The position numbers were made by a program, and so were the translations under genes. From assembly GCA_943787795.1 (NCBI GenBank), contig CALSNU010000001.1, positions 928,001 to 992,000 of the forward strand: a stretch of DNA of 64,000 nucleotides. The letters are read 5' to 3'. Shown here piece after piece: positions 1 to 64,000 of this stretch. The notes beneath the pieces were generated by a model. The model worked only from the letters and a program-made list of their open reading frames with translations. It did not search any database and had not been told where the DNA came from. The first letter of the stretch is position 1. The number at the start of each line of letters is the position of its first letter. This stretch comes from an uncultured bacterium. Its GTDB lineage: Bacteria > Planctomycetota > UBA1135 > GCA-002686595.

Positions 1-2
1 CG

Positions 3-869
3 CTCCGGCAGACCCGCAACACGGCGGTTGAGCGGGGCGCGCCGGCGCGGATTCTGATCGACCACAGCCGGGCGACGGTGCGCTCCGAGGCGTTCGCGGT
101 GGCGGGGACCTGGCGCTTCGAGGATCAGGCGCTCGCGGGAGCCCGCGGGGTGAACGGCGTGGCGGACGGGTTCCCCGGGGCCTTCCTCGCGGAGGATGGA
201 TATGTCGGCCGGGCGCTGGACCTGGACCTCGGTCCGCGCGGGGCGAAGGTCCAGATTGACCTCAGCTCGGACCCCATCTTTGACCTGGCTTCGGGCTTTC
301 GGCTCTCGGCCGTGCTCCGACCCGCAGCGTTCGTGGACGCGGACGTGATCGACCTCGGCAAGGTGGTCCGGGTCAAGGCGCGCAGCGACGGGTCGGTGAC
401 CTTCGAGCTCACGACCCAGCGCGATGACGGGCTGGGTCGCGCCGTGAAGGGAGAGACCATCACTCTTCAGTCTGGCGGCGGCGTTCTCGAGCCGGGCCAC
501 TGGACGCAGCTCGAGCTGCGCTACGACCGACGGCGCGTCGTGGCGCTCGCCGACGGTGTGCCGGTCGCAGAGCGGGCGGAGTCGCGACCGATCTGGAGGT
601 TGGAGGGCGGCCTCGTGCTCGGCGGCGGGCGTCGCAGGTTCGCGGGGTGCGTGGACGATGTGGTGCTCTCGGTCATCACGGTGGGGGACGAGGTGGTCCT
701 GCCGAAGAGCGCAGAGTTCGTCGCGAACGGTCCGACAGAGGTGCGGTTCGATGAGAGCGGCGCCCTCGATCCCGTGTTTCACGCGGGGCCTGTCGGCATC
801 GAGTTGATCTTCGACGACGGCCGCTCAGAGCTGATCACGGTACGGGCGCTTGGGACGGTGGACGCATGA
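3..869 (+). CDS. GspH/FimT-like minor pseudopilin with LamG (concanavalin A-like) domain; 5' end outside the window
   Basis: The frame is open from base 3 (LRQTRNTAVERGAPARILID), resembling the FimT/GspH helix. LamG-type motifs follow (GTWRFED, GHWTQLELRYD, LVLGGGRRRFAGCVDDV), then a GspH-like 'VRFDESGAL' near the end. The stop overlaps the next start. Confidence 0.65.
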   Translation, partial: LRQTRNTAVERGAPARILIDHSRATVRSEAFAVAGTWRFEDQALAGARGVNGVADGFPGAFLAEDGYVGRALDLDLGPRGAKVQIDLSSDPIFDLASGFRLSAVLRPAAFVDADVIDLGKVVRVKARSDGSVTFELTTQRDDGLGRAVKGETITLQSGGGVLEPGHWTQLELRYDRRRVVALADGVPVAERAESRPIWRLEGGLVLGGGRRRFAGCVDDVVLSVITVGDEVVLPKSAEFVANGPTEVRFDESGALDPVFHAGPVGIELIFDDGRSELITVRALGTVDA

Positions 870-3800
870 TGACTCCTATCTCGCGAGGCCGCGCGGAGCA
901 GGGCTTCGTGCTCGTGCTGGTGCTCTTCATCTTGCTGGGGCTCTTTGCGCTCACGGCGCCGTTCCTGGCGACGGCGCGCAACGCGGACGCGGCGAGTGAA
1001 TTCGAGAAGAACGACGTGCAGCTGCGCCTCGCGCTGGATGCCGCGGGGCGCCACGCGCGCATCAACCTCGACGAGACCCACCCTGCGCTCGACCCGACCC
1101 CGTACTACGACGGGGTCGATGAGATTGAGGTCTCCATGGACTTCCCCACGGACGTCTTCAACCCGGCCGACCCGAACGGCGTGGGGTTCGGTCTGGACGT
1201 CGTGGACGTGGCGGGGCTCGTGGACCTCAACAGCGCATCGCCCCACGTGCTCGGCAACCTGCTCGGTCAGGTCGCGCGCCTCGGCGCGCCCACGAGCGGA
1301 GGCGGTGACTCGCTGACCCTCGCCGGGGGCACGGAGTTCGCCCCCGGGACCGTGATCTCGGTGGATGGCGAGCTGATCCGACTCGCGGAGCCGGACAAGG
1401 AGGAGGAGGGCGCTCAGCTCGTCTCCGAGCGTGGTCTCGGCACCGTGCAGGACGACGAGGGGACCTGGCAGTCCACGGGGCCGCGACCCCCCTCGACCCA
1501 CGGCGTGGGCGCCGCGGTGCTCGGCCAGCAGGCCTTCGCGCCGGCCATCTGGCGGACCCTGTCTGCGGACGGCGAGCCCCAGTCCATCTCGACCTTGGAT
1601 GAGATCCGCGCGGCGGATCAGTTCGCCCTCTCGGGCGGCTTCGACGAGGCCTCGCTGCTGCTCTTGCGGAGGACGGCCACGGCCTTCGGCGGGCTGGGGG
1701 CTGGCCCGGTATGGCAACGCCCGACGCGCCTCATCGGCCCGCTGCAGGCGGGCCTCGCCCTGTCCTTCCGTCCCGCGCAGGGGCGCTGGATGGGGGTGGG
1801 CAGCACCGTGCGGATCTCGGACGGCGTCAACAGCGAGCTGCGCGTCATCATCCAGCGAGGCCGGGACGGGCGGGTCTACATGGACCGCGTGCTGGACAAC
1901 GACTACGAGGCGTTCCTCACCACCGTGGAGGTCCTCGCCCGTCGGCCGGTCAACATCAACACCGCGCCCCGCGAGGTGCTGGTGGCCCTGTTCACCAACC
2001 TGACGCTCTTCGGACAGAACCACCGCATCGACGAGCGCGAGGCCCGCAGCCTTGCGGCGACGGTCATGGAGTCCCGCCCCTTCACCGGGATGCGTGACTT
2101 CGCCGAGCGGCTCGTGCTGCCTGCGGGGGGCATCGACGTGCTCCCGAGTGACGCGCCGACGATCCCCACGGCCTTCGATGGCGACGGATCGATCCTGGAT
2201 GATCCCCGGGACGCGGCGGCGCTCTTCATGAACGGGCTCAACGCGAACGACGCCCGGCTGGGCTTCGCGACCATGCCCTTCAGCTTCACCTCCCGACAGG
2301 TCTTTGAGCTGGAGCTCCGCGCCAACGTCAGCGCCGAGAGCGGGATCGCGCGGGCCAGCGGCGCTCGCGATCGCCTCGAGCTCGTGGTCCCGCAGGTGGA
2401 GGAGCTGCTCACGGTCATCGCGCGCCAGGAGGACTTCGAGGACCAGTTCCGGCTGACTCGCGCCGCGCCGTTCTGGCTCACGGGTCCGGAGACCACCGGC
2501 CGCTTCGACGGGGGCGTCACGCCGCCCTCGCGGCTGATTCCGAACCTCGGGACGCTCGAGGGGCAGAGCTACATCCCGGGGATCAGCGAGCCCGTGGTGG
2601 ACGGCGACGGCAACCCCGTGCCGCCGGTGCGCACCTTCGCCTCGCGGGAGGAGGACGGCTTCGTGCAGCTGGACCCGATCCGGGTCGAGGAGACCCAGTT
2701 CACGGCCGGGCGGATGATGCACTTCGACCAGGAGAGCCGCACCCTGGAGGGCCGTTACCTGCCCGACGAGACGATCACGCTGGACACCACCGCGGAGATG
2801 GTGAGCTGGACGGGCCGCCTGGCGCCGGACGTGCTCGCGCCCTTCAACGTCTCCATGTGGATCCGGCCCGAGAGCGGCGGCGACGGGACGCTGGTGTCCG
2901 TGGGCGACCGCACCGAGGCCTCGGACCGCGTGGTGCTGGGGATGTCCGGCGACAACCTCGTGCTCCGCGTGCTCGACGGGATGGGGGACCACCGGGACAC
3001 GGCGTTCAAGGAGATCTCCGAGCTCCGGTACCCGATCGGGAGCGGGGCAGGGATCCCCGGTCTCCCCATCGGCGTCTGGAGTCACGTCTCCGTGGATGTC
3101 CGCGGGAATCGTCCGGACCAGATGAGCATGCTGGTCAACGGCAACGCCACCGGGGTGGAGCGCCTCGGGATGACGCGGCTCACGGCCTCGATGGGAACCG
3201 GCGACGGCACGATCTTCGTGGAGTCCACCGAGGGCTTCCCGCCGGTCTGCGCCCTGCGCATCGGGAACGAGATCATCGAGGCCACCGTGGCCAGCGAGAC
3301 CTCCTTCCTCGTCCAGCACGAGTTCGTCGGGCCCAACGCGGGCTTTGGCGGCCGGCTCTCCCGGGTCCGCTTCGATGTGGAGGGGTCGGACTCGGCGACG
3401 CCGATCGCCGAGGCGGCGGCGGTGATCACCGGGAGCTACGTGGCGGGGACGCCGGTGGTTCACTACGGGTACAGCCTGCCGCTCCTGCGGAACGTGCCCT
3501 CGGGCCAGTCCGTCCTCGCTGGAGCGCTGGGGCCGTTCAGGGTTGGCAAGGCCGTCGGGCTGCCCGGTGACAACACGCTTGAGCCGATCCAGGTCCAGGG
3601 CCCCTTCGGCCCGATCACCGTCGGTCGCGGCTGGGGTCCCGAGGTCCTCGGCGCGCTGACGCTCGCCCTTGGCGATGCGCCGGAGGCTGACCCGAACGGG
3701 ACGGACCTGATGGCGGGCTTCAACCCCAACGGCGGCTACGCGATCCTCTCGGGCCCGAGGCTCGGTCCCGTCAACGGCCTCGACCCCAATAGCCCCGATG

Positions 3801-6100
3801 GGGCCACCGTCGGGGGGATGGAGGTCATCCGATACTCGGGCTTCTCCGGCAACCAGCTGCAGGTGGTGGCGCGCAACGTCGAGCTCCAGCGGATCAGCGA
3901 GCAGGAAGAGCCGGACGGGAATCTCGGTGGGGCGCACGCGTTCATCTTCTCCTGGGACCTGCAGATCCTCGTCGGCGGCGCGTCGGGCACCGCCTTCGAT
4001 GGGGATGAGCTGCTCCAGATGTCGACGTTCTGCTACCCGATATCGATCGGCGTACCTGGAGTCTCTGCCCTGAGCTTCGCCGAGCCGACCACCGGGATCT
4101 CACAGTTCGCGCAGATCACGCGGCTCGACGACGGCGAGCAGACGGAGTGGGTGCGCTACGACGAGATCGACCTCGCGGCGTCTCAGCTCGTGCGCTCGGA
4201 TCCGGGGACGCTCCAGCGGGTGCACGGCATGCTCCACTCCCTCGGTGATGCCGAGGTTCAGGGAGCTGGCGGCGGCGGTGGAGGCGGCGGCGGAGGCGGC
4301 GGCGGCGGCGCGCCGGGTTCCGGCGGTGGGGGCGGCCTCGGCGGCGCAGGCGCAGGAACCAGCGTTGGCATGGGGGACGCTGTGGGCGCGGTCGACGGGG
4401 CCGCGGCTCCCTCTTCCCCCTCTGCCATGGTGGTCGCCATGTCGACCCCTGAAGGGGTCGTGGCCTCGGCGGCGGGCACGGACTGGGACCCCAGCCGAGG
4501 CGAGGACCCGAACGGCGACTTCCCGCTCTCCAGGGCTGTGGCCAGCACGCTCAACTTCCGCGGCGCCCTGGGCACCAGCATCGGGACCCATCCGGCCGGC
4601 GCGCCGGTCTTGCCTGTGGTTCAGTTCAACGTCCCTGACCTCGCCTTCGAGCGGGGCCGGCCGGGCGCGAAGGACCCGGTGTTCATCGTCAACGGAGACC
4701 TCGGGGCCCTCGGGTATCCGTTGACGATCCATCGAGCTCACTACCCCGCGGCGGCGCGCGTGGTCCACGGCTTCGAGTCCGAGCCTGAGTCGCAGGTGGC
4801 CACAGAGATCGCCTCCAGCTTCGAGCCCCAGGTCGGCATCTTCGTGGGCAACGCGTGCTACGTCGCGTTCGAGGGGCCGGTCCTGACCCCGACGAGCCCG
4901 GGGGCGGCGGGCGTCACCGGGGGGGTCATCAGCGATCCCCGTTACCTGGGTCGCATGGTGAAGTTCCCGAGCGGCGAGATGCCTCGGTCTGGCCGGACCA
5001 TGACCGTCGGCGCTGGCGCCAGCGGCCTCGCGGACTTCGGGGTCGCCTCGGTGACCGTGGACGAGATCGCCTTCGGGAGCCCGGTGGCCAACGCCGGCTG
5101 GGGCGGTTCACAGCCCGCAGTTCACGCCGCGGGTGGAGCGCTGCTGCTCTCGGCGCGCGTCGGCGAGACCGATCAGTCGCTCCAGATCCAGGAGAACGTC
5201 GTCCGCACGTCGAGCGGCCTCGTGGGGCAGCAGGGCTCGCCCCTCGGCGCGTTCCCTGACAGCGGGGGGCTCGTGGCCGTGGGCGAGGAGATCATCGCGT
5301 TCACCGCGGCGGCTGCGGGGAGCGGCTCCATCACGGTGGCCCCTGGGGGGCGCGGCATGCTCGGGACGAGGCCCCAGACCCACGAGATCACCGAGGCGGT
5401 GCACTGGCTTGAGGGCTGGCGATGCGCCGCGCTCGCGGGCTCGATCTCGCCCGGGGACGCCGTGATTCCGCTCACCTCCACCGAAGGGTTCCCGACCGAG
5501 GGGACGGCACTCATCGGCTCCGAGCTCATCCACTGGACGAGGGTCCAGGGGGGAGCGCTGGTCATGCCGCGGACTGCGGACGACGACGGGGAGGACGACG
5601 GGATCGGACCCGGCGCCTTCCGCGGGCGCTTCGGGACGCTCCCCGGCGGGCACGCCTCAGGTACTCCGGTCATCCTGTTCCCGTGCCGCTACTGGGACCG
5701 CTACGCGCCCCGCTTCGACGGGCCGGAGCTGGGCTACTTTGGACTCCACGTCGACCAGCCTGGGGCCTGGTGGTCGGGGGTGACCTGGCAAGGTGAGGAG
5801 CCCGGACTGGGCGGCGTGGAGCTAGTCGTGCTTCAGCGCGGCTCCGACGTCCCCTGGGACGCTGACCCCGAGGAAGTCGAAGGGCTCCTGCTCATGGAGG
5901 ATGGGACCGAGGCGGACGGCCTGATCCCGCTCGGACTGCAGGCCGACCGATTGGAGTGGCGTGTGTTCGCCAGGTACAGCCAGGGAGCGTTCGACCCTGA
6001 GTTCGGTATTCAGCACGGCTGGAAGCAGACCCCCCGCTTTGACTTGCTGGGGGTGACCTACTCGGCTCCGGGACGTGTGATGAGGAGCACGGATCGATGA
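866..6100 (+). CDS. Giant GspK/PilX-like minor pseudopilin (1744 aa) with LamG domain and repeated beta-modules
   Basis: Type III signal without E5 (RAEQG|FVLVLVLFILL). GspK-type motifs GLVDLNSA and PVNINTAPREVL. LamG-like segment (VSMWIRP...GVWSHVSV). Poly-Gly linker at about 4262-4350. Confidence 0.7.
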   Translation: MMTPISRGRAEQGFVLVLVLFILLGLFALTAPFLATARNADAASEFEKNDVQLRLALDAAGRHARINLDETHPALDPTPYYDGVDEIEVSMDFPTDVFNPADPNGVGFGLDVVDVAGLVDLNSASPHVLGNLLGQVARLGAPTSGGGDSLTLAGGTEFAPGTVISVDGELIRLAEPDKEEEGAQLVSERGLGTVQDDEGTWQSTGPRPPSTHGVGAAVLGQQAFAPAIWRTLSADGEPQSISTLDEIRAADQFALSGGFDEASLLLLRRTATAFGGLGAGPVWQRPTRLIGPLQAGLALSFRPAQGRWMGVGSTVRISDGVNSELRVIIQRGRDGRVYMDRVLDNDYEAFLTTVEVLARRPVNINTAPREVLVALFTNLTLFGQNHRIDEREARSLAATVMESRPFTGMRDFAERLVLPAGGIDVLPSDAPTIPTAFDGDGSILDDPRDAAALFMNGLNANDARLGFATMPFSFTSRQVFELELRANVSAESGIARASGARDRLELVVPQVEELLTVIARQEDFEDQFRLTRAAPFWLTGPETTGRFDGGVTPPSRLIPNLGTLEGQSYIPGISEPVVDGDGNPVPPVRTFASREEDGFVQLDPIRVEETQFTAGRMMHFDQESRTLEGRYLPDETITLDTTAEMVSWTGRLAPDVLAPFNVSMWIRPESGGDGTLVSVGDRTEASDRVVLGMSGDNLVLRVLDGMGDHRDTAFKEISELRYPIGSGAGIPGLPIGVWSHVSVDVRGNRPDQMSMLVNGNATGVERLGMTRLTASMGTGDGTIFVESTEGFPPVCALRIGNEIIEATVASETSFLVQHEFVGPNAGFGGRLSRVRFDVEGSDSATPIAEAAAVITGSYVAGTPVVHYGYSLPLLRNVPSGQSVLAGALGPFRVGKAVGLPGDNTLEPIQVQGPFGPITVGRGWGPEVLGALTLALGDAPEADPNGTDLMAGFNPNGGYAILSGPRLGPVNGLDPNSPDGATVGGMEVIRYSGFSGNQLQVVARNVELQRISEQEEPDGNLGGAHAFIFSWDLQILVGGASGTAFDGDELLQMSTFCYPISIGVPGVSALSFAEPTTGISQFAQITRLDDGEQTEWVRYDEIDLAASQLVRSDPGTLQRVHGMLHSLGDAEVQGAGGGGGGGGGGGGGGAPGSGGGGGLGGAGAGTSVGMGDAVGAVDGAAAPSSPSAMVVAMSTPEGVVASAAGTDWDPSRGEDPNGDFPLSRAVASTLNFRGALGTSIGTHPAGAPVLPVVQFNVPDLAFERGRPGAKDPVFIVNGDLGALGYPLTIHRAHYPAAARVVHGFESEPESQVATEIASSFEPQVGIFVGNACYVAFEGPVLTPTSPGAAGVTGGVISDPRYLGRMVKFPSGEMPRSGRTMTVGAGASGLADFGVASVTVDEIAFGSPVANAGWGGSQPAVHAAGGALLLSARVGETDQSLQIQENVVRTSSGLVGQQGSPLGAFPDSGGLVAVGEEIIAFTAAAAGSGSITVAPGGRGMLGTRPQTHEITEAVHWLEGWRCAALAGSISPGDAVIPLTSTEGFPTEGTALIGSELIHWTRVQGGALVMPRTADDDGEDDGIGPGAFRGRFGTLPGGHASGTPVILFPCRYWDRYAPRFDGPELGYFGLHVDQPGAWWSGVTWQGEEPGLGGVELVVLQRGSDVPWDADPEEVEGLLLMEDGTEADGLIPLGLQADRLEWRVFARYSQGAFDPEFGIQHGWKQTPRFDLLGVTYSAPGRVMRSTDR

Positions 6101-7350
6101 GGTCGGCCGCCCGTTCAGTCCGCGCCGGGGTCACCCTGGTGGAGCTCCTCTTGGCCACCGGGCTCGCGGCCATCGTGGTCACCGCCACGGTCTCCATCGT
6201 GGATACCACGCTCTCCATGTGGACGCGCGGCGAGACGGTGAGGCAAGCCAGGGAGGAGGGGGTCGCGGTGCTCTCGCTCCTGGGGAACGACCTGCGTCAG
6301 CTTCACGGCGGCGAGCAGGGCGACCTGCTGGTGGACTGGGAGGTCTTCGACGTCGAACGCGACGGGGTGGTGGAGCGATACCTCCCGCGGGTCCGCTTCG
6401 TGCGGGACGCCGCGGCGAGTGAAGTGGCGCGCGTCGAGCGCCGTCGGCTCGCCACCGAGGCCCGCGCGGAGCGCGACCGGATCGCCCTGGCGCTGGGTGA
6501 TGACGCGAAGGAGATGGACGAGGCACTCGCCGAATCCGAGCTCCTCAAGGTGGCCGGGGTCAGCGCGGAGGAGGCGTCCTTGGGGCTCCTGGGAGCGCCC
6601 GACCTGCGGGCGTCGCGCCTGGTGGAGGTCCTTTACGCCGTCGTGCCCGAGGGGCGCGAGGGAGACCGCCGCTACACGGGGGTGCTCTACCGCGGCGAGC
6701 GCATCCACACGCCGGACACTCCGCCGGTGTTGCTCTCGGACTCCGCCTTCGATCGGAGCGGGATCCCGGACCTCTCTCTGGCCCGCGAGGTGGCGCGCGG
6801 CGTGCTCTGGATGCGGCCATTGATGGCGACCCAGACCTCCCGGCTAACACCCGGCGAGGACGGCAAGAGCGGCTGGAGCACCGAGCGCAACCCCGCGGGC
6901 GCGGCCACCTCGTGGGACGCGTGGCGCCTTGGGAGGCCGGACCCCGATCTCACGGTCTGGAACGAACCGGCGGCGGGCATGCCCCGCGCGGGCGTCCGTC
7001 CGCTCCTCCCCAGACGTTTTCGAATCGAGCTCGAGATCCAGCGTCCCGGGGACTTCGACAGGGCTCCGCGCCTGCTTGAGTCCGTGGACGAGACCGCCGA
7101 GTTCTTCACCGTCACCAACGGCGACGCCCTGCGACCGGCGGTGGGCGGATACGTGCTCGTGGCGGGAGAGTGGATGGAACTCAAGCGAGTGGTCGGAGAC
7201 CGCGCCGTGGTCCGGCGTGCGGCCCGGGGCACCGCGAGGCGCCGGCTCCCCCTGGAGTCCCGCGTGCTCTTCGGACAGCCGATCGACATGGACCTGCCCA
7301 TCGCGCTCCATGAGGACAACTGGAGGCTCTCGAGCAACCCAGACCGATGA
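6097..7350 (+). CDS. GspJ/PulJ-like prepilin-type N-terminal cleavage/methylation protein
   Basis: RAG|VTLVELLLA prepilin motif, 'LGNDLRQL' helix and 'LPRRFRIELEI' GspJ-type motif. ATGA overlap with the upstream gene. Confidence 0.75.
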   Translation: MRSAARSVRAGVTLVELLLATGLAAIVVTATVSIVDTTLSMWTRGETVRQAREEGVAVLSLLGNDLRQLHGGEQGDLLVDWEVFDVERDGVVERYLPRVRFVRDAAASEVARVERRRLATEARAERDRIALALGDDAKEMDEALAESELLKVAGVSAEEASLGLLGAPDLRASRLVEVLYAVVPEGREGDRRYTGVLYRGERIHTPDTPPVLLSDSAFDRSGIPDLSLAREVARGVLWMRPLMATQTSRLTPGEDGKSGWSTERNPAGAATSWDAWRLGRPDPDLTVWNEPAAGMPRAGVRPLLPRRFRIELEIQRPGDFDRAPRLLESVDETAEFFTVTNGDALRPAVGGYVLVAGEWMELKRVVGDRAVVRRAARGTARRRLPLESRVLFGQPIDMDLPIALHEDNWRLSSNPDR

Positions 7351-7817
7351 AGAGCTCTCCTACGACCCCGCGGACCCCGCGCTCAGGCTTCACCCTGCTC
7401 GAGGTCATCCTCTCCGCCAGCCTCCTCGCGGCCGGGATGTCGATGATCCTTGGCGTCTTCAACTTTGGAGCGGCGGTCGTCCGCAACGCGGAGCTTCGCT
7501 CGCTCTCCGCGTCCTCGGTGGAGGCCCTGATCAACGACCTGGAGGAGAACCTCTTCGAGCTCCGGGCCGACGGCTCGGTGGGCGAGCCCGCGCTGATCGT
7601 GGACCGTCCGGTCCCCGGCCGAACCGGGGTGCGCTACACGGTTGATGCGACGCCGAACACCGCCATGTTGGACGCGCAGGGGTTGCCCCGCGAGTACGTG
7701 GTAGAGATCTCCGTCAGCTGGTCCGCCTCGGGCGTTCGGCGTGCGGCGCGCTGGTCGACGATCATGCTGCGCGAGGTCCCCTTCGGCGCGCGCATGCGCC
7801 GCCGCTTCATCCGCTGA
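7347..7817 (+). CDS. GspI/PilV-like minor pseudopilin
   Basis: RSG|FTLLEVILS prepilin motif and C-terminal 'VEISVSW'; 156 aa; coupled to the upstream gene. Confidence 0.8.
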   Translation: MKSSPTTPRTPRSGFTLLEVILSASLLAAGMSMILGVFNFGAAVVRNAELRSLSASSVEALINDLEENLFELRADGSVGEPALIVDRPVPGRTGVRYTVDATPNTAMLDAQGLPREYVVEISVSWSASGVRRAARWSTIMLREVPFGARMRRRFIR

Positions 7818-7823
7818 GGGGGA

Positions 7824-7864
7824 CTCAGCCCCGCCCAGCTCAGTCCCGCCCAGCTCAGTCCCGT
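7824..7864. repeat. 15-bp tandem repeat (ctcagtcccgcccag), about 2.7 copies
   Basis: Directly visible just after the gspI-like stop codon. Confidence 0.8.
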
Positions 7865-7948
7865 ATACCACCCACACGCACGGCAACTTCCCGTACGCCG
7901 AGCCTGACCTACAATGCACCGGCGCCGCTGCGGCGCCTGCACCGAGAG

Positions 7949-9595
7949 ATGAGAGTTAGAAGCATGATGAACGCCAACCGAATCCGCCGGGTCGCCCTCG
8001 TGGCCTGCGTCACCTGCGTCGGGGCCACCGCTCACGTGATGGCAAGCTGGGGCCAGGAGGACGCCTCCGGGGCGCCGTCCCTCCAGGACGAGCTCTTCGC
8101 CATCCCCGCTCCGCCGGCGCCCGAGGATGTGGTCATGCTCAAGCTCCGTGACGGCCGGATCCACTGGGGCGCGATCAGCGACCATGACACCACCGGCTTC
8201 GCCTTCCAACGCCTGGACAACGGCGGGGAGGTGCGCGTGCCCTGGTCCCTGCTTGACCCGCGACAGTCGGATCAGTTCCGCATGGACTTCGGCTACGTGC
8301 AGGTTGAGGCCGAGGAGGTCTACGTCGACGCGGAGCGCTTGCTCCTCGAGGGCGGCGGCACCGTCGAGGGGGTGATCGTCTCGCGGGAAGGAGACGCCTT
8401 CCTCGTCAAGACGGACGGCAACCTCCAGATGGTCCCCAAGCGCAGGGTGCGTGGGATCGAATCGGGGGTGAGGCTCCCCGCGCTCGACGTCTACGGGCGA
8501 GAGGAGCTCTACACTCAGTTCTCATCCGAGGCCGATGAGACCTCGGCGGCCTCCCAGCTGGACCTCGCTCGCCGTTGCGAGGGGATTCTCGACTTCACCA
8601 ACGCCGTCAAGCACTACGAGGCGGCCCTCGAGCTCGGTGTCACCGGCGACGCGTCCGAGGAGGAGGGCTCCGTCGCGGGCGCTGAGACCCCTGACTACGA
8701 CCTGCCCAAGGTCGAGGGAATGCTCGCGAGCGCGCGTATCAAGGCGGACAACCAGGAGCAGATCGAGTACCTGCGGGACGCGGATCGCCTCAGGAAGCGG
8801 AAGCGGTTCGACGACTCCCTCGCGCTGCTGGAGGCCTTCCCGACCAAGTACGCCGGCAGCAGCCTGATCGGCGACGCCCGCAAGCAGCAGGTGAAGCTCC
8901 TGGCCGACCGTGACGAGGCCGCGAAGTCCGTGGTGCGCTCGCGGTGGAAGTACCACACGCGCAAGCTCACGAGGGAGGCCGCCCGAGGCGCCAACTTCGA
9001 GGTGGCCCGGACCTGGGCGACCGAGGAGGCGAGCCAGGCCATCGCGGGCCGCGTGCTGGCAGACGTTCAGGACCGCGTGACCAGCGCGGTGTCGGAGGAC
9101 GACGTGCTCCGCCTCTGGGAGGAGCGGGATCGCGGCCGGTTCGAGTCCTCCACTTATGGGCTTGGGACCTGGCTCCTGGGAGAGGATCGGGCTGGGACCA
9201 ACGGGGATGACCCCGCGGCTGCCGCCAAGAGCGCGGTCTCGGCTGTGGACGAGCAGCGCAAGGCCATTGAGGACCGCATCAAGCGCTACCTGGAGAACCA
9301 GAAGATCTCCCGCCGCAACCAGGCCTCCGATGACGAGGAGGACCTGACGCAGAAGTTCTGGGAGGAGTGGACGGTCAATGGCCGCTCGCTCTGGCTCATG
9401 TCGTACTACCTCGAGGAGTCCGGCGACTTCGAGATTCGCCCGCGGGCGAGCCTGAAGCCCTGCAAGACCTGCGGCGGCCTTGGGGCGCTTCAGCTCCTGG
9501 TCACCGGCGCCGTCCAGGCCGGGGAGACCGCCAGCGTCGCCTCGTGCCCCGTCTGCCGAGGGGTCAAGGTGACCCGCCGCATTTACTTCCGATGA
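7949..9595 (+). CDS. Exported hypothetical protein with TPR-like helices and a C-terminal CxxC/CxxC zinc-finger-like motif
   Basis: Signal-peptide-like N-terminus; C-terminal CKTCGGLG...CPVCRG (DnaJ-type CxxCxG). The start may be at 7964 or 7967. Confidence 0.75.
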   Translation: MRVRSMMNANRIRRVALVACVTCVGATAHVMASWGQEDASGAPSLQDELFAIPAPPAPEDVVMLKLRDGRIHWGAISDHDTTGFAFQRLDNGGEVRVPWSLLDPRQSDQFRMDFGYVQVEAEEVYVDAERLLLEGGGTVEGVIVSREGDAFLVKTDGNLQMVPKRRVRGIESGVRLPALDVYGREELYTQFSSEADETSAASQLDLARRCEGILDFTNAVKHYEAALELGVTGDASEEEGSVAGAETPDYDLPKVEGMLASARIKADNQEQIEYLRDADRLRKRKRFDDSLALLEAFPTKYAGSSLIGDARKQQVKLLADRDEAAKSVVRSRWKYHTRKLTREAARGANFEVARTWATEEASQAIAGRVLADVQDRVTSAVSEDDVLRLWEERDRGRFESSTYGLGTWLLGEDRAGTNGDDPAAAAKSAVSAVDEQRKAIEDRIKRYLENQKISRRNQASDDEEDLTQKFWEEWTVNGRSLWLMSYYLEESGDFEIRPRASLKPCKTCGGLGALQLLVTGAVQAGETASVASCPVCRGVKVTRRIYFR

Positions 9596-10719
9596 GGCCT
9601 GCCCACGGGCTCTGGAGCACGGCGGCGCTCGCCGGGCTGCTCGCCGTCGCTGGCTGCCAGTCCACCAAGAACCGCGAGGTGCGGCCGGACTCCCGGCCCG
9701 TGCCCGCGGCGCCCGCGGAGGTCGCGGTGAGCCCGGCCGCGGAGCGCGGGGCGGATGGCACAGTGGAGTCCGGCACAGTGGAGTCCGGCACAGTGGCGTC
9801 CGGCACAGTGGCGTCCGGAGTTGGGGCGTCCGGAGCTGGGGCGTCCGCCGCATCGGAAGCCGGCGGCGCGGGCGCTTCCAGTGTGTCCGCGGGAGTACGC
9901 GCCGGCTGGCCCGACGATGTCGATCTAGAGGCCGGCGCTGTCCTGGCCTCGGTGGGGGGGCGAGCGATCCGGGTCGGGGACTTCTTCTCGAACCTCGCGG
10001 TCCGAGAACCAGCGCTCCTGAGGGTGCTGCTGGACGACCTGGTGATCTCACGAATCCTTGTGCTGGAGGCCGGGCGCCTGGGCCTCGAGCCACCTGGCGA
10101 GGAGGTCCAGGCGCTGGCCAAGCAGGGGGTGAGTGAGGTGGGGCAGCAGGCCAGCAAGGCGGGCTACACGAACCCCGACGACTTCATCAGGGCCACGGTC
10201 GGGATCGAGCCAGAGGTCTATCTCCGGCGCCTCACCGAGAACGCGGCCATCGAGTCGCTCGCTCCGCGCTGCGTTCGGGCGTGGCTCCTGGCAAGTGATC
10301 GACGCGATGTGCGAGTGATCGCCGTGGAGGGCCAGTCCGCTCGAGACGAGGTCATGGCCCGCCTGGCCCGTGGAGAGGCCTTCGAGTCCGTGGCGCGGGA
10401 CCTCTCGCTCGATGCCTCCCGGGAAGATGGGGGGCGCTTCTCGCCGCTCGTTCGATCGGAGAGCGTCATGGCGAGGATGGCGTTCGCGACCGAGGTGGGG
10501 TCCTGGACGGGGCCCGTGCGCAGCGGAGGCGGGCTCGTCTTCCTGAAGGTCGAGGCCAAGCCAGCCGTCCTGCAGGGGGCCTGGACTGCGGTGGGGAGCG
10601 CTGTGGAGGCGAGCTTGTCAACCCGGCCCGTGGACCCCATGGAGATCTCACAGTGGAAGGAGGCGATGCTGCGTCGGCACGACGTGGACACCCAGCCCTT
10701 CCTCGACCTGATTCGATGA
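9592..10719 (+). CDS. PpiC/parvulin-type peptidyl-prolyl isomerase lipoprotein (PrsA/SurA-like)
   Basis: Lipobox LAVAGC and parvulin motif GEAFESVARDLSLDASREDGG. ATG at 9592 overlaps the upstream TGA. Confidence 0.75.
   Translation: MRPAHGLWSTAALAGLLAVAGCQSTKNREVRPDSRPVPAAPAEVAVSPAAERGADGTVESGTVESGTVASGTVASGVGASGAGASAASEAGGAGASSVSAGVRAGWPDDVDLEAGAVLASVGGRAIRVGDFFSNLAVREPALLRVLLDDLVISRILVLEAGRLGLEPPGEEVQALAKQGVSEVGQQASKAGYTNPDDFIRATVGIEPEVYLRRLTENAAIESLAPRCVRAWLLASDRRDVRVIAVEGQSARDEVMARLARGEAFESVARDLSLDASREDGGRFSPLVRSESVMARMAFATEVGSWTGPVRSGGGLVFLKVEAKPAVLQGAWTAVGSAVEASLSTRPVDPMEISQWKEAMLRRHDVDTQPFLDLIR
9757..9846 (+). repeat. In-frame 15-bp tandem repeat (GTVES/GTVAS pentapeptide)
   Basis: Four copies of ggcacagtgg(a/c)gtcc plus two degenerate copies. 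Confidence 0.85.
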
Positions 10720-10797
10720 GCTTGGCCGGCAGAAGAAGCGCGCGGGCCGGGGGGAAGCGCGCTTGAATTGGGGTCGGCAGATCGCCAATCTCCTGTC

Positions 10798-11661
10798 ATG
10801 GACGACGCGCTGCTTGGAGCGGAACTCGAGGACATCGAAGCGACTGCTGTGATGGAACAACCGGAAGACTCCGTCGGGGAGGCCTCGCCCGCTGGCGGCG
10901 CCGCCCCTGATCCTGCTCCCGCAGACGAGTCCGGGGACGCCCCGCCGCCCGAGGATGCTGGGCACCCCGCGGCGGCAGATTCAGCTGGGTTGGATTCAGC
11001 GGGGTCGGATTCCGCTGGGTCGGATTCAGATGGGGCTGATCCGGCGGCTGCCAGCACCGAAGAGGTCACCCCCGAAGCTCCGAGCGACTCGTCGGAGGCC
11101 GAAGCGGCAGATCGTGGGCCTGGACCTGGTGCGGACCTGACGGATGATCAGCTCGAGGAGCGCACCCTTGCGCTGCTCTTTGCCTCTCCCGACCCGCTCT
11201 CGGTGGGTCGACTCGTGAGCCTCCTTGAGCGGCCGCCGGCCGCGCGGGTCCGGGCAGCCATCGAGGCCATCGGCCACCGGCTCCAGACGGCGGGGCTCCC
11301 GCTCCAGCTGCGGGGGATCCGCGGCGGCTACATGGTGATGACCATCCCCGAGATGGGAGAGGTCGTGGGGCGCCTCGCGCGGGGCCCCGCGATCGAGCGC
11401 ATCAGCCCGGCTGCCCTCGAGACCCTCTCCATCGTCGCGTACCGTCAGCCGGTCACCAAGGCAGAGATCGAGGCGATCCGCGGCGTCCAGGCCGGTCCGA
11501 TCCTGCGATCGCTGGTGGATCGTGGCCTGGCCCGCGTGACCGGGCGAGCCGATGTTCCCGGACATCCTCTCCAGTACGGGACGACCAAGGACTTCCTCGA
11601 CCGATTCGGGCTCATGGGCCTGGATGACCTCCCCAGGGACGCAGAACTGGCCCGGGACTGA
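10798..11661 (+). CDS. scpB: SMC-Scp complex subunit ScpB with long acidic N-terminal extension
   Basis: ALLFASPDPLS, AALETLSIVAYRQPVTKAEIEAIRGV and YGTTKDFLDRFGL...DLP are canonical ScpB motifs. Confidence 0.93.
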   Translation: MDDALLGAELEDIEATAVMEQPEDSVGEASPAGGAAPDPAPADESGDAPPPEDAGHPAAADSAGLDSAGSDSAGSDSDGADPAAASTEEVTPEAPSDSSEAEAADRGPGPGADLTDDQLEERTLALLFASPDPLSVGRLVSLLERPPAARVRAAIEAIGHRLQTAGLPLQLRGIRGGYMVMTIPEMGEVVGRLARGPAIERISPAALETLSIVAYRQPVTKAEIEAIRGVQAGPILRSLVDRGLARVTGRADVPGHPLQYGTTKDFLDRFGLMGLDDLPRDAELARD

Positions 11662-11715
11662 ATCCCGAGCGGCGGAGAACGGGGCTCGGCCGGGCGAGGG
11701 CGCTCGCGCCGTTCG

Positions 11716-11925
11716 GACAGGAGGGCCCTGTCAGGAGGGTCCTGTCAGGAGGGTCCTGTCGGGAGGGCACCGTCAGGAGAGGACGGCTTGAGGGCACGGC
11801 TTGAGGGCCCCTTCAGGAGGCCCCGGCTGGATGGCCCCTTCAGAGCCCCGGCTGGAGAACCCGGCTGGAGAACCCGGCTGGAGAGCCCCGTATGGAGAGC
11901 CTGTCTGGAGTGCCCCTCGCTGGAA
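11716..11925. repeat. Intergenic mosaic of degenerate 13-14-bp tandem repeats
   Basis: About three copies of cctgtcaggagggt, two of (gg)acggcttgagggc, three of ccggctggagaac, plus degenerate derivatives. Confidence 0.8.
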
Positions 11926-12022
11926 GAGGCCTGGGACGTCTCCGAGGTCTCGCATTCGCCGCCCGGCCCTCGCTCGCCCCCCAAAGGGGTGGTCGACCAT
12001 GAGCCCTGCTCGGTTCCGGCGG

Positions 12023-12052
12023 TTGCCTCGCTCCATCGGCGCCCCGTACACT
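12023..12052 (+). promoter_or_regulatory. Putative sigma70 promoter
   Basis: TTGCCT-N18-TACACT about 100 nt upstream of ATG 12150. Confidence 0.45.
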
Positions 12053-12149
12053 CTTGCGCCGACCATTCGTCGAACCCCGCTGCGCGCGGAGCGGATTCCC
12101 CGCTCTCGTGCTCCGAGCGGCCCCGAGGGCCGTCCACCGACTCGATCCC

Positions 12150-14066
12150 ATGTCCCAAACCCCGCAGAAGCCTGGCGCCACGACCCCGAAGCATCACGAG
12201 GATGACCTGATCGTCGTTCCGGAGGGCAAGAGCCGCCTCCGCTACATCGCAACGATCGGTCTCGTCGTCTTCCTGCTGGTCATCTTCGTGGTCGCGGACA
12301 CCTTTCAGTCCGCGCTCTCCGGCGGTGGAGGGGACCAGGATCCGGTCTATCTCACCTGGACCGACCCGATCTCGAAGGCGCCCCGGCAAGTCCTGGGGTC
12401 GGAGTTCAATGCCACCGCTCGTGACCTGGGGATGATGGAGAACTTCGGCTTCTTCAGGCCCTACAGCGCCGCCTTCAGCGACCCGCTGTCGCCGGACCGA
12501 GGCCGCGGGGGGCTCGAAGAGGAGGACGTCGCCTCTTTCTTCGTGTTCGAAGGGATCGCGAACAGCATCGGGATCGAGGTCAGCAACGAGGAGCACAAGG
12601 ACCGGCTTCGGGGTAGCTTCGGCGACGCCGAGGGGCTGAGGAGGGGCGCCACGCTGGCCCGGATGCCTGTGGAGCGGCTGGAACAGATCATCCGCCGCTG
12701 TGAACGGGTCGGGAAGGTTTGCGCCCAGATCCTCCTCTCGGTGGAGGCTCCCGACGCGGCTGCGATCGAGGCTGAGTGGCTCGAGGAGAACCCTCTCTTC
12801 AAGTTCAATGTGGTGACCGTCAAGACCGACCAGTACGTCGATCAGGCTCGCTCCGAGGCCCCGGACGACGAGACCCTCGCGGCCTGGTTCCATGAGCGCC
12901 CTCTGTTCGAGCAGCAGGGTCTCTTCACGGCCCAGACCGTCACGGCGGATGTGGCGTACGTTCCTGTCGGGGAGGGAGCCGCCTACGACGCGGCCGCGCT
13001 CCTCGCGGCGTATCCGGCGCCAGAGGGAACCGATCTCGCCGAGCAGGCGAGCAGCTACTACACCGTCAACCGCGCCACGCGGTTCGCCGTGCCGGCCGAT
13101 CAGCAGTTGGTCGCCACGGTGGGTGAGGACGGGGAGAAGATCATCCCCGAGACCCCGAAGCTGTTCTACGAGCTGGAGGAGGTGCAGGAGCAGGTCGACT
13201 TCGAGGCGCCCATCTACGCCGCGATGCGAGCCTGGCTTACGGACCTTCAGGACCGACGCACCCAGGGCGAAGAGGTGGACTTCGCGGCCGAGGCCGCGAG
13301 CTACGGCCTGACCTTCATGGCCGGCCCCGAGGGAGGTCTTGAACGCTCCGAGCTCGAGGCGCAGGCTCCCTGGGGCACGCCGATGATCGCGGGGATGCTC
13401 ACCTTCGCGCAGGAAGGGGCCTTCCTCCCGTCCGTCATGATCGGCAGCAAGTCCATGGCCATCGCGCTCGCGCGGGCCAAGAAGGATCGGGAAGAGCCCC
13501 CCTTCGCTGACATCCGGGATGAGGTCCTGGAGATGTGGGCGACCAGCCGCTCGGCGGAGATCGCCGTGGAGACCCTCGACGGGGTGCGCCTGGTCCTCGC
13601 GGCCAAGCCCGAGGACATTGAGGCCGCAGACTGGCGGCCCGAGATCGACCTCGCTGAGCTCCAGAAGCTGACCTCCGAGGCCGGCTACTCGGTCATCGAG
13701 CGGGACTGGCTCGGTCAGAACTCCGTCCCCAACGATGACTTCGCCGCAGCGACACCGCTCCAGCGCTTCCTCAGGGGTAACGTCGAGATGCACGCGCTCG
13801 AGGCCGGGCAGGTCGCCCCTGCGGTGTCCAGCCCCACCAGCGACGAGGTCTTCCTCGTGCGCATGGAGGGCAAGAAGAGCCCGCCCATCGAGGACATCGG
13901 GGCCCTGGGGCTGCTCAGGGCGCGAGAGATGGCGAAGAGCGACGCCTTCCAGGCCATGGGCACGAAGATCTTCCTCGGCGATGGCGAGTGGATGACAGAC
14001 ACCGTCCAGGTCCGGTTCCCGGAGCGAGATCGCCGAGAGGCTGCCAAGGAGCAAGGCGGGGAGTAG
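12150..14066 (+). CDS. Membrane-anchored periplasmic chaperone, PpiD/SurA-N-like
   Basis: Single N-terminal TM (IGLVVFLLVIFVV), about 640 aa, acidic. Motifs GIEVSNEE, PDDETLAAWF, PPFADIRDEV and VDFAAEAASYGL resemble the PpiD architecture. Confidence 0.6.
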   Translation: MSQTPQKPGATTPKHHEDDLIVVPEGKSRLRYIATIGLVVFLLVIFVVADTFQSALSGGGGDQDPVYLTWTDPISKAPRQVLGSEFNATARDLGMMENFGFFRPYSAAFSDPLSPDRGRGGLEEEDVASFFVFEGIANSIGIEVSNEEHKDRLRGSFGDAEGLRRGATLARMPVERLEQIIRRCERVGKVCAQILLSVEAPDAAAIEAEWLEENPLFKFNVVTVKTDQYVDQARSEAPDDETLAAWFHERPLFEQQGLFTAQTVTADVAYVPVGEGAAYDAAALLAAYPAPEGTDLAEQASSYYTVNRATRFAVPADQQLVATVGEDGEKIIPETPKLFYELEEVQEQVDFEAPIYAAMRAWLTDLQDRRTQGEEVDFAAEAASYGLTFMAGPEGGLERSELEAQAPWGTPMIAGMLTFAQEGAFLPSVMIGSKSMAIALARAKKDREEPPFADIRDEVLEMWATSRSAEIAVETLDGVRLVLAAKPEDIEAADWRPEIDLAELQKLTSEAGYSVIERDWLGQNSVPNDDFAAATPLQRFLRGNVEMHALEAGQVAPAVSSPTSDEVFLVRMEGKKSPPIEDIGALGLLRAREMAKSDAFQAMGTKIFLGDGEWMTDTVQVRFPERDRREAAKEQGGE

Positions 14067-14121
14067 CGCCCCTCGCTCGCGTGCCGCGGCGGACGCCGAG
14101 GTGCGACCCTAGGGGAGTCAG

Positions 14122-14157
14122 GGAGGGGGAGCGCTCAGGCGCTCCCCCTCCTTCGTT
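14122..14157 (+). terminator. Probable intrinsic terminator hairpin
   Basis: 13-bp perfect stem ggagggggagcgc-tcag-gcgctccccctcc followed by ttcgtt, 55 nt after the stop codon. Confidence 0.6.
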
Positions 14158-14296
14158 CCACTCGGCCTCCCTCGTTCCACTCGAGGCGTTGGAGCGCTCT
14201 CCCTGCCTCGCGCGCGTCGCCTGCGCACGGCCGAGCCGTCCCCCGTGGAGGCCGAGGCTCGGCTCGCCATCACGCGGGCTCGGCGGCTGGGCATGC

Positions 14297-14367
14297 GGGC
14301 ACGGCTGAGGGGCTCGGCTGAAGGGCTCGGCTGACGGGCTCGGCTGACGGGCACGGCTGACGGGCAC
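14297..14367. repeat. 13-bp tandem repeat gggc(t/a)cggctga(c/a/g), 5.5 copies
   Basis: Directly visible between convergent genes. Confidence 0.9.
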
Positions 14368-14478
14368 TCTGGCTCAGCGGTCGACAAGACAGGCGCCGGC
14401 ACCGGGGCGGCTGGCGACCGCGCAGGGAGCGGTCGCTCGCCGGCGCAGGCCCCGCGGGCGCTCTCAGGCCCGCGGCGC

Positions 14479-16419
14479 TCAGGCGTTGGCCAGGATGACG
14501 CGGAAGATCGAGCCGCCGCCCTCTCGGGGGTGGGCCGAGACTCTGGCGCCCATGGCCTTGGCCTGGAGCGCGACGAGGTGGAGGCCCAGACCGGTGCCCT
14601 TGGTCTTGCGGGTCGCCTCGTCGCCGAGCCGCCTGAAGGCCTCGAAGATCCGCCCGCGGTCCTCTTCGGCGATCCCGGGGCCGCGGTCGAGGACCTCAAG
14701 GACGACCCTCGACTTGCGGTCCTGCAGTGTGCGCACGAGGATGACGTGCTCCTTCGGGCGCTCGCGGTCCTCCGGTTCGACTGGGCTCGAGGACCCCGTC
14801 GAGGGTCCCGCGGAAGACGCCGCAGGAGACGCATACTTGCGAGCGTTCTCGACGAGGTTGGTGAGGATGACGTGGATGCCGTCGGGCAGCAGTTGCACCG
14901 GCGGGAGGTGCTCGGCCAGCTCGAACTCGAGGTCCTTGGCGACCGTTCCGCCGACGAGCTCGAGGCTCGGCCTCACGGACGCGATCTCTGCGTTGAGGGA
15001 GCCGCTGGTCGGCTCGTGCGCCTGATCGGAGAGGCGTCGCCTCAGCAGGACGCGGTCCACGAGCTGATCGAGGCGGTCGGATTCCGCGACGATCCGGGTC
15101 AGGTAGTCAAGGCGTCGCGCCTCGTCCTGGAACCAGCCGTCCCGGAGCATCTCGCCATAGAGCTTCACCGCGGCGATGGGGGTGCGGAGCTCGTGGGTGA
15201 CCGAGGCGACGAAGTTTCGCGTGCGCTCCGTCTCCTCGCGGCTCCGCCGGACGCTGCTGAGCAGGAGCCGGATCCCGATGGTCATCGAAAAGATGAGCAC
15301 GAGCGCCACGGCCGCGAACCACGAGTTCTGCACGCGGAACCCACGGCGGCGCTCGCCCACGTCAGCCGCCACGAACATCGTGCCCCGTGACATGATGTCG
15401 GGCGGCGTGTCCTGCTCCATCTCGAAGAACGGCAGGAGGTTGTCGAGGGCGAAGTAGACGTCGGGGTCGGGGTCCTTGGCCAGGCGCGTCCTGGGGGGCA
15501 GGAAGCGCAGCGACGGGCCGAGGACCTGTGCGGCCTCCTCCTCCGGGAGCCGCGAGAAGAGCCACTCCGGGTCAAACGCCACACCCTGGATCAGCATCAG
15601 GTCCCTGGTGATGGGCTCGAAGCAGCTCTCGATCAGCGGGATCGCGAGCTGGGGCATCACGACCCGGCGATAGGCGATCAGCAGCGGCCGGCCGGACGGC
15701 TCGAGCCGCGTGGTGCGGAAGGAGAAGAAGCTGACGTGGACGTCGTGCTGCTCGCCCTCGTAGAGCTCCTGGTTCGCGTCGAGGGCGGACCGGCACTCGT
15801 CGACTCCGGCGTCCGCGATGTTGAGCAGGACGGCTCGCAGCCGCCGAGAGCGCGTCTGTCCCCAGCCCTCGAATCCGACGCTCTCCAGCTCCGCTGTTGC
15901 GAGCGACTCGGTGGGCTCCGGTCCCTCCAGGAACTCGGCCCGAACGAGGTCCTCGAGGAGCGTCTGGATCGGGTCGATCGCCGTCGCGTCCTCTGCCCCC
16001 CGGAGCACATCGACCGCCACGGGCTCACCGAAGCGATCCTGAGCCGGATCGGGCGCGGCGAACGAGAACCACCCAAGCACCGAATCCGGGCGCGGCTCCG
16101 AGACCAGCGCGGTGTCCTCGGTCCGGATCGGGCCGAGGTCGTCCACGTAGGCTTCGGCGCGATAGGCCTCGAAGGGCCGCATGAACTCCCGCTCGAGCTC
16201 GATGTTCACCCGGCGGAAGCACTGCTCCGCCAGGCGTCGCGCCGCGTCCTCGCTCTCCCTTGGGAGCTCGAGGAGGACCCGCTGCTGCTCGCGCTGCAGC
16301 TGCCGCCAGAGGAGGCCGCCGAACACGACGGCAGGCAGGACCACCAGCAGGACGTAGAGGAAGAGCGCGGTCCGCCCCGAGGGGCCCCGGAGTTGAGACG
16401 GGCGGAGCGCGAGCCTCAT
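14479..16419 (-). CDS. Membrane sensor histidine kinase
   Basis: Two TM segments; H-box THELRTP; N-box NLVENARKY; DRGPGI; GTGLGL. Confidence 0.93.
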   Translation of the reverse strand: MRLALRPSQLRGPSGRTALFLYVLLVVLPAVVFGGLLWRQLQREQQRVLLELPRESEDAARRLAEQCFRRVNIELEREFMRPFEAYRAEAYVDDLGPIRTEDTALVSEPRPDSVLGWFSFAAPDPAQDRFGEPVAVDVLRGAEDATAIDPIQTLLEDLVRAEFLEGPEPTESLATAELESVGFEGWGQTRSRRLRAVLLNIADAGVDECRSALDANQELYEGEQHDVHVSFFSFRTTRLEPSGRPLLIAYRRVVMPQLAIPLIESCFEPITRDLMLIQGVAFDPEWLFSRLPEEEAAQVLGPSLRFLPPRTRLAKDPDPDVYFALDNLLPFFEMEQDTPPDIMSRGTMFVAADVGERRRGFRVQNSWFAAVALVLIFSMTIGIRLLLSSVRRSREETERTRNFVASVTHELRTPIAAVKLYGEMLRDGWFQDEARRLDYLTRIVAESDRLDQLVDRVLLRRRLSDQAHEPTSGSLNAEIASVRPSLELVGGTVAKDLEFELAEHLPPVQLLPDGIHVILTNLVENARKYASPAASSAGPSTGSSSPVEPEDRERPKEHVILVRTLQDRKSRVVLEVLDRGPGIAEEDRGRIFEAFRRLGDEATRKTKGTGLGLHLVALQAKAMGARVSAHPREGGGSIFRVILANA

Positions 16420-16427
16420 GGGGGTCC

Positions 16428-17153
16428 TCAGGCGTACCAGCGGTAGCCCTTTCCGCGGACGGTTTGAATGAGCGTCGGCTTGCTGGGCTCCGGCTCGACC
16501 TTTCTGCGCAGCCCGACGATGTGAATGTCCACCGTTCGGGTCTCGACGTTGGCGCTCTGGTAGTGCCAGACGTCAAGCAGGAGGTCTTCGCGGGTCACCA
16601 CGCGGTCGTGGTGCTCGATCAGATAGCTCAGGATGTCGCCCTCGCGGGGGGTCAAGGGGAGGGTTGTTCCGTCCCGGTGAACCTCCAGCCGCGCCAGGTC
16701 CACCTTGATGTCGCCGGGGAGCTCGAGCATGGCCGGCGGGGCCGACTCGAGCTTGTCGCGGCGGAACTGCGCCTCGATGCGCGCGACGAGCTCGCGCGGC
16801 GAGAACGGCTTCTTCATGTAGTCGTCCGCGCCCGCCTCGAAGCCCCGGATGAGGTCCTCCTCATCGGCCAGGGCCGTGAGCACGAGGACCCGCACCGTGT
16901 GCTGGTTCTCGCGCAGCTTCCGGAGCACGTCGAGCCCGCTCTGGCCGGGGAGCATGAGGTCGAGAACGATGAGGTCAAAGTCGCCCCCCTGGGCGATCTC
17001 GAGGGCGGCGTCCCCGTCGTGGGCCAGGGAGACGGTGTGCCCGGCATGCTCGATGGCGTCCCGGATGCCGAGGGCGAGCGCCTCCTCGTCCTCCACGACG
17101 AGGATCTTGCGGGAGGCCTTCGGGTTGGCTTGGGCGTTGGGGGCGGTGGTCAT
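16428..17153 (-). CDS. OmpR/PhoB-family response regulator
   Basis: ILVVEDE, LDLMLP, GADDYMKKPFS; winged-helix motifs TRTVDIHIVGLRRK and IQTVRGKGY. Confidence 0.95.
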   Translation of the reverse strand: MTTAPNAQANPKASRKILVVEDEEALALGIRDAIEHAGHTVSLAHDGDAALEIAQGGDFDLIVLDLMLPGQSGLDVLRKLRENQHTVRVLVLTALADEEDLIRGFEAGADDYMKKPFSPRELVARIEAQFRRDKLESAPPAMLELPGDIKVDLARLEVHRDGTTLPLTPREGDILSYLIEHHDRVVTREDLLLDVWHYQSANVETRTVDIHIVGLRRKVEPEPSKPTLIQTVRGKGYRWYA

Positions 17154-17434
17154 CGTCAGTACTCGTTGGGGTCAGGTGATCGCGCGACGCATCCTCTTAC
17201 GTCAACCACCCCATGCGGTGAGCGGGGATCGCGCGCCTCACCTTCGTGGAGAATGGAGGGTGTCGGTCCCATAAGAGGTCTTCGGGCGCTGGATACGCCG
17301 CTCGGTACCGCTATCGGTCCTTTTTGGTCCGTTCACGCCCAAAGGAGCCCTCAGAAGACCTCTCAGTGAAGCTCCCGGGGGGGGCACCGAGCCCACGCCG
17401 GCAGAGGAAGCCGCAGGTCTGGGATTCGGGGGGC

Positions 17435-19816
17435 TCAACGGTCTGTCGAGGTCACCGGAGCCGGGTCGATTCTGGGGCCGGCGCCTCGGATCAGGTCCGA
17501 ATCGGAGAGCGCCTTCGTGGCTTCTTCGGGCAGGAAGGAGAGCTCTCTCGCGGAGAACGGGCCGGTCTCGATCCAGCTGGTCGCCACCGGGAGGTCCCCT
17601 GCCGCCGCGAAGGCCGCGGCCATGAGGAGCCGCAGGGTCGTGGTGTCCACCCCGGCATCCCTGGCCCTCTGGTAGGCGAGGCGAAACTGGGTCGCCGCCT
17701 GCTTGGCGTTTCCGCTGCGCAGGTCCTGCTCTCCGAACAGCACCTTGGTCGCCACCATGAAGGCGTCTCTCTCGAGCTCCGCACCCCGGGCCGCCGCGTC
17801 CAACTGAGCGCGATAGGTCGAGTTGGCGTCGTCGAGGCGGACCTCGTCGAGCCCCTCTGCCTCGCGCCAGCTGGCCATCAGGGGCGCCGCGACCCCGAGG
17901 TGCCCCTCGAGAGTCTCCTCGAGGGCGAGCTGGCGGGCGAAGGCGGTGTCGAGTCGGCCGAGCTGAGAGAGCATCTGGAGCGCCTCGGTCACATCCGAGG
18001 GTTCGCGGCGATCGCAGGCGAGGCGCACCAGGTTCTGGATCAGGACCGGGGAGCGGGGGTCGAGCAGGAGCGCGCGGTAGAGCGCCGCCTCGGCCGCCAC
18101 GTAGTCGCCCTCGCGTGCTTCGAGGACCCCGAGGTTCATGAGCGCGGCGAAGCTGTACGGCATGTGGCGCAGCCATCGCTCGAGCGCGGCGCGCTGCTGC
18201 TGTGCGGGGGCGCCAGTCGAAGCGAGCTGGGCCCGGCGCATCTCGAGGACGATGGGGCTGTCGGGGGCATGGAGGGCGGCCCGTTTCAGGATGCCGTCCA
18301 CGAGCTGAGCGTCGAGCTTCTCCCGGCCGTCCTCAAGGACGATCCGCGCGCCTGGGATCTCGGCCATCGCCCGGCCGTACCGGACGAGGGATACGGCGCG
18401 GGGGGAGAGGAGCAGCAGAGCCAGGAGCGCGAGGCCAGGGGCGAGGCGCTCGTAGCTTTGCTGGCTGATGAGCTTCGGGCGTCGGGGCTCTGCTTGCTCG
18501 GGGTCGGCTCGGCCATCGCGGCCGAGGACCGTACCGATGAGGACGAAGCCGATCAGCGGGGCCACCGGGCCATAGAGCAGCGGCGAGTTCACCGTGCAGT
18601 TGGCGAGGACCGCGACCGTGGCGAGCGCCAGGTCCCGCCGATCATCGTCTCCAGCGGAGATCAGCCTCAGGGCTCGAATCAGCGCGAGCAGGAGCAGCAG
18701 GGCGAAGGCGCCACCGCCCACGAACCCGAGCTCCGCGAGCGCGGTGAGCGGGTCGTTGTGTGCGTGCTCCACCTCGATGGGCGTCGGCTCTCTGCGGTCG
18801 AACGAGGAGGCCTCGATCTCAGCGGGGTCGCGGAATGGAGGGAACGCGGCCTGGAACTGGCCCGGGCCCGCCCCGAGCGGAGCGTGGACCCCCAGGAAGG
18901 TCGGGAGCTGGGCCCAGGTCTTCAGCCGGAAGTCGAAGCCTCCGGTGGTGGTCTTGGTGGCGCTGCCCGTGGGGGCGGTGGCGGCCTCGCGGGGGGCCGG
19001 ATCGTCCGCGCCGCCGGTCGCCAGGCGCAGGCCGGTGGGGGCGAGGCCGATGAGGAGCGCGAGGAGCAGCAGCCGGAGTCGACGGGCGCAGCTCGGTCGC
19101 TGGACGCCACCGGCGGGTGCGAATTGGAGCGCGGCGACCGCAGCCAGGGCGGCCGCGCCAAGGCCGAGGAGCCCCGCGTACACGGGGATCGTTCCGACCT
19201 TGAACGCGTACAGCCCCAGGGCGAGGAGCCCCATGACGGCGAGGGGACCCTTGCTGCGCAGGAAGAGGCCGGCGCCGAGGATTGCGCCGGCGAGGGCAGC
19301 CTCGGAGAAGTCGCCGGAGTTGCCAAGCGCGGCTCCGCCGTCGGTGGTGAAGGCCGCAACGAGGAGGAGCAGCGTGATCAGGGGGAGGCCCTTGACCAGC
19401 ACCGCGCGGCCGCCGGGGCCCAGGGCGGTGCCCGCGATGGCCCAGCCCGCGGCGGCCGCGAGGGCGGCCACGGAGCGCCACGCTCCGAACACGTCGGTGG
19501 CGCGCGGCAGGTGGTAGGCCGCGAAGGCGAGGAGGACGTAGAAGAGGGGCAGCCCCAGCATGCGACTGCCGCGTCCGCGCAGCGTCGCGAGCAGCGCCGC
19601 AGGGATGGCGGAGAGGGCCGTGATCCCCACTCCGATGGAGGTGGTGTCCGGCGCCCCCATGAACGGACTCAGCGCGCCGCTGCCCGCGGAGAGAAGCTCG
19701 CCAGGGAAGCAGAGGACGGCCAGGGGCAGCAGCACGAGCCACGCCTGGAGGCGATCCAGGGAAGCTGCGTTGGCGCCCTCGCCCGCGGTGAGGGGCTCTG
19801 ATTGGGTGGGGTCCAT
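17435..19816 (-). CDS. O-antigen ligase (Wzy_C) family membrane protein with C-terminal TPR region
   Basis: Multiple TM helices; PLGAGPGQF and EHAHNDPL motifs; TPR-like 'ALMNLGVLEAREGDYVAAEAALYRALLLDP'. Confidence 0.8.
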   Translation of the reverse strand: MDPTQSEPLTAGEGANAASLDRLQAWLVLLPLAVLCFPGELLSAGSGALSPFMGAPDTTSIGVGITALSAIPAALLATLRGRGSRMLGLPLFYVLLAFAAYHLPRATDVFGAWRSVAALAAAAGWAIAGTALGPGGRAVLVKGLPLITLLLLVAAFTTDGGAALGNSGDFSEAALAGAILGAGLFLRSKGPLAVMGLLALGLYAFKVGTIPVYAGLLGLGAAALAAVAALQFAPAGGVQRPSCARRLRLLLLALLIGLAPTGLRLATGGADDPAPREAATAPTGSATKTTTGGFDFRLKTWAQLPTFLGVHAPLGAGPGQFQAAFPPFRDPAEIEASSFDRREPTPIEVEHAHNDPLTALAELGFVGGGAFALLLLLALIRALRLISAGDDDRRDLALATVAVLANCTVNSPLLYGPVAPLIGFVLIGTVLGRDGRADPEQAEPRRPKLISQQSYERLAPGLALLALLLLSPRAVSLVRYGRAMAEIPGARIVLEDGREKLDAQLVDGILKRAALHAPDSPIVLEMRRAQLASTGAPAQQQRAALERWLRHMPYSFAALMNLGVLEAREGDYVAAEAALYRALLLDPRSPVLIQNLVRLACDRREPSDVTEALQMLSQLGRLDTAFARQLALEETLEGHLGVAAPLMASWREAEGLDEVRLDDANSTYRAQLDAAARGAELERDAFMVATKVLFGEQDLRSGNAKQAATQFRLAYQRARDAGVDTTTLRLLMAAAFAAAGDLPVATSWIETGPFSARELSFLPEEATKALSDSDLIRGAGPRIDPAPVTSTDR

Positions 19817-20054
19817 GGTGAGCAGCCGTCGTCGGCCTTTGGAGAGCTTCCCCTCGAGGGGTAGTTAGATCAAGCCCGGGTCCGTCGCCTGATGGAGTCT
19901 GCAAGTCCCTGGCGGCAGCGTGCTGGACCCAGGACCCGCGATCGACCAATGACCCGGTCCCCTGGACCCCGGCGGCCGTGGGTTCTTCCCCGGGGCCCCC
20001 GGAATCGACGGATCCTGTTTGGGCGATCGCAAGGGGCGAGCCCATGATCCCGCC

Positions 20055-20663
20055 ATGGTTGCCTTCCGCTTCCTCGCGCTTCTGACCGTGGGGCTCTCAT
20101 TGCTCACGTTCGTGTTCCTGCTCAACGTGTCCAACGCTCGGCTCGAGCGGGAGTCGCTGCGGCAGGTCGTCGGGGCTCCCGTCCAGCTCAAGGGAGGCGA
20201 GGAGGTCGCCTGGACGCTGGATTTCGGGGACTCTCGGGTCGAATCCGCCTGGCCGGGGGCGCAGCGCCAGCCGCGCCTCTTTCTCCGGACAGTGCCGGGG
20301 GCCGTGGTGGCGGCCCGTGCAGAGTACCGCTCGCCTGAGGATGCACCTCTGCTGCAGGCGCTCGTCGCCGGGGAGCGCGTGGTCGCCACGGCGGGGCCGG
20401 ACGGACTTGCGAGCTTCGGGTGCCTCTGGCTGTCCTGGGTGCATCCGCTCACCATCAACTTCGAGGCCCTTGAGGGGGTTGGCGACGAGGCTCCGGCAGA
20501 GCCCTTCCTGAGCGGTCAGCCCTCGAAGAACTTCATCGCCGCGCGCGCCATCAGCCGGACCCTCTGGGTGGTCTTCACCGTCATCGGAGCCATGGGCTTC
20601 GCCGTCCTCGTCGCGACGCAGCGGGACCTCTTCGGGGCTCCCCGCGGTAGCGCTCGGCCCTGA
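20055..20663 (+). CDS. Hypothetical membrane protein (two TM segments)
   Basis: Hydrophobic N- and C-terminal helices; fills the gap between oppositely oriented genes. Confidence 0.6.
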   Translation: MVAFRFLALLTVGLSLLTFVFLLNVSNARLERESLRQVVGAPVQLKGGEEVAWTLDFGDSRVESAWPGAQRQPRLFLRTVPGAVVAARAEYRSPEDAPLLQALVAGERVVATAGPDGLASFGCLWLSWVHPLTINFEALEGVGDEAPAEPFLSGQPSKNFIAARAISRTLWVVFTVIGAMGFAVLVATQRDLFGAPRGSARP

Positions 20664-20688
20664 CGTCAGGCCGCCGAGGCGGGCTCGC

Positions 20689-21618
20689 TCAGGCGGAGCC
20701 CACGGCCCGGGTCACGATCGCGTCCACAAAGGTCTCGGGGTCGAAGCGCTCGAGCAAGTCCATGGTCTCGCCGGTGCCGATGTAGCGCACGGGGAGCCCG
20801 AGCTCGCGGTGGATACCGAAGATCGCGCCGCCGCGGGCGGTGCCGTCGAGCTTGGCGACGATGAGCCCGGTCACCTCCACAGAGCGGGTGAACTCCTTGG
20901 CCTGGCGGATGGCGTTCTGGCCGTTGGTCCCGTCGATCACCAGCCACGTCTCGTGGGGCGCGCCCTCGACCTTCTTCCCGATCACGCGCCGGACCTTCTC
21001 CAGCTCCTGCATCAGGTTGGACTGGGTGTGCAGCCGCCCCGCGGTGTCGATGATGGCCACGTCCACGCCCCGCGCCTCGGCCGCGGCGCAGGTGTCGAAG
21101 GCGACCGCGGCGGGGTCCGCGTTGTCGCTGTGCTGCCGCACGATCTCAGCGCCGTTGCGCTCCGCCCAGATCTGAAGCTGGTCCGCCGCGGCGGCTCGGA
21201 AGGTGTCTCCAGCGCCGAGGATGACCGACTTGCCCTGCCCCTGGAAGCGGTGGGCCAGCTTGGCGATCGAGGTCGTCTTGCCCGAGCCGTTGACCCCCAC
21301 GATGAGGATCACGGTCGGCGATTGAGCAAAGTCAGGTTCCGGGCGGCCGCAGTCCCCGAGGATCTCGAGGAGCTTGCCGCGCATCGCGGTCCGGACGTCC
21401 TCTTCACCCTTGAGCTCGCCGCGCTTGTGGAGCCTGGCGAGCTCGGCGGTGAGGTCGGAGGCGATGGAGCCCAGGTCGCTCGTGTAGAGCAGCTCTTCCA
21501 GCTCGTCCAGGAGCTGCTGGTCGATCGCTCGGCCGCCGCGGAAGAGGCCGGAGATCCCGTCCGAGATGGCGTCGCGGGTCTTCGAGAGCCGCTGCTTGAA
21601 TCGGTCGAGCAGCCCCAT
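20689..21618 (-). CDS. ftsY: Signal recognition particle receptor FtsY
   Basis: GVNGSGKTT, DTFRAAA, DTAGRLHT, KLDGTARGG. Confidence 0.97.
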   Translation of the reverse strand: MGLLDRFKQRLSKTRDAISDGISGLFRGGRAIDQQLLDELEELLYTSDLGSIASDLTAELARLHKRGELKGEEDVRTAMRGKLLEILGDCGRPEPDFAQSPTVILIVGVNGSGKTTSIAKLAHRFQGQGKSVILGAGDTFRAAAADQLQIWAERNGAEIVRQHSDNADPAAVAFDTCAAAEARGVDVAIIDTAGRLHTQSNLMQELEKVRRVIGKKVEGAPHETWLVIDGTNGQNAIRQAKEFTRSVEVTGLIVAKLDGTARGGAIFGIHRELGLPVRYIGTGETMDLLERFDPETFVDAIVTRAVGSA

Positions 21619-21619
21619 C

Positions 21620-22084
21620 TCAGCGCTCCTCCTCGGCTGCGCGGTTCTTGATCTTGTCGAGGATGCCGTTGATGAAGGCGCCCGAGTTCTGGGTGGAGAA
21701 GCGCTTGCCGAGCTCGATGCCCTCGTTGATCGCGACCTTCGGCGGGATCTCGTCGCAGTGCAGGATCTCGAAGGCCGCCATGCGGAGCACGTTGCGGTCG
21801 ATGACGGCCATGCGATCCACCTGCCAGTTCTGGGCGACGAACTGGATCTCTGCGTCCAGCTCCGGGGCCGCGTCCAGGGTGCCCTCGACGAGTAGGCGTG
21901 CGTAGCGCGAGGTCTCGGCGTCGCTGCCCTCTGCCTGCTCCTGGAGGAAGCCGGTCAGGTCGTTCAGCTTCTCGGGACCGAGGAGGTCGACCTGGTAGAG
22001 GAACTGGAGCGCGAGCTCTCTGGAGCGAGTGCGTTTCTTCAATGGAGGATTCGGGAGGGGATCAGAAGCCCGCGGGGCGGCCAT
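21620..22084 (-). CDS. nusB: Transcription antitermination factor NusB
   Basis: RTRSRELALQFLYQ, DRNVLR, VAINEGIELGKRF, FINGILD. Confidence 0.96.
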   Translation of the reverse strand: MAAPRASDPLPNPPLKKRTRSRELALQFLYQVDLLGPEKLNDLTGFLQEQAEGSDAETSRYARLLVEGTLDAAPELDAEIQFVAQNWQVDRMAVIDRNVLRMAAFEILHCDEIPPKVAINEGIELGKRFSTQNSGAFINGILDKIKNRAAEEER

Positions 22085-22586
22085 CGCCGGCTCCGGCGCT
22101 GGCCTGGTCGAGGGCGGCGAGGGTCACGAGCGCGGCGCGCGCGACCTCCCGCCCCTTGTCCTCGACGCCGCCCTCCTCGGAGGGGAGCGCCCTGGCCTTG
22201 GCCTGGTCCAGGTTCTGGCAGGTTAGGACGCCGAAGTGGATCGGCGTGTCCGTCTCCAGGGCAGCCTGGGTGATGCCCTGGGTGGCGCCCATCGCGACCC
22301 AGTGGTCGTGGGTCGTCTCTCCGGTGAGCACCAGACCGAAGCACAGCACGGCGTCGACATCCTCTCGTCGAGCGAGGCGTCGGGCGACGATGGGGAGCTC
22401 GAAGGCTCCTGGGACCCAGACGACCCGCAGGCCGTCCTCCTCCATGCCCGCCGCGCGCAGCTCGGCCTCGGCCGACCGCAGCATGGCGCCGGTGAGGTCC
22501 TCGTGGAACCGTGAGATCGCGACGCCGATACGCACGCCGGGGCGCTGAATCAGGTCGCGAGCAGCGCTCTTGGGATCGAGAGCCAT
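22062..22586 (-). CDS. ribH: 6,7-dimethyl-8-ribityllumazine synthase
   Basis: VPGAFELP, GETTHD, PIHFGVLT, KGREVA. Start taken at MALDPK (22586). Confidence 0.94.
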   Translation of the reverse strand: MALDPKSAARDLIQRPGVRIGVAISRFHEDLTGAMLRSAEAELRAAGMEEDGLRVVWVPGAFELPIVARRLARREDVDAVLCFGLVLTGETTHDHWVAMGATQGITQAALETDTPIHFGVLTCQNLDQAKARALPSEEGGVEDKGREVARAALVTLAALDQASAGAGDGRPAGF

Positions 22587-22731
22587 CGTGAGGGGCGGGG
22601 TGGGGGAGAGAAAGAGCCGGGGGAGACGGGCGGAGAGTGTACGCGCGGCGGCGGCCTCCCGCACCTGGGTCCCTCACTTGTCGGTGGGGCAGCGGCGCTC
22701 ACGCTCCCGGCTCAAGCGCCCCGGGACCCCC

Positions 22732-25700
22732 TCACGCATCCCGCGGGCTCGCCAGCGCCGGCCGCGGCGGCTCACCGCCGGCGCGCCCTGGCTTCCGAGC
22801 GAAGGACCGTCGGCCCAGCCAGCCCAGGGTGAGGGCGAGGTCGTCGATCACCGTATAGGCGAGGGGGACGACCCAGAGGGTGAAGAAGGTGCAGATCGCG
22901 AGGCCGCCTGCCACGCAGGTGGCCAGGGCTCTGTAGTCGATGCCCTGGGGCGGCGCCTCTCCAAGCGCCATGGGCATGAGGCCGACCACGGTGGTGAGGG
23001 CGGTCATCACGATGGGGCGGACCCGAGCGCCTGCGCCCTCGATGACCGCGTCTTGCCGGCTGTAGCGCTCGTCGATCCGGAGGCGGTGGATCTTGTCGAT
23101 GAGGACGATGCCGTTGTTCACGACCACGCCCACCAAGATGATGATCCCGATCCACCCGATGGAGTCCATCGGGGTACCAGAGACAAACAGGGTCCAGAAG
23201 GCGCCGAGGACGGCGAAGGGGATCGTGGTGAGCACGCTGAGGGGCAGCAAGAGCGACTCGAACAGGATCCCCATGAGCAGGAAGACCAGCACGATCGAGA
23301 GGAGCATGGCGTTCTGCAGGTCGCGCATCTCCTGCATGCCCTGCACCACCACGCTGGTGTCTCGCCCGAGCTCGTAGCCGCGGGGGAGGTCCATGCCCTC
23401 CAGCGCCGCGTAGCCGGCGCGGACGAGCTCGGACTGGCGCGCGGGGTCCGACAGCCGCGCGGTGATGGCCTCGTTGATCTGGCCGTTCTTGCGAGAGATT
23501 CTCGAGGGAGCCGGCTGGAAGCGGACGTCGGTGAACGTCGCGAGCGCGACCTCCCCCTGGCTTCCCCAGATCGACAGGTCGCGCAGGGTGTCGAGGCCTG
23601 CGGAGACCGTGTCGTCGTACTCGATGAGCATCGGGACCTCGCGATCCTGTTCCTGGAAGCGGGGGAGCTGCGCTCCCCGCAGGGCCCAGGAGACGTTCTG
23701 CAGCGCGGACCTCGAGGAGACCCCGTATGAGAAGGCGGTGTCGCCGTCGACGTCCAGGAGGAGCTGGTCGGGCGCGTCCTCACTCGTCACCGAGACGTCC
23801 TCCAGCCCCGGGACGCGCTCGAGCACGGCGATGGCCTCCGCCGAGAGCTCGCGCAGGCGGTCCGGGTCCGGCCCGCGGAGCTCGAAGCTCACGAACTGCT
23901 TCGAGGAGTCACTGACCTCCGCCTTGTCGCGGAAGTACACGCGGTGTCCGGCTTGTCGGGGCAGCTCCCGTCGGATCTGCGTCCGGTAGAGGTCGAGCTG
24001 GTCCGGCGCGATCCGCTCGGGCCACCGCATCTCGACCTCGCCGCCCCCCGGATCGAAGCGGGCGATGACGTTCCGGAAGCCGAACTCGTCCTTGTAGCCA
24101 TTGACGAACTCCTCGTAGGAGGCGATCTCATCGCTGGCCTCCCGGAGGGTGAAGTTGTCCTCGAGGTCCACCCAGAAGGAGAGCTTGCTTGTGTCCTCGT
24201 CCTCTCCGAAGGCCGTGACCGTCGTGTTCCCCCAGGGGATCACGATCGACATGAGCGCGGCGAGGGAGAGCAGGCCAGCCTGCCAGCGGTGCGCGAGGGT
24301 CCAGGTGAGCAGGGAACGGTTGGCCGCCTGGGCCCAGGCGACGATGGAGGTGCCGCCTGGCACGAAGCGCTCGGGCCGGGCGGGCGGTCGTTGACCCCTC
24401 CGCTGGAGCGCGGGGACGACCGCGAGGAGCAGGAGCAGCGCCAGGCCGCAGGCGGCGAGCGCCGGGATCGCGGCGCCCACGAGCGTGCCGCTCATGCGCG
24501 CGGGGACGTCGAGGGCGGCGAGCCGCTCCCCGGCAGCGACGGCGTCGCTGGAGCCGGAGAAGCGGAGGTAGGCGAGGTAGGCGGCGCCCACGGCCAGCGG
24601 CCAGCGCAGGGGGCTCGCCACCACCCGGAGCACGGGCCGCTCGACGGCGTGGAGCGCGCGCAGGACCCCATACCAGACCACCCGCACGGCGCCCACCGCG
24701 AAGGCCAGGAGGCGGGTGGGGAGGGCCGCGACGGGTGCCGCCACGGCGCTGAGGCGCTCTGCCCAGGCCGGTCGGTCGCCGAGCGCGCGGGCCGAGGCCG
24801 TGGGGATGAAGACGAGGGCGATCAGCAGGCTGAAGATCAGCGAGGCGCAGAGGGGCACGCCCATGGCCTGGAGCATGATGCTGATGCGCTGGCCGCCCAT
24901 GAAGATCAGCGGGAGGAACACGACCACCGAGGTCATGGTCGCCAGGCCGACGGCGAGGCCAACGTCCCGGGCGCCGAGGACCGCGGCGCTGTGCGGCGAC
25001 CTCCCAAGGTCGCGCTGGCGGGCGATGCTCTCGATGACCACCACCGCGTTGTCCACGAGCATCCCGATCCCGAGGGTCAGGCCCGTCATGGACAGGACGT
25101 TGAAGGACCCCCCGCGCGCCGCCTCGAAGGCGATGGCGAGCAGCGCGGAGACCGGGATGCAGAGGGCCACGCAGAGGGTCATGCGGGCCCGGCGGAGGAA
25201 CATGAACAGGACCAGGATCGCGAGCCCGCCCCCCTGTACGGCCGTGCTCTCGAGGCGCTCGATGGAGCCCTCGATGAAGTCCGCCTGGTTGAAGAAGACG
25301 GTGGTCGAGATCTTCCCCGAGACCCGCGGGTCTTCCTGGATCTCGGCCATCTTGGCCTCAAGGGCGCGCCCGACCTCCACCACGTTGGCGTTGCCCTCCT
25401 TCTGGACGAGGCCGTAGTAGGCGTAGCCGCCGTCGATCCGCGTGATCTGGTCACGCACGGAGTTCACGCGCTCGACGGTGGCGATGTCCTTGATGCGCAG
25501 GCCCGGGCGGACCGGGTACTCGCGGATGTCATCGAGGTCCTTGAAGCGCATGTCAGAGCGCAGCAAGAAGTCCTTCCCGCCCTCGCTGACCTCGCCGAGG
25601 GGCTCGGCGAAGTTGTCGGACGCGAGGCCGCTGATCAACCCGGAGATGTCGAGCCGCGCCGCGGCGACCTTGTCCTCGTCGAGGAAGACCCGGATCGAGT

Positions 25701-26262
25701 CGTCCAGGAGCCCGAAGATGTTGACGCGGCTCACCCCGTCCACGGCCTCCAGGCCCTTCTGGACGTACTTGTCCACGAGGACCGCCGCGTTGTCGGAGCG
25801 CTCCTCGGCCACGGCGGCGAACCACATGATCGGGAGGTCGCCGTCGTCACTCGCCCAGATCCAGACCTGCTCGACCGTCTCGGGGAGGTCGGGCCGCGCC
25901 CGCTCGATCCGGTCACGGAGCTCGGCCTTGGCGAGCTCGGTCTCGGCCTCGCCGTTGAACTTGACCCTGAAGCGCACCTGATCGTTGGACGAGCTCGACG
26001 AGATCTCGTCGATGCCAGGCAGGGTCCGGAACTGCTCCTCGAGCACCCGGGCCACCTTGTCCACGTTCTCCTGCGCGTTGGCGCCGGGGTTGGGCACGAA
26101 GATCGTGAAGCGTGTCCCCGAGAGGCCCCCGGGGAACAGCTGCAGGGGGATCCGGCCGTAAGCGATCACGCCCATCAGCACGAGGGTGACGAAGAGCACC
26201 CCCATGGCGATGGGGCGCGAGACGGTGAGGCCAAAGAAGCCCTTCTGCTCACGACGAATCAT
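22732..26262 (-). CDS. RND (AcrB/AcrD/AcrF family) efflux permease, subunit 2
   Basis: GMLVDNAVVVIE, GVVVNNGIVLID, RVRPIVMTALTT. Start taken at MIRREQ. Confidence 0.93.
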   Translation of the reverse strand: MIRREQKGFFGLTVSRPIAMGVLFVTLVLMGVIAYGRIPLQLFPGGLSGTRFTIFVPNPGANAQENVDKVARVLEEQFRTLPGIDEISSSSSNDQVRFRVKFNGEAETELAKAELRDRIERARPDLPETVEQVWIWASDDGDLPIMWFAAVAEERSDNAAVLVDKYVQKGLEAVDGVSRVNIFGLLDDSIRVFLDEDKVAAARLDISGLISGLASDNFAEPLGEVSEGGKDFLLRSDMRFKDLDDIREYPVRPGLRIKDIATVERVNSVRDQITRIDGGYAYYGLVQKEGNANVVEVGRALEAKMAEIQEDPRVSGKISTTVFFNQADFIEGSIERLESTAVQGGGLAILVLFMFLRRARMTLCVALCIPVSALLAIAFEAARGGSFNVLSMTGLTLGIGMLVDNAVVVIESIARQRDLGRSPHSAAVLGARDVGLAVGLATMTSVVVFLPLIFMGGQRISIMLQAMGVPLCASLIFSLLIALVFIPTASARALGDRPAWAERLSAVAAPVAALPTRLLAFAVGAVRVVWYGVLRALHAVERPVLRVVASPLRWPLAVGAAYLAYLRFSGSSDAVAAGERLAALDVPARMSGTLVGAAIPALAACGLALLLLLAVVPALQRRGQRPPARPERFVPGGTSIVAWAQAANRSLLTWTLAHRWQAGLLSLAALMSIVIPWGNTTVTAFGEDEDTSKLSFWVDLEDNFTLREASDEIASYEEFVNGYKDEFGFRNVIARFDPGGGEVEMRWPERIAPDQLDLYRTQIRRELPRQAGHRVYFRDKAEVSDSSKQFVSFELRGPDPDRLRELSAEAIAVLERVPGLEDVSVTSEDAPDQLLLDVDGDTAFSYGVSSRSALQNVSWALRGAQLPRFQEQDREVPMLIEYDDTVSAGLDTLRDLSIWGSQGEVALATFTDVRFQPAPSRISRKNGQINEAITARLSDPARQSELVRAGYAALEGMDLPRGYELGRDTSVVVQGMQEMRDLQNAMLLSIVLVFLLMGILFESLLLPLSVLTTIPFAVLGAFWTLFVSGTPMDSIGWIGIIILVGVVVNNGIVLIDKIHRLRIDERYSRQDAVIEGAGARVRPIVMTALTTVVGLMPMALGEAPPQGIDYRALATCVAGGLAICTFFTLWVVPLAYTVIDDLALTLGWLGRRSFARKPGRAGGEPPRPALASPRDA

Positions 26263-26299
26263 GGCTGCTGGAGGTGGGTCATGGCTCGGTGCGCGGGGC

Positions 26300-29200
26300 T
26301 CAGCTCGCGGGGGTCGCGTCCACGGCGCGGTCACGGATGAGCAGGCGATACATGACGGGGATGACGAAGAGCGTCAGCAGGGTGGAGCTCACGAGGCCGC
26401 CAATGACCGCGATGGCCATCGGCGCGCGGAGCTCTGCGCCGGCGCTCCCGATGAACTGTTCGAGCCCGGGGAGGCCGACGAGCCATCCCGTGAGGGGCAC
26501 GAGCCCCAGCACGGTGGTGGCGGTGGTCATGAGGATCGGGCGAAGGCGGGCGCGCCCCGCCTCGAGGATCGCGTCGGCCACGGGCATCCCGTCCGCGCGC
26601 TTCTGATTGATGCGATCCACCAGCACGATCGCGTTGTTCACGACGATCCCGGCCAGCAGGATGAGACCGATGAACACGACCACAGAGAGCGGTACGGAGA
26701 GGGCCTGGAGCATCAGCACCGCGCCGACTCCGGCGAGGGGCACACTCAGGAGGATGACGAAGGGCTGAACCAGGGACTCGAACTGGCAGGCCATCACCAC
26801 GTAGACGAGGAAGATCGCGAGCAGCAAGGCGAACGCCAGGCTGCGGGTCCCCTCGTCGAGCTCCCGCTTCTGGCCGCCGAGCCCGATGGAGACCTCCCGC
26901 GGCGGGGTCAGTTGGTTGAGCGCCTCCTGGACGCGGGCGTTCAGGCCGCCCACGTCCTCCCCGGTGCTCGCAGCGGTGACGACCACCGCGCGCTGCCCAC
27001 CGATCCTGCGGATCTCGGCGGGGCCCTGGGTGCGCTCGATGGAGGCCACGGCCGAGAGGGGGACGGGCTCCGTCGCGGTCGGGTTCACGATGAGCTCGGA
27101 GACATCATCCAGGGACGCGAGGATGCGCTCGTCGCCGCGGACGCGCACGTCGATGCGGTCGTCGCCCTCGATGAAGCGGGTCGAGACCGACCCGAGCACC
27201 TGGTCACGCACGAACCCCGAGACCTGAGCGAGGTCGAGATCGTAGGCCAGGGTCTTGTCCCGGTCGAAGGTCACCAGAGCCTCGGGGTATCCGGGGCGGA
27301 CGGTGGTGCGGATGTCGGTGAGTCCCGGGATCTGCTCGAGTCGTTCGGCCACCTCGTTGGCGGCCACCTCCAGGTCGCCGAGGTCCCACCCCTTGATCTC
27401 CACCGAGACCGGCGCGTCGAGGGCGAAGGGAGTGGGGCGGCGGACGTCGACGACCTCCATCTCGGGCTCGACCCCGACGAGGGCTCGCACCCTTGAGATC
27501 ATGCGCTCCTCCTCCGCCGGCCCGAGGTCGGGGTGCAGGCGGACGGTCAGCCTCGCGGTGTGCTCTCCTTCGATTTCACGGGTCAGCGTGTCGGCCTCGA
27601 CGCCGACGGTCAGCGAGGTGACGTTGACTTGCTCGAGCTGTCGGACCTGCCCCTCGAGCCGCGAGTAGACGGCCTCCGAGTCCTCGATCGGGGTGCCGAT
27701 CGGCAGGGACAGGAACGCGGTGAACTCCGACTGGTGGACCTCGGGGAGGAGCTCCAGCCCGAGGGACTTGGCTCGCTCGGTGGCGAACCAGCCCAGAGCG
27801 CCGGTGCCCAGGAGCACCAGGAGCGGGGCGGCGAGCGCCGCCTTGAGCGCCCTCGGGTAGACCGAGGAGACCGCGCGCCAGGCCAGGTCAAAGGTGACGC
27901 GCACCGGGAACGTCACCACGAACAGGATCGCGCCGACCGCGACGCCCAGGCCGCGCAGGGCCCGGAGCGTGACGAAGAGGATCATGAGCACCAGCCCGGC
28001 CAGCGCCCCCGCGGCGCGTTCGCCGATCGTCGCGTCCGGCCGCCGCGGGAAGAACTCACGTAGGGTGCTCGGGCCGCGGCGCCGGTCGGCATCGGTGAGC
28101 TCGACCTTGACGCCCGCCAGGGCCTTGCGTGAGGCCAGCATCGGGATGAAGAGCAGCGCGACCAGGAGCGACACCAGCAGGGCCGACACCACCGTCACCG
28201 CCTGGTCACCGAAGATCTGGCCTGCGATACCGCTCACGAACACGATGGGGGCGAAGACCGAGACGGTGGTCAGGGTTGACGCGGTGATGGCCCCCGCGAC
28301 CTCCGTGACGCCGCGGACCGCGGCGCGAGAGAGGGGGTCGCCCTCCTCACGGCAGCGCGCGATGGACTCGATCACCACGATGGCGTTATCCACGAGCATG
28401 CCAACGCCGAGGGCGAGGCCGCCGAGGGACATGATGTTCAAGGACACGTCGAGCAGGAACATCGGCGCGAACGTCACGAGGACCGAGATCGGGATCGCGA
28501 GGGCGATGATCAGGGTCTGGGTGACCTTGCGCAGGAAGAGCCACATCACGATCACGGCGAAGAGGGCGCCCAGGATCGCCGACTGCTTCACCTCGTCGAC
28601 GGCATCAGCGATGAAGGTGGACTGGTCGGAGAGCAGCTCGATGGCGGCCTCATCCCGGAGGTTCCAGCCCACGAAGTTGAGCTTGCTGCGGTCGAGCCAC
28701 GCGATGTCCTCGACGCGCTTCCCGGCGCTGCGGCTGGCGACCTCGACCTGCTCGTCGGTGCCAAGGACCGCCTCGCGAACGCGCCGCGAGACCTCGACGA
28801 TGTTGGCGCCGGCCTCGCGGTAGATGGCCACCTCGACGGCCTCGCGCCCGTTGAGCTGGGTGACCACCTCGCGCTCCGCGTGGGTGCGGTCCACGGTGGC
28901 GATGTCGCGCACGCGAACCACCGCGTTCCCGACGCGGGCGATCGCGAGCTCGCGGATCTCGTCGACGTCCTGGAACTCGTTGAGCGTCCGGACGAGGTAG
29001 ACGGTGGAGCCCTCGCGGATCTGGCCTCCCGAGGCGTTCAGATTCTCCTGGGCGAGGCGCTGGCCGATGAGCGCGGGGTCCAGGTCGAGGGCAGCCATTC
29101 GGAAGGGGTCGACCCGGACGCGGATCTCTTCCTCCATGCCACCGCGGACCTGGACCGCAGCGACCCCGCGGAGCCCCTCGAGGTCACGCTTGATCCGGTT

Positions 29201-29749
29201 CTCCGCGAGCCAGCGGAGGCGAATCAACGTCTCCTCATCGGAGCCCGCGCGGCCCTCGGGGGGCGCGACGCCGAAGCGTAGGATGGGGTCGAGGTTCGGG
29301 TCGTAGCGGAGGATGAGCGGCTTCTCGGCCTCGGCCGGCAGGAAGACGCCGTCGAGCCGGTCGCGCACCTCTTGGACCGCGAACGTCATCTGCGTGCCCC
29401 AGTCGAACTCCAGCAGCACGTCGCTCGTCCCGGCGCGGCTGATGGAGGTGGTCTCCACCAGGTTCGGGAGCGTGGCGAGCGCCTCCTGGAGGCGGGTTGA
29501 GAGGCGGTCTTCGATGTCCTCCGGTGCGGCGCCGGGATACGACGTCCGCACGGTGAGCGTCGGATAGCTGATCTCTGGCAGCAGGTCCACCGGGAGCTTC
29601 GCGAACGAGACGACGCCGAAGACGCCCAGCGCGATCATCAGCATGGAGATCGCCACGGGCCGAGTCGCCACGAAGGCCAGGGCACCCTCGGTGGCCCGAG
29701 CCGCACCCTCGGTCCGGGCTTCGGATCCGGTGGAGTCCTCAGGCATCAT
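26300..29749 (-). CDS. RND efflux permease, subunit 1
   Basis: LPVDLLPEISYP, GMLVDNAIVVIE, RLRPILMTTATT. Start taken at MMPEDS. Confidence 0.93.
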   Translation of the reverse strand: MMPEDSTGSEARTEGAARATEGALAFVATRPVAISMLMIALGVFGVVSFAKLPVDLLPEISYPTLTVRTSYPGAAPEDIEDRLSTRLQEALATLPNLVETTSISRAGTSDVLLEFDWGTQMTFAVQEVRDRLDGVFLPAEAEKPLILRYDPNLDPILRFGVAPPEGRAGSDEETLIRLRWLAENRIKRDLEGLRGVAAVQVRGGMEEEIRVRVDPFRMAALDLDPALIGQRLAQENLNASGGQIREGSTVYLVRTLNEFQDVDEIRELAIARVGNAVVRVRDIATVDRTHAEREVVTQLNGREAVEVAIYREAGANIVEVSRRVREAVLGTDEQVEVASRSAGKRVEDIAWLDRSKLNFVGWNLRDEAAIELLSDQSTFIADAVDEVKQSAILGALFAVIVMWLFLRKVTQTLIIALAIPISVLVTFAPMFLLDVSLNIMSLGGLALGVGMLVDNAIVVIESIARCREEGDPLSRAAVRGVTEVAGAITASTLTTVSVFAPIVFVSGIAGQIFGDQAVTVVSALLVSLLVALLFIPMLASRKALAGVKVELTDADRRRGPSTLREFFPRRPDATIGERAAGALAGLVLMILFVTLRALRGLGVAVGAILFVVTFPVRVTFDLAWRAVSSVYPRALKAALAAPLLVLLGTGALGWFATERAKSLGLELLPEVHQSEFTAFLSLPIGTPIEDSEAVYSRLEGQVRQLEQVNVTSLTVGVEADTLTREIEGEHTARLTVRLHPDLGPAEEERMISRVRALVGVEPEMEVVDVRRPTPFALDAPVSVEIKGWDLGDLEVAANEVAERLEQIPGLTDIRTTVRPGYPEALVTFDRDKTLAYDLDLAQVSGFVRDQVLGSVSTRFIEGDDRIDVRVRGDERILASLDDVSELIVNPTATEPVPLSAVASIERTQGPAEIRRIGGQRAVVVTAASTGEDVGGLNARVQEALNQLTPPREVSIGLGGQKRELDEGTRSLAFALLLAIFLVYVVMACQFESLVQPFVILLSVPLAGVGAVLMLQALSVPLSVVVFIGLILLAGIVVNNAIVLVDRINQKRADGMPVADAILEAGRARLRPILMTTATTVLGLVPLTGWLVGLPGLEQFIGSAGAELRAPMAIAVIGGLVSSTLLTLFVIPVMYRLLIRDRAVDATPAS

Positions 29750-31175
29750 CGGACGGCTCGCCCCCGTCGCTCGCGGCTGAGGCGGCGCCCGTCGAGCCGC
29801 CAGATCCAGCCCACGGGAAGGGATCCACCGTGTCCCCATCCTCGAGGTCACGGTTGCCGACGACGGCGATCTGGTCACCGGCCGAGAGCGTCTCTCCGGT
29901 CGCCGGGATCACCTCGACGTGGTCGTCCTCGGCGAACCCTTCGCTCACCGCCACGCGGCGGACGGTGGTCCCGTCCACCACGAAGATCCAGAGGGCATCC
30001 CCTTCGCGGAGCAGGCCGCGCTTGGGGATGACCAAGGCGTCTGCATGACGCTCCGTCACGATGCGGATGCGTAGCAGCATGCCCGGTAGAACCGGAGGGC
30101 GGTCGTCCCCGCTCTCGGGCTGGTCCACGCCGATGGTGACGCGAAACTGGCCCGACGCGGGGTCGATGGTCGGGCTCACGAACTGAATCCGCCCGGAGTA
30201 GGTCTGGCCGGGCAGCGCCTCGGGCGCGATCTCGATGTCGAGCGCCGGCTCCTCGTTGGTCTTGTTGGCGAGCCGCGCCCGCTGTTCTGCGCGGCGGAAG
30301 AAGACGAGCTCTCGCTGGGATCGAGAGACCACGGCGCGGACGTTGACGGGGTCGGTGAGGGTGAACGCTGCCGAGGCAGTCGACGCGAGGTCGCCCACGC
30401 GAACCGTCCGGCTGGCGATGACCCCCTCGAAGGGAGCCTCGACGGATGCGAACGAGCGGTTGAGCTCGGCCTTGCTGACCTGCAGCGCCGCGCGCTCGAT
30501 GGCGATCGCCTGGCTCGTCAGGGCGGCCTCTGCCTTGGCCTCGGCGATCTTCGCAGCGTCACGGTCGGCCCGGTTCGTCGCCACGGTCAGGCGCAGCTGG
30601 TCCAGCTCGTTGCGGGAGATGATGCCCTCGCCAGCCCCCTCCTTGCGTTCGAGCTCACGGGTCGACTGGTCGAACCTCAGCTGCGCGCTCTCCAGCCGGG
30701 CCTTGGCCTCGTCCACGGAGAGCTCGAGGTTGCGCTTGCCGTCCTCGGCCTCGCGGAGCGCGATACGGGCCTCGCTCAGGGCCGCCTCCAGCTCCCTGGG
30801 GTCGAGCTCCATGAGGGGAGCGCCGGCGGAGACGGCGTCACCTTCCTCCACGCCCACGGAGGTCACCACGCCCGAGATACGCGGGAAGACCTGGATCTGC
30901 TGCTCCGACTCGGCGTTGACCGTTGTCGAGAGCGCTCGAACCATCTCGCGCTGGACCAGCGGTGCGGTCAGGACCTTGGGGGCGGTGGCTCGCTCAAGAC
31001 CCTCGAAGGTGCCCGCTGCGTCACCTGGCGTCGCTCCCGCTCCGGCTTCAACGCTGCATGCGCACAGCAGCGAGAGAAACGCGAGAGGAGCCATGAGGCG
31101 GCCTCCGGGCCCGGGCCTCTGGCTCACTCTGTCTGCGCGGAGACGCGGGGGGGAGGGCTGGTTGCGTTCGATCAT
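29739..31175 (-). CDS. RND periplasmic adaptor (membrane fusion protein)
   Basis: VEEGDAVSAG lipoyl half, long coiled coil, APFEGVI, SPTIDPASG, LPGM. Possible lipobox LLCAC; alternative start at 31094. Confidence 0.9.
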   Translation of the reverse strand: MIERNQPSPPRLRADRVSQRPGPGGRLMAPLAFLSLLCACSVEAGAGATPGDAAGTFEGLERATAPKVLTAPLVQREMVRALSTTVNAESEQQIQVFPRISGVVTSVGVEEGDAVSAGAPLMELDPRELEAALSEARIALREAEDGKRNLELSVDEAKARLESAQLRFDQSTRELERKEGAGEGIISRNELDQLRLTVATNRADRDAAKIAEAKAEAALTSQAIAIERAALQVSKAELNRSFASVEAPFEGVIASRTVRVGDLASTASAAFTLTDPVNVRAVVSRSQRELVFFRRAEQRARLANKTNEEPALDIEIAPEALPGQTYSGRIQFVSPTIDPASGQFRVTIGVDQPESGDDRPPVLPGMLLRIRIVTERHADALVIPKRGLLREGDALWIFVVDGTTVRRVAVSEGFAEDDHVEVIPATGETLSAGDQIAVVGNRDLEDGDTVDPFPWAGSGGSTGAASAASDGGEPSDDA

Positions 31176-31443
31176 GGGGGAGGCGCCGTGGGTGTCGGGC
31201 GCCTTGGGTGCCGGGGACCCGGGGAGATATCTCTCGGGCTGAGGGCGTCCGTTCCGAAGTCCGTAGACTCCGTCCGTCAGCGTCGGTGGCTGAGGTCCGG
31301 ATTCCTGGGAGACCTTCGTCGTGTTGAGCGCAGGCTTGCGCGGCACCAGTTTCCGCGCTGGCGAACCCGGGGCCTCCTCTCCTGGTCGAAAAACGTCTGT
31401 AATGCGCTCCCCAGCCCTATCCCGGCGCCCCCCCCCGCAAAGA

Positions 31444-33297
31444 ATGAGAACGCCCCTCCAAGCCCGCGCCAGGTTCCTTTGGACGCTCGCGACCTGGGCC
31501 CTGATCGGCCTGGCCCAGCCGGGTGTCCTGCGGCCGGACGGGTTCGGCCACCTGGCGTTCTTCGCCGTGGGCCCCTGGGCGCTGGCGGCTCGGCGCCCCG
31601 GGGGGCGCGCCTTCCTCGCCGAGTGGGCGGCTCACTCCGTGGGGCTCGCGGGGGTGTTCGCGTGGATGCTCGCGTTCTTCCCACCGCTGCTGGTGCCCAT
31701 GGCGGTGATCCCCGCCCTCTATCCCGCCCTGGGCGGCCTGGCGCTGAGGCGCGCGCCGGCCTGGCCGCTGGCCCTCCTCGCCCCGGCGGCGTGGATGCTG
31801 GCCGAGGTGGTGCGGTGGATGCTGCCGGTGCCCCTGTCCTTTGGCTGGTTTCGACTCGGCTTCCTGATGCACGACACCGAGTGGCTCGTGGGGTCCGCGG
31901 CGTGGTTCGGTACCTGGGGTCTGACCTGGGGCATGGCCGCGCTCGGCGGTCTCGCGGGGGACGTCGCGCTGGCGCTGGTCCGTCCGGCGGGCACTCCGTC
32001 CGGGCTCGTCAAGGCCTTTGGCCTGGGACTCACGCCGCTGGCGGCCCTGGTTTTCCTCTCCAGCCGACCCGTGGGCCCCACGGTGAGCGGGCCCGACGTG
32101 CTGGTGGTGCAGTCCGGCATCGAGCAGGAGATCAAGGCGGCGCGCCGCGACCCGCTCCTGGACCTCTTCGTCCCCCAGGTCACCCGCACGCTGGAGGCGC
32201 TCATCGAGACCCGCGTTCCGGGGGAGGCGGGCTTGCCGGATGTGGTCATGTGGGGGGAGACGTTCCTCCCCGGGAAGGTCCACGAGCCGGACGTGCTTCA
32301 GGACTTTCGGGCCGGCGTGCGGCCGACGGAGCTCTCCGGTCGGGCCGCGCTTGGCGAGGGGGACCTGGTGCGCCAGAACGAGCTGGCGGAGGACCTCGTC
32401 TCCGCCCTGCTGGGAACCGGGCCCGGCCAGCTGCTGACTCCGCCTGTCTGGCGGCAACTCTTCGAGCGCGAGCCGGCGGCCGAGTGGGCGGATCGCGTGG
32501 CGCGCGGCGAGCCGCTGCTGCCGCCGGGGACCTCTTTTCTCTCCGGCGTCGAGGGCTGGGCCTCCGTACAGGTCGACGGGGAGCCGGTCCTGCGCAGCGT
32601 GAACGGCGTCAAGCTCTGGACCCCCGACGGAGGTTCGACACCCATCGCCAGCAAGGTCCACCTGGTCCCGGGGGGCGAGTCGCCGGACGCGCTCCGTGGG
32701 ATCCCCTTTGTCCTCGAGGCGGTCAGGAGGGTGGCCAACGCGGTCCCTGACTTCGTGGCCGGCGAGGAGCCGGGGGTCCTGTTGATCCCCGGGGCGGACG
32801 GCCGTGTGCACCGTGCAGGGATCGCGATCTGCTTCGACAACGCCTTCGATGATCCCTTCACAACGCCCCTGCGCCGGGGGCCCGTGGACCTCTTCGTGGT
32901 CGTCAGCAACGAGGCCTGGTACAAGGCGAGCCCGGAGATGGACCACATGCTGGCCTTCTCCCGCATCGCGGCAGCGGCGTCGAGGCGCTCGATTGTTCGC
33001 GCGACCAACTCCGGGATCTCCGCCGTGATCGGGCCCGACGGGAGGATTCTCGGGGAGGTCCGCGGCGAGGGCGGCCGGCGCAAGATGGTCTCCGGTGCCC
33101 TGCGAGCGAGGGTTCCCGTGCCGGATCGGCGAGCGGGCGCGGGGGCCGGCGGGGAGGCCACCTTCTTTGCCCGGACTGAGCCGGTCCAGCCTTGGGCGTG
33201 GGGGGGGGGCGCGGCGCTGATCCTGCTCTTCGCCCTGGTTCGTCGGCGGTTCGGGCAGTCAGGGCCTGGGGAGGCGCACCCGGCGCCGGGCTCATGA
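31444..33297 (+). CDS. lnt: Apolipoprotein N-acyltransferase
   Basis: N-terminal TM helices; nitrilase triad motifs WGET (E), KVHLVPGGE (K) and ICFD (C); also SNEAWY and RATNSGISAVI. Confidence 0.92.
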   Translation: MRTPLQARARFLWTLATWALIGLAQPGVLRPDGFGHLAFFAVGPWALAARRPGGRAFLAEWAAHSVGLAGVFAWMLAFFPPLLVPMAVIPALYPALGGLALRRAPAWPLALLAPAAWMLAEVVRWMLPVPLSFGWFRLGFLMHDTEWLVGSAAWFGTWGLTWGMAALGGLAGDVALALVRPAGTPSGLVKAFGLGLTPLAALVFLSSRPVGPTVSGPDVLVVQSGIEQEIKAARRDPLLDLFVPQVTRTLEALIETRVPGEAGLPDVVMWGETFLPGKVHEPDVLQDFRAGVRPTELSGRAALGEGDLVRQNELAEDLVSALLGTGPGQLLTPPVWRQLFEREPAAEWADRVARGEPLLPPGTSFLSGVEGWASVQVDGEPVLRSVNGVKLWTPDGGSTPIASKVHLVPGGESPDALRGIPFVLEAVRRVANAVPDFVAGEEPGVLLIPGADGRVHRAGIAICFDNAFDDPFTTPLRRGPVDLFVVVSNEAWYKASPEMDHMLAFSRIAAAASRRSIVRATNSGISAVIGPDGRILGEVRGEGGRRKMVSGALRARVPVPDRRAGAGAGGEATFFARTEPVQPWAWGGGAALILLFALVRRRFGQSGPGEAHPAPGS

Positions 33298-33436
33298 GCC
33301 GATTCGGGCGGCTTTTGGGGGTAACCGGGAGCCGGCTCCCACTTATCCCCCTCACCGCGCCGCGACACCAGGCCCGAGGCTGGGTTCCCAGGGAGGCGGT
33401 TCCGTCGAAGACACGCGCTCTCCTGCGAGCCACTCC

Positions 33437-33466
33437 TTGACCCTTCGGCGCGGTGGCCTCTACACT
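33437..33466 (+). promoter_or_regulatory. Putative sigma70 promoter
   Basis: TTGACC-N18-TACACT upstream of the coiled-coil gene. Confidence 0.5.
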
Positions 33467-33701
33467 TCCCCCGTCGCTGCGAGCCCACGACCTTCCCGGG
33501 CACTCGGTCGACAATCTTTCGCACCCCCAGTTCCATCCGGCGTTTGCCGCGGCCCCTGCCGCGACCCGCGAACACCGTTCCCCCCAGGGTTCCTGGGTTC
33601 AGCGCCACAGGCGTTGTCTCCCAGGGCACATCCGCCCCGGGCGTCCCCGCGACGCCTTGACCACCGAGAACTCAAAGAGTTCCCCTCCACGAGCCAACGT
33701 C

Positions 33702-34550
33702 ATGAGCCCGATCGGACGGACCTTCGTCGCCATCAACTTCGCCCTCTCCGCCGCCTTCCTCGGCTTCGCGTCCAACAACCTCTCCACGGCGCAGAAGTAC
33801 CGCGGGCAGTTTGAAGACGTGACCGCCGAGCTCGCGTCGTCCAAGACCTCGATGCAGGCTGAGATCGATCAGATCACCGCTGATCGCAACGCCGCCAACG
33901 ACCTGCGCAACAACATTCGCAGCGAGAAGGACGCTCTCGAGGAGAAGAACACTGCCCTCAAGCTGAACCTGGCGACCGCCACGGACGAGCTCAACGAGCT
34001 CAAGTCCGACATGGGGAACATCAGCTCGTCGATTGGCGATCTCTCCTCCAGCCTCGACGACATGAAGAGCCAGGTCGCTCAGGCCAACGAGGCCCGCGCC
34101 GAGGCGATCAACGCCCGTCGCGACGCTGAGAACGCCCGCGACGCCGCTGTCGCAGCCAAGGAGAAGGCCGACGATCGCTCGAACGGGCTGTCTGCGGACC
34201 TCGCTCAGGCCGAACGCGACCTGACCGCGACCCGCGGCGATCTCGAGGACGCCAACACGACGATCGCCATGGTCGTCGAGGCCACGAACTACGACCTCAC
34301 GCGCGGCGTGGGCGCCCCGCAGATCGACGGAGCGGTGCTGCAGTACCGCGCCGACCAGAAGCTGGTCCACATCAACCGCGGCACGAACAACAAGGTCAAG
34401 CGCGGCCACATCTTCGACATCTACAGCGGCGACACCTACAAGGGTCAAGCCCGTGTCGAGGTCGTCAACCCGGACACTTGCACCGCCGTCCTCGTGGCCA
34501 CCACCGGCTCCGCGATCGCGCAGGGAGACCTCGTCTCCACGCAGATCTGA
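33702..34550 (+). CDS. Membrane-anchored long coiled-coil protein with C-terminal small beta-domain
   Basis: N-terminal hydrophobic helix, about 170 aa of heptad-rich sequence, and C-terminal 'LVHINRGTNNKVKRGHIFDIY...GQARVEVV'. Confidence 0.85.
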   Translation: MSPIGRTFVAINFALSAAFLGFASNNLSTAQKYRGQFEDVTAELASSKTSMQAEIDQITADRNAANDLRNNIRSEKDALEEKNTALKLNLATATDELNELKSDMGNISSSIGDLSSSLDDMKSQVAQANEARAEAINARRDAENARDAAVAAKEKADDRSNGLSADLAQAERDLTATRGDLEDANTTIAMVVEATNYDLTRGVGAPQIDGAVLQYRADQKLVHINRGTNNKVKRGHIFDIYSGDTYKGQARVEVVNPDTCTAVLVATTGSAIAQGDLVSTQI

Positions 34551-34589
34551 GTTCCCCCCTCTTCTTTCGAACCCAACAGGGAGAACCAC

Positions 34590-34829
34590 ATGGCACGTTC
34601 CAAGAGCCGTTCCGGGTCCAGCCGGCGTAGCGCATCCTCCGAGGTCGCCGAGGTCGAGATCGTCTCCGAGGAGTCCGGTCTGGGCTTCGAGGTGGCACTC
34701 GCCATCATCACCACCGTCGTCCTCCTCGCAGCGGTCATCATGATCGACTACGACCGAGGGGCGAACTACGGAGAGGGCATGCTCTTCAAGGGCAAGTACG
34801 CGGAAAACGCCGCGTCCGCCACGGAGTGA
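34590..34829 (+). CDS. Small single-TM hypothetical protein
   Basis: RBS (gggag) before ATG, one TM helix, GC3-rich codons. Confidence 0.75.
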   Translation: MARSKSRSGSSRRSASSEVAEVEIVSEESGLGFEVALAIITTVVLLAAVIMIDYDRGANYGEGMLFKGKYAENAASATE

Positions 34830-34873
34830 GCAGGCCGCGGCTTGCCTCCCCAGGCGGCCGCTACAGATCGAAT

Positions 34874-34910
34874 GCGAGCCCGCAGCGCCCCGGCGCTGCG
34901 GGCTCGCTTC
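34874..34910 (+). terminator. Strong hairpin, probable terminator
   Basis: Perfect inverted repeat gcgagcccgcagcgcc / ggcgctgcgggctcgc followed by ttc. Confidence 0.55.
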
Positions 34911-35170
34911 ATGAAATGTGACCCCGCGCTGCGTTGTTCTTGTTGAACCCGCCCCCTCCGTCCTTCAAACTCCAGCCGGAGTCGCGCCCGCGGTTGAGGG
35001 GCCGCAGCGATTCTCGAACGCCGCACCGTTCGTCACCGCACAGATTTCATGAGGCCGAATCGCATGAGCCAGCTGTCTTCACGACGCTGTGTCCGAGCGG
35101 GTTCTCCGGAGCCCGCCAGCCATAACTTTGTATCCCACGCCGACGGGCTCCTGAGCCCGGGAGCGGAGCG

Positions 35171-36232
35171 ATGAGCCTCTTCAAGCCGATGGAGTGGGCC
35201 TTTGGTCACCTCTCCACTGACATGGGAATCGACCTCGGGACCGCGAACACGCTGGTTTGTACCCGCGGTCGCGGGATCATCCTGAATGAGCCGAGCGTCG
35301 TCGCCGTCAAGAAGGGCACGAACGAGGTCCTGCTCGACGGCATGGCCGTCGGGAACACGGCGAAGGAGATGCTCGGGCGAACCCCTGGCGGCATCCAGGC
35401 CATCCGACCGCTGCGCCACGGGGTCATCGCTGACTTCGACGTGACGGAGAAGATGCTCAAGTACTTCATCACCAAGGTCCACGAGGGCCGGCAGTGGGTG
35501 AAGCCGCAGGTTGTCATCGCGGTCCCGGTCGGCATCACGGCGGTCGAGCGACGGGCGGTGATTCACTCGGCGGAGCGTGCGGGTGCTCGGCGAGTCTTCC
35601 TCATCGACGAGCCCATGGCTGCGGGTATCGGCTGCGACATGCCGGTGACCGAGGCGCGCGGTTCGCTCATCGTCGACATCGGCGGCGGAACGACGGAGAT
35701 CGCGGTGCTCTCCCTCGCCGGCGCCGTGGTCTCCACCTCCCTGCGGATCGCAGGCGACGAGATGGACGAGGCGATCCTCTCCCACCTCCGACGTCATCAC
35801 AACCTGCTCATCGGTGAGCAGTCCGCCGAGCGCATCAAGCTCACCATCGGGTCCGCGTGGCCGATGGAGCAGGAGCTCTCCATGGAGGTCAAGGGCCGGG
35901 ACTCGGTCCAGGGCCTCCCGCGCCGTGCCACGGTCACCTCGATCGAGATTCGCGAGGCGCTCAGCCACCCCGTGCGTCTCATCTGCGAGGCCATCCGCGG
36001 CATCCTCGAGGAGGCGCCTCCCGAGATCAGCGCGGACCTCGTCGACACCGGCATCACGCTGGTCGGCGGCGGCGCGCTGCTCTACGGCATGTCGCAGGCG
36101 ATCTCTGATCACCTCGGGGTCCCCGCCCGCGTGGCGGAGGATCCCCTCACGGCCGTGGCGCGCGGCACCGGGATCTTCCTCGACAAGCTCGACGTCTTCA
36201 GCCGCGTGCTGTCGACGGAAGACGACGACTGA
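35171..36232 (+). CDS. mreB: Rod shape-determining actin-like protein MreB
   Basis: GIDLGTANT, EPSVVA, RPLRHGVIADF, EPMAAGIG, DIGGGTTE, GGGALL. Confidence 0.98.
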   Translation: MSLFKPMEWAFGHLSTDMGIDLGTANTLVCTRGRGIILNEPSVVAVKKGTNEVLLDGMAVGNTAKEMLGRTPGGIQAIRPLRHGVIADFDVTEKMLKYFITKVHEGRQWVKPQVVIAVPVGITAVERRAVIHSAERAGARRVFLIDEPMAAGIGCDMPVTEARGSLIVDIGGGTTEIAVLSLAGAVVSTSLRIAGDEMDEAILSHLRRHHNLLIGEQSAERIKLTIGSAWPMEQELSMEVKGRDSVQGLPRRATVTSIEIREALSHPVRLICEAIRGILEEAPPEISADLVDTGITLVGGGALLYGMSQAISDHLGVPARVAEDPLTAVARGTGIFLDKLDVFSRVLSTEDDD

Positions 36233-36348
36233 CCCACTCGTCCCGTCGGGACGCCCAGGCCCTCGTGGGGCCGGGCGGCTCGCACGGGCGCCTGGCGGCG
36301 CATCCTCGCGACGTCACTGATCGAGCAGGTCTGGGGGGACCGAAGCAC

Positions 36349-37890
36349 ATGGCGACGATGCGGACACGAAGGCTTGGCTGGACCATCGCGGCCGGTGCTG
36401 CGCTGGTCTCCCTGCGTCCCGTCGGGCCGTTCGAGCGGGTCGCTGACCTCGCCCTGGTTCCCGCCCGTGTGATCGGCGTCCTCGGAGCCCCCTCGCTCCT
36501 CTGGGCCCGGGGAGACACGGGGGAGGGCGCTGGCGGCTCACCCGACGCCTTGGCCGCCGAACGCGAGCTCTCCGCGCAGCTCGAGCTGGCGATCCTCCGC
36601 TCTGCCGAGCCGACGGAGGTCCCCTGGCCGATCCGCGGCGTGGTGCCGATTCCCGGCGAGGTGGATGTCTCGGAGAAGGTGAACCGCGACCGCATCTCGC
36701 TGCGCGTCTCGGACCCCGGGCCCATCGAGCGCGGACAGGCGGTGGTGGCTGGAGACGTCTTCGTGGGCACCGTGGAGAAGATCCCCGTGCGGGAGCCCTA
36801 CAGGGATCGGCCCGGGCTGCTGGAGAAGATCCTGCGCCGGATGGGGCTCTCCTCGCCGCCGGTACCGCCGCCTCGAGACCTGGTGATCGTGCGAATGATC
36901 ACGGACCCTTCGGCCCGGGTCGGGGCTCGAATCCAGGAGATCGACGGACAGCCCGAGTGCCGCATGGTGGTGGGGGGCCTCGAGCGGCTCGACGATCGCG
37001 TCTGGCTCGCGGTCCATAACCCGGAGAGCCAGAACCGGTTCACCGGCCGGGTCGTCGTCCACGAGGCCGCCGCGGCGGTCGACTCCGCGGACTCCACGGC
37101 CAGCGGCTTCCTGCTCGGTGACCTGCGCCGGGCGACGGTGGCTGCCACCGAGCGCACCCCCCGGCGTCAGGTCATGGGCGTGGACCCGTTACTGGACTTC
37201 GAGGCGGGGCTGAACCAGGTGCTGGTCCTCACCGCTGGGCGCGGGCGAGGGACCGTGGACCCGCGTCGTTCGGACATTGTGGGGGTGCTGGAGTCCACCG
37301 GTTGGCGACACGTGGACATGGCGTCCCTCGGGGACCTCTGCCCCTGGCGCTCAACGGGGAGGCTCGACGTCGGGCGCAACGTCGGCGTACGGGCGGGGGC
37401 AGCGGTGGTGGACGGCGTCCGGCTGGTCGGTCGCGTCTCCCGTAGTGATCAGATCGGCGCCACGGTGGCGCTGCTCGATGACCCCGGGTTCCGGGTCACC
37501 GCCCTCGCGCAGCCTGCAGGCGACCCCGGGGCGACGCCCCTGGTGCTCGGGGAGCTCGTGTCGTCCGGCTGCAACGGGAGGGGGCAGGTCACGGTTCGCT
37601 GGCGTCCCGCTTCGGGGAGCCGCTACGGCGAGTGGATCGAACGGCACTCGGAGGGCGGCGGCGAGGTCGAGGTCCTGCTCTGGACCGGGTCCGGGATGCG
37701 CCGCGTGCCGCGCGGCCTGCTGCTGGGGCGCACGTCGCTCCAGGCGCCGGGGGAGCCCGGGGGCGAGCTGGTCATGGCGCTCGAGGGCTCGGGTGACCCG
37801 GGAGCCAAGCTCCAGGTCCGGACCGGTAGCTCGAGGCTCGCGCGCCCCGCTTCAGGCAGCGTCATTCACGCGGCGGAGGGGGCACGTTGA
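36349..37890 (+). CDS. mreC: MreC-like protein with two tandem MreC-type beta domains (513 aa)
   Basis: Position after mreB; two copies of the G..G.AVV.G..xVG.V...V.(L/I)xDP motif; C-terminal 'VPRGLLLG'. Confidence 0.75.
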   Translation: MATMRTRRLGWTIAAGAALVSLRPVGPFERVADLALVPARVIGVLGAPSLLWARGDTGEGAGGSPDALAAERELSAQLELAILRSAEPTEVPWPIRGVVPIPGEVDVSEKVNRDRISLRVSDPGPIERGQAVVAGDVFVGTVEKIPVREPYRDRPGLLEKILRRMGLSSPPVPPPRDLVIVRMITDPSARVGARIQEIDGQPECRMVVGGLERLDDRVWLAVHNPESQNRFTGRVVVHEAAAAVDSADSTASGFLLGDLRRATVAATERTPRRQVMGVDPLLDFEAGLNQVLVLTAGRGRGTVDPRRSDIVGVLESTGWRHVDMASLGDLCPWRSTGRLDVGRNVGVRAGAAVVDGVRLVGRVSRSDQIGATVALLDDPGFRVTALAQPAGDPGATPLVLGELVSSGCNGRGQVTVRWRPASGSRYGEWIERHSEGGGEVEVLLWTGSGMRRVPRGLLLGRTSLQAPGEPGGELVMALEGSGDPGAKLQVRTGSSRLARPASGSVIHAAEGAR

Positions 37891-38453
37891 AGCGGTTCAC
37901 CTCGCTGGGGGTCTTCTTCCTCTGGGTCTCGGTCGCCGGGGCCTTGCAGCTCCTGCTGACGAGCGGAGCGAGCGGGCCCGGCGAGGATGGCCCCGCCCTT
38001 GGGCGGGCCTGCGTCCCCGACCTGATGACGCTGGTCCTCGTGGCCGCCGTGGGGCGCCTCGACCGTCGCGACGTGGTCACCCTGGCCCTCGTCACGGCCG
38101 CGGCCAGGGCGGCCTACACAGCGGCGCCACCCTTCGCCGTCGTGTCCGGTTGCCTCGTCGCGGCGCTGATCGCTGACACGCTCCGGCGCTTCGCTGACCT
38201 GGACCGTGCATGGCTCCGATCCTGCGCAGCGGGGTCGGGCGCCCTCGCCATCGGGACCTGGCTCCTGGTGGTGGACCTGGTCCGCGGGAGCCAGGCCCGG
38301 GTCACCGGCGGCCTGAGCTTCGGCCAGGCCAGCGACCGGGACTTCGCGCTCGTCGTGCTGACGGCCACGGTCACCGCGCTGGTGGCGCCCCTGGTCTGGC
38401 CGGCTCTCCACCGCCTTCCGGGTCTACGCCGGCTCGAGAGGAGGGCCTTCTGA
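37887..38453 (+). CDS. mreD: Probable MreD (polytopic membrane protein)
   Basis: Position between mreC and pbp2; 'VPDLMTLVLV' motif; about 5 TM helices; TTG start overlapping the mreC stop. Confidence 0.6.
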   Translation: MKRFTSLGVFFLWVSVAGALQLLLTSGASGPGEDGPALGRACVPDLMTLVLVAAVGRLDRRDVVTLALVTAAARAAYTAAPPFAVVSGCLVAALIADTLRRFADLDRAWLRSCAAGSGALAIGTWLLVVDLVRGSQARVTGGLSFGQASDRDFALVVLTATVTALVAPLVWPALHRLPGLRRLERRAF

Positions 38454-41400
38454 TGCTCAGGCGCTTCCTGCCCCTGCTCGCGCTGCTGGTCCTCTCGATC
38501 GCGACGCTCCTCGCCCGGCTCTGGGATGTCCAGGTGGTCCAGCACGACGTCTGGGCGACCGAGGCGGCCAACATCGTGCGCTCCTACGGGATCGAGCCCT
38601 ACCGGCGGGGAGCGATCCTGGATCGCAACGGCGAGGTCATCGTCCAGGACGAGAAGCGATACGTGCTGGAGTTCATCTGGCGCGACTTCCGCCGCAGCCA
38701 CCCCCTCGGCCAGCTCGCCATGCTGCGCTCCCTCGCGATGGCGCGCCCCGTCGGGCTGGACGAGGCGCGCCGAAGCCCGGTCCGGGCAGCGCGGGCCTAC
38801 ACCCTGCTCTCGCCCGAAGACCTGCTGCGCTTCGCGCGCGGCGGAAAGCTCGAGGCGGACCTCGACTATGTCCCGGCCCTCGCAGCGGAGACAGAAGAGG
38901 GGCGCAAGGACGAGGCCGGGCGGGCGCGACGGCGCTCCCGGGCGGGCGACATGCGGTTCTACATCCTGAGGCTCCTCGAGCTGTCGCCGCGGGAGGCGAA
39001 GGAGCTGGCGGAGCTCGTGGAGGAGGAAGACTGCGGCGACCTCTCCTACGTGCAGCTCGCGGGGCTCATCAAGGATGAGTCCACGGACGACATTCTCCGG
39101 CGGCTCGAGCGTGACGTGAGGGTGCGCGACGAGCAGCTCACGCGCCTCGCGCAGCTGATCCAGTGGGAGTCCTCGGATGGACTGGTGGACGACGGTGACC
39201 GCCTCGTGGCGCTCATCGAGGAGCGGCGCCGCGCGGTGGATGATGAGACCGCGGACGCGCTCTTCCGGATCGCGCTCGGATTCTCTCCCGTGCGCTTGAA
39301 CGAGACCAACCTCGCCGCGATCGATCTCTCCTGGCTGCTCTCTGCCCTGGACTGGGATCGGACCCGGTTGGAGGAGTGGCGGCGTTCCAGGGGCACGGCC
39401 TTCGTCAACTCCACCCGGGCTGGCTTTGTCATCGCGCGTTCCAAGCCGTTCCTGGGAGCAGCCCGCGAGCCAGGTGACCAGGCCGCAGGGGATCGTTTCG
39501 TCTCTGCGCTGGCCCACTCGTTCCGGGCGGATCCGGACGGCTGGGAGGCGCGCCATCCGATGCCGGAGGATTGGCGAGACGTCGACCGTTTCCAGGTGCT
39601 TGACGGGCTCTCGGGCCGCCTCGCTGGCGCGCCGATCGACGAGACCGAGGCCCAGCAGGGGATCTTCAGCTTCCAGGACGGTGGGCTCAGGGAGCTCGAC
39701 ACCCGGGACGAAGCCCTGCTCTTGTCGCTGCTGGGGGACTCACTCGGCAGCGTCCGCTCCGCGGGGACTTCCGCTGGGCTCGCGAGCGAGCTGGTCGCGC
39801 TGGCAAGGAACGCTCGGGGAGAGTGGCAGGCCGATGACGCGGAGCTCGTGGAGGACCTGCTCGGGCTGATGCACGTCAGGTTCCAGCGCCGCATCGCCGA
39901 GGTGTTCGCGCGCTCTGCGGGCGGGGCCCTCGAGCCGGGGTCGGTTCGGGTCGCCGCGCCGTGGATCGAGCGGGCGCTCGAGACCCGGCGCTACGTGGTC
40001 CGTGACCGCGGGGCGCGTCCCAAGAAGGTGGGTCAGGACCCCAGCATCGACCTGGTCCTGCTGGTCACGCGCTACAGGGAGGAGTTCGCGGGGTTCCGCG
40101 CTCGGGCTCAGACCTCGCGGGTCGCGGTGGCGACCACGGTGGACAGTGAGCTACCGGTGGCCTCCAAGCTGATCGGCAAGGTGCGCAGCCCCTTCCTCGT
40201 GGATGTCCTCCAGCAGCGAGCCAAGGCGGAGCGGCTGATTGACCTCCAGCGCAAGCGGCGGCTGCCGGAGGAGGACGCCGCGGAGATCCTCGCGCTGGTG
40301 GACGCCACGAGGCGCGCCGGGGAGACGGTCGGGGGCAGCGGTCTCGAGGCCTGGCTGGACCGGGAGCTCTCCGGGAAGTCTGGATACCACGAGGTTCAGG
40401 GGCTCCAGGACCGAGTCGAGGGCAACCGCACGCCGATCTACCGCGGTGCGCTGGACGGGCTGGACGTGAAGCTGACGCTCGACGTTGACCTCCAGCGAGC
40501 CGCGGAGGCGACGCTCCTCGATCCCGGGCCGTTCCCGCCAGAGGGGCTCCGACGCTTGGACAATACGCTGGACCGCAAGTACGACCAGCGCTGGTTGGAA
40601 TCACCGGTCGGGGCCATCGTGCTCGCGTCCGTGAACGGAGACGTTCTCGCGGCGGCCTCGGTCCCGGTCGTCCCGGTCGACGAGGAGCACCTCTCTGCTC
40701 AGGCCCTCCGGTGGCTGGGGTTCACAGATCGGGAGGCTCTGACGGCGCCGGATCGGACGCTCACGCGTCCCAAGGCCCAGGCGCCGGGTTCGGTGGTCAA
40801 GCCGCTGCTGGCGGCGTACGCGCTTGAGCACCTCGGCCTCGACCCGAACGAGGTCCTCCAGGCCTGCCACGTCGACCTGCCGCGCGCGGGGACCCGCCCG
40901 AAGGAGAGCGGTTCCCCGGGCTACGGTCAGGTCAATTGCAGCGCCCCCTATGGGCACGGGGAGGTTGACCTCCCTGAGGCGCTGATGAAGTCGTGCAACG
41001 TCTACTTCGCGGCGCTCGGCGAGCGGGTCTACATGCCGGGGTCCATGCGAGCGGCGTACCGGAGTTTTGGATTTGGTGAGCCCACAGGCGTTCGCTTCGA
41101 TGACAACGGGAGCCGCAGCGGGCTGGTGGATAGCTACCGCATGGACCCGAGCGGTCCCATGGGCGACGACGCCCCCGTGGACCGAATCCACGCGGTCGTA
41201 CGCCAGTTCCTCGGCAACGGGCTGACCCATGTGGACGCCAGCGTGATGCAGGTCGCGCGGGCCTACGCGGGCCTCGCGACGGGGTCGCTCCCCCGCATGC
41301 GGCTCGTGCAGCAAGTCGGAGAGAAGGAGTTGCCCGCCGAGGGCCTGGACCTCGGCATCGGCCCCGAGCACCTCACGATCGTCCATGACGCCCTGGAGAC

Positions 41401-41785
41401 CGTGGTCGGCCGCCTCGGGTCTGCGAAGGATGCCGGACTGACGGCCTCCGGCCTTGGCTTTCGGCTCGCCGCCAAGACAGGGAGCGCGGACTACCGCACT
41501 GGGCACGTCCCGCCCCCGAATGAACCCGACGCCCCGCTCGAAGCCTACGACGAGGATGGAGTTCGAAAGCACACTTGGCTCGCGGGCTGGTTCCCTGCGG
41601 AGGAGCCGCGCTTTGTCATCACCGTCTACGTGCACGATACGAGCGCGACGGCGAGCCACTCCGCGGCCTATGTCGCACGGAAGTTCCTTCGCTCCGAGGC
41701 GGTGCAGGACCTGATGGAGGCGACCTTTCCTCCGGCGGTTGGGACAGCGGTCGATGCGAGCGCTGAGCGGGAGGAGGGACGATGA
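38453..41785 (+). CDS. mrdA: Class B penicillin-binding protein (PBP2/MrdA-like), 1110 aa with a large insertion
   Basis: RRGAILDRNG, GSGLE, LTLDVDLQ; transpeptidase motifs PGSVVK (SxxK), SCN (SxN) and KTG. ATG overlaps the mreD stop. Confidence 0.88.
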   Translation: MLRRFLPLLALLVLSIATLLARLWDVQVVQHDVWATEAANIVRSYGIEPYRRGAILDRNGEVIVQDEKRYVLEFIWRDFRRSHPLGQLAMLRSLAMARPVGLDEARRSPVRAARAYTLLSPEDLLRFARGGKLEADLDYVPALAAETEEGRKDEAGRARRRSRAGDMRFYILRLLELSPREAKELAELVEEEDCGDLSYVQLAGLIKDESTDDILRRLERDVRVRDEQLTRLAQLIQWESSDGLVDDGDRLVALIEERRRAVDDETADALFRIALGFSPVRLNETNLAAIDLSWLLSALDWDRTRLEEWRRSRGTAFVNSTRAGFVIARSKPFLGAAREPGDQAAGDRFVSALAHSFRADPDGWEARHPMPEDWRDVDRFQVLDGLSGRLAGAPIDETEAQQGIFSFQDGGLRELDTRDEALLLSLLGDSLGSVRSAGTSAGLASELVALARNARGEWQADDAELVEDLLGLMHVRFQRRIAEVFARSAGGALEPGSVRVAAPWIERALETRRYVVRDRGARPKKVGQDPSIDLVLLVTRYREEFAGFRARAQTSRVAVATTVDSELPVASKLIGKVRSPFLVDVLQQRAKAERLIDLQRKRRLPEEDAAEILALVDATRRAGETVGGSGLEAWLDRELSGKSGYHEVQGLQDRVEGNRTPIYRGALDGLDVKLTLDVDLQRAAEATLLDPGPFPPEGLRRLDNTLDRKYDQRWLESPVGAIVLASVNGDVLAAASVPVVPVDEEHLSAQALRWLGFTDREALTAPDRTLTRPKAQAPGSVVKPLLAAYALEHLGLDPNEVLQACHVDLPRAGTRPKESGSPGYGQVNCSAPYGHGEVDLPEALMKSCNVYFAALGERVYMPGSMRAAYRSFGFGEPTGVRFDDNGSRSGLVDSYRMDPSGPMGDDAPVDRIHAVVRQFLGNGLTHVDASVMQVARAYAGLATGSLPRMRLVQQVGEKELPAEGLDLGIGPEHLTIVHDALETVVGRLGSAKDAGLTASGLGFRLAAKTGSADYRTGHVPPPNEPDAPLEAYDEDGVRKHTWLAGWFPAEEPRFVITVYVHDTSATASHSAAYVARKFLRSEAVQDLMEATFPPAVGTAVDASAEREEGR

Positions 41786-42966
41786 TCGACGCGATCCGCG
41801 GCGCCTTCAGTCGCATTGTCTCCACGGGCCACGTGCGCTGGTCCGAGTTCGCGTGGCCCGTCCTGCTGCTGGCCGCGGGATTGCTCGCCGCGGGGATGAC
41901 GTTCATCTCGGTCATGGCGGCCTCGGCGAGCAACCCCGAGCTGGGGGGCGTCGATTACGAGGGCCACCGCCAGAAGATCCTGGTGGCGTTGCCTGTGTTC
42001 TTCGCAGGCCTCTTCCTTCGACCGAGTTGGCTCAAGCGGAACGCCGCGTTGATCTACTCGGGGTGTCTCGTCCTCCTGGCTCTGGTGCCGTGGATCGGGG
42101 ATGAGCGGAACAATGCAAGGCGCTGGATCCAGCTGCCCAAGTTCGACCTGCAGCCGAGCGAGCTCGCCAAGATCGGGGTCATCCTCATGCTCGCCAGGGT
42201 GCTCCACGAGAACCCCCTGAAGACCGGGCGAGACTGGCTGAAGCCGATGCTGGTGACGGCGGTCCCCATGCTGCTCGTCGCCGCGCAGCCGGACCTCGGG
42301 ACGGCGCTGACCCTGGTGCCGGTGCTGGGGGGGCTGCTCTACCTCGCGGGGGGGAGTGGCCGGGCGCTCTGCGCTCTCGGCCTCGCCGGGATCGCCGCCG
42401 GGGTCGGGGTCTGGCAGAGCGGCCACGTGCAGTCCTACCAGCTCGAGCGGATCGAGACCTGGGTCGAGTCCTTTGACGACCGGGAGCTGATCGCGTCGCG
42501 CAATGGCCTCGGCTTTCACACCTATCACGCGCGGACCTTCACCGGGAACGGAGGCCTCTACGGGCGGGGGCTAGGCGAGGGGGTCGCCAATGAGACGGGC
42601 CTCTTGCCGGAGCGTGACTCGGACTCAATCATCGCGGTGATCGGTGAGGAGTGGGGCTTCGCGGGGACGGCGCTGGTGATCGTCCTCTACGGGCTGATGG
42701 TCGGGCTGCTCATGCTCCACGCCGCCGGGCTCCGGGATCGGTTCTCCAGGCTCGTCGTGGGGGGCGTGGCGATCTACTTCGCCGCGCACCTGTTCATCAA
42801 CGTCTCCGTCAATCTCGGTCTGCTGCCGATGACGGGGCTCACGCTGCCGCTGTTCTCCACCGGCGGCTCCTCGCTCCTCGCGACCTTCCTCGCCCTCGGT
42901 CTGGCGCTCGGGCTCTCGTCCCATCACGAGCGCAGCCTGGGTGGCGACGCCTTCCGGCGGTACTGA
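41782..42966 (+). CDS. rodA: SEDS peptidoglycan glycosyltransferase RodA
   Basis: ARRWI, QPSELAK, QPDLGT, LPERDSD...GEEWGF, PMTGLTLPLFSTGGSS. Confidence 0.94.
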   Translation: MIDAIRGAFSRIVSTGHVRWSEFAWPVLLLAAGLLAAGMTFISVMAASASNPELGGVDYEGHRQKILVALPVFFAGLFLRPSWLKRNAALIYSGCLVLLALVPWIGDERNNARRWIQLPKFDLQPSELAKIGVILMLARVLHENPLKTGRDWLKPMLVTAVPMLLVAAQPDLGTALTLVPVLGGLLYLAGGSGRALCALGLAGIAAGVGVWQSGHVQSYQLERIETWVESFDDRELIASRNGLGFHTYHARTFTGNGGLYGRGLGEGVANETGLLPERDSDSIIAVIGEEWGFAGTALVIVLYGLMVGLLMLHAAGLRDRFSRLVVGGVAIYFAAHLFINVSVNLGLLPMTGLTLPLFSTGGSSLLATFLALGLALGLSSHHERSLGGDAFRRY

Positions 42967-43041
42967 CGAGAGCGTCGATGGGCCCCTGACGGCGTCCGTC
43001 AAGGGCCCGATGGAGCGGGACCGCGCCGCGCACCGCGGGGC

Positions 43042-46000
43042 TCAGGACAACAGGAACTGCAGGTCGTCCGAGTCGAGATCCGAGAGCGACGACGCCGCCC
43101 CGCCGAGCACCAGCGAGGACAGGTCGCGCTTCTTCTCCTGGAGCTCAAGGACTCGATCCTCGATCGTGTCGCTGGCGATCATCCGGTAGACGTGCACCGG
43201 GTGCTCACGGCCGATGCGGTGGGCGCGGTCGATGGCCTGGGCCTCGACGGCGGGGTTCCACCAGGGGTCGAGCAGGAAGACGTAGTCGGCGGCGGTGAGG
43301 TTGAGGCCCGTCCCGCCGGCCTTGAGGCTGACGAGGAAGAGGGGCACCTCGGGGTCTTGCTGGAAGGCGTTGACCTCGGCCTCGCGCTTGCGCGTGCTGC
43401 CGTCCAGGTAGGAGTAGCGCAGGCCCTTGGCGTCCAGGGCGGCCCGGACGATGCCCAGGAACCCGGTGAACTGCGAGAAGATGAGGGCCTTGTGCCCCTG
43501 GTCCACGAGCTCCTCCACGAGGGGGAGCAGGACGTCCAGTTTGGCGGAGGACTCTCCCTGGCGGGTGGGGTCGATGAGGCCGGGGTGGCACGAGGTCTGC
43601 CGCAGGCGCAGCAGGGCCTTGAGGACCTCGACGCCGCCGCGGGAACCCGCGGCCGCGAAGCTCGAGCGGTAGTGTTGGCGGATCTCGTCGTAGTCCTGGC
43701 GCTGCTTGCCGTCGAGGGTGCACTCGAGGACCTGCTCGGTCTTGGGCGGCAGGTCGTCCAGCACCTCGTCCTTGGTCCGGCGGAGCAGGAACGGCCGCAC
43801 AGCGCGCACCAGGATGTCCCGTGACTCGTCGTCGAGTCTGGCGGAGCGGCCCTTGGCCCGCAGGCGCTGGCCGAGCCGCGTCCCCTCCAGGGTCCCGGGG
43901 TTCAGGAACTCAAGCAGCGAGCCAAGCTCACCGAGGTGGTTCTCCACCGGGGTACCGGAGAGGGCGAGACGCTGGCGGGCCTTCAGGCCGCGTGCCGCCG
44001 CGGCCGTCTGGCTCGCGGCGTTCTTGATCGCCTGGGCCTCATCGAGGACCACGAGGTCGAAGTCGATCTGGGCCAGCTCGGCCTGGTCGCGGCGGAGCGT
44101 GCCGTAGGTGGTGAGCAGGATGTCCGGGGACTCCGCGCTGTCGAGGGCCTCCAGGCGGTTGGCGCCCGTGTAATTCACGACCCCGAGGTCCGGGGCGAAG
44201 CGCTTGGCCTCGGCCCGCCAGTTGAAGATGACCGACCGCGGCGCGATGACGAGGGACGGCCGCCGCTCCTCGGAGAGGCGGGTTCGGTGGAGCAGATAGG
44301 CGAGGATCTGGACCGTCTTACCGAGGCCCATGTCGTCGGCCAGGCAGCCGCCGAGACCCAGGTCGCTCAGCTGCTTGAGCCAGCCGAGGCCCTCGCGCTG
44401 GTAGGGGCGTAGCTCGCCCACGAAGGACTCCGGCTCGTCCATGGGGACGGGGGAGGAGGCCTCGCTCAGGAGGGAGCGCAGGTCGGCGAAGGGCTCGTCC
44501 ATCTCCACCGCGTCCATGGACGCCTGGCGCTCGAGCAGCGCCGAGAGGACCCACCCCTGCTCCTTGCTGAAGCGGACCTTGCCGTCCTCGGTTTGCCCGA
44601 CCTCGAGGAGCTTCCAGCGGGACGCCCAGTCCTTCGGGAGCAGGCCGCGGGACCCGTCGGGCAGGGTGACGAACTTGGCGCCGCGGTCCGCCGCCGCGAG
44701 GAGCGCGGGGAACGGGACCTCTTGCCCCTCGAAGGACACGTGACCGTCCAGGTCGAACCAGTCGATGCCGGACTGCACGGAGGCCGCGGAGCCGGTGCTG
44801 GAGCGCACGCTCTTGCCGTCCGCCTCCACGTCCCAGCCCTCGGAGAGGAGCCGTGCGATCAGGAACTCGATGTCCTTGGCGGGTACCCGGGCCGTGGCGA
44901 TCTCCTCTTCGGGGTCGAGCTTTCGGCTCCCGCCCGCGTCGAGGAAGGTCCGCAGCGCGGCTCGCTCCCCCTCGAGGTCTCGGGAGAAGACCTGGCCGGC
45001 CTCGTCCTCGAGGGACCAGCCGTAGGTGTCCGCGGCCACTCGCCGGGATCCGTACACGAACGTGATGTCGGCCTCGAGCATCTTGGAGCTGCCCTCCTCC
45101 TCTTCGGGCAGCCGCACGACCAGCAGGGGGGTCACCTTCGGACCGGTCTGGATGGAGCCTGGCGCCATGACCTGGTTGCCAAGCTGGGCCAGGGCGCGTC
45201 GCAGCCGCGACTCGCCCCCCGCGGGCGTCTTGAGCTCGCCGCGTTGACGGAGGACCGCGGTCACCGGCGCCGCGGCCATGGGCTCGAGCCGCGACAGGGC
45301 TCCGTTGATGATCAGGTGCCCGTCGGCGGAGACCATGGCGACCTCCGAGAGCTGGAGGTGCTCATCGCCTCGGTCGAGGTGGCCGGTCAGGATCAGGGGC
45401 TCGTCCTCGCCGCCGTCGCGGCCCAGGGAGAGCCGCACCTTCCAGGGGTGATCCAGCTCGTTGCTGAGCGGGGCCGGGAGGCTGCCGCCGTCGGGATCCT
45501 CGGAGCTGGAGGGCGCCAGGAACAGGCGCTCGGTGTCCACGAGGACGCGCATGGCCGCCTCGGTACCCGGCCCGCCCAGGTGCCAGGTCTCGGGTGGAGC
45601 CTCGTAGCCGGTGACCGCACGGCCGCGGCCCCCGGGGCCGTCGAGGAGCGCGACGATCTCGATGTCCTCGCTGCGCGACATGCGCACGTCGTCCCAGTCC
45701 TTTCGGCCGATCTCGAGGGCTGCGCCCCAGGACCCGTCGGCGCGGCGGCGGCGACGGCGGATCGAGATCGAGAATCCTGCGGTGGCCCCCGGAGAGGGGA
45801 TGGTCAGGGCGTATTCGATGCGGAGGAAGGCCTCCCGTTCGAGGGCCTCCCAGGGGCTCGCACCCTCCTCGACGCCCGCAGCCTCGACCACCGCGTCCAG
45901 GAAGTCCCGGCGCTCGCGGTCGTCCTTGCGGACCTCCGTCCGCTCGGCGCGCCAGCCGCCGAGCCCCATCTGGCGGGCGGCGACCACGAGGGCCGCCCAG

Positions 46001-46455
46001 ACGTGGCGGCATCCGCCTTCGATGGCGAAGCGGTCGCAGGAGCACTCAGCGTCCACGAGGCCGCCCCGGCCGACCCGTACGGCGAAGGGCTCGTCCCGGT
46101 CGGTCACCGAGACGGAGAACCCGCGGGTCTCCAGCTGGATCTTGCCCACGAGGTCGCGCCGGGCGAGGCCCTCGCCTCGACCACGCTCGACCCCCTTGAG
46201 ACCCCGCAGCATGGCCTGACGGGTGTCCTGAACGATGGCTCGGAGCTCATCGCTCAGGTTCAGGCTCTCCACGACCTCCGCCAGGGACCCTTCCCCGCCC
46301 TGAGTGTCCCCGCCTTGGGATTCCTCACCCTGGGCTTGGCCCCCCTCGGCTTCGCCGCTCGCCATGTCGGGCGAGGGGGCTGGGTCCAGGGGGGGCTCGT
46401 GCTCGCGTGAGTCCGAGTCGGGGTTCACGGTGGCGTCGCCGGAGTCACTGTTCAT
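43042..46455 (-). CDS. SWIM zinc-finger SNF2-family helicase (paralog A)
   Basis: CSC...CRH SWIM motif; LRPYQ, LADDMGLGKT, DEAQ, SGTPVEN, DPWWNPAVEAQAIDRAHRIG. Confidence 0.95.
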   Translation of the reverse strand: MNSDSGDATVNPDSDSREHEPPLDPAPSPDMASGEAEGGQAQGEESQGGDTQGGEGSLAEVVESLNLSDELRAIVQDTRQAMLRGLKGVERGRGEGLARRDLVGKIQLETRGFSVSVTDRDEPFAVRVGRGGLVDAECSCDRFAIEGGCRHVWAALVVAARQMGLGGWRAERTEVRKDDRERRDFLDAVVEAAGVEEGASPWEALEREAFLRIEYALTIPSPGATAGFSISIRRRRRRADGSWGAALEIGRKDWDDVRMSRSEDIEIVALLDGPGGRGRAVTGYEAPPETWHLGGPGTEAAMRVLVDTERLFLAPSSSEDPDGGSLPAPLSNELDHPWKVRLSLGRDGGEDEPLILTGHLDRGDEHLQLSEVAMVSADGHLIINGALSRLEPMAAAPVTAVLRQRGELKTPAGGESRLRRALAQLGNQVMAPGSIQTGPKVTPLLVVRLPEEEEGSSKMLEADITFVYGSRRVAADTYGWSLEDEAGQVFSRDLEGERAALRTFLDAGGSRKLDPEEEIATARVPAKDIEFLIARLLSEGWDVEADGKSVRSSTGSAASVQSGIDWFDLDGHVSFEGQEVPFPALLAAADRGAKFVTLPDGSRGLLPKDWASRWKLLEVGQTEDGKVRFSKEQGWVLSALLERQASMDAVEMDEPFADLRSLLSEASSPVPMDEPESFVGELRPYQREGLGWLKQLSDLGLGGCLADDMGLGKTVQILAYLLHRTRLSEERRPSLVIAPRSVIFNWRAEAKRFAPDLGVVNYTGANRLEALDSAESPDILLTTYGTLRRDQAELAQIDFDLVVLDEAQAIKNAASQTAAAARGLKARQRLALSGTPVENHLGELGSLLEFLNPGTLEGTRLGQRLRAKGRSARLDDESRDILVRAVRPFLLRRTKDEVLDDLPPKTEQVLECTLDGKQRQDYDEIRQHYRSSFAAAGSRGGVEVLKALLRLRQTSCHPGLIDPTRQGESSAKLDVLLPLVEELVDQGHKALIFSQFTGFLGIVRAALDAKGLRYSYLDGSTRKREAEVNAFQQDPEVPLFLVSLKAGGTGLNLTAADYVFLLDPWWNPAVEAQAIDRAHRIGREHPVHVYRMIASDTIEDRVLELQEKKRDLSSLVLGGAASSLSDLDSDDLQFLLS

Positions 46456-46567
46456 GGGTCTTCAGGCCTCGCTGAGGCCGGCCCCACATTCTGGACACTC
46501 TATGACCGCCGAACCATCAAGTTCCCGCGGGAACCAAAGAGCAAATTGATCGGAGGCCCGAGTCACT

Positions 46568-47905
46568 TCAACGCGACCTGGGCTTCCACAGGGCAAACAC
46601 CAGCCAGCCGACGGCGAGCACTCCCACGCCGAGCATCGTGACCTGGGGTCGTGTCACCACGAGGTTGCCCACCACGATGGCCGCGGCGAGCGCAGCGTAG
46701 GTGGCAGGGAACAGGGGGAACCACAGGCTGCGGAACGGCCGGTCGGGACCGAGGCGTTTGGCGAGGGTGATAAGGGCGAGGCCGGCGAGGCCGTGGAAGA
46801 TCCACTCGGCGAAGACCACGGCGCCGGTGAGCGTGTCCACGTGGGCGGCGTCGTAGGCGCTCCACGCCAGATAGAGGAGCACCAGCACGCACTGGGAGAT
46901 CAGGGCCACCACCGGCGCGCCGGTGCGCGGGTGCATCCAGCCGAAGGCCCGCAGGAAGAGCCCCTCCCTCGCCATGGCCACGTAGATGCCCGGGGTGGTG
47001 ATGAGCGTCGCCACCAGGAACCCGAGGGCCGAGATGGCCATGGCGGCGGTGATGAACGTCGCGCCCACGTTGGCGCCCAGGGCGAGCTCGGCCATGCGGT
47101 TGGCCATGGGCTGATCGGACTGGGCGGCCATGCCCCCGATACCGAGGACGCGCAGGTAGGCGAGGTTCACCAGGAGGTAGATCACCGCCACGCCGGCGAC
47201 GCCCATGACAATGGCCCGTGGCAGGTTGTGCTCGGGGTCCTTGACCGCCGGGGCGATGTAGCTGATGAGCTGCCAGCCCCCGTACGAGAACAGCACGCTC
47301 AGGGAGGCCCCGAGCATGCCGTCCACCAGGCCGTCGGAGGTGCGGTCGGCAGCGGCCACGGCCACCGCCTCGGCCGGCTCGGCGAAGAGGGCCAGGCCGA
47401 AGACGATGAACGTCCCCACGGCCGCGATCTTGAGCAGCATGCAGAGGTTCTGGAAGAGCGCCCCGCTCTTCAGCCCCGCCAGCCCGATCCCCGTCACCAG
47501 CAGGACGATGCCCGCAGCCACGGCGAGCTCACCGCCGTCCCCGAGCCCCGCGAGCTCGGCGACCTGCGCCGAGAAGAAGCGGGCCACCAGGGCGCAGGCG
47601 CCGGTGGAGACCACCAGCAGGACCACCCAGGCGAACAGGAACGACGTCCGTGCCCCGAAGGCCTCGCGGAGGAAGACATACCAGCCCCCGGTGCGAGGGT
47701 AGGCCGCCGACAGCTCGGCGAAGGTCATGGCTCCAGAGAGCGCCGCGAGGGCGCCGAGGCCCCACATGGCGAGGTAGGCGCCGGGCTCGGTGACCTCCCG
47801 GGCGATCTCGGGGGGCGTGAAGAAGATCCCGATGCCGAGGATCCCACCCATGACGAGCATGGTGGCGTCGAAGAGGCTGAGCTTGCGGGTCGCGGCGTCC
47901 GTCAT
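46568..47905 (-). CDS. APC-family amino acid permease
   Basis: GGILGIGIFF, FAELSAAYPRTGGWY, FSYGGW; about 12 TM helices. Start at MTDAAT. Confidence 0.92.
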   Translation of the reverse strand: MTDAATRKLSLFDATMLVMGGILGIGIFFTPPEIAREVTEPGAYLAMWGLGALAALSGAMTFAELSAAYPRTGGWYVFLREAFGARTSFLFAWVVLLVVSTGACALVARFFSAQVAELAGLGDGGELAVAAGIVLLVTGIGLAGLKSGALFQNLCMLLKIAAVGTFIVFGLALFAEPAEAVAVAAADRTSDGLVDGMLGASLSVLFSYGGWQLISYIAPAVKDPEHNLPRAIVMGVAGVAVIYLLVNLAYLRVLGIGGMAAQSDQPMANRMAELALGANVGATFITAAMAISALGFLVATLITTPGIYVAMAREGLFLRAFGWMHPRTGAPVVALISQCVLVLLYLAWSAYDAAHVDTLTGAVVFAEWIFHGLAGLALITLAKRLGPDRPFRSLWFPLFPATYAALAAAIVVGNLVVTRPQVTMLGVGVLAVGWLVFALWKPRSR

Positions 47906-47909
47906 GGCA

Positions 47910-50900
47910 TCAGGTGAGAAGGAACTCGAGGTCGTCGGGGCCAAGGTCGGAGAGGGTCGTGGCGGCTCCCTCCAGGGCGGTCCTCGCGAGCTCGGACTTG
48001 CGGTCCTGGAGCTCGACCACGCGGGCCTCGACCGTGCCCTCGGTGAGGACGCGGTAGACGTGGACCGGCCGGGTCCGACCGATCCTGTGGGCGCGGTCCA
48101 CGGCCTGGGCCTCGGCGGCGGGGTTCCACCAGGGATCCATCAGGAACACATAGTCGGCCGCGGTCAGGTTGAGGCCGGCGCCGCCGGCCTTGAGGCTGAT
48201 GAGGAACACGCAGCCCTCCGCGGCCGTCTGGAAGCGCTCGACCACGGCGCCGCGGTCCCGGGTGGCACCCTCGAGGACGTGGTAGGGGATGCGCGCGGTC
48301 TCGAGCCGAGTCCGGATGAGGCCGAGCAGCCGGGTGAACGAGGAGAAGACGATGGCCTTGCGTCCGCTGGCCACGAGCTCCTCGAGCATCGGCAGCAGGA
48401 GGTCGAGCTTGCCCGAGCTCTCGGCCACGAGGGATGGATCGACGAGCCCGGGGTGGCAGGCGGCCTGACGCAGCCGGGTCAGGGCCGAGAGCACGTGCAC
48501 CTCCACCTCGCCGGGGTTCTCAAGCCGCTCCTTGCGTCGCTGGCCCTTGCTCTTTGAGAGCTCGGCTCGGAAGTACCTGGAGAGGTCCTCGTAGGTGGTG
48601 CGCTGGGCGTCGCCCATGGGGGCGCTCAGGACCTGTTCGACCTTGGGCGGGAGGTCGGGGAGCACCGCGTCCTTCGTGCGACGGAAGAGGAAGGGGCGCA
48701 GGGCCTTGGCCATGAGGTCGCGCCCCTCCTCCGGGAGGGCGTGGCGGCCCCGCGGAGCGCCCAGGCTCGCGAAGGCGGCGTGGGCCCCCAGCATCCCGGG
48801 GTTGAGGAACTCCAGCTGGGACCACAGGTCGCCCAGGTGGTTCTCCATGGGAGTGCCCGAAAGTGCCAGCCGGCGGCGCGCCCGCAGCGCCCGTGCGGCG
48901 AGGGCGGTCTGGCTGCGGCGAGAGCGGATCGCCTGGGCCTCATCGAGGACCAGGACGTCGAGCTCGGTCTCCTCAACCTGGGTCGCGTCTCGGCGCAGGG
49001 TGCCGTAGGTGGTGACCAGGAGGGAGCCAGGCTTGGCCTGGTCGAGCCGCGTCCAGCGGTCGGGGCCCGTGAAGTCCAGGGTGGCGAGGGTCGGGGCGAA
49101 GCGCGCGGCCTCGTGGAGCCAGTTGAACACCAGGGAGCGCGGGGCGACCACCATGGAGTGTCGACCCTCGCTGCTGGAGGTCCGGCTCAGGAGGTAGGCC
49201 AGGACCTGCACGGTCTTGCCGAGGCCCATCTCGTCGGCGAGGCAGCCCGAGAGGCCGACCCGGTCGAGCGACAGCATCCAGCCGAGCCCCTCCCTTTGAT
49301 ACGGACGCAGCTCCCCTCGGAACTCCGGCGGGGGGGCAGCGGCCACGGGGGCCCCGAGGATTCCGAGCTGCTGGCGGAGGCGAGCGAAGGGCTCGTCCAC
49401 CTCGGCCGCCCGTTGCTCCGCGAGCGCGGCCACGGCCCATGCCTGGGAGGTGTCGAAGCGGACGCCCCCCTCGATCTCCTCCCCGAGCGCGGCGAGCTTC
49501 CAGCGCTCGAGCCAGCGTTCGGGCAGCAGCCCACGTGAGCCGTCACCCAGCTCCACGAAGCCGCGCTCGTTTCGCGCGGCGTCGAGGGCGGCCGGGAAGG
49601 GGACCTCCTCGTCTCCGAAGCGGACGGCCCCCACGAGGTCGAACCAGTCCACGCCGGTGCGGACCGAGAGGTTCACCGACCCCAGGCCCCGGATCACCTG
49701 ATCCCGGGCGGTGACTTGCCAGCCTTCATCCACGAGGGTGCCGACCATTCCGAGGAACTTCCCACCGGGGACCGCGGCGGCGGCTCCGGACCCGCTACCC
49801 GCGGCGCGCCCACCGAGCTCACGGAAGCGGAGGATCGCCGCGGCCTCGAACAGGGGTTGGCGGGGGACCGAGCGGCCCTCGAGGCCGGGCACGACCTTCG
49901 TGCGGTCGTCGGGCCGGACCCTCGTCCCCGAGTAGTCGAAGGTGACCTCGCACTCCACGCGCGCTTCACCCCCGGACTCGAGGGGAGCCTCCGCCCGCAA
50001 GCACGGCACCGGGCGCGGCGGCTCGGCGATCTCTGCCAGCCGAGGGCCGACCAGGGTCGCGGTCCCCGCGATGGCGGAGAGGCTCGGGGCCTCCTCTGCG
50101 GGGAGCTCAAGGGGCCCGGTGGAGAGCTCCAGCACGACGGCGGTCGCCTCGCCGGCCGGGAGCTTCAGGAGCTGCCAGGACCCGCGCAGGATGCACAGCC
50201 CGTCATGGGTCACCCTCGAGACCTCCTCGGCGCGGACGCGCTCCTTCTTGCCGAGGACGAGGCTGGCGTGCACGCGCCAGAGCGCGCGGGACTCGTCCTC
50301 GGCCTCGAGCTCGAGCCCGACGACCTCCTGGAGCTGGAGCCTGATGGGTTCTGGGGGCCCGCCGGAATCAGGGGTCACGAGGAGCGGCGCCGCGGCGGCC
50401 GCCGCCTCGAGGAGCGGGCGCGCGACGTCGCGCGTTACCGAGGCCACGGTCACGCCTCGGTGGGTGGGGTCCCTTCGCCACCCCGCGTCGCTCGCTCCGC
50501 TGGCCACGGCAGCGACCGCGGCATGGGCGGGCCCGAGGAGGGAGAGGTCCACGTCCCCTGCGTCCGCGCCGGAGAACGGGATGGGGACCCAGCTGGCCTC
50601 GGGCCCTCCTCGCTGGACCTGACATTCCAGGCGAGCCTCGAGCCCCTGTCGCCGCTCACCGAAGCGCAGCATGTAGCGGACCTCGATCGTGGCGGGGTCG
50701 GGAGCACGCCAGGGATCGAGGCGCCGGCCGCCCCCAGCCTCGATGCGATGGGTCACACGTTCCAGCCGGGTGAGCCAGCGGGGGGCAGAGCGATCCTGGG
50801 CTCTGGGTGCCTCTTCCTCGTCCAGCGCGGCCAGGGTGGCCTCGAGCAGGGCGACCGCGTGTGGGCAGGTGCCCCGGCGGCGAAAGTCCGCGCAGGGGCA

Positions 50901-51149
50901 GCGGGCGGTGCCCGGATCCTCCCAGTGCAGCTCGATCCGGATCGCCTGTCCCTCATCATCACAGACGGCCGCGGCCCCCCGCTTGTCCACCGAGACGGCC
51001 GTCAGGTGGGCGCCCGCGACCATGCGCCGTGCGCGCTCGCGGACCCGCGCCGTCGCATCTCCCCTGAACTGAGCCAGGAATCGACGCGCCTGGGTCTGGA
51101 TGCTGGCCCGGTCCGAGGGGCTGAGGGGGCGGGGATCAGGGGACGGCAT
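47910..51149 (-). CDS. SWIM zinc-finger SNF2-family helicase (paralog B)
   Basis: CPC...CPH SWIM motif; LADEMGLGKT, DEAQ, SGTPMEN, DPWWNP...DRAHRIG. Start taken at MPSPDP, 7 nt after a TACACT box. Confidence 0.94.
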   Translation of the reverse strand: MPSPDPRPLSPSDRASIQTQARRFLAQFRGDATARVRERARRMVAGAHLTAVSVDKRGAAAVCDDEGQAIRIELHWEDPGTARCPCADFRRRGTCPHAVALLEATLAALDEEEAPRAQDRSAPRWLTRLERVTHRIEAGGGRRLDPWRAPDPATIEVRYMLRFGERRQGLEARLECQVQRGGPEASWVPIPFSGADAGDVDLSLLGPAHAAVAAVASGASDAGWRRDPTHRGVTVASVTRDVARPLLEAAAAAAPLLVTPDSGGPPEPIRLQLQEVVGLELEAEDESRALWRVHASLVLGKKERVRAEEVSRVTHDGLCILRGSWQLLKLPAGEATAVVLELSTGPLELPAEEAPSLSAIAGTATLVGPRLAEIAEPPRPVPCLRAEAPLESGGEARVECEVTFDYSGTRVRPDDRTKVVPGLEGRSVPRQPLFEAAAILRFRELGGRAAGSGSGAAAAVPGGKFLGMVGTLVDEGWQVTARDQVIRGLGSVNLSVRTGVDWFDLVGAVRFGDEEVPFPAALDAARNERGFVELGDGSRGLLPERWLERWKLAALGEEIEGGVRFDTSQAWAVAALAEQRAAEVDEPFARLRQQLGILGAPVAAAPPPEFRGELRPYQREGLGWMLSLDRVGLSGCLADEMGLGKTVQVLAYLLSRTSSSEGRHSMVVAPRSLVFNWLHEAARFAPTLATLDFTGPDRWTRLDQAKPGSLLVTTYGTLRRDATQVEETELDVLVLDEAQAIRSRRSQTALAARALRARRRLALSGTPMENHLGDLWSQLEFLNPGMLGAHAAFASLGAPRGRHALPEEGRDLMAKALRPFLFRRTKDAVLPDLPPKVEQVLSAPMGDAQRTTYEDLSRYFRAELSKSKGQRRKERLENPGEVEVHVLSALTRLRQAACHPGLVDPSLVAESSGKLDLLLPMLEELVASGRKAIVFSSFTRLLGLIRTRLETARIPYHVLEGATRDRGAVVERFQTAAEGCVFLISLKAGGAGLNLTAADYVFLMDPWWNPAAEAQAVDRAHRIGRTRPVHVYRVLTEGTVEARVVELQDRKSELARTALEGAATTLSDLGPDDLEFLLT

Positions 51150-51252
51150 CTGGCACAGTGTAGACGCAGGGCGGCTCCGTGCCGCGCGCTGGTCGGTCGC
51201 AGCCTTCCGTGTGAGGATCTCGTCCGGACCGGCCAGCAACCCGGGGACCTCG

Positions 51253-51281
51253 TTGCCCGTTGATGGGGCCAGCCCTAGACT
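51253..51281 (+). promoter_or_regulatory. Putative sigma70 promoter of the BMC operon
   Basis: TTGCCC-N17-TAGACT, 75 nt upstream of the first shell gene, which has an AGGAG RBS. Confidence 0.55.
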
Positions 51282-51355
51282 TATCGTCCGCATTCCACCG
51301 TGGAGGCCCAGGCGCCGCCGCGACCCCATCTCTCGACGAGCCAGGAGCTCTACCC

Positions 51356-51679
51356 ATGGCGAACCCCGCCGCGACCTCGAGGAAGCCGATGGCCCTCGGC
51401 ATGGTCGAAACCAAAGGACTGGTCGGTGCCATCGAGGCTGCCGACGCCATGGTCAAGGCCGCGATGGTCGAGCTCAGCGGACACGAGCGTGTCTCCGCAG
51501 GGCTCGTGACCTTCTTCGTTCAGGGCGAAGTCGGCGCCGTCAAGGCGGCGACTGACGCCGGAGCGGCGGCCGCTCGCCGGGTCGGCGAGCTCGTCAGCGT
51601 GCACGTGATCCCGCGCCCGCACGACCAACTGTGCAAGATCCTGCCGGAGATGCGCCCGACCTCGGGCGCCTCCAGCTGA
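51356..51679 (+). CDS. BMC hexamer shell protein (BMC-H, EutM/PduA-like)
   Basis: [24 protein letters not shown]...GEVGAVKAA...VHVIPRPH. Confidence 0.97.
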
Positions 51680-51716
51680 TCGAACCCGGGGGCTCTTGCG
51701 GCCCCCCTGAACGATC

Positions 51717-53639
51717 TTGAAGGGCCTCGATCCGGACCTGCGTGCCTTGCAAGAGGTGCGCGACGCTGTCTCCCGCGCGAAAGCCGCGCAGGAGGTGGCG
51801 GCCTCGTGGACGCAGGAGCAGACGGATCGAGTGTGCGCCGCGATGGCGGCGGCCGCCGCGGCCGCGGCCCACGACCTCGCGCGGCTCGCCGTGGACGAGA
51901 CCGGGATCGGGCGCGTCCACTACAAGATCCTGAAGAACCTGTTCGGTTCAGAGGGCGTCTGGGACTCCATCCGCGACGAGCGGACGGTGGGCTTCGTGGA
52001 GCGCGACGACCGCCGCGGCGTGCATGAGGTTGCGACGCCGGTGGGCGTGGTGGCGGGCATCGTCCCGACCACGAACCCGACGTCCACGTCCATGTACAAG
52101 GCGCTGATCTCGGTGAAGGCGCGCAACGCCGTGGTCATCAGCCCGCACCCCCGGGCCAAGCGCTGCATCGCGGAGACCTGCGAGATCATGCGGCGCGCGA
52201 TCGAGCGCGCAGGGGGGCCGCCCGACCTCGTCGTGTGCCTCAATCACCCGACGATCGAGTCCACGGGCGCGCTCATGAAGCACCGCGACGTGGCCGTCAT
52301 CCTCTCCACCGGCGGCAGCGGCCTGGTGCGCGCGGCCTACTCCAGCGGCAAGCCCGCTTACGGCGTGGGGCCCGGGAACGTGCCGTGCTACGTGGACCGC
52401 TCCGCCGATCTCGGCAAGGCGGCTGAGGCGGTGGTGTCCAGCCAGAGCTTCGACAACGCGACGCTGTGCTGCTCCGAGCAGGCGCTGGTGCTCGACCGGC
52501 CGATCGCCCAGCGCTTCCTCGCGGAGATGCAGGCGCGCGGGGCCCACGTCGCCACCGACGCCGAGCGCAAGCGGCTCGAGGCCTTCTGCAACCGCGGCGG
52601 CCAGATGAACGCGGACATCGTCGGCATCGACCCCTGGCGGGTCGCCGATCAGGCGGGCTTCCATGTGCCCCAGTCGACCACGGTCCTGCTCGCCTTCCAA
52701 GACGGCGTCGGGCGAGATCACCCGCTCTCCATCGAGATCCTCTGCCCGCTCCTCTCCGTGCACGTGGTCGACGGCTGGGAAGAGGGCTGCCGGGTCTCGA
52801 AGCAGATGCTTCACTTCGGCGGGCTCGGGCACACCATGAGCCTCCACGCCATGGACCAGGAGGTGCTCGACTCCTTCTTCCTGCAGAAGCCCGCGAGCCG
52901 GATTGTTGCGAACGGGCCCTCCTCGATGGGGGCCGTGGGCTTCTCCACCAACCTGGTCCCGTCCTTCTCCCTGGGCTGCGGTCCGCAGGCGGGGAACATC
53001 ACGAGCGACAACATCTCCGCTCGTCACCTGGTGAATATCAAGCGCGTCGCGTTCCCGACGGGCGACTGGAAGGAGCGTGAGCGCAAGGCCCACGAGCGCG
53101 CGGCCTCCATGACCGGCGCCGGGATGCCTCGCGGGTCGATGATGGATGGAGACCCGGGCCACCGGGGGTCCACCGCGCCGGTCCCGAACCTGCCGGCGGC
53201 CCCCGCGCCGACCCCTCGGGTCCCCGGGGGGACCTCGTTCACGCCCCCTGCTCCCCCTGTCGTGAGCGCTCGTCCGGCGGCCCCCGCACACCGTCCCGCT
53301 CCTCCGGTCGTGAAGGCCCCCGCTGCGCGGCCCGCCGCTTTGGCCCCGGCCGGTCCCGACCCCACGAAGGTCGGCGGCCTCGGCTCGGCGCCGCGCTTCA
53401 CGTCCGATCGACCGGCTGCGGCTGGATCTGCGGCTGGATCTGCGGCTGGAGCCGCCGGCAGAGCGGCCGCGCCCCAGGCCCCGGCAGCGCCTCCGGCCAG
53501 GCCCCAGGCCGAGTCGGGCGTCTCCCTCTCCTCCTCGGAGATCGAGAAGATGCTCGAGAATGCCGGCGCTGGCTGCCCGCTCGGCCCGTGCCAGGGCTGC
53601 CCGCACCACGACGTCCAATCCCACACGTGCACCGCCTGA
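51717..53639 (+). CDS. CoA-acylating aldehyde dehydrogenase (AdhE-N/EutE/PduP-type) with Pro/Ala linker and Cys-rich tail
   Basis: [38 protein letters not shown], catalytic [16 protein letters not shown]...GNITSDN; TTG start. Confidence 0.93.
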
Positions 53640-53682
53640 TCGCGGACACGTCTTTCCCTGAACCGAATCTACAAGTCATCCC

Positions 53683-53964
53683 ATGGCTACTGAATCCCAG
53701 ATCGCCCTCGGCCTGATCGAGACCAAGGGTCTCGTCGGCTCCGTCGAGGCCGCTGACGCGATGTGCAAGGCCGCCAAGGTCACGCTCCTCTCCAAGGAGA
53801 AGTCCGGCGCAGGCCTCGTCACCGTGATGGTGCGCGGCGAGGTCGGCGCGGTGAAGGCCGCGACCGAGGCCGGCGCTGCCGCTGCCCGCCGCGTCGGCGA
53901 GCTCGTCAGCGTGCACGTCATCCCGCGTCCGTCCTCGGACCTCGAAGGCTACCTGCCCGAGTAG
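53683..53964 (+). CDS. BMC hexamer shell protein (BMC-H)
   Basis: [24 protein letters not shown]...VHVIPRP. Confidence 0.97.
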
Positions 53965-53971
53965 GCCGTAC

Positions 53972-54622
53972 TTGTCCGGAACGCTTCATGCCGTGGAGCT
54001 CCGCGGTGCGGTTCATCTCGACCAGATGCAGCCGCAGCTCACCGCGATCAGCGCCCTGAAGTCGGACGGCTACTTCCCCGTGGAGGGGGATAGCGCGTTC
54101 TGGCTAGAGGTGCGCCCCGGCATCGTGGTGAATCGGCTGCTCGACATCGCGCTCAAGCGCTGCGACGTCACGCCCGGAGCGCTCACCACCGAGCGTCACT
54201 ACGGCAGCCTCGAGGTGCACGGTCCGGACCAGGGCCAGGTCCTCCAGGCGGGCGCCGAGGTGCTCAAGGCGATCGGGCGCAGCTGGGCCGACCAGCCCGC
54301 GCCGGAGGTGCTGGCCGACGAGGTCATCCGCAAGGTCACCTCGCACCACGCCAACCTCCTCAACCAGGCCAGGGCCGGCATGCTGGTCCTCGGGGACGAC
54401 GCCGTCTACACCCTGGAGGTGTCGCCCGCCGTGCACGTGGTGCGCTGCGCCAACGAGGCCGAGAAAGCGGCCCCGATCCGGATCGCGTCCATGCGCACCA
54501 CCGGCGCGGTCGGCCGGCTTCGACTGGCCGGCGGCGACGCCGAGATCGACGAGGCTGTCAAGGCCGTGCGTCGCGCCCTCGAGACCGTCCGAGAGGACCC
54601 CAGCCGGGCGGGAGGGCGCTGA
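53972..54622 (+). CDS. BMC trimer shell protein, double-stacking permuted type (BMC-Tdp, CcmP/CsoS1D-like)
   Basis: LDQMQPQL, LEVRPG, ERHYGSLEVH..DQG.V, ANEAEKAA, GAVGRLRLAG; TTG start. Confidence 0.88.
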   Translation: MSGTLHAVELRGAVHLDQMQPQLTAISALKSDGYFPVEGDSAFWLEVRPGIVVNRLLDIALKRCDVTPGALTTERHYGSLEVHGPDQGQVLQAGAEVLKAIGRSWADQPAPEVLADEVIRKVTSHHANLLNQARAGMLVLGDDAVYTLEVSPAVHVVRCANEAEKAAPIRIASMRTTGAVGRLRLAGGDAEIDEAVKAVRRALETVREDPSRAGGR

Positions 54623-54624
54623 TC

Positions 54625-54948
54625 ATGTTCCTTGGACGCGTCGTCGGGCAGGTCTGGGCTACGCGAGAGGTGGAAGACCTCAGGGGTAAGCGACTGCTGG
54701 TGATCGAGGCCGTCGACGACGCCTCGGACCCTGGTGCGCCCAAGGTCACGCCGGTCATCGCCGTGGACCCGGTCGGCGCGGACGTTGGCGAACACGTCAT
54801 GGTCGCCTTCGGCAAGGCCGCCCGGGTGGCATGCGGCGGCGATGGGGATCTCGCCTACGAGGCCGCCATCGTGGGCATCGTGGATGACGTCCACGCCCCG
54901 GGTGCGCCCGAGTCGTGGAGGCCCGAGTCGGCCAGGGGGCGCGCCTGA
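54625..54948 (+). CDS. BMC pentamer vertex protein (EutN/CcmL family)
   Basis: MFLGRVVGQVWAT, IAVDPVGADVGEHV, AAIVGIVD. Confidence 0.96.
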   Translation: MFLGRVVGQVWATREVEDLRGKRLLVIEAVDDASDPGAPKVTPVIAVDPVGADVGEHVMVAFGKAARVACGGDGDLAYEAAIVGIVDDVHAPGAPESWRPESARGRA

Positions 54949-55259
54949 TGCACGTCGCCACCGTCATCGGCTCTGTCTGGGCCACGAAGAAGGACGCCTC
55001 GCTCGATGGCCTGCGGCTGCTCGTCGTCCGCCCTTACACCACGGACGGCAAGCCGTCCGCCGAGACCATGATCGCTGCCGACCCGATCGGCGCGGGGGAG
55101 GGCGAGCGAGTCCTCGTCGTGCACGGTCGAGCGGCGCGGCACGCCATAGGCAAGGGCCACGACATCGGCTTTCAGACGGCCGTCGTGGGCATCATCGACC
55201 GGATGGATCTCTCCGATGGCCGAACCGTCGGCCCGCACGTCGACTTTGACGAGGGCTGA
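54948..55259 (+). CDS. Second BMC pentamer vertex protein (EutN/CcmL family)
   Basis: MHVATVIGSVWATKK, AADPIGAGEGERV, AVVGIID. ATG overlaps the previous TGA. Confidence 0.96.
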   Translation: MHVATVIGSVWATKKDASLDGLRLLVVRPYTTDGKPSAETMIAADPIGAGEGERVLVVHGRAARHAIGKGHDIGFQTAVVGIIDRMDLSDGRTVGPHVDFDEG

Positions 55260-55331
55260 CCCGGCCCGGCACAGAACAGCGCACAGAACACCCGACTCCA
55301 GGATTCAGCAAACGCACGGGGACGACCCGCC

Positions 55332-55929
55332 ATGCAGAACAACGACCACAATCCGACGCTCTCCGGAGCGGAACTGCAGCCCGCCATCGCGCTGCTCGAG
55401 ACCGCGAGCGTCGCGGCCGGGATCGAGATGACGGACGCGATCCTCTGGGAGTCCGACATCGAACTCCTGTTCGCCACGCCCGTCCAGCCCGGCAAGTACG
55501 TGGTGCTCTTCACCGGAAGCATCGAGGACCTGCGCAGCGCCCTGCGGCGCGGGGCCGAGGTGGCCCGTGGGGACCTCGTCGACCAGCTGCTGATCCCCCA
55601 GGTGGAGGCGGGCGTCTGCGAGGCGCTGCGCCGCCAGGGGCAGCCGCTCCCGGACGGCGAGCTGGACGCGGTCGGGGTGGTGGAGACCACCACCGTCGCC
55701 GCCAGCATCCTCGCCGCCGACATTGCCCTCAAGGAGGCGAGCGTCGACCTGCTCGACCTGCGCGTGGCCAACGGGCTCGGCGGGAAGAGCTTCCTGACGA
55801 TCACCGGCGAGGTGAGCGACGTGCGGAGCTCGGTGCAGGGCCGCCGCTGGCAGCGCGGACTCCTCCGGGCGCCTCGCCCGTCACGTGGTCATCCCGCGTC
55901 CGCACCCCGAGCTCTCGGCGCACCTCTGA
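55332..55929 (+). CDS. PduT-like tandem-domain BMC-T shell protein; apparent +1 frameshift at GGG 55838-55840
   Basis: AIALLETASVAAG, PGKY, GLGGK. Removing one G restores the canonical end QAAAGSADSSGRLARHVVIPRPHPELSAHL* (198 aa). Confidence 0.9.
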
Positions 55930-55955
55930 TCCCTCGAGGTCGGGCGGAGTGATTC

Positions 55956-56250
55956 ATGGCGTCGAGGAAGAAGCTCGTGACGGAGGCGGACGTGCGGCGC
56001 ATGGCGTCCGGCACGCGCGAGCTTGTCCTTGGCCCCGAACGGATCGCGACCCCCCGCGGCCCTCGACCTCGCCTTCTCCAGGGGCATGAAGGTGATCTAC
56101 GCGGAGGCCGACGCGGCGTCTCCGCTTCCCAGCGATCTGTGGTCGCGCATCAAGTCCAGGGACGGCACCTACGTCGTCCAGGTCGAGAGCGGACGGGCCA
56201 CCGTCACGCGGCTCGGCCCGGCCGGCCCCGAGCCCATCGGCGGAGAGTGA
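55956..56250 (+). CDS. Small BMC-associated protein with EutQ/EutT N-terminal-like module; apparent +1 frameshift in C6 run 56050-56055
   Basis: Joining the two overlapping ORFs gives KKLVTEADVRR...IATPAALDLAFSRGMKV...(97 aa). Confidence 0.75.
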
Positions 56251-56257
56251 ACGAGCT

Positions 56258-56758
56258 ATGACCAAGAGATTCCTGACAGCTGAGGACGTCCGGCGACTCG
56301 GCGGCCCCGAGATCCTCCTCGAGGAGGGGACCGTCGTGACGCCCCAGGCCGCGGAGGCGGCGGCCACCGCGGGCGTCCGCCTCATTGGCCCCGCGGGCGC
56401 TTACGCGCCGCCGCTCCCCGACAGGGGACCGGACGCGGCGCGGGCCAAGGCGACCCTGCCCCACCTCCCCGAGCCCTCGACCACCGATGGCATCGGGCTG
56501 GTGGTGACCGTCGTCGGGCGCAACCGACCCGGCGTCCTCGCCGAGATCACGGCCGCCCTCGCGTCCCACGAGTGCGACGTGGCGGACATCAGCCAGCGCA
56601 ACGTCGGCGGCTACTTCCACACGGTGTTCACCTGCGCCGTGCCCCCCGGACGAGACTTCGGTTCGGTCAAAGACAGCCTCCAGTGCCTCGGCGGGGAGGG
56701 CGACTACGTCGTCCGCGTCATGCACGAGAGCGTCTTCCGCTTCATGCACCGCGTCTAG
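56258..56758 (+). CDS. ACT-domain protein (UPF0237-like) fused to an N-terminal EutQ/EutT-like module
   Basis: N-terminal [10 protein letters not shown]...[10 protein letters not shown]...GVRL; C-terminal [17 protein letters not shown]...DISQ...GYF...[11 protein letters not shown]. Confidence 0.88.
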
Positions 56759-56771
56759 CGGAGGACCCACG

Positions 56772-58137
56772 ATGCCGTTCACCGACCACGAGATCCTCGA
56801 GACCGTCCGGATGTTCGAGCTGGAGACGTTCGACATTCGAACGACCACGCTCGGCATCAACCTGCTCGACTGCGCTGACCCGGACCTGGAGTCGTCGTGC
56901 GAGAAGGTCTACGCCAAGATCGTGCACCACGGTCGCAACCTGGTGGAGACGGCGGGCAGCATCGAGTCGGACCTGGGCATCCCGATCATCAACAAGCGGG
57001 TCGCCACCACGCCGATCGCGCTGGTCGCGGCGGCCTCCGGCTCGAAGGACCTCGTCCCCTTCGCGCGCGCCATGGACGCGGCCGCCGAGGAGATCGGGAT
57101 CGACTACATCGGCGGCTACACCGCGTACGTGCACAAGGGCTACTCCAACGCCGACCACGCCCTGCTGGAGTCCATCCCCGAGGCGCTCGCGTCCACCGCG
57201 CGCGTCTGCTCCTCGGTCTCCCTCGCGACGACCAAGGCCGGGATCAACATGGACGCGGTCTCGCACTTCTCGAAAGTGGTCCTCGACACTGCGCGTCTCA
57301 CCGCGAGCGAGGGCGGCCTGGGCTGCGCGAAGCTGGTCTGCTTCTCCAACCCGGTGGAGGACAACCCGTTCATCGCCGGCGCCCACATCGGCATCGGCGA
57401 GCCGGAGACGGTCCTCAACGTCGGGGTGTCCGGCCCCGGCGTGGTGCGCTCGGCCCTCGAGCGCCTCGGCCCCGACGCCGACCTGCTGGCGGTCGCCGAG
57501 ACCATCAAGCGCACGGCCTTCAAGATCACCCGCATGGGCGAGCTCGTGGGCCGCGAGGCCGCGCGCCGGCTGGGGACCGTGTTCGGCATCGTCGACGTGT
57601 CCCTCGCGCCGACTCCCGCGGTGGGGGACTCGGTGGCGGACATCCTGGAGCTCATCGGGGTGGAGCGGACCGGCGCGCCGGGCACCACCGCCGCCCTCGC
57701 GCTGCTCACCGACGCCGTCAAGAAGGGGGGGGCCATGGCCTCGTCCAGCGTCGGCGGCCTCTCCGGGGCGTTCATCCCGGTGTCCGAGGACGCGGGGATG
57801 ATCCAGGGCCGTGGCGGACGGCGCCCTGAGCCTCGCGAAGCTCGAGGCCATGACGACCGTGTGCTCGGTCGGCCTCGACATGATCGCGGTCCCCGGGGAC
57901 ACCAGCCAGGCGACGCTCGCGGGCATCATCGCGGATGAGATGGCGATCGGCATGGTCAACCAGAAGACCACCGCCGTGCGCGCGATCCCGGTGCCCGGCA
58001 AGAGGCCCGGGGAGACCCACGACTGGGGCGGGCTGCTCGGCACCGCGATCGTCCAGGACCCCGGGAGGTTCGGCAGCGAGGTCTTCCACTCCCGCGGCGG
58101 GCGGATCCCCGCGCCGCTCCAGAGCTATCGGAACTGA
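56772..58137 (+). CDS. PFL-fold protein DUF711/UPF0210; apparent +1 frameshift at GGG 57806-57808
   Basis: [55 protein letters not shown]. After the shift: [15 protein letters not shown]...RGGRIPAP. Corrected length 454 aa. Confidence 0.92.
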
Positions 58138-58141
58138 GGGA

Positions 58142-58498
58142 GGAGACGGTCGCGCCGGTCCTCGGGCGCCCGAGGACTCCCGCTCCGGCCCGGGGCTCGT
58201 CCCCCTGCTCTGGGGGAGCCTCGTCCTCGTGGCGGCGGCGCTGGCCCTGGCGATCAAGGACATGAGCGGGGCCAACCGGCCCCACGAGCTCACCCTCTCC
58301 CCGCTGGTCGCGCTGCTGCTGCTCGTGAACGGTGGCGTGTTGGTCGCGGCCATTCGAGTGCACGGTCAGCGCCTCGCGCGGCGGCGAACCGTCCTGCGAG
58401 GCCTGCAGCACGGGGGGCTCTGGCTGTACGCCGCCGTCTGCGCGCTGCTCCTGGTCATCGCCACCGCCACGGCGATCGACGTGTTCCTCGCTCGCTAG
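58142..58498 (+). CDS. Possible small three-TM membrane protein (start codon not identifiable)
   Basis: Three hydrophobic helices in one frame ending at TAG 58498. A GGAGGAG motif follows the DUF711 stop, but no in-frame start lies next to it. Confidence 0.45.
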   Translation, partial: GDGRAGPRAPEDSRSGPGLVPLLWGSLVLVAAALALAIKDMSGANRPHELTLSPLVALLLLVNGGVLVAAIRVHGQRLARRRTVLRGLQHGGLWLYAAVCALLLVIATATAIDVFLAR

Positions 58499-58657
58499 GT
58501 CACCGGCCACGGGGCGCGTTCCGGCGCGCTGGCTCCGGGGAAGTCGTCCGCTCATGAGACCCTGGCGGCGCGGGTGCGTGCCCGGGTCCACGGTTTCCCG
58601 AGGGGCGCCTACGATGGCGTCGTCCCCGCTCCCCTCAGAGTCCCCAGCTCCAGCGCC

Positions 58658-61114
58658 ATGCGTCACTCCCTGCACCTCGCCGCCGCGTCCGCCCTCGTCC
58701 TCGCTCCGCTCGCCGCAGCGCCCCAGGGCGAGGGGCCGGGGCAAACCGATGCCGACACGCGCATGCGCCTGTACGGGGAGCACCTCGACCTGGTGTCGGG
58801 CTCTCCCCATGGGGACCTCAACTGGCAGTTCGCCGGCCCGACGAACATCAGCGGCCGTATCACTGACGTGGCGGTCACGAGCCCGCGGGGCGAGACCTAT
58901 ACGCTGTACGTCGCGGGCGCGTCCTCCGGCGTCTGGAAGTCCATCAACGAGGGGGTCTCATGGGAGTGCGTGTTTGACGAGGCGCCCAGCATGTCGATCG
59001 GCGACGTGACCCTGGACCCCTCGAACCAAGAGACGGTCTGGGTCGGCACGGGCGAGGCCAACATCTTCCGCAGCTCAATGGCCGGCGCCGGGGTCTACCG
59101 CTCGCTGGACGGCGGGGCGACCTGGGAGCACCGCGGCCTCGCGGAGACGCACACGATCGCGCGCATCGTCGTGCACCCCGGCGACTCCGACACGGTCTAC
59201 GTGGCCGCCTCCGGCAACGAGTGGACCTCGAACCCCGAGCGCGGCGTGTACCGGACCCGGGACGGCGGCGAGAACTGGATCCAGGTCCTCTCCGTGGACG
59301 ACGAGTCCGGCGCCATCGACCTCGTGCTCGACCCCGCGGACCCCGACACGGTCTACGCCTCGACCTGGCAGCGCACGCGACAGCGCTGGAATGACCCCCG
59401 CAACACCCCGACCACCGCCGGGAGCGGCATCTGGCGCAGCGACGACGGCGGCGACAGCTGGAGCCCCATCAACGAGGGGCTCCCGGAGCCGCGCTTTCGC
59501 GGCCGGATCGGGATCGACCTGTGCGCTTCGCAGCCAGAGACGATCTACGCCTTCGTCGACAACTACGAGCTGGGCGAGGTCGGCGAGGATGAGGTCGACT
59601 CCTACAACCGCAAGCGCAAGGCCTCGATCAAGGGCGCCGAGGTCTACCGCTCCGATGACAGCGGCGCCTCGTGGCGCCGGGTGTCGGAGTCCAACGAGAC
59701 CATGCGTCGGCTCTCCGCGACCTACGGCTGGGTCTTCGGCCAGCTGCGCGTCGATCCGACCGACCCCGAGCGTGTCTACGTCATGGGGCTTGGCCTCAAC
59801 GTCTCGGAGGACGGCGGCAAGACCTTCCGTCGGCTGCGCGGCATGCACGGAGACCACCACGCGCTCTGGATCGACCCCGAGAACCCGCGCTACCTCGTCA
59901 ACGGCAATGACGGCGGGGTCGCCATCTCCTACGACGGCGGCGAGCGCTGGCGCACCTTCTACGACAACCTCCCGCTGGCGCAGTTCTACAACGTGGGCCT
60001 CGACATGGCGGAGCCGTTCCGCGTGTACGGGTCCGTCCAGGACCACGGGTCCTATCGGGCGGAGGTCGATCTCCGTCGAGGCCGCGACCGCGTACGCGCG
60101 GTGGACTTCGAGCGGGCGCCGGGCGGTGAGGCCAGCTATCACGCCGTGGATCCCACGGACGCCGACGTGGTCTACCACGAAGGCTTCTACGGATCGATCC
60201 GCCGCGCTCACATGGAGAGCGGAGAGCGCGTGACCCTCGACCTCCCGGTGGCGGATGGGGAGGAGGATCTACGCGGCCAGTGGTTGGCCCCCTTCCTGAT
60301 CTCCCACCACAACCCGCGCATCATCTACCACGGCATGAACAAGGTCTTCCGCTCCCTCGATCGGGGGGAGAACTTCGAGGCCATCAGCCCGGACCTCTCC
60401 TTCGCCAGGGACGAGCGCAAGGGGGACATCCCGTTCCAGACCATCACGACGCTAGCAGAGTCACCGCAGCGCTTCGGGGTGTTGTACGCGGGGACGGACG
60501 ACGGGCGCCTTCACATGACCGGCGACAGCGGCGCCACCTGGACCGAGCTCGGTGACCGCTTCGCGCCGGACCGAGCCTTCTCCAGGGTCGAGGCCTCGCG
60601 CCACACGGAGGGCGTCATCTTCGCCGCCCAGAACGGCAAGCGGAACGAGGACTTCACGCCTTACCTCTGGATGTCTCACGACCACGGTGAGACCTGGCGC
60701 AGCATCGCGGGAGGGGTCCCCCTCGGTCCGATCAATGTCATCCGCGAGGACCCGAAGAACCCGCAGGTGCTCTACGTCGGCACCGACCTGGGCGTCTATG
60801 TGTCGTCCGATCGCGGGGGGAGCTGGGACGCGCTGGTGGCCGGGCTGCCCAACACCTTCGTCCATGATCTCGCGGTGCACCCCCGCGATGACGTTCTCGT
60901 GGCCGGGACGCACGGCCGGGGCGTCTGGGTCCTCGATGTCCGTCCGATCCAGGACCCGGAGGCCGCTCGCGCGGCTCGAGAGGCGGCCGAAGCCGCCGCG
61001 GCTGAGGCTGCGGCCTCGGACGGGGACGAGGAAGACCAGGAGGAAGAGGAGGACCCTGCCGAGGAAGAGGCGGCCGCCGCGCGGGCCCGTGCGGCGGGTG
61101 GCGCTGGAGCCTGA
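58658..61114 (+). CDS. Secreted BNR/Asp-box beta-propeller protein (VPS10/sortilin-like, often annotated glycosyl hydrolase)
   Basis: Signal peptide, GPTNISGRI, many SxDGGxTW Asp-boxes, HGDHH, GTHGRGVW; acidic tail. Confidence 0.9.
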   Translation: MRHSLHLAAASALVLAPLAAAPQGEGPGQTDADTRMRLYGEHLDLVSGSPHGDLNWQFAGPTNISGRITDVAVTSPRGETYTLYVAGASSGVWKSINEGVSWECVFDEAPSMSIGDVTLDPSNQETVWVGTGEANIFRSSMAGAGVYRSLDGGATWEHRGLAETHTIARIVVHPGDSDTVYVAASGNEWTSNPERGVYRTRDGGENWIQVLSVDDESGAIDLVLDPADPDTVYASTWQRTRQRWNDPRNTPTTAGSGIWRSDDGGDSWSPINEGLPEPRFRGRIGIDLCASQPETIYAFVDNYELGEVGEDEVDSYNRKRKASIKGAEVYRSDDSGASWRRVSESNETMRRLSATYGWVFGQLRVDPTDPERVYVMGLGLNVSEDGGKTFRRLRGMHGDHHALWIDPENPRYLVNGNDGGVAISYDGGERWRTFYDNLPLAQFYNVGLDMAEPFRVYGSVQDHGSYRAEVDLRRGRDRVRAVDFERAPGGEASYHAVDPTDADVVYHEGFYGSIRRAHMESGERVTLDLPVADGEEDLRGQWLAPFLISHHNPRIIYHGMNKVFRSLDRGENFEAISPDLSFARDERKGDIPFQTITTLAESPQRFGVLYAGTDDGRLHMTGDSGATWTELGDRFAPDRAFSRVEASRHTEGVIFAAQNGKRNEDFTPYLWMSHDHGETWRSIAGGVPLGPINVIREDPKNPQVLYVGTDLGVYVSSDRGGSWDALVAGLPNTFVHDLAVHPRDDVLVAGTHGRGVWVLDVRPIQDPEAARAAREAAEAAAAEAAASDGDEEDQEEEEDPAEEEAAAARARAAGGAGA

Positions 61115-61301
61115 GCTGCGGCCTCGTCGCCTCCGGGCGAGACGGAGGGGCGCACCAGACGACCCCCAGGGCCGGATCAGGCGTCGCGGGGCATAGAAAT
61201 CTGATCGCCCGAAGTCGTAAACCGGGGCCGGACCCCATGCTAGATCCAGACGAATCCAAGGCGCCGCGAAAGCGCTCTTGACCCTCTCCCAAGAAGCCAC
61301 C

Positions 61302-62456
61302 ATGACGTTCGGCCTCCTCCTGACCGCCCTCCTCGCGCCTGCCCCGGTCGCAGAGCACGCCTCACTCGACGTGAAGGCGTACCGGACCTGGAAGATCGAG
61401 CTCCCCGCCGACCCCTTCCAGAAGGTCTCAGGCACCATCCCGATTCCCCACGCCGATGGAGCGGGCTTCCTCGTGGAGCCCCGCGGCCAGGGCCTCGCGA
61501 TCGACACCGATGGTGACGGCGAGGTGGACCGCGAGCTCAACGGGCGGAAGGACCCGGACACCCAGGTGCGCCACGCCCGCGTGGTGCTGACGGGCAAGGC
61601 GACCGACGGCGGAGACCTCCGCTACCCCGTCCGCTTCAAGGACGAGGGCTCCGGTTGGACCTGGGCCGCGGGCGGCGCGCTCGTCGGTCAGGTCGGCGGC
61701 GTCGGGCTGCAGATCATCGACCTCGACGGCAACGGATCGTTCCACGACGTGGGCCGTGACGCCGTCGTCGTGGGCGGCACAGGCGTCGCGCAGTTCCTCG
61801 GCGAGACCCTCGCCGTGGGGGACGGGCTCATGAGCCTGACCTTCGAGGACGGGGATCGCGGCCTCGCGGTCGAGCCCTTCGATGGCGCCACAGGGACCCT
61901 GGATATCGCCACCGACTTCGGGGGCAAGGGCGTGATGCTCGCGGCCGTCGTGCAGTCCGTGGACGGCCGCCAGAGCTTCGAGCTGGGCGCGCACGATGGA
62001 AAGGTGACGGTCCCCGCAGGCAGCTATCGCCTCGTCACCGCAGCGCTGGGCCTCGGCGACGCGAGGGTCGAGGTGGACCCCGCGCGCATGAAGGCCGTCA
62101 AGGTCTCCGGCGACGCCACCGCCAAGCTGGGATGGGGCGCGCCCATTCGCGCCACCTTCGACTACGAGCGCGAGGGCGGCGAGCTGACGTTCGACCCGCG
62201 TCGGGTGAGCTACGTCGGCGCAGGCGGCGAGCGTTGGATTGGCTGGAACCCGATCGGCAAGAGCCCGAAGTTCCAGGTCAAGGAGAAGGACACCGGCGAC
62301 GTCCTCGTGGACGTGGTGTTCCCTGGCTCTTGCTGAGGCAAGGGCTTCGTTCCGGCCACCGTGAGTGTGCCGGCCACCAAGGACATCACCGTCGACATGA
62401 CCGCCCAGACCTGGGCCTTTGGCGAGATCCAGGGAGCTCCGCTGGCGAGCCGCTGA
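61302..62456 (+). CDS. Exported protein with DxDGxG motifs; candidate selenoprotein (UGA 62334-62336 read through to 62456; otherwise ends at 62336)
   Basis: Signal peptide; IDTDGDG and IDLDGNG. ...FPGSC-TGA-GKGF... is followed by 39 more GC3-rich codons and a SECIS-like hairpin. Confidence 0.7.
62352..62373 (+). promoter_or_regulatory. Candidate bacterial SECIS hairpin
   Basis: ccggccac-CGTGA-gtg(t)gccgg: 8-bp stem with a bulged U; the loop has GU at positions 2-3 and starts 23 nt after the UGA. Confidence 0.55.
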
Positions 62457-62457
62457 T

Positions 62458-62508
62458 CCGTTGAACTTCAAGAGCCGTTGAACTTCAAGAGCCGTTGAAC
62501 TTCAAGAG
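62458..62508. repeat. Three perfect 17-bp tandem copies of ccgttgaacttcaagag, each with the palindrome TTGAA-C-TTCAA
   Basis: Directly visible at 62458-62474, 62475-62491 and 62492-62508. Confidence 0.95.
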
Positions 62509-62627
62509 GCGGACCGGTGGGAGCACCGGGCGCCCCGTCGCGCGCTCGATAGCGAGTTCGCGCTGACGGTCCCGACACCACCTTCGGCGGGCCCCATAGG
62601 GCCCGCCGAAAACACTCCCTTCCCTCC

Positions 62628-64000
62628 GTGCCCTTCGCTGCCCACTCGCTCCTCGGCGTCTCCCTGCTCCTCTGCGCTCCCGCGGCCGCCCACGCCCATC
62701 CGGGTGAGGCTCAGGGCGGTGGCTCGATGGCCGTCTCCGTCGTCGGGCAGCGCCTGATCGTCTCCTGCGACCTCTCCACGGCGGCGAACCGGATCCCGGT
62801 CAACCTCTTCGTGGAGCTCGAGGGGCGCCACGGCCTCCAGCTGGCCAACAAGGCCGCGGCGGGCCTCAAGGCGGAGACGAGCGACGGCAAGCCGCGCCCG
62901 ATCACCATGCACTTCGGCGACTTCGAGGTCGTCGTCCCCGCCCGGGAGCTCGGGGACGAGGACCTCTTCGCCGCCTTCACCAAGTACCACTCCGCCGAGA
63001 TGGGGGAGAACGCCCTGGTGGGATCGATCGGGGTCGAGGTCCTCCGGGATTGGGACGTCACGCTCCGCGTGGGCGACGGGCAGATCGACCTCAGCCCGAT
63101 CCAGGCGGACGCCCCGGCCCCGCCGATGGCGCTCAACATCATGGACGACGGCACCGTCGTCGCGCCCCTGACGCTCATCGACGACATGGCGTGGATCCCG
63201 GTCCGCTGGAGCGACGGGGCGGCGGGGGGGCTGATGGTGGGGACCGCCGTGTACGACACGCGCATCGACGCCCGCGCCGCAGCCCGCCGTGGGCGACCCG
63301 CCGGGGACGTGGGCCCGATCAAGCTGGCGGACATTGACCTGCATCGCTACGTCGCGTTCCGGCCCGAGCCGGTGGTGCAGGTGCACCCGGACAGCGTCGT
63401 CGGCGTCACCGGGGTCAACCTCCTGCGCTGCCTCGAGGTGTCCCTGGACAGGAGCAAGAGCGAGCTTCGCGTGCGGCCGGTGCGCGAGGCGCAGTTCCCC
63501 GACGCAGACCTGCAGTTCTTCCAGGCCCGCGCAGACGAGGACCCCGACGCCGTGCTGGGCTTTCTCGAGGAGCACCCCGAGGAGCGCCTCGCCGGCGAGG
63601 CCGCGCGCCTCCTCCTGGACTACCGCATCGAGGACGCCGCCCCCTCGGATGAGATCGACTCCGCCGTCCAGTGGGTCTTTGAGACCGAGGTCGGCGACCT
63701 GCGCACCACGCGCATGCTCGACCTGATGAAGGAGATGAGCGACGCGGGCGAGGTCGGCGTCGTGATCGCGGCGGGCCGACTCGGTGTGGATGCGGGCCGC
63801 GACGACCGTTACCCGAACGCCGTGCACGAGGTGCACGGGCTCCTCGGGCGGACGCTCCTGGACGAGGGCGAGGGCGACGAGGCCTGGCGGCACCTGCTCT
63901 CGGCCGCCTTCGGGCTGCCTGAGGACGGCAGCATCAACCTGGACCTCGGCCGCTTCTACGAGCAGCAGGGCCGCTACCGCCGGGCCTTCTCCCGCTACGT
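62628..64000 (+). CDS. Exported protein with two degenerate retropepsin-like domains and TPR-like helices; runs off the window end
   Basis: Absent from the ORF track because it has no stop. GTG start, signal peptide ending AAAHA, GSIGVEVLRDWDVTL and GVTGVNLLRCLEVSLD, then NLDLGRFYEQQGRYRRA. Confidence 0.75.
   Translation, partial: MPFAAHSLLGVSLLLCAPAAAHAHPGEAQGGGSMAVSVVGQRLIVSCDLSTAANRIPVNLFVELEGRHGLQLANKAAAGLKAETSDGKPRPITMHFGDFEVVVPARELGDEDLFAAFTKYHSAEMGENALVGSIGVEVLRDWDVTLRVGDGQIDLSPIQADAPAPPMALNIMDDGTVVAPLTLIDDMAWIPVRWSDGAAGGLMVGTAVYDTRIDARAAARRGRPAGDVGPIKLADIDLHRYVAFRPEPVVQVHPDSVVGVTGVNLLRCLEVSLDRSKSELRVRPVREAQFPDADLQFFQARADEDPDAVLGFLEEHPEERLAGEAARLLLDYRIEDAAPSDEIDSAVQWVFETEVGDLRTTRMLDLMKEMSDAGEVGVVIAAGRLGVDAGRDDRYPNAVHEVHGLLGRTLLDEGEGDEAWRHLLSAAFGLPEDGSINLDLGRFYEQQGRYRRAFSRY

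Follow-up and report, generated by a model that had tools for sequence, protein, structure and literature searches.

On balance, we read the ten-gene operon described here, which lies in a 64-kb window (the whole stretch of DNA that was analysed), as probably the main locus of a planctomycete metabolosome of the MIC3 type whose cargo set includes the GlyXS/GlyXL (ACT/DUF711) pair. Such a pair, with a putative shell-docking module on its small subunit, points to what the MIC3 organelle may process. Pfam and NCBIfam profile searches confirmed a tightly packed cluster on one strand (+), with intergenic spacing ranging from a 1-nt overlap up to 72 nt, and upheld the gene order claimed in an earlier note on this DNA (BMC-H, AldDH, BMC-H, BMC-Tdp, two BMC-P, BMC-T, small protein, ACT, DUF711):

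51356..51679, +, BMC-H, shell hexamer, first copy (PF00936, E 6.7e-27)
51717..53639, +, CoA-acylating AldDH, 640 aa (PF00171)
53683..53964, +, BMC-H, shell hexamer, second copy (PF00936, E 7.6e-28)
53972..54622, +, BMC-Tdp, CcmP-like tandem-domain trimer (PF00936 weak, 23.2 bits)
54625..54948, +, BMC-P pentamer, first copy (PF03319, E 1.3e-22)
54948..55259, +, BMC-P pentamer, second copy (PF03319, E 2.1e-27)
55332..55952, +, PduT-like BMC-Ts (two BMC domains, E 1.4e-32)
55956..56261, +, small accessory protein (EutQ/EutT-like N-terminal module, linker and small beta domain)
56258..56758, +, ACT fusion, GlyXS-like (Pfam ACT, residues 81–142)
56772..58137, +, DUF711/UPF0210, GlyXL-like (PF05167 in two frames)

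Among the shell genes, the first BMC-H (51356..51679) is 68–98% identical in related loci by tblastn, and the ATG of the second BMC-P shares one base with the stop of the preceding BMC-P. The BMC-Tdp scores 186 bits against NF053796 (CcmP) over model positions 3–202 of 213, short of the cut-off of 340, and the BMC-Ts scores 100 bits against TIGR02526 (PduT), also under the cut-off. The small accessory protein matched no family in the Pfam search. In translation, the AldDH (51717..53639) has an Aldedh core joined by about 170 aa of Pro/Ala-rich linker to a C-terminal domain with four cysteines; its tail carries a 20-residue motif that is kept in 58/58 relatives, and the protein scores 519 bits against the EutE-like TIGR02518, under the cut-off of 620.

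Supplementary Data 2 of the catalogue by Sutter et al. 2021 (Nat Commun, PMC8217296) describes the MIC3 AldDh as having a long flexible linker and a domain of about 40 aa with four cysteines, and the MIC3 satellite as a BMC-P triplet with a pfam00596 aldolase; the catalogue's HMM table names an ACT model for ACI and MIC3. The locus shares with MIC3 of the Planctomycetes two distinct BMC-H, two BMC-P, one BMC-Ts and a CcmP-clade BMC-Tdp, the AldDh with its long flexible linker and four-cysteine domain, the lack of a PTAC, and an ACT protein to go with the catalogued HMM. Profile searches found no PduL, aldolase, ADH or kinase within the 64-kb window, and the earlier claim that none of the usual partners is present holds to that extent. 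It fails for the genome, in which a BMC-P triplet with a class II aldolase (pfam00596) forms a satellite about 77 kb upstream, so a conventional signature-enzyme candidate does exist. The earlier note had further spoken of a BMC type that it did not recognise; this has to be given up, since shell set, AldDH tail and aldolase satellite all agree with MIC3 as catalogued in 2021. Both a catalogued type and a signature-enzyme candidate elsewhere in the genome were thus seen, and both had been named beforehand as refuting.

The fit to MIC3 has its differences. The catalogued main locus contains a pfam04909 amidohydrolase, whereas none lies in or near the main locus here and the two genomic copies are both on other contigs. 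The PVM-type (planctomycete/verrucomicrobial fucose/rhamnose) organelle, compared here at the level of its description, comes from the same phylum and likewise pairs a class II aldolase as aldehyde source with an acylating AldDH; it is set apart by its catalogue description, given that here the aldolase sits in a satellite locus, the core has no PTAC and ACT/DUF711 is present. DUF711, the small protein and the N-terminal module go unmentioned in the catalogue text, and neither "05167" nor "DUF711" occurs in the main text or in seven supplementary files of PMC8217296, although two further archives, outside this search, may list all locus genes. In its description of FRAG4 from Marinimicrobia, the same catalogue records an ACT protein with an ACT domain of about 90 aa at the C-terminus and a BMC-specific N-terminal domain, as the sole non-shell protein noted and with no enzyme named; FRAG4 differs in phylum and in having a fragmented locus (PMC8217296).

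The ACT subunit is an ordinary UPF0237 partner of DUF711, lengthened at its N-terminus by a conserved linker and, ahead of it, a folded module of some 45 residues. Residues 1–44 form a folded beta-alpha-beta-beta-alpha-beta module, residues ~50–75 align as the linker PDRGPDA...LPHLPEP, and residues 80–166 are the UPF0237-type ACT domain. The protein resembles 1ZPV/SP0238 (E 2.7e-5 by sequence, TM 0.84 by fold) and scores 58 bits against NF001220, under the cut-off of 74; its structure model has a pLDDT of 86. The module recurs in the small accessory protein (hhalign Prob 96.9, E 1.9e-10), and two independent models, one of each protein, give the same fold. Its sole database likenesses, all weak, are to EutT, EutQ, PduM and eut_hyp, each encoded in microcompartment operons. 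In single-sequence hhalign comparisons, the N-terminus of the ACT fusion weakly matches that of E. coli EutT with E 2.5e-5 (Prob 75) and EutQ residues 2–52 with E 1.1e-3 (Prob ~20), compared with E 0.11 for the EutD control. As in EutQ and EutT, the module starts at residue 2–3, is followed by a flexible region and carries the motif K-x-[LI]-[TI]-x-x-D-[VI]-R ... [IV]-x-T-P-x-A ... G; the passenger differs, being ACT rather than a cupin or an adenosyltransferase, and shell binding is putative here. The EutQ N-terminus is reported to bind the shell through H1/H2 and to be enough to target GFP (Yang et al. 2025, PMC12487888; Held et al. 2016, PMC4827028), with cargo peptides bound by another region of its N-terminus (PMC12487888).

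Only in the BMC context does the ACT protein carry its N-terminal extension. In 24/28 genomes with DUF711 near BMC-Ts the ACT match is full length, and in the f88/f98 genomes it begins only at residues 71–77; there, the ACT–DUF711 pairs (L122 and L123) are free-standing and without the module, and 3/3 genomes tested have no BMC domain anywhere.

Among the best 80 of 144 confirmed related loci in genome contigs, BMC-Ts lies immediately upstream of the ACT fusion in 75/75 loci with at least 1 kb of upstream sequence, AldDH and BMC-P are present in 59/59 with at least 5 kb of upstream sequence, and DUF711 adjoins the ACT fusion in 48 of the 71 with at least 1.5 kb of downstream sequence, lies 0.9–5.2 kb away in 7 and is outside the flank in 16. 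Ten of these last 16 genomes were searched and all ten keep one full-length DUF711 elsewhere, with no ACT gene within 1.5 kb of it. A survey of 401 genomes of the phylum, cross-tabulated by hand, found DUF711 in 54, of which 28, across 8 families, have it no more than 1.3 kb from a BMC-Ts homolog; the order AldDH-H-Tdp-P-P-Ts-ACT-DUF711 recurs at only 33–48% ACT identity. The operon described here is also present in a cultured relative, Saltatorellus ferox Poly30 (L024). With synteny across at least 8 planctomycete families, the proposal that ACT/DUF711 was drawn into a microcompartment operon is borne out, and the adjacency is not peculiar to one genome. A quick DUF711 tree does not join the BMC-linked copies into one clade; it needs three changes and has unsupported deep nodes. 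DUF711 is missing from 63/100 BMC-Ts-positive genomes of the sample. Eight BMC-Ts loci of DUF711-less genomes were inspected; in these, the operon stops at or soon after BMC-Ts, with no ACT/DUF711 match and no pair of BMC-P genes. Because such loci exist, the organelle family does not depend on DUF711. One genome of the same family (G407) is missing both ACT and DUF711.

DUF711 (56772..58137) is present as a single copy in the genome and is an ordinary ortholog, with no extension of its own and no BMC-specific change. The intact ortholog L011 scores 681 bits against NF003700 (cut-off 440) and matches 2HA9 with E 3.2e-158, and the pocket residues R23, R76, E339 and R403 are invariant in the DUF711 alignment. 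The DUF711/ACT proteins have been named GlyXL/GlyXS by Price et al. 2026 (PLoS Genet, PMC13759103), who report that they are needed for glycine synthesis, predict that they form glyoxylate and rescued the growth of an E. coli glyA mutant with the Bifidobacterium GlyXS–GlyXL genes; microcompartments go unmentioned in the main text of that paper. The pair described here resembles GlyXS–GlyXL (PMC13759103; 1ZPV, 2HA9) in being adjacent on the same strand, with DUF711 above the equivalog cut-off, an ACT domain that aligns end to end with SP0238 and the same invariant Arg/Glu positions, and differs in that the ACT subunit has about 80 extra N-terminal residues and the pair closes a shell operon at its 3' end. 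The genome also contains glyA.

Glyoxylate is an aldehyde. The earlier idea of an aldehyde-producing DUF711 governed by an ACT subunit is in agreement with the glyoxylate proposal of Price et al. (PMC13759103) and goes as far as that proposal, itself a prediction. The predicted ACT–DUF711 complex reached a median score of 0.59 (runs 0.59, 0.51 and 0.61; best control 0.00), with contact agreement of at least 72% and partner pLDDT of at least 70; the score mark is reached by 116/157 solved complexes and 2/215 mismatched pairs, and passing scores of 0.60 or less comprise only 18 of the 157 solved complexes yet both mismatches that passed. These models weakly support a contact between the ACT protein and DUF711. 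By analogy with EutQ helices H1/H2, the N-terminal module would dock the ACT protein on the shell, and DUF711, lacking an extension, would enter the organelle bound to the ACT domain. Inside, it could make or use glyoxylate, and a reactive aldehyde would therefore be handled beside the acylating AldDH, which might act on it close by, with oxidation to oxalyl-CoA as one option; any aldehyde set free by the aldolase would be handled there too. With a docked ACT protein, an ACT-bound DUF711 and glyoxylate handled beside AldDH, DUF711 would therefore be an accessory or second signature enzyme of an organelle sub-lineage, rather than one that defines a new type.

Several observations weigh against the cargo reading. 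Operon membership alone does not prove encapsulation, the likeness of the module to EutQ is weak, the main locus lacks the pfam04909 amidohydrolase of MIC3, the same 63 of 100 BMC-Ts-positive genomes do without DUF711, the quick tree scatters the BMC-linked copies, the glyoxylate product is predicted and DUF711 is broken in this assembly. An ordinary DUF711 ortholog together with glyA is also compatible with a plain biosynthetic role beside the operon. In a rival reading, which we regard as unlikely, ACT and DUF711 are co-regulated cytosolic neighbours that feed or drain the organelle pathway, such as by interconverting glyoxylate and glycine, and the module serves oligomerisation or ligand sensing. 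A standard DUF711 without extension, its retention in the 10/10 searched genomes from among the 16/71 loci where it lies away from the operon, the rescue of the E. coli glyA mutant by Bifidobacterium GlyXS–GlyXL (PMC13759103) and a glyA gene that makes a parallel cytosolic glycine route plausible all favour this, but the ACT extension occurs where shell genes do and is missing in BMC-less genomes, a second small protein of the operon bears the same module, and the module's sole, weak likenesses are to proteins of microcompartment operons (EutT, EutQ, PduM and eut_hyp).

It is less likely again that the ACT fusion by itself serves the organelle as an EutQ-like adaptor for assembly or regulation (shell–cargo glue or amino-acid sensor at the shell), with DUF711 hitch-hiking as an ancestral neighbour. 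The ACT fusion is indeed fixed at the operon end (75/75) while DUF711 adjoins more loosely (48/71), its linker is invariant beyond the needs of a tether, EutQ has its second, cargo-peptide-binding region (PMC12487888), and the FRAG4 description lists ACT without an enzyme (PMC8217296). However, exactly one full-length DUF711 is kept, with no ACT beside it, in 10/10 tested genomes that lack the adjacency, G407 is without both genes, and the ACT domain retains its UPF0237 signature to its C-terminus. Least probable, if by little, is the strict reading of the earlier note, in which DUF711 generates the aldehyde as signature enzyme of a BMC type not recognised before: AldDH aside, no other enzyme is encoded in the main operon, GlyXL is predicted to form the aldehyde glyoxylate (PMC13759103) and the association spans 8 families, but the type is catalogued as MIC3 with an ACT HMM already assigned to it (PMC8217296), this genome has the aldolase satellite, and related shell operons exist without DUF711.

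Three genes of the operon are frameshifted in this assembly, as called against four relatives with 88–94% DNA identity. DUF711 falls into two frames (PF05167 positions 1–333 and 336–412), a split that the earlier note overlooked, owing to a +1 insertion at 57806 close to residue 346; another at 55838 puts the last ~30 residues of BMC-Ts out of frame, with the stop at 55927–55929 in the frame of the relatives (L011, L018 and Poly30); and a third at 56050 affects the small gene, for which the relatives' frame gives 97 aa and a stop at 56248–56250. These may be assembly errors or strain-level decay. Decay of the distal operon, which would leave the pair non-functional here regardless of the relatives, is a serious possibility that we put somewhat short of even: the insertions hit three genes in a row over less than 2 kb, the other coding stretches compared (46.4–62.4 kb) showed no single-base indel of this kind peculiar to the window, and contigs of run X1 carry two of the insertions and break at the third. 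However, X1 is the best match and perhaps the source sample, and so not independent, and a genome in 8 contigs with an estimated completeness of 84.9% would be in line with an assembly prone to indels. Each of the three insertions adds one G or C to a short run and is private to the window, a pattern that also fits a shared technical error, and contigs from public runs X3 and X5, which come from different studies, have none of the three and are otherwise at least 99% identical.

Pfam and NCBIfam searches bear out the gene order that the earlier note had read from the sequence, in a window with a GC content of approximately 70%. Intergenic spacing within the operon ranges from a 1-nt overlap to 72 nt, and the features are:

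51356-58137, + strand: shell operon, made up in this order of
BMC-H
acylating aldehyde dehydrogenase (AldDH)
BMC-H
BMC-Tdp, CcmP-like
BMC-P
BMC-P
BMC-Ts, PduT-like (55332-55952)
small protein (55956-56250)
ACT fusion
DUF711
Upstream, opposite strand: two SNF2 helicases and an amino-acid permease, then rodA, pbp2, mreC and mreB
Downstream neighbour: a sortilin/BNR protein

A promoter and terminator scan of 51000-58700 returned no sites, but carries no information because the genome is 70% GC. The BMC-Ts loop that we take to be PduT's Fe-S-cysteine loop reads ATPVQPGKY, without a cysteine, and no PduS homolog was found in the window.

Three genes of the operon carry frameshifts in the window. 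DUF711 matches the Pfam profile PF05167 in two frames (positions 1-333 and 336-412), and comparison with four relatives at 88-94% DNA identity (L011, L013, L015 and L016) plus the isolate Saltatorellus ferox Poly30 locates +1 insertions private to the window, each within a short run of G or C, at 55838 (BMC-Ts), 56050 (small gene) and 57806 (DUF711). The insertions may be a shared technical error, or they may reflect decay of the distal operon in this strain. All three orthologs are intact in every relative examined, and contigs from two public sequencing runs of other studies (X3 and X5), at least 99% identical to the window, have one letter fewer at all three sites. Contigs from run X1, which is the best match to the window and possibly its source sample, share two of the insertions, those at 56050 and 57806, and are interrupted at 55839. 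Contigs from RNA run X15 cover parts of the small gene and DUF711 outside the three indel sites, and are no proof of transcription.

The locus type itself is already known. The 2021 catalogue of Sutter describes MIC3 from 11 loci, in Planctomycetes only, with a main locus of two BMC-H, two BMC-P, one BMC-Ts and a CcmP-clade BMC-Tdp, an AldDh whose C-terminus bears a flexible linker and a domain of ~40 aa containing four conserved cysteines, a pfam04909 amidohydrolase in the main locus, and a satellite whose BMC-P triplet, accompanied by a pfam00596 aldolase, brings the pentamer genes to five; its HMM table includes an ACT model for ACI/MIC3 (PMC8217296). The operon has this same shell set in full, its BMC-Tdp being CcmP-like by profile match. 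Its AldDH (640 aa) likewise consists of a dehydrogenase core, a ~170-aa Pro/Ala-rich stretch as linker and a four-cysteine tail, a motif found in 58/58 related AldDH genes with lengths of 597-678 aa. The window's genome (4.71 Mb, 8 contigs, 84.9% complete) contains exactly five PF03319 matches and four BMC-domain matches, and a MIC3-like satellite of three PF03319 genes and a PF00596 class II aldolase (E 1.8e-43) lies at ~900.8-902.5 kb of its contig C1, approximately 77 kb upstream of the operon. As in MIC3, the related loci come from Planctomycetota, including Poly30. Unlike MIC3, the window has no PF04909 amidohydrolase; both PF04909 matches in the genome fall on contigs C2 and C6. An HO-type assignment was weighed for the high GC and the shell genes and rejected. 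The long ORF of the satellite aldolase looks N-terminally extended only because it begins at an upstream TTG; the true start is probably a Met ~137 residues in.

Hence, the locus that the earlier note had taken for an unrecognised BMC type fits a catalogued one, and a conventional signature-enzyme candidate is encoded elsewhere in the genome; both are findings that the note itself had named as refuting its proposal. Its list of missing partners holds for the window, which lacks PduL, aldolase, alcohol dehydrogenase and kinase, but not for the genome, given the class II aldolase of the satellite locus, which is the conventional candidate for the aldehyde source. No PTAC/PduL was found in the 84.9% complete genome.

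The link of the ACT fusion and DUF711 to the shell operon is real. Over 650 full-length relatives of the ACT fusion were found, and scanning genome contigs with its alignment (A1) gave 144 confirmed loci, of which the best 80 were analysed by tblastn with the window proteins; nearly all are from Planctomycetota metagenome-assembled genomes, plus Poly30, in which the operon is intact. Among these best 80, all 75 loci that extend 1 kb or more upstream have BMC-Ts directly before the ACT fusion, and all 59 that extend 5 kb or more have AldDH and BMC-P. DUF711 is adjacent to the ACT fusion (<300 nt) in 48/71 loci with at least 1.5 kb downstream, 0.9-5.2 kb off in 7/71 and outside the available flank in 16/71; nine loci with shorter downstream DNA were excluded from this count, five of which show the DUF711 start. 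Ten of the 16 genomes without DUF711 in the flank were searched and every one carries a single full-length DUF711 elsewhere, in four cases apparently on the same contig at a distance of 16-45 kb (contig identity inferred from numbering), with no ACT gene within 1.5 kb of the displaced copy in any of the ten. Where DUF711 is not adjacent, the genes downstream of ACT are unrelated and variable, with neither the MIC3 amidohydrolase nor a conserved replacement enzyme among them. DUF711 is single-copy in the window's genome. A third arrangement of the same parts is seen in genome G076 (family f59), in which BMC-H genes and a short ACT gene are ~5 kb apart (contig C1, ~1.847-1.853 Mb) and DUF711 is 128 kb away.

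The earlier note had called for a survey of DUF711 near shell genes, which we carried out on an even sample of 401 Planctomycetota genomes with co-location tabulated by hand from coordinates. DUF711 is present in 54 genomes, a BMC-Ts homolog in 100 and an A1 match in 67. BMC-Ts occurs in 37/54 DUF711-positive genomes and lies within 1.3 kb of DUF711 in 28/54, spread over eight coded families (f1, f24, f25, f33, f63, f68, f75 and f95); in two further genomes the spacing is 6 and 17 kb. The order AldDH-H-Tdp-P-P-Ts-ACT-DUF711 recurs in f63 and f25 at an ACT identity of just 33-48%, and f24, f75 and f95 have the shorter unit Ts-ACT-DUF711. A further 63 genomes have BMC-Ts without DUF711. Eight of these DUF711-less loci, one from the window's own family, were inspected, and none has an ACT or DUF711 match; the two BMC-P genes are also absent from all eight. 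The loci mostly comprise H-AldDH-H-Tdp-Ts or part of it, and the operon ends at or shortly past BMC-Ts. BMC-Ts loci thus occur with ACT and DUF711 jointly missing, which makes DUF711 a dispensable, though conserved, addition to this organelle family. One genome without ACT and DUF711 (G154, locus L131 on contig C89, 7729-12567) has a PduS-like flavoprotein gene between BMC-Tdp and BMC-Ts and, two genes past BMC-Ts, a serine hydroxymethyltransferase gene, that is, another glycine-related enzyme in the same operon position.

A quick maximum-likelihood tree of 51 DUF711 sequences sorts them by family. It includes 30 BMC-linked sequences (27 beside shell genes and 3 away from the operon in operon-bearing genomes), 15 free-standing ones, 3 whose context is unknown and, as outliers, 3 divergent paralogs. 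The earlier note had asked whether BMC-linked copies form a clade, and in this tree they do not make up a single one: the BMC label needs 3 changes, versus a shuffled mean of 16.3, with 0/500 shuffles as low. Support is missing at the deep nodes, so the tree is compatible with one recruitment or with several.

The ACT fusion has 166 residues, with the ACT domain at 81-142. Residues 80-166 are an ordinary DUF711 partner, aligning end to end with SP0238 (1ZPV) in sequence (E 2.7e-5) and fold (TM 0.84) and matching positions 4-90 of 90 of the UPF0237 model NF001220 at 58.3 bits, below the cut-off of 74. The first ~45 residues are predicted to fold as a beta-alpha-beta-beta-alpha-beta unit (pLDDT 83-93), referred to here as the module, and are followed by a less confident region with one helix and the invariant motif PDRGPDA...LPHLPEP. 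This linker (PDRGPDA..A...LPHLPEP; 56400-56480, residues ~50-75) is unchanged across 17 sequences with an overall identity of 58-86%, and may be a second binding site because it is conserved beyond the needs of a passive tether.

The small protein begins with the same module. Because BLASTP between the ACT fusion and the small protein of Poly30 is marginal (E 0.015), profiles had to be compared, and hhalign of A1 against the small-protein alignment (A2) yields E 1.9e-10 (Prob 96.9) across 49 columns; an independent model of the small protein has the same beta-alpha-beta-beta-alpha-beta topology. Judged by sequence comparison, the similarities of the module to database entries appear weak but coherent. 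Pfam assigns no family to the small protein or to the N-terminal module, with only a weak PDU_like match in 2/16 sequences (E ~0.01), and a Foldseek search of the PDB with the ACT-fusion model returned ACT domains alone and no match to the module. NCBIfam matches among 16 small proteins are weak and all to microcompartment-operon proteins (eut_hyp 3/16, EutT 2/16, PduM 1/16). By hhalign, A2 matches the N-terminus of E. coli K-12 EutT at E 2.5e-5 (Prob 75), and A1 and A2 both match EutQ residues 2-52 weakly at E 1.1e-3 (Prob ~20), with an EutD control at E 0.11. The EutQ N-terminus is described as required for EutM binding in vitro (PMC4827028), and its helices H1/H2 as binding the shell, with residues 1-99 sufficient for GFP targeting (PMC12487888). 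A classical encapsulation peptide, an amphipathic terminal helix of ~18 residues, was considered and rejected, as the models show a folded module of ~45 residues instead.

Across its A2 relatives, the small protein combines the EutQ/EutT-like module with a variable linker, a helix and a three-strand meander, and the linker is Cys-rich in some of them (for example, CSCGGSCGKC in locus L031). The small gene is found only in loci with at least 300 nt between BMC-Ts and ACT, and homologs of its module lie downstream of BMC-Ts even in genomes without ACT and DUF711 (G032, G272 and G302).

The N-terminal extension of the ACT subunit tracks shell genes. In 24/28 genomes with adjacent BMC-Ts and DUF711, A1 matches over its full length; among the remaining four, the match starts from residue 19 in one and covers the ACT part only in three f25 genomes, two of which have a separate module-bearing ORF between BMC-Ts and ACT. 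In families f88 and f98 the A1 match starts from residues 71-77 and the ACT-DUF711 pair is free-standing (loci L122 and L123), and a BMC domain is absent from 3/3 searched genomes of this type with short ACT (99% complete). Two genomes have a long ACT on short contigs with shell genes elsewhere in the genome (G260 and G075), and one of 85% completeness has a partly extended ACT and no BMC match (G189).

By its sequence matches, DUF711 is an orthodox ortholog without extension: the intact copy of the close relative L011 matches 2HA9 at E 3.2e-158 and NF003700 at 681 bits versus a cut-off of 440. DUF711 and its ACT partner are also known as GlyXL and GlyXS, which Price et al. 2026 report to be required for glycine-free growth in Bifidobacterium breve and Methanococcus maripaludis; they also find that the two genes can stand in for glyA in an E. 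coli mutant in air, and predict that the pair forms glyoxylate, from which a transaminase then yields glycine (PMC13759103). Regarding a glycyl radical, they describe the catalytic residues as not conserved in GlyXL and the enzyme as active in air, and they model a pocket of R22, R75, R403 and E339 in B. breve GlyXL (PMC13759103). R23, R76, E339 and R403 are invariant in 23 planctomycete DUF711 sequences, the mapping to the B. breve pocket being by numbering and motif only. As glyA is present in the window's genome, GlyXL is not needed here as the sole route to glycine. Glyoxylate is an aldehyde, and the earlier note's guess of an aldehyde-forming DUF711 with an ACT regulatory subunit hence receives outside support from the predicted GlyXL product, although that product is still a prediction.

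Building on the observed type of locus, its conserved gene order, the homology of both ACT domain and DUF711, and the shared module with its context dependence, we propose that the module would anchor the ACT protein to the lumenal face of the shell and that DUF711 would be carried in bound to the ACT domain, so that glyoxylate would be made or consumed beside the acylating AldDH. Prediction of the ACT-DUF711 complex lends this contact weak support, with a median score of 0.59 against 0.00 for the best control, contact agreement of at least 72% and partner pLDDT of at least 70; the mark is reached by 116/157 solved complexes and 2/215 mismatches, and at scores of 0.60 or less by 18/157 solved complexes and both passing mismatches. 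A more far-reaching possibility, which we consider rather unlikely, is that module-bearing MIC3-like organelles are glyoxylate metabolosomes. Here, GlyXL would be docked by way of the ACT subunit's EutQ/EutT-type module and form glyoxylate inside the shell, the Cys-tailed acylating AldDH would turn it into oxalyl-CoA or work in reverse, and the ACT subunit would serve as both shell anchor and amino-acid sensor. If true, this would give an orphan BMC type its first function, provide independent support for the prediction that GlyXL makes glyoxylate, and identify a portable folded targeting domain common to EutQ, EutT, the small protein and GlyXS.

For GlyXL a genetic phenotype is on record and a reaction is not, and MIC3 and several other catalogued BMC types are without an assigned function. 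The occurrence of the pair in metabolosome operons of at least eight planctomycete families, together with a context-specific module, joins the two questions, and suggests that the organelle handles glyoxylate and that the GlyXL reaction has an intermediate worth sequestering. The finding should hold good interest for the microcompartment field and for anyone pursuing the GlyXL reaction. Residues 1-50 as a putative targeting domain and AldDH activity on glyoxylate are testable parts, and such tests are feasible given that Poly30 is cultured and has the operon intact. In the literature searched, we found no publication tying DUF711, UPF0210 or GlyXL to microcompartments; the catalogue's locus diagrams, which lay outside the material covered, may show the gene. 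Searches for DUF711 and microcompartment together gave no literature match; one matched paper names DUF711 only as a fold family beside RNRs and PFL, and the term is absent from the main text, in its available version, of one further paper matched. The titles and abstracts of the papers matched to UPF0210 contain nothing on BMCs. For GlyXL, the one paper matched is that of Price et al., whose main text makes no mention of microcompartments (PMC13759103), and microcompartment, glyoxylate and ACT domain together returned an unrelated review only.

Elsewhere in the window, 866-14066 contains several long ORFs (1744, 417, 156, 548 and 670 aa) with coding-like GC3 and without a Pfam family at E 1e-4 or better. 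The stretch 35171-51329, beside the shell operon, contains the mreB-mreC-pbp2-rodA cluster and, between that cluster and the operon, two paralogous SNF2 helicases (1137 and 1139 aa) that flank the amino-acid permease. The same neighbourhood is seen in three distant relatives (L126, L127 and L130), in which rodA immediately adjoins the shell operon.
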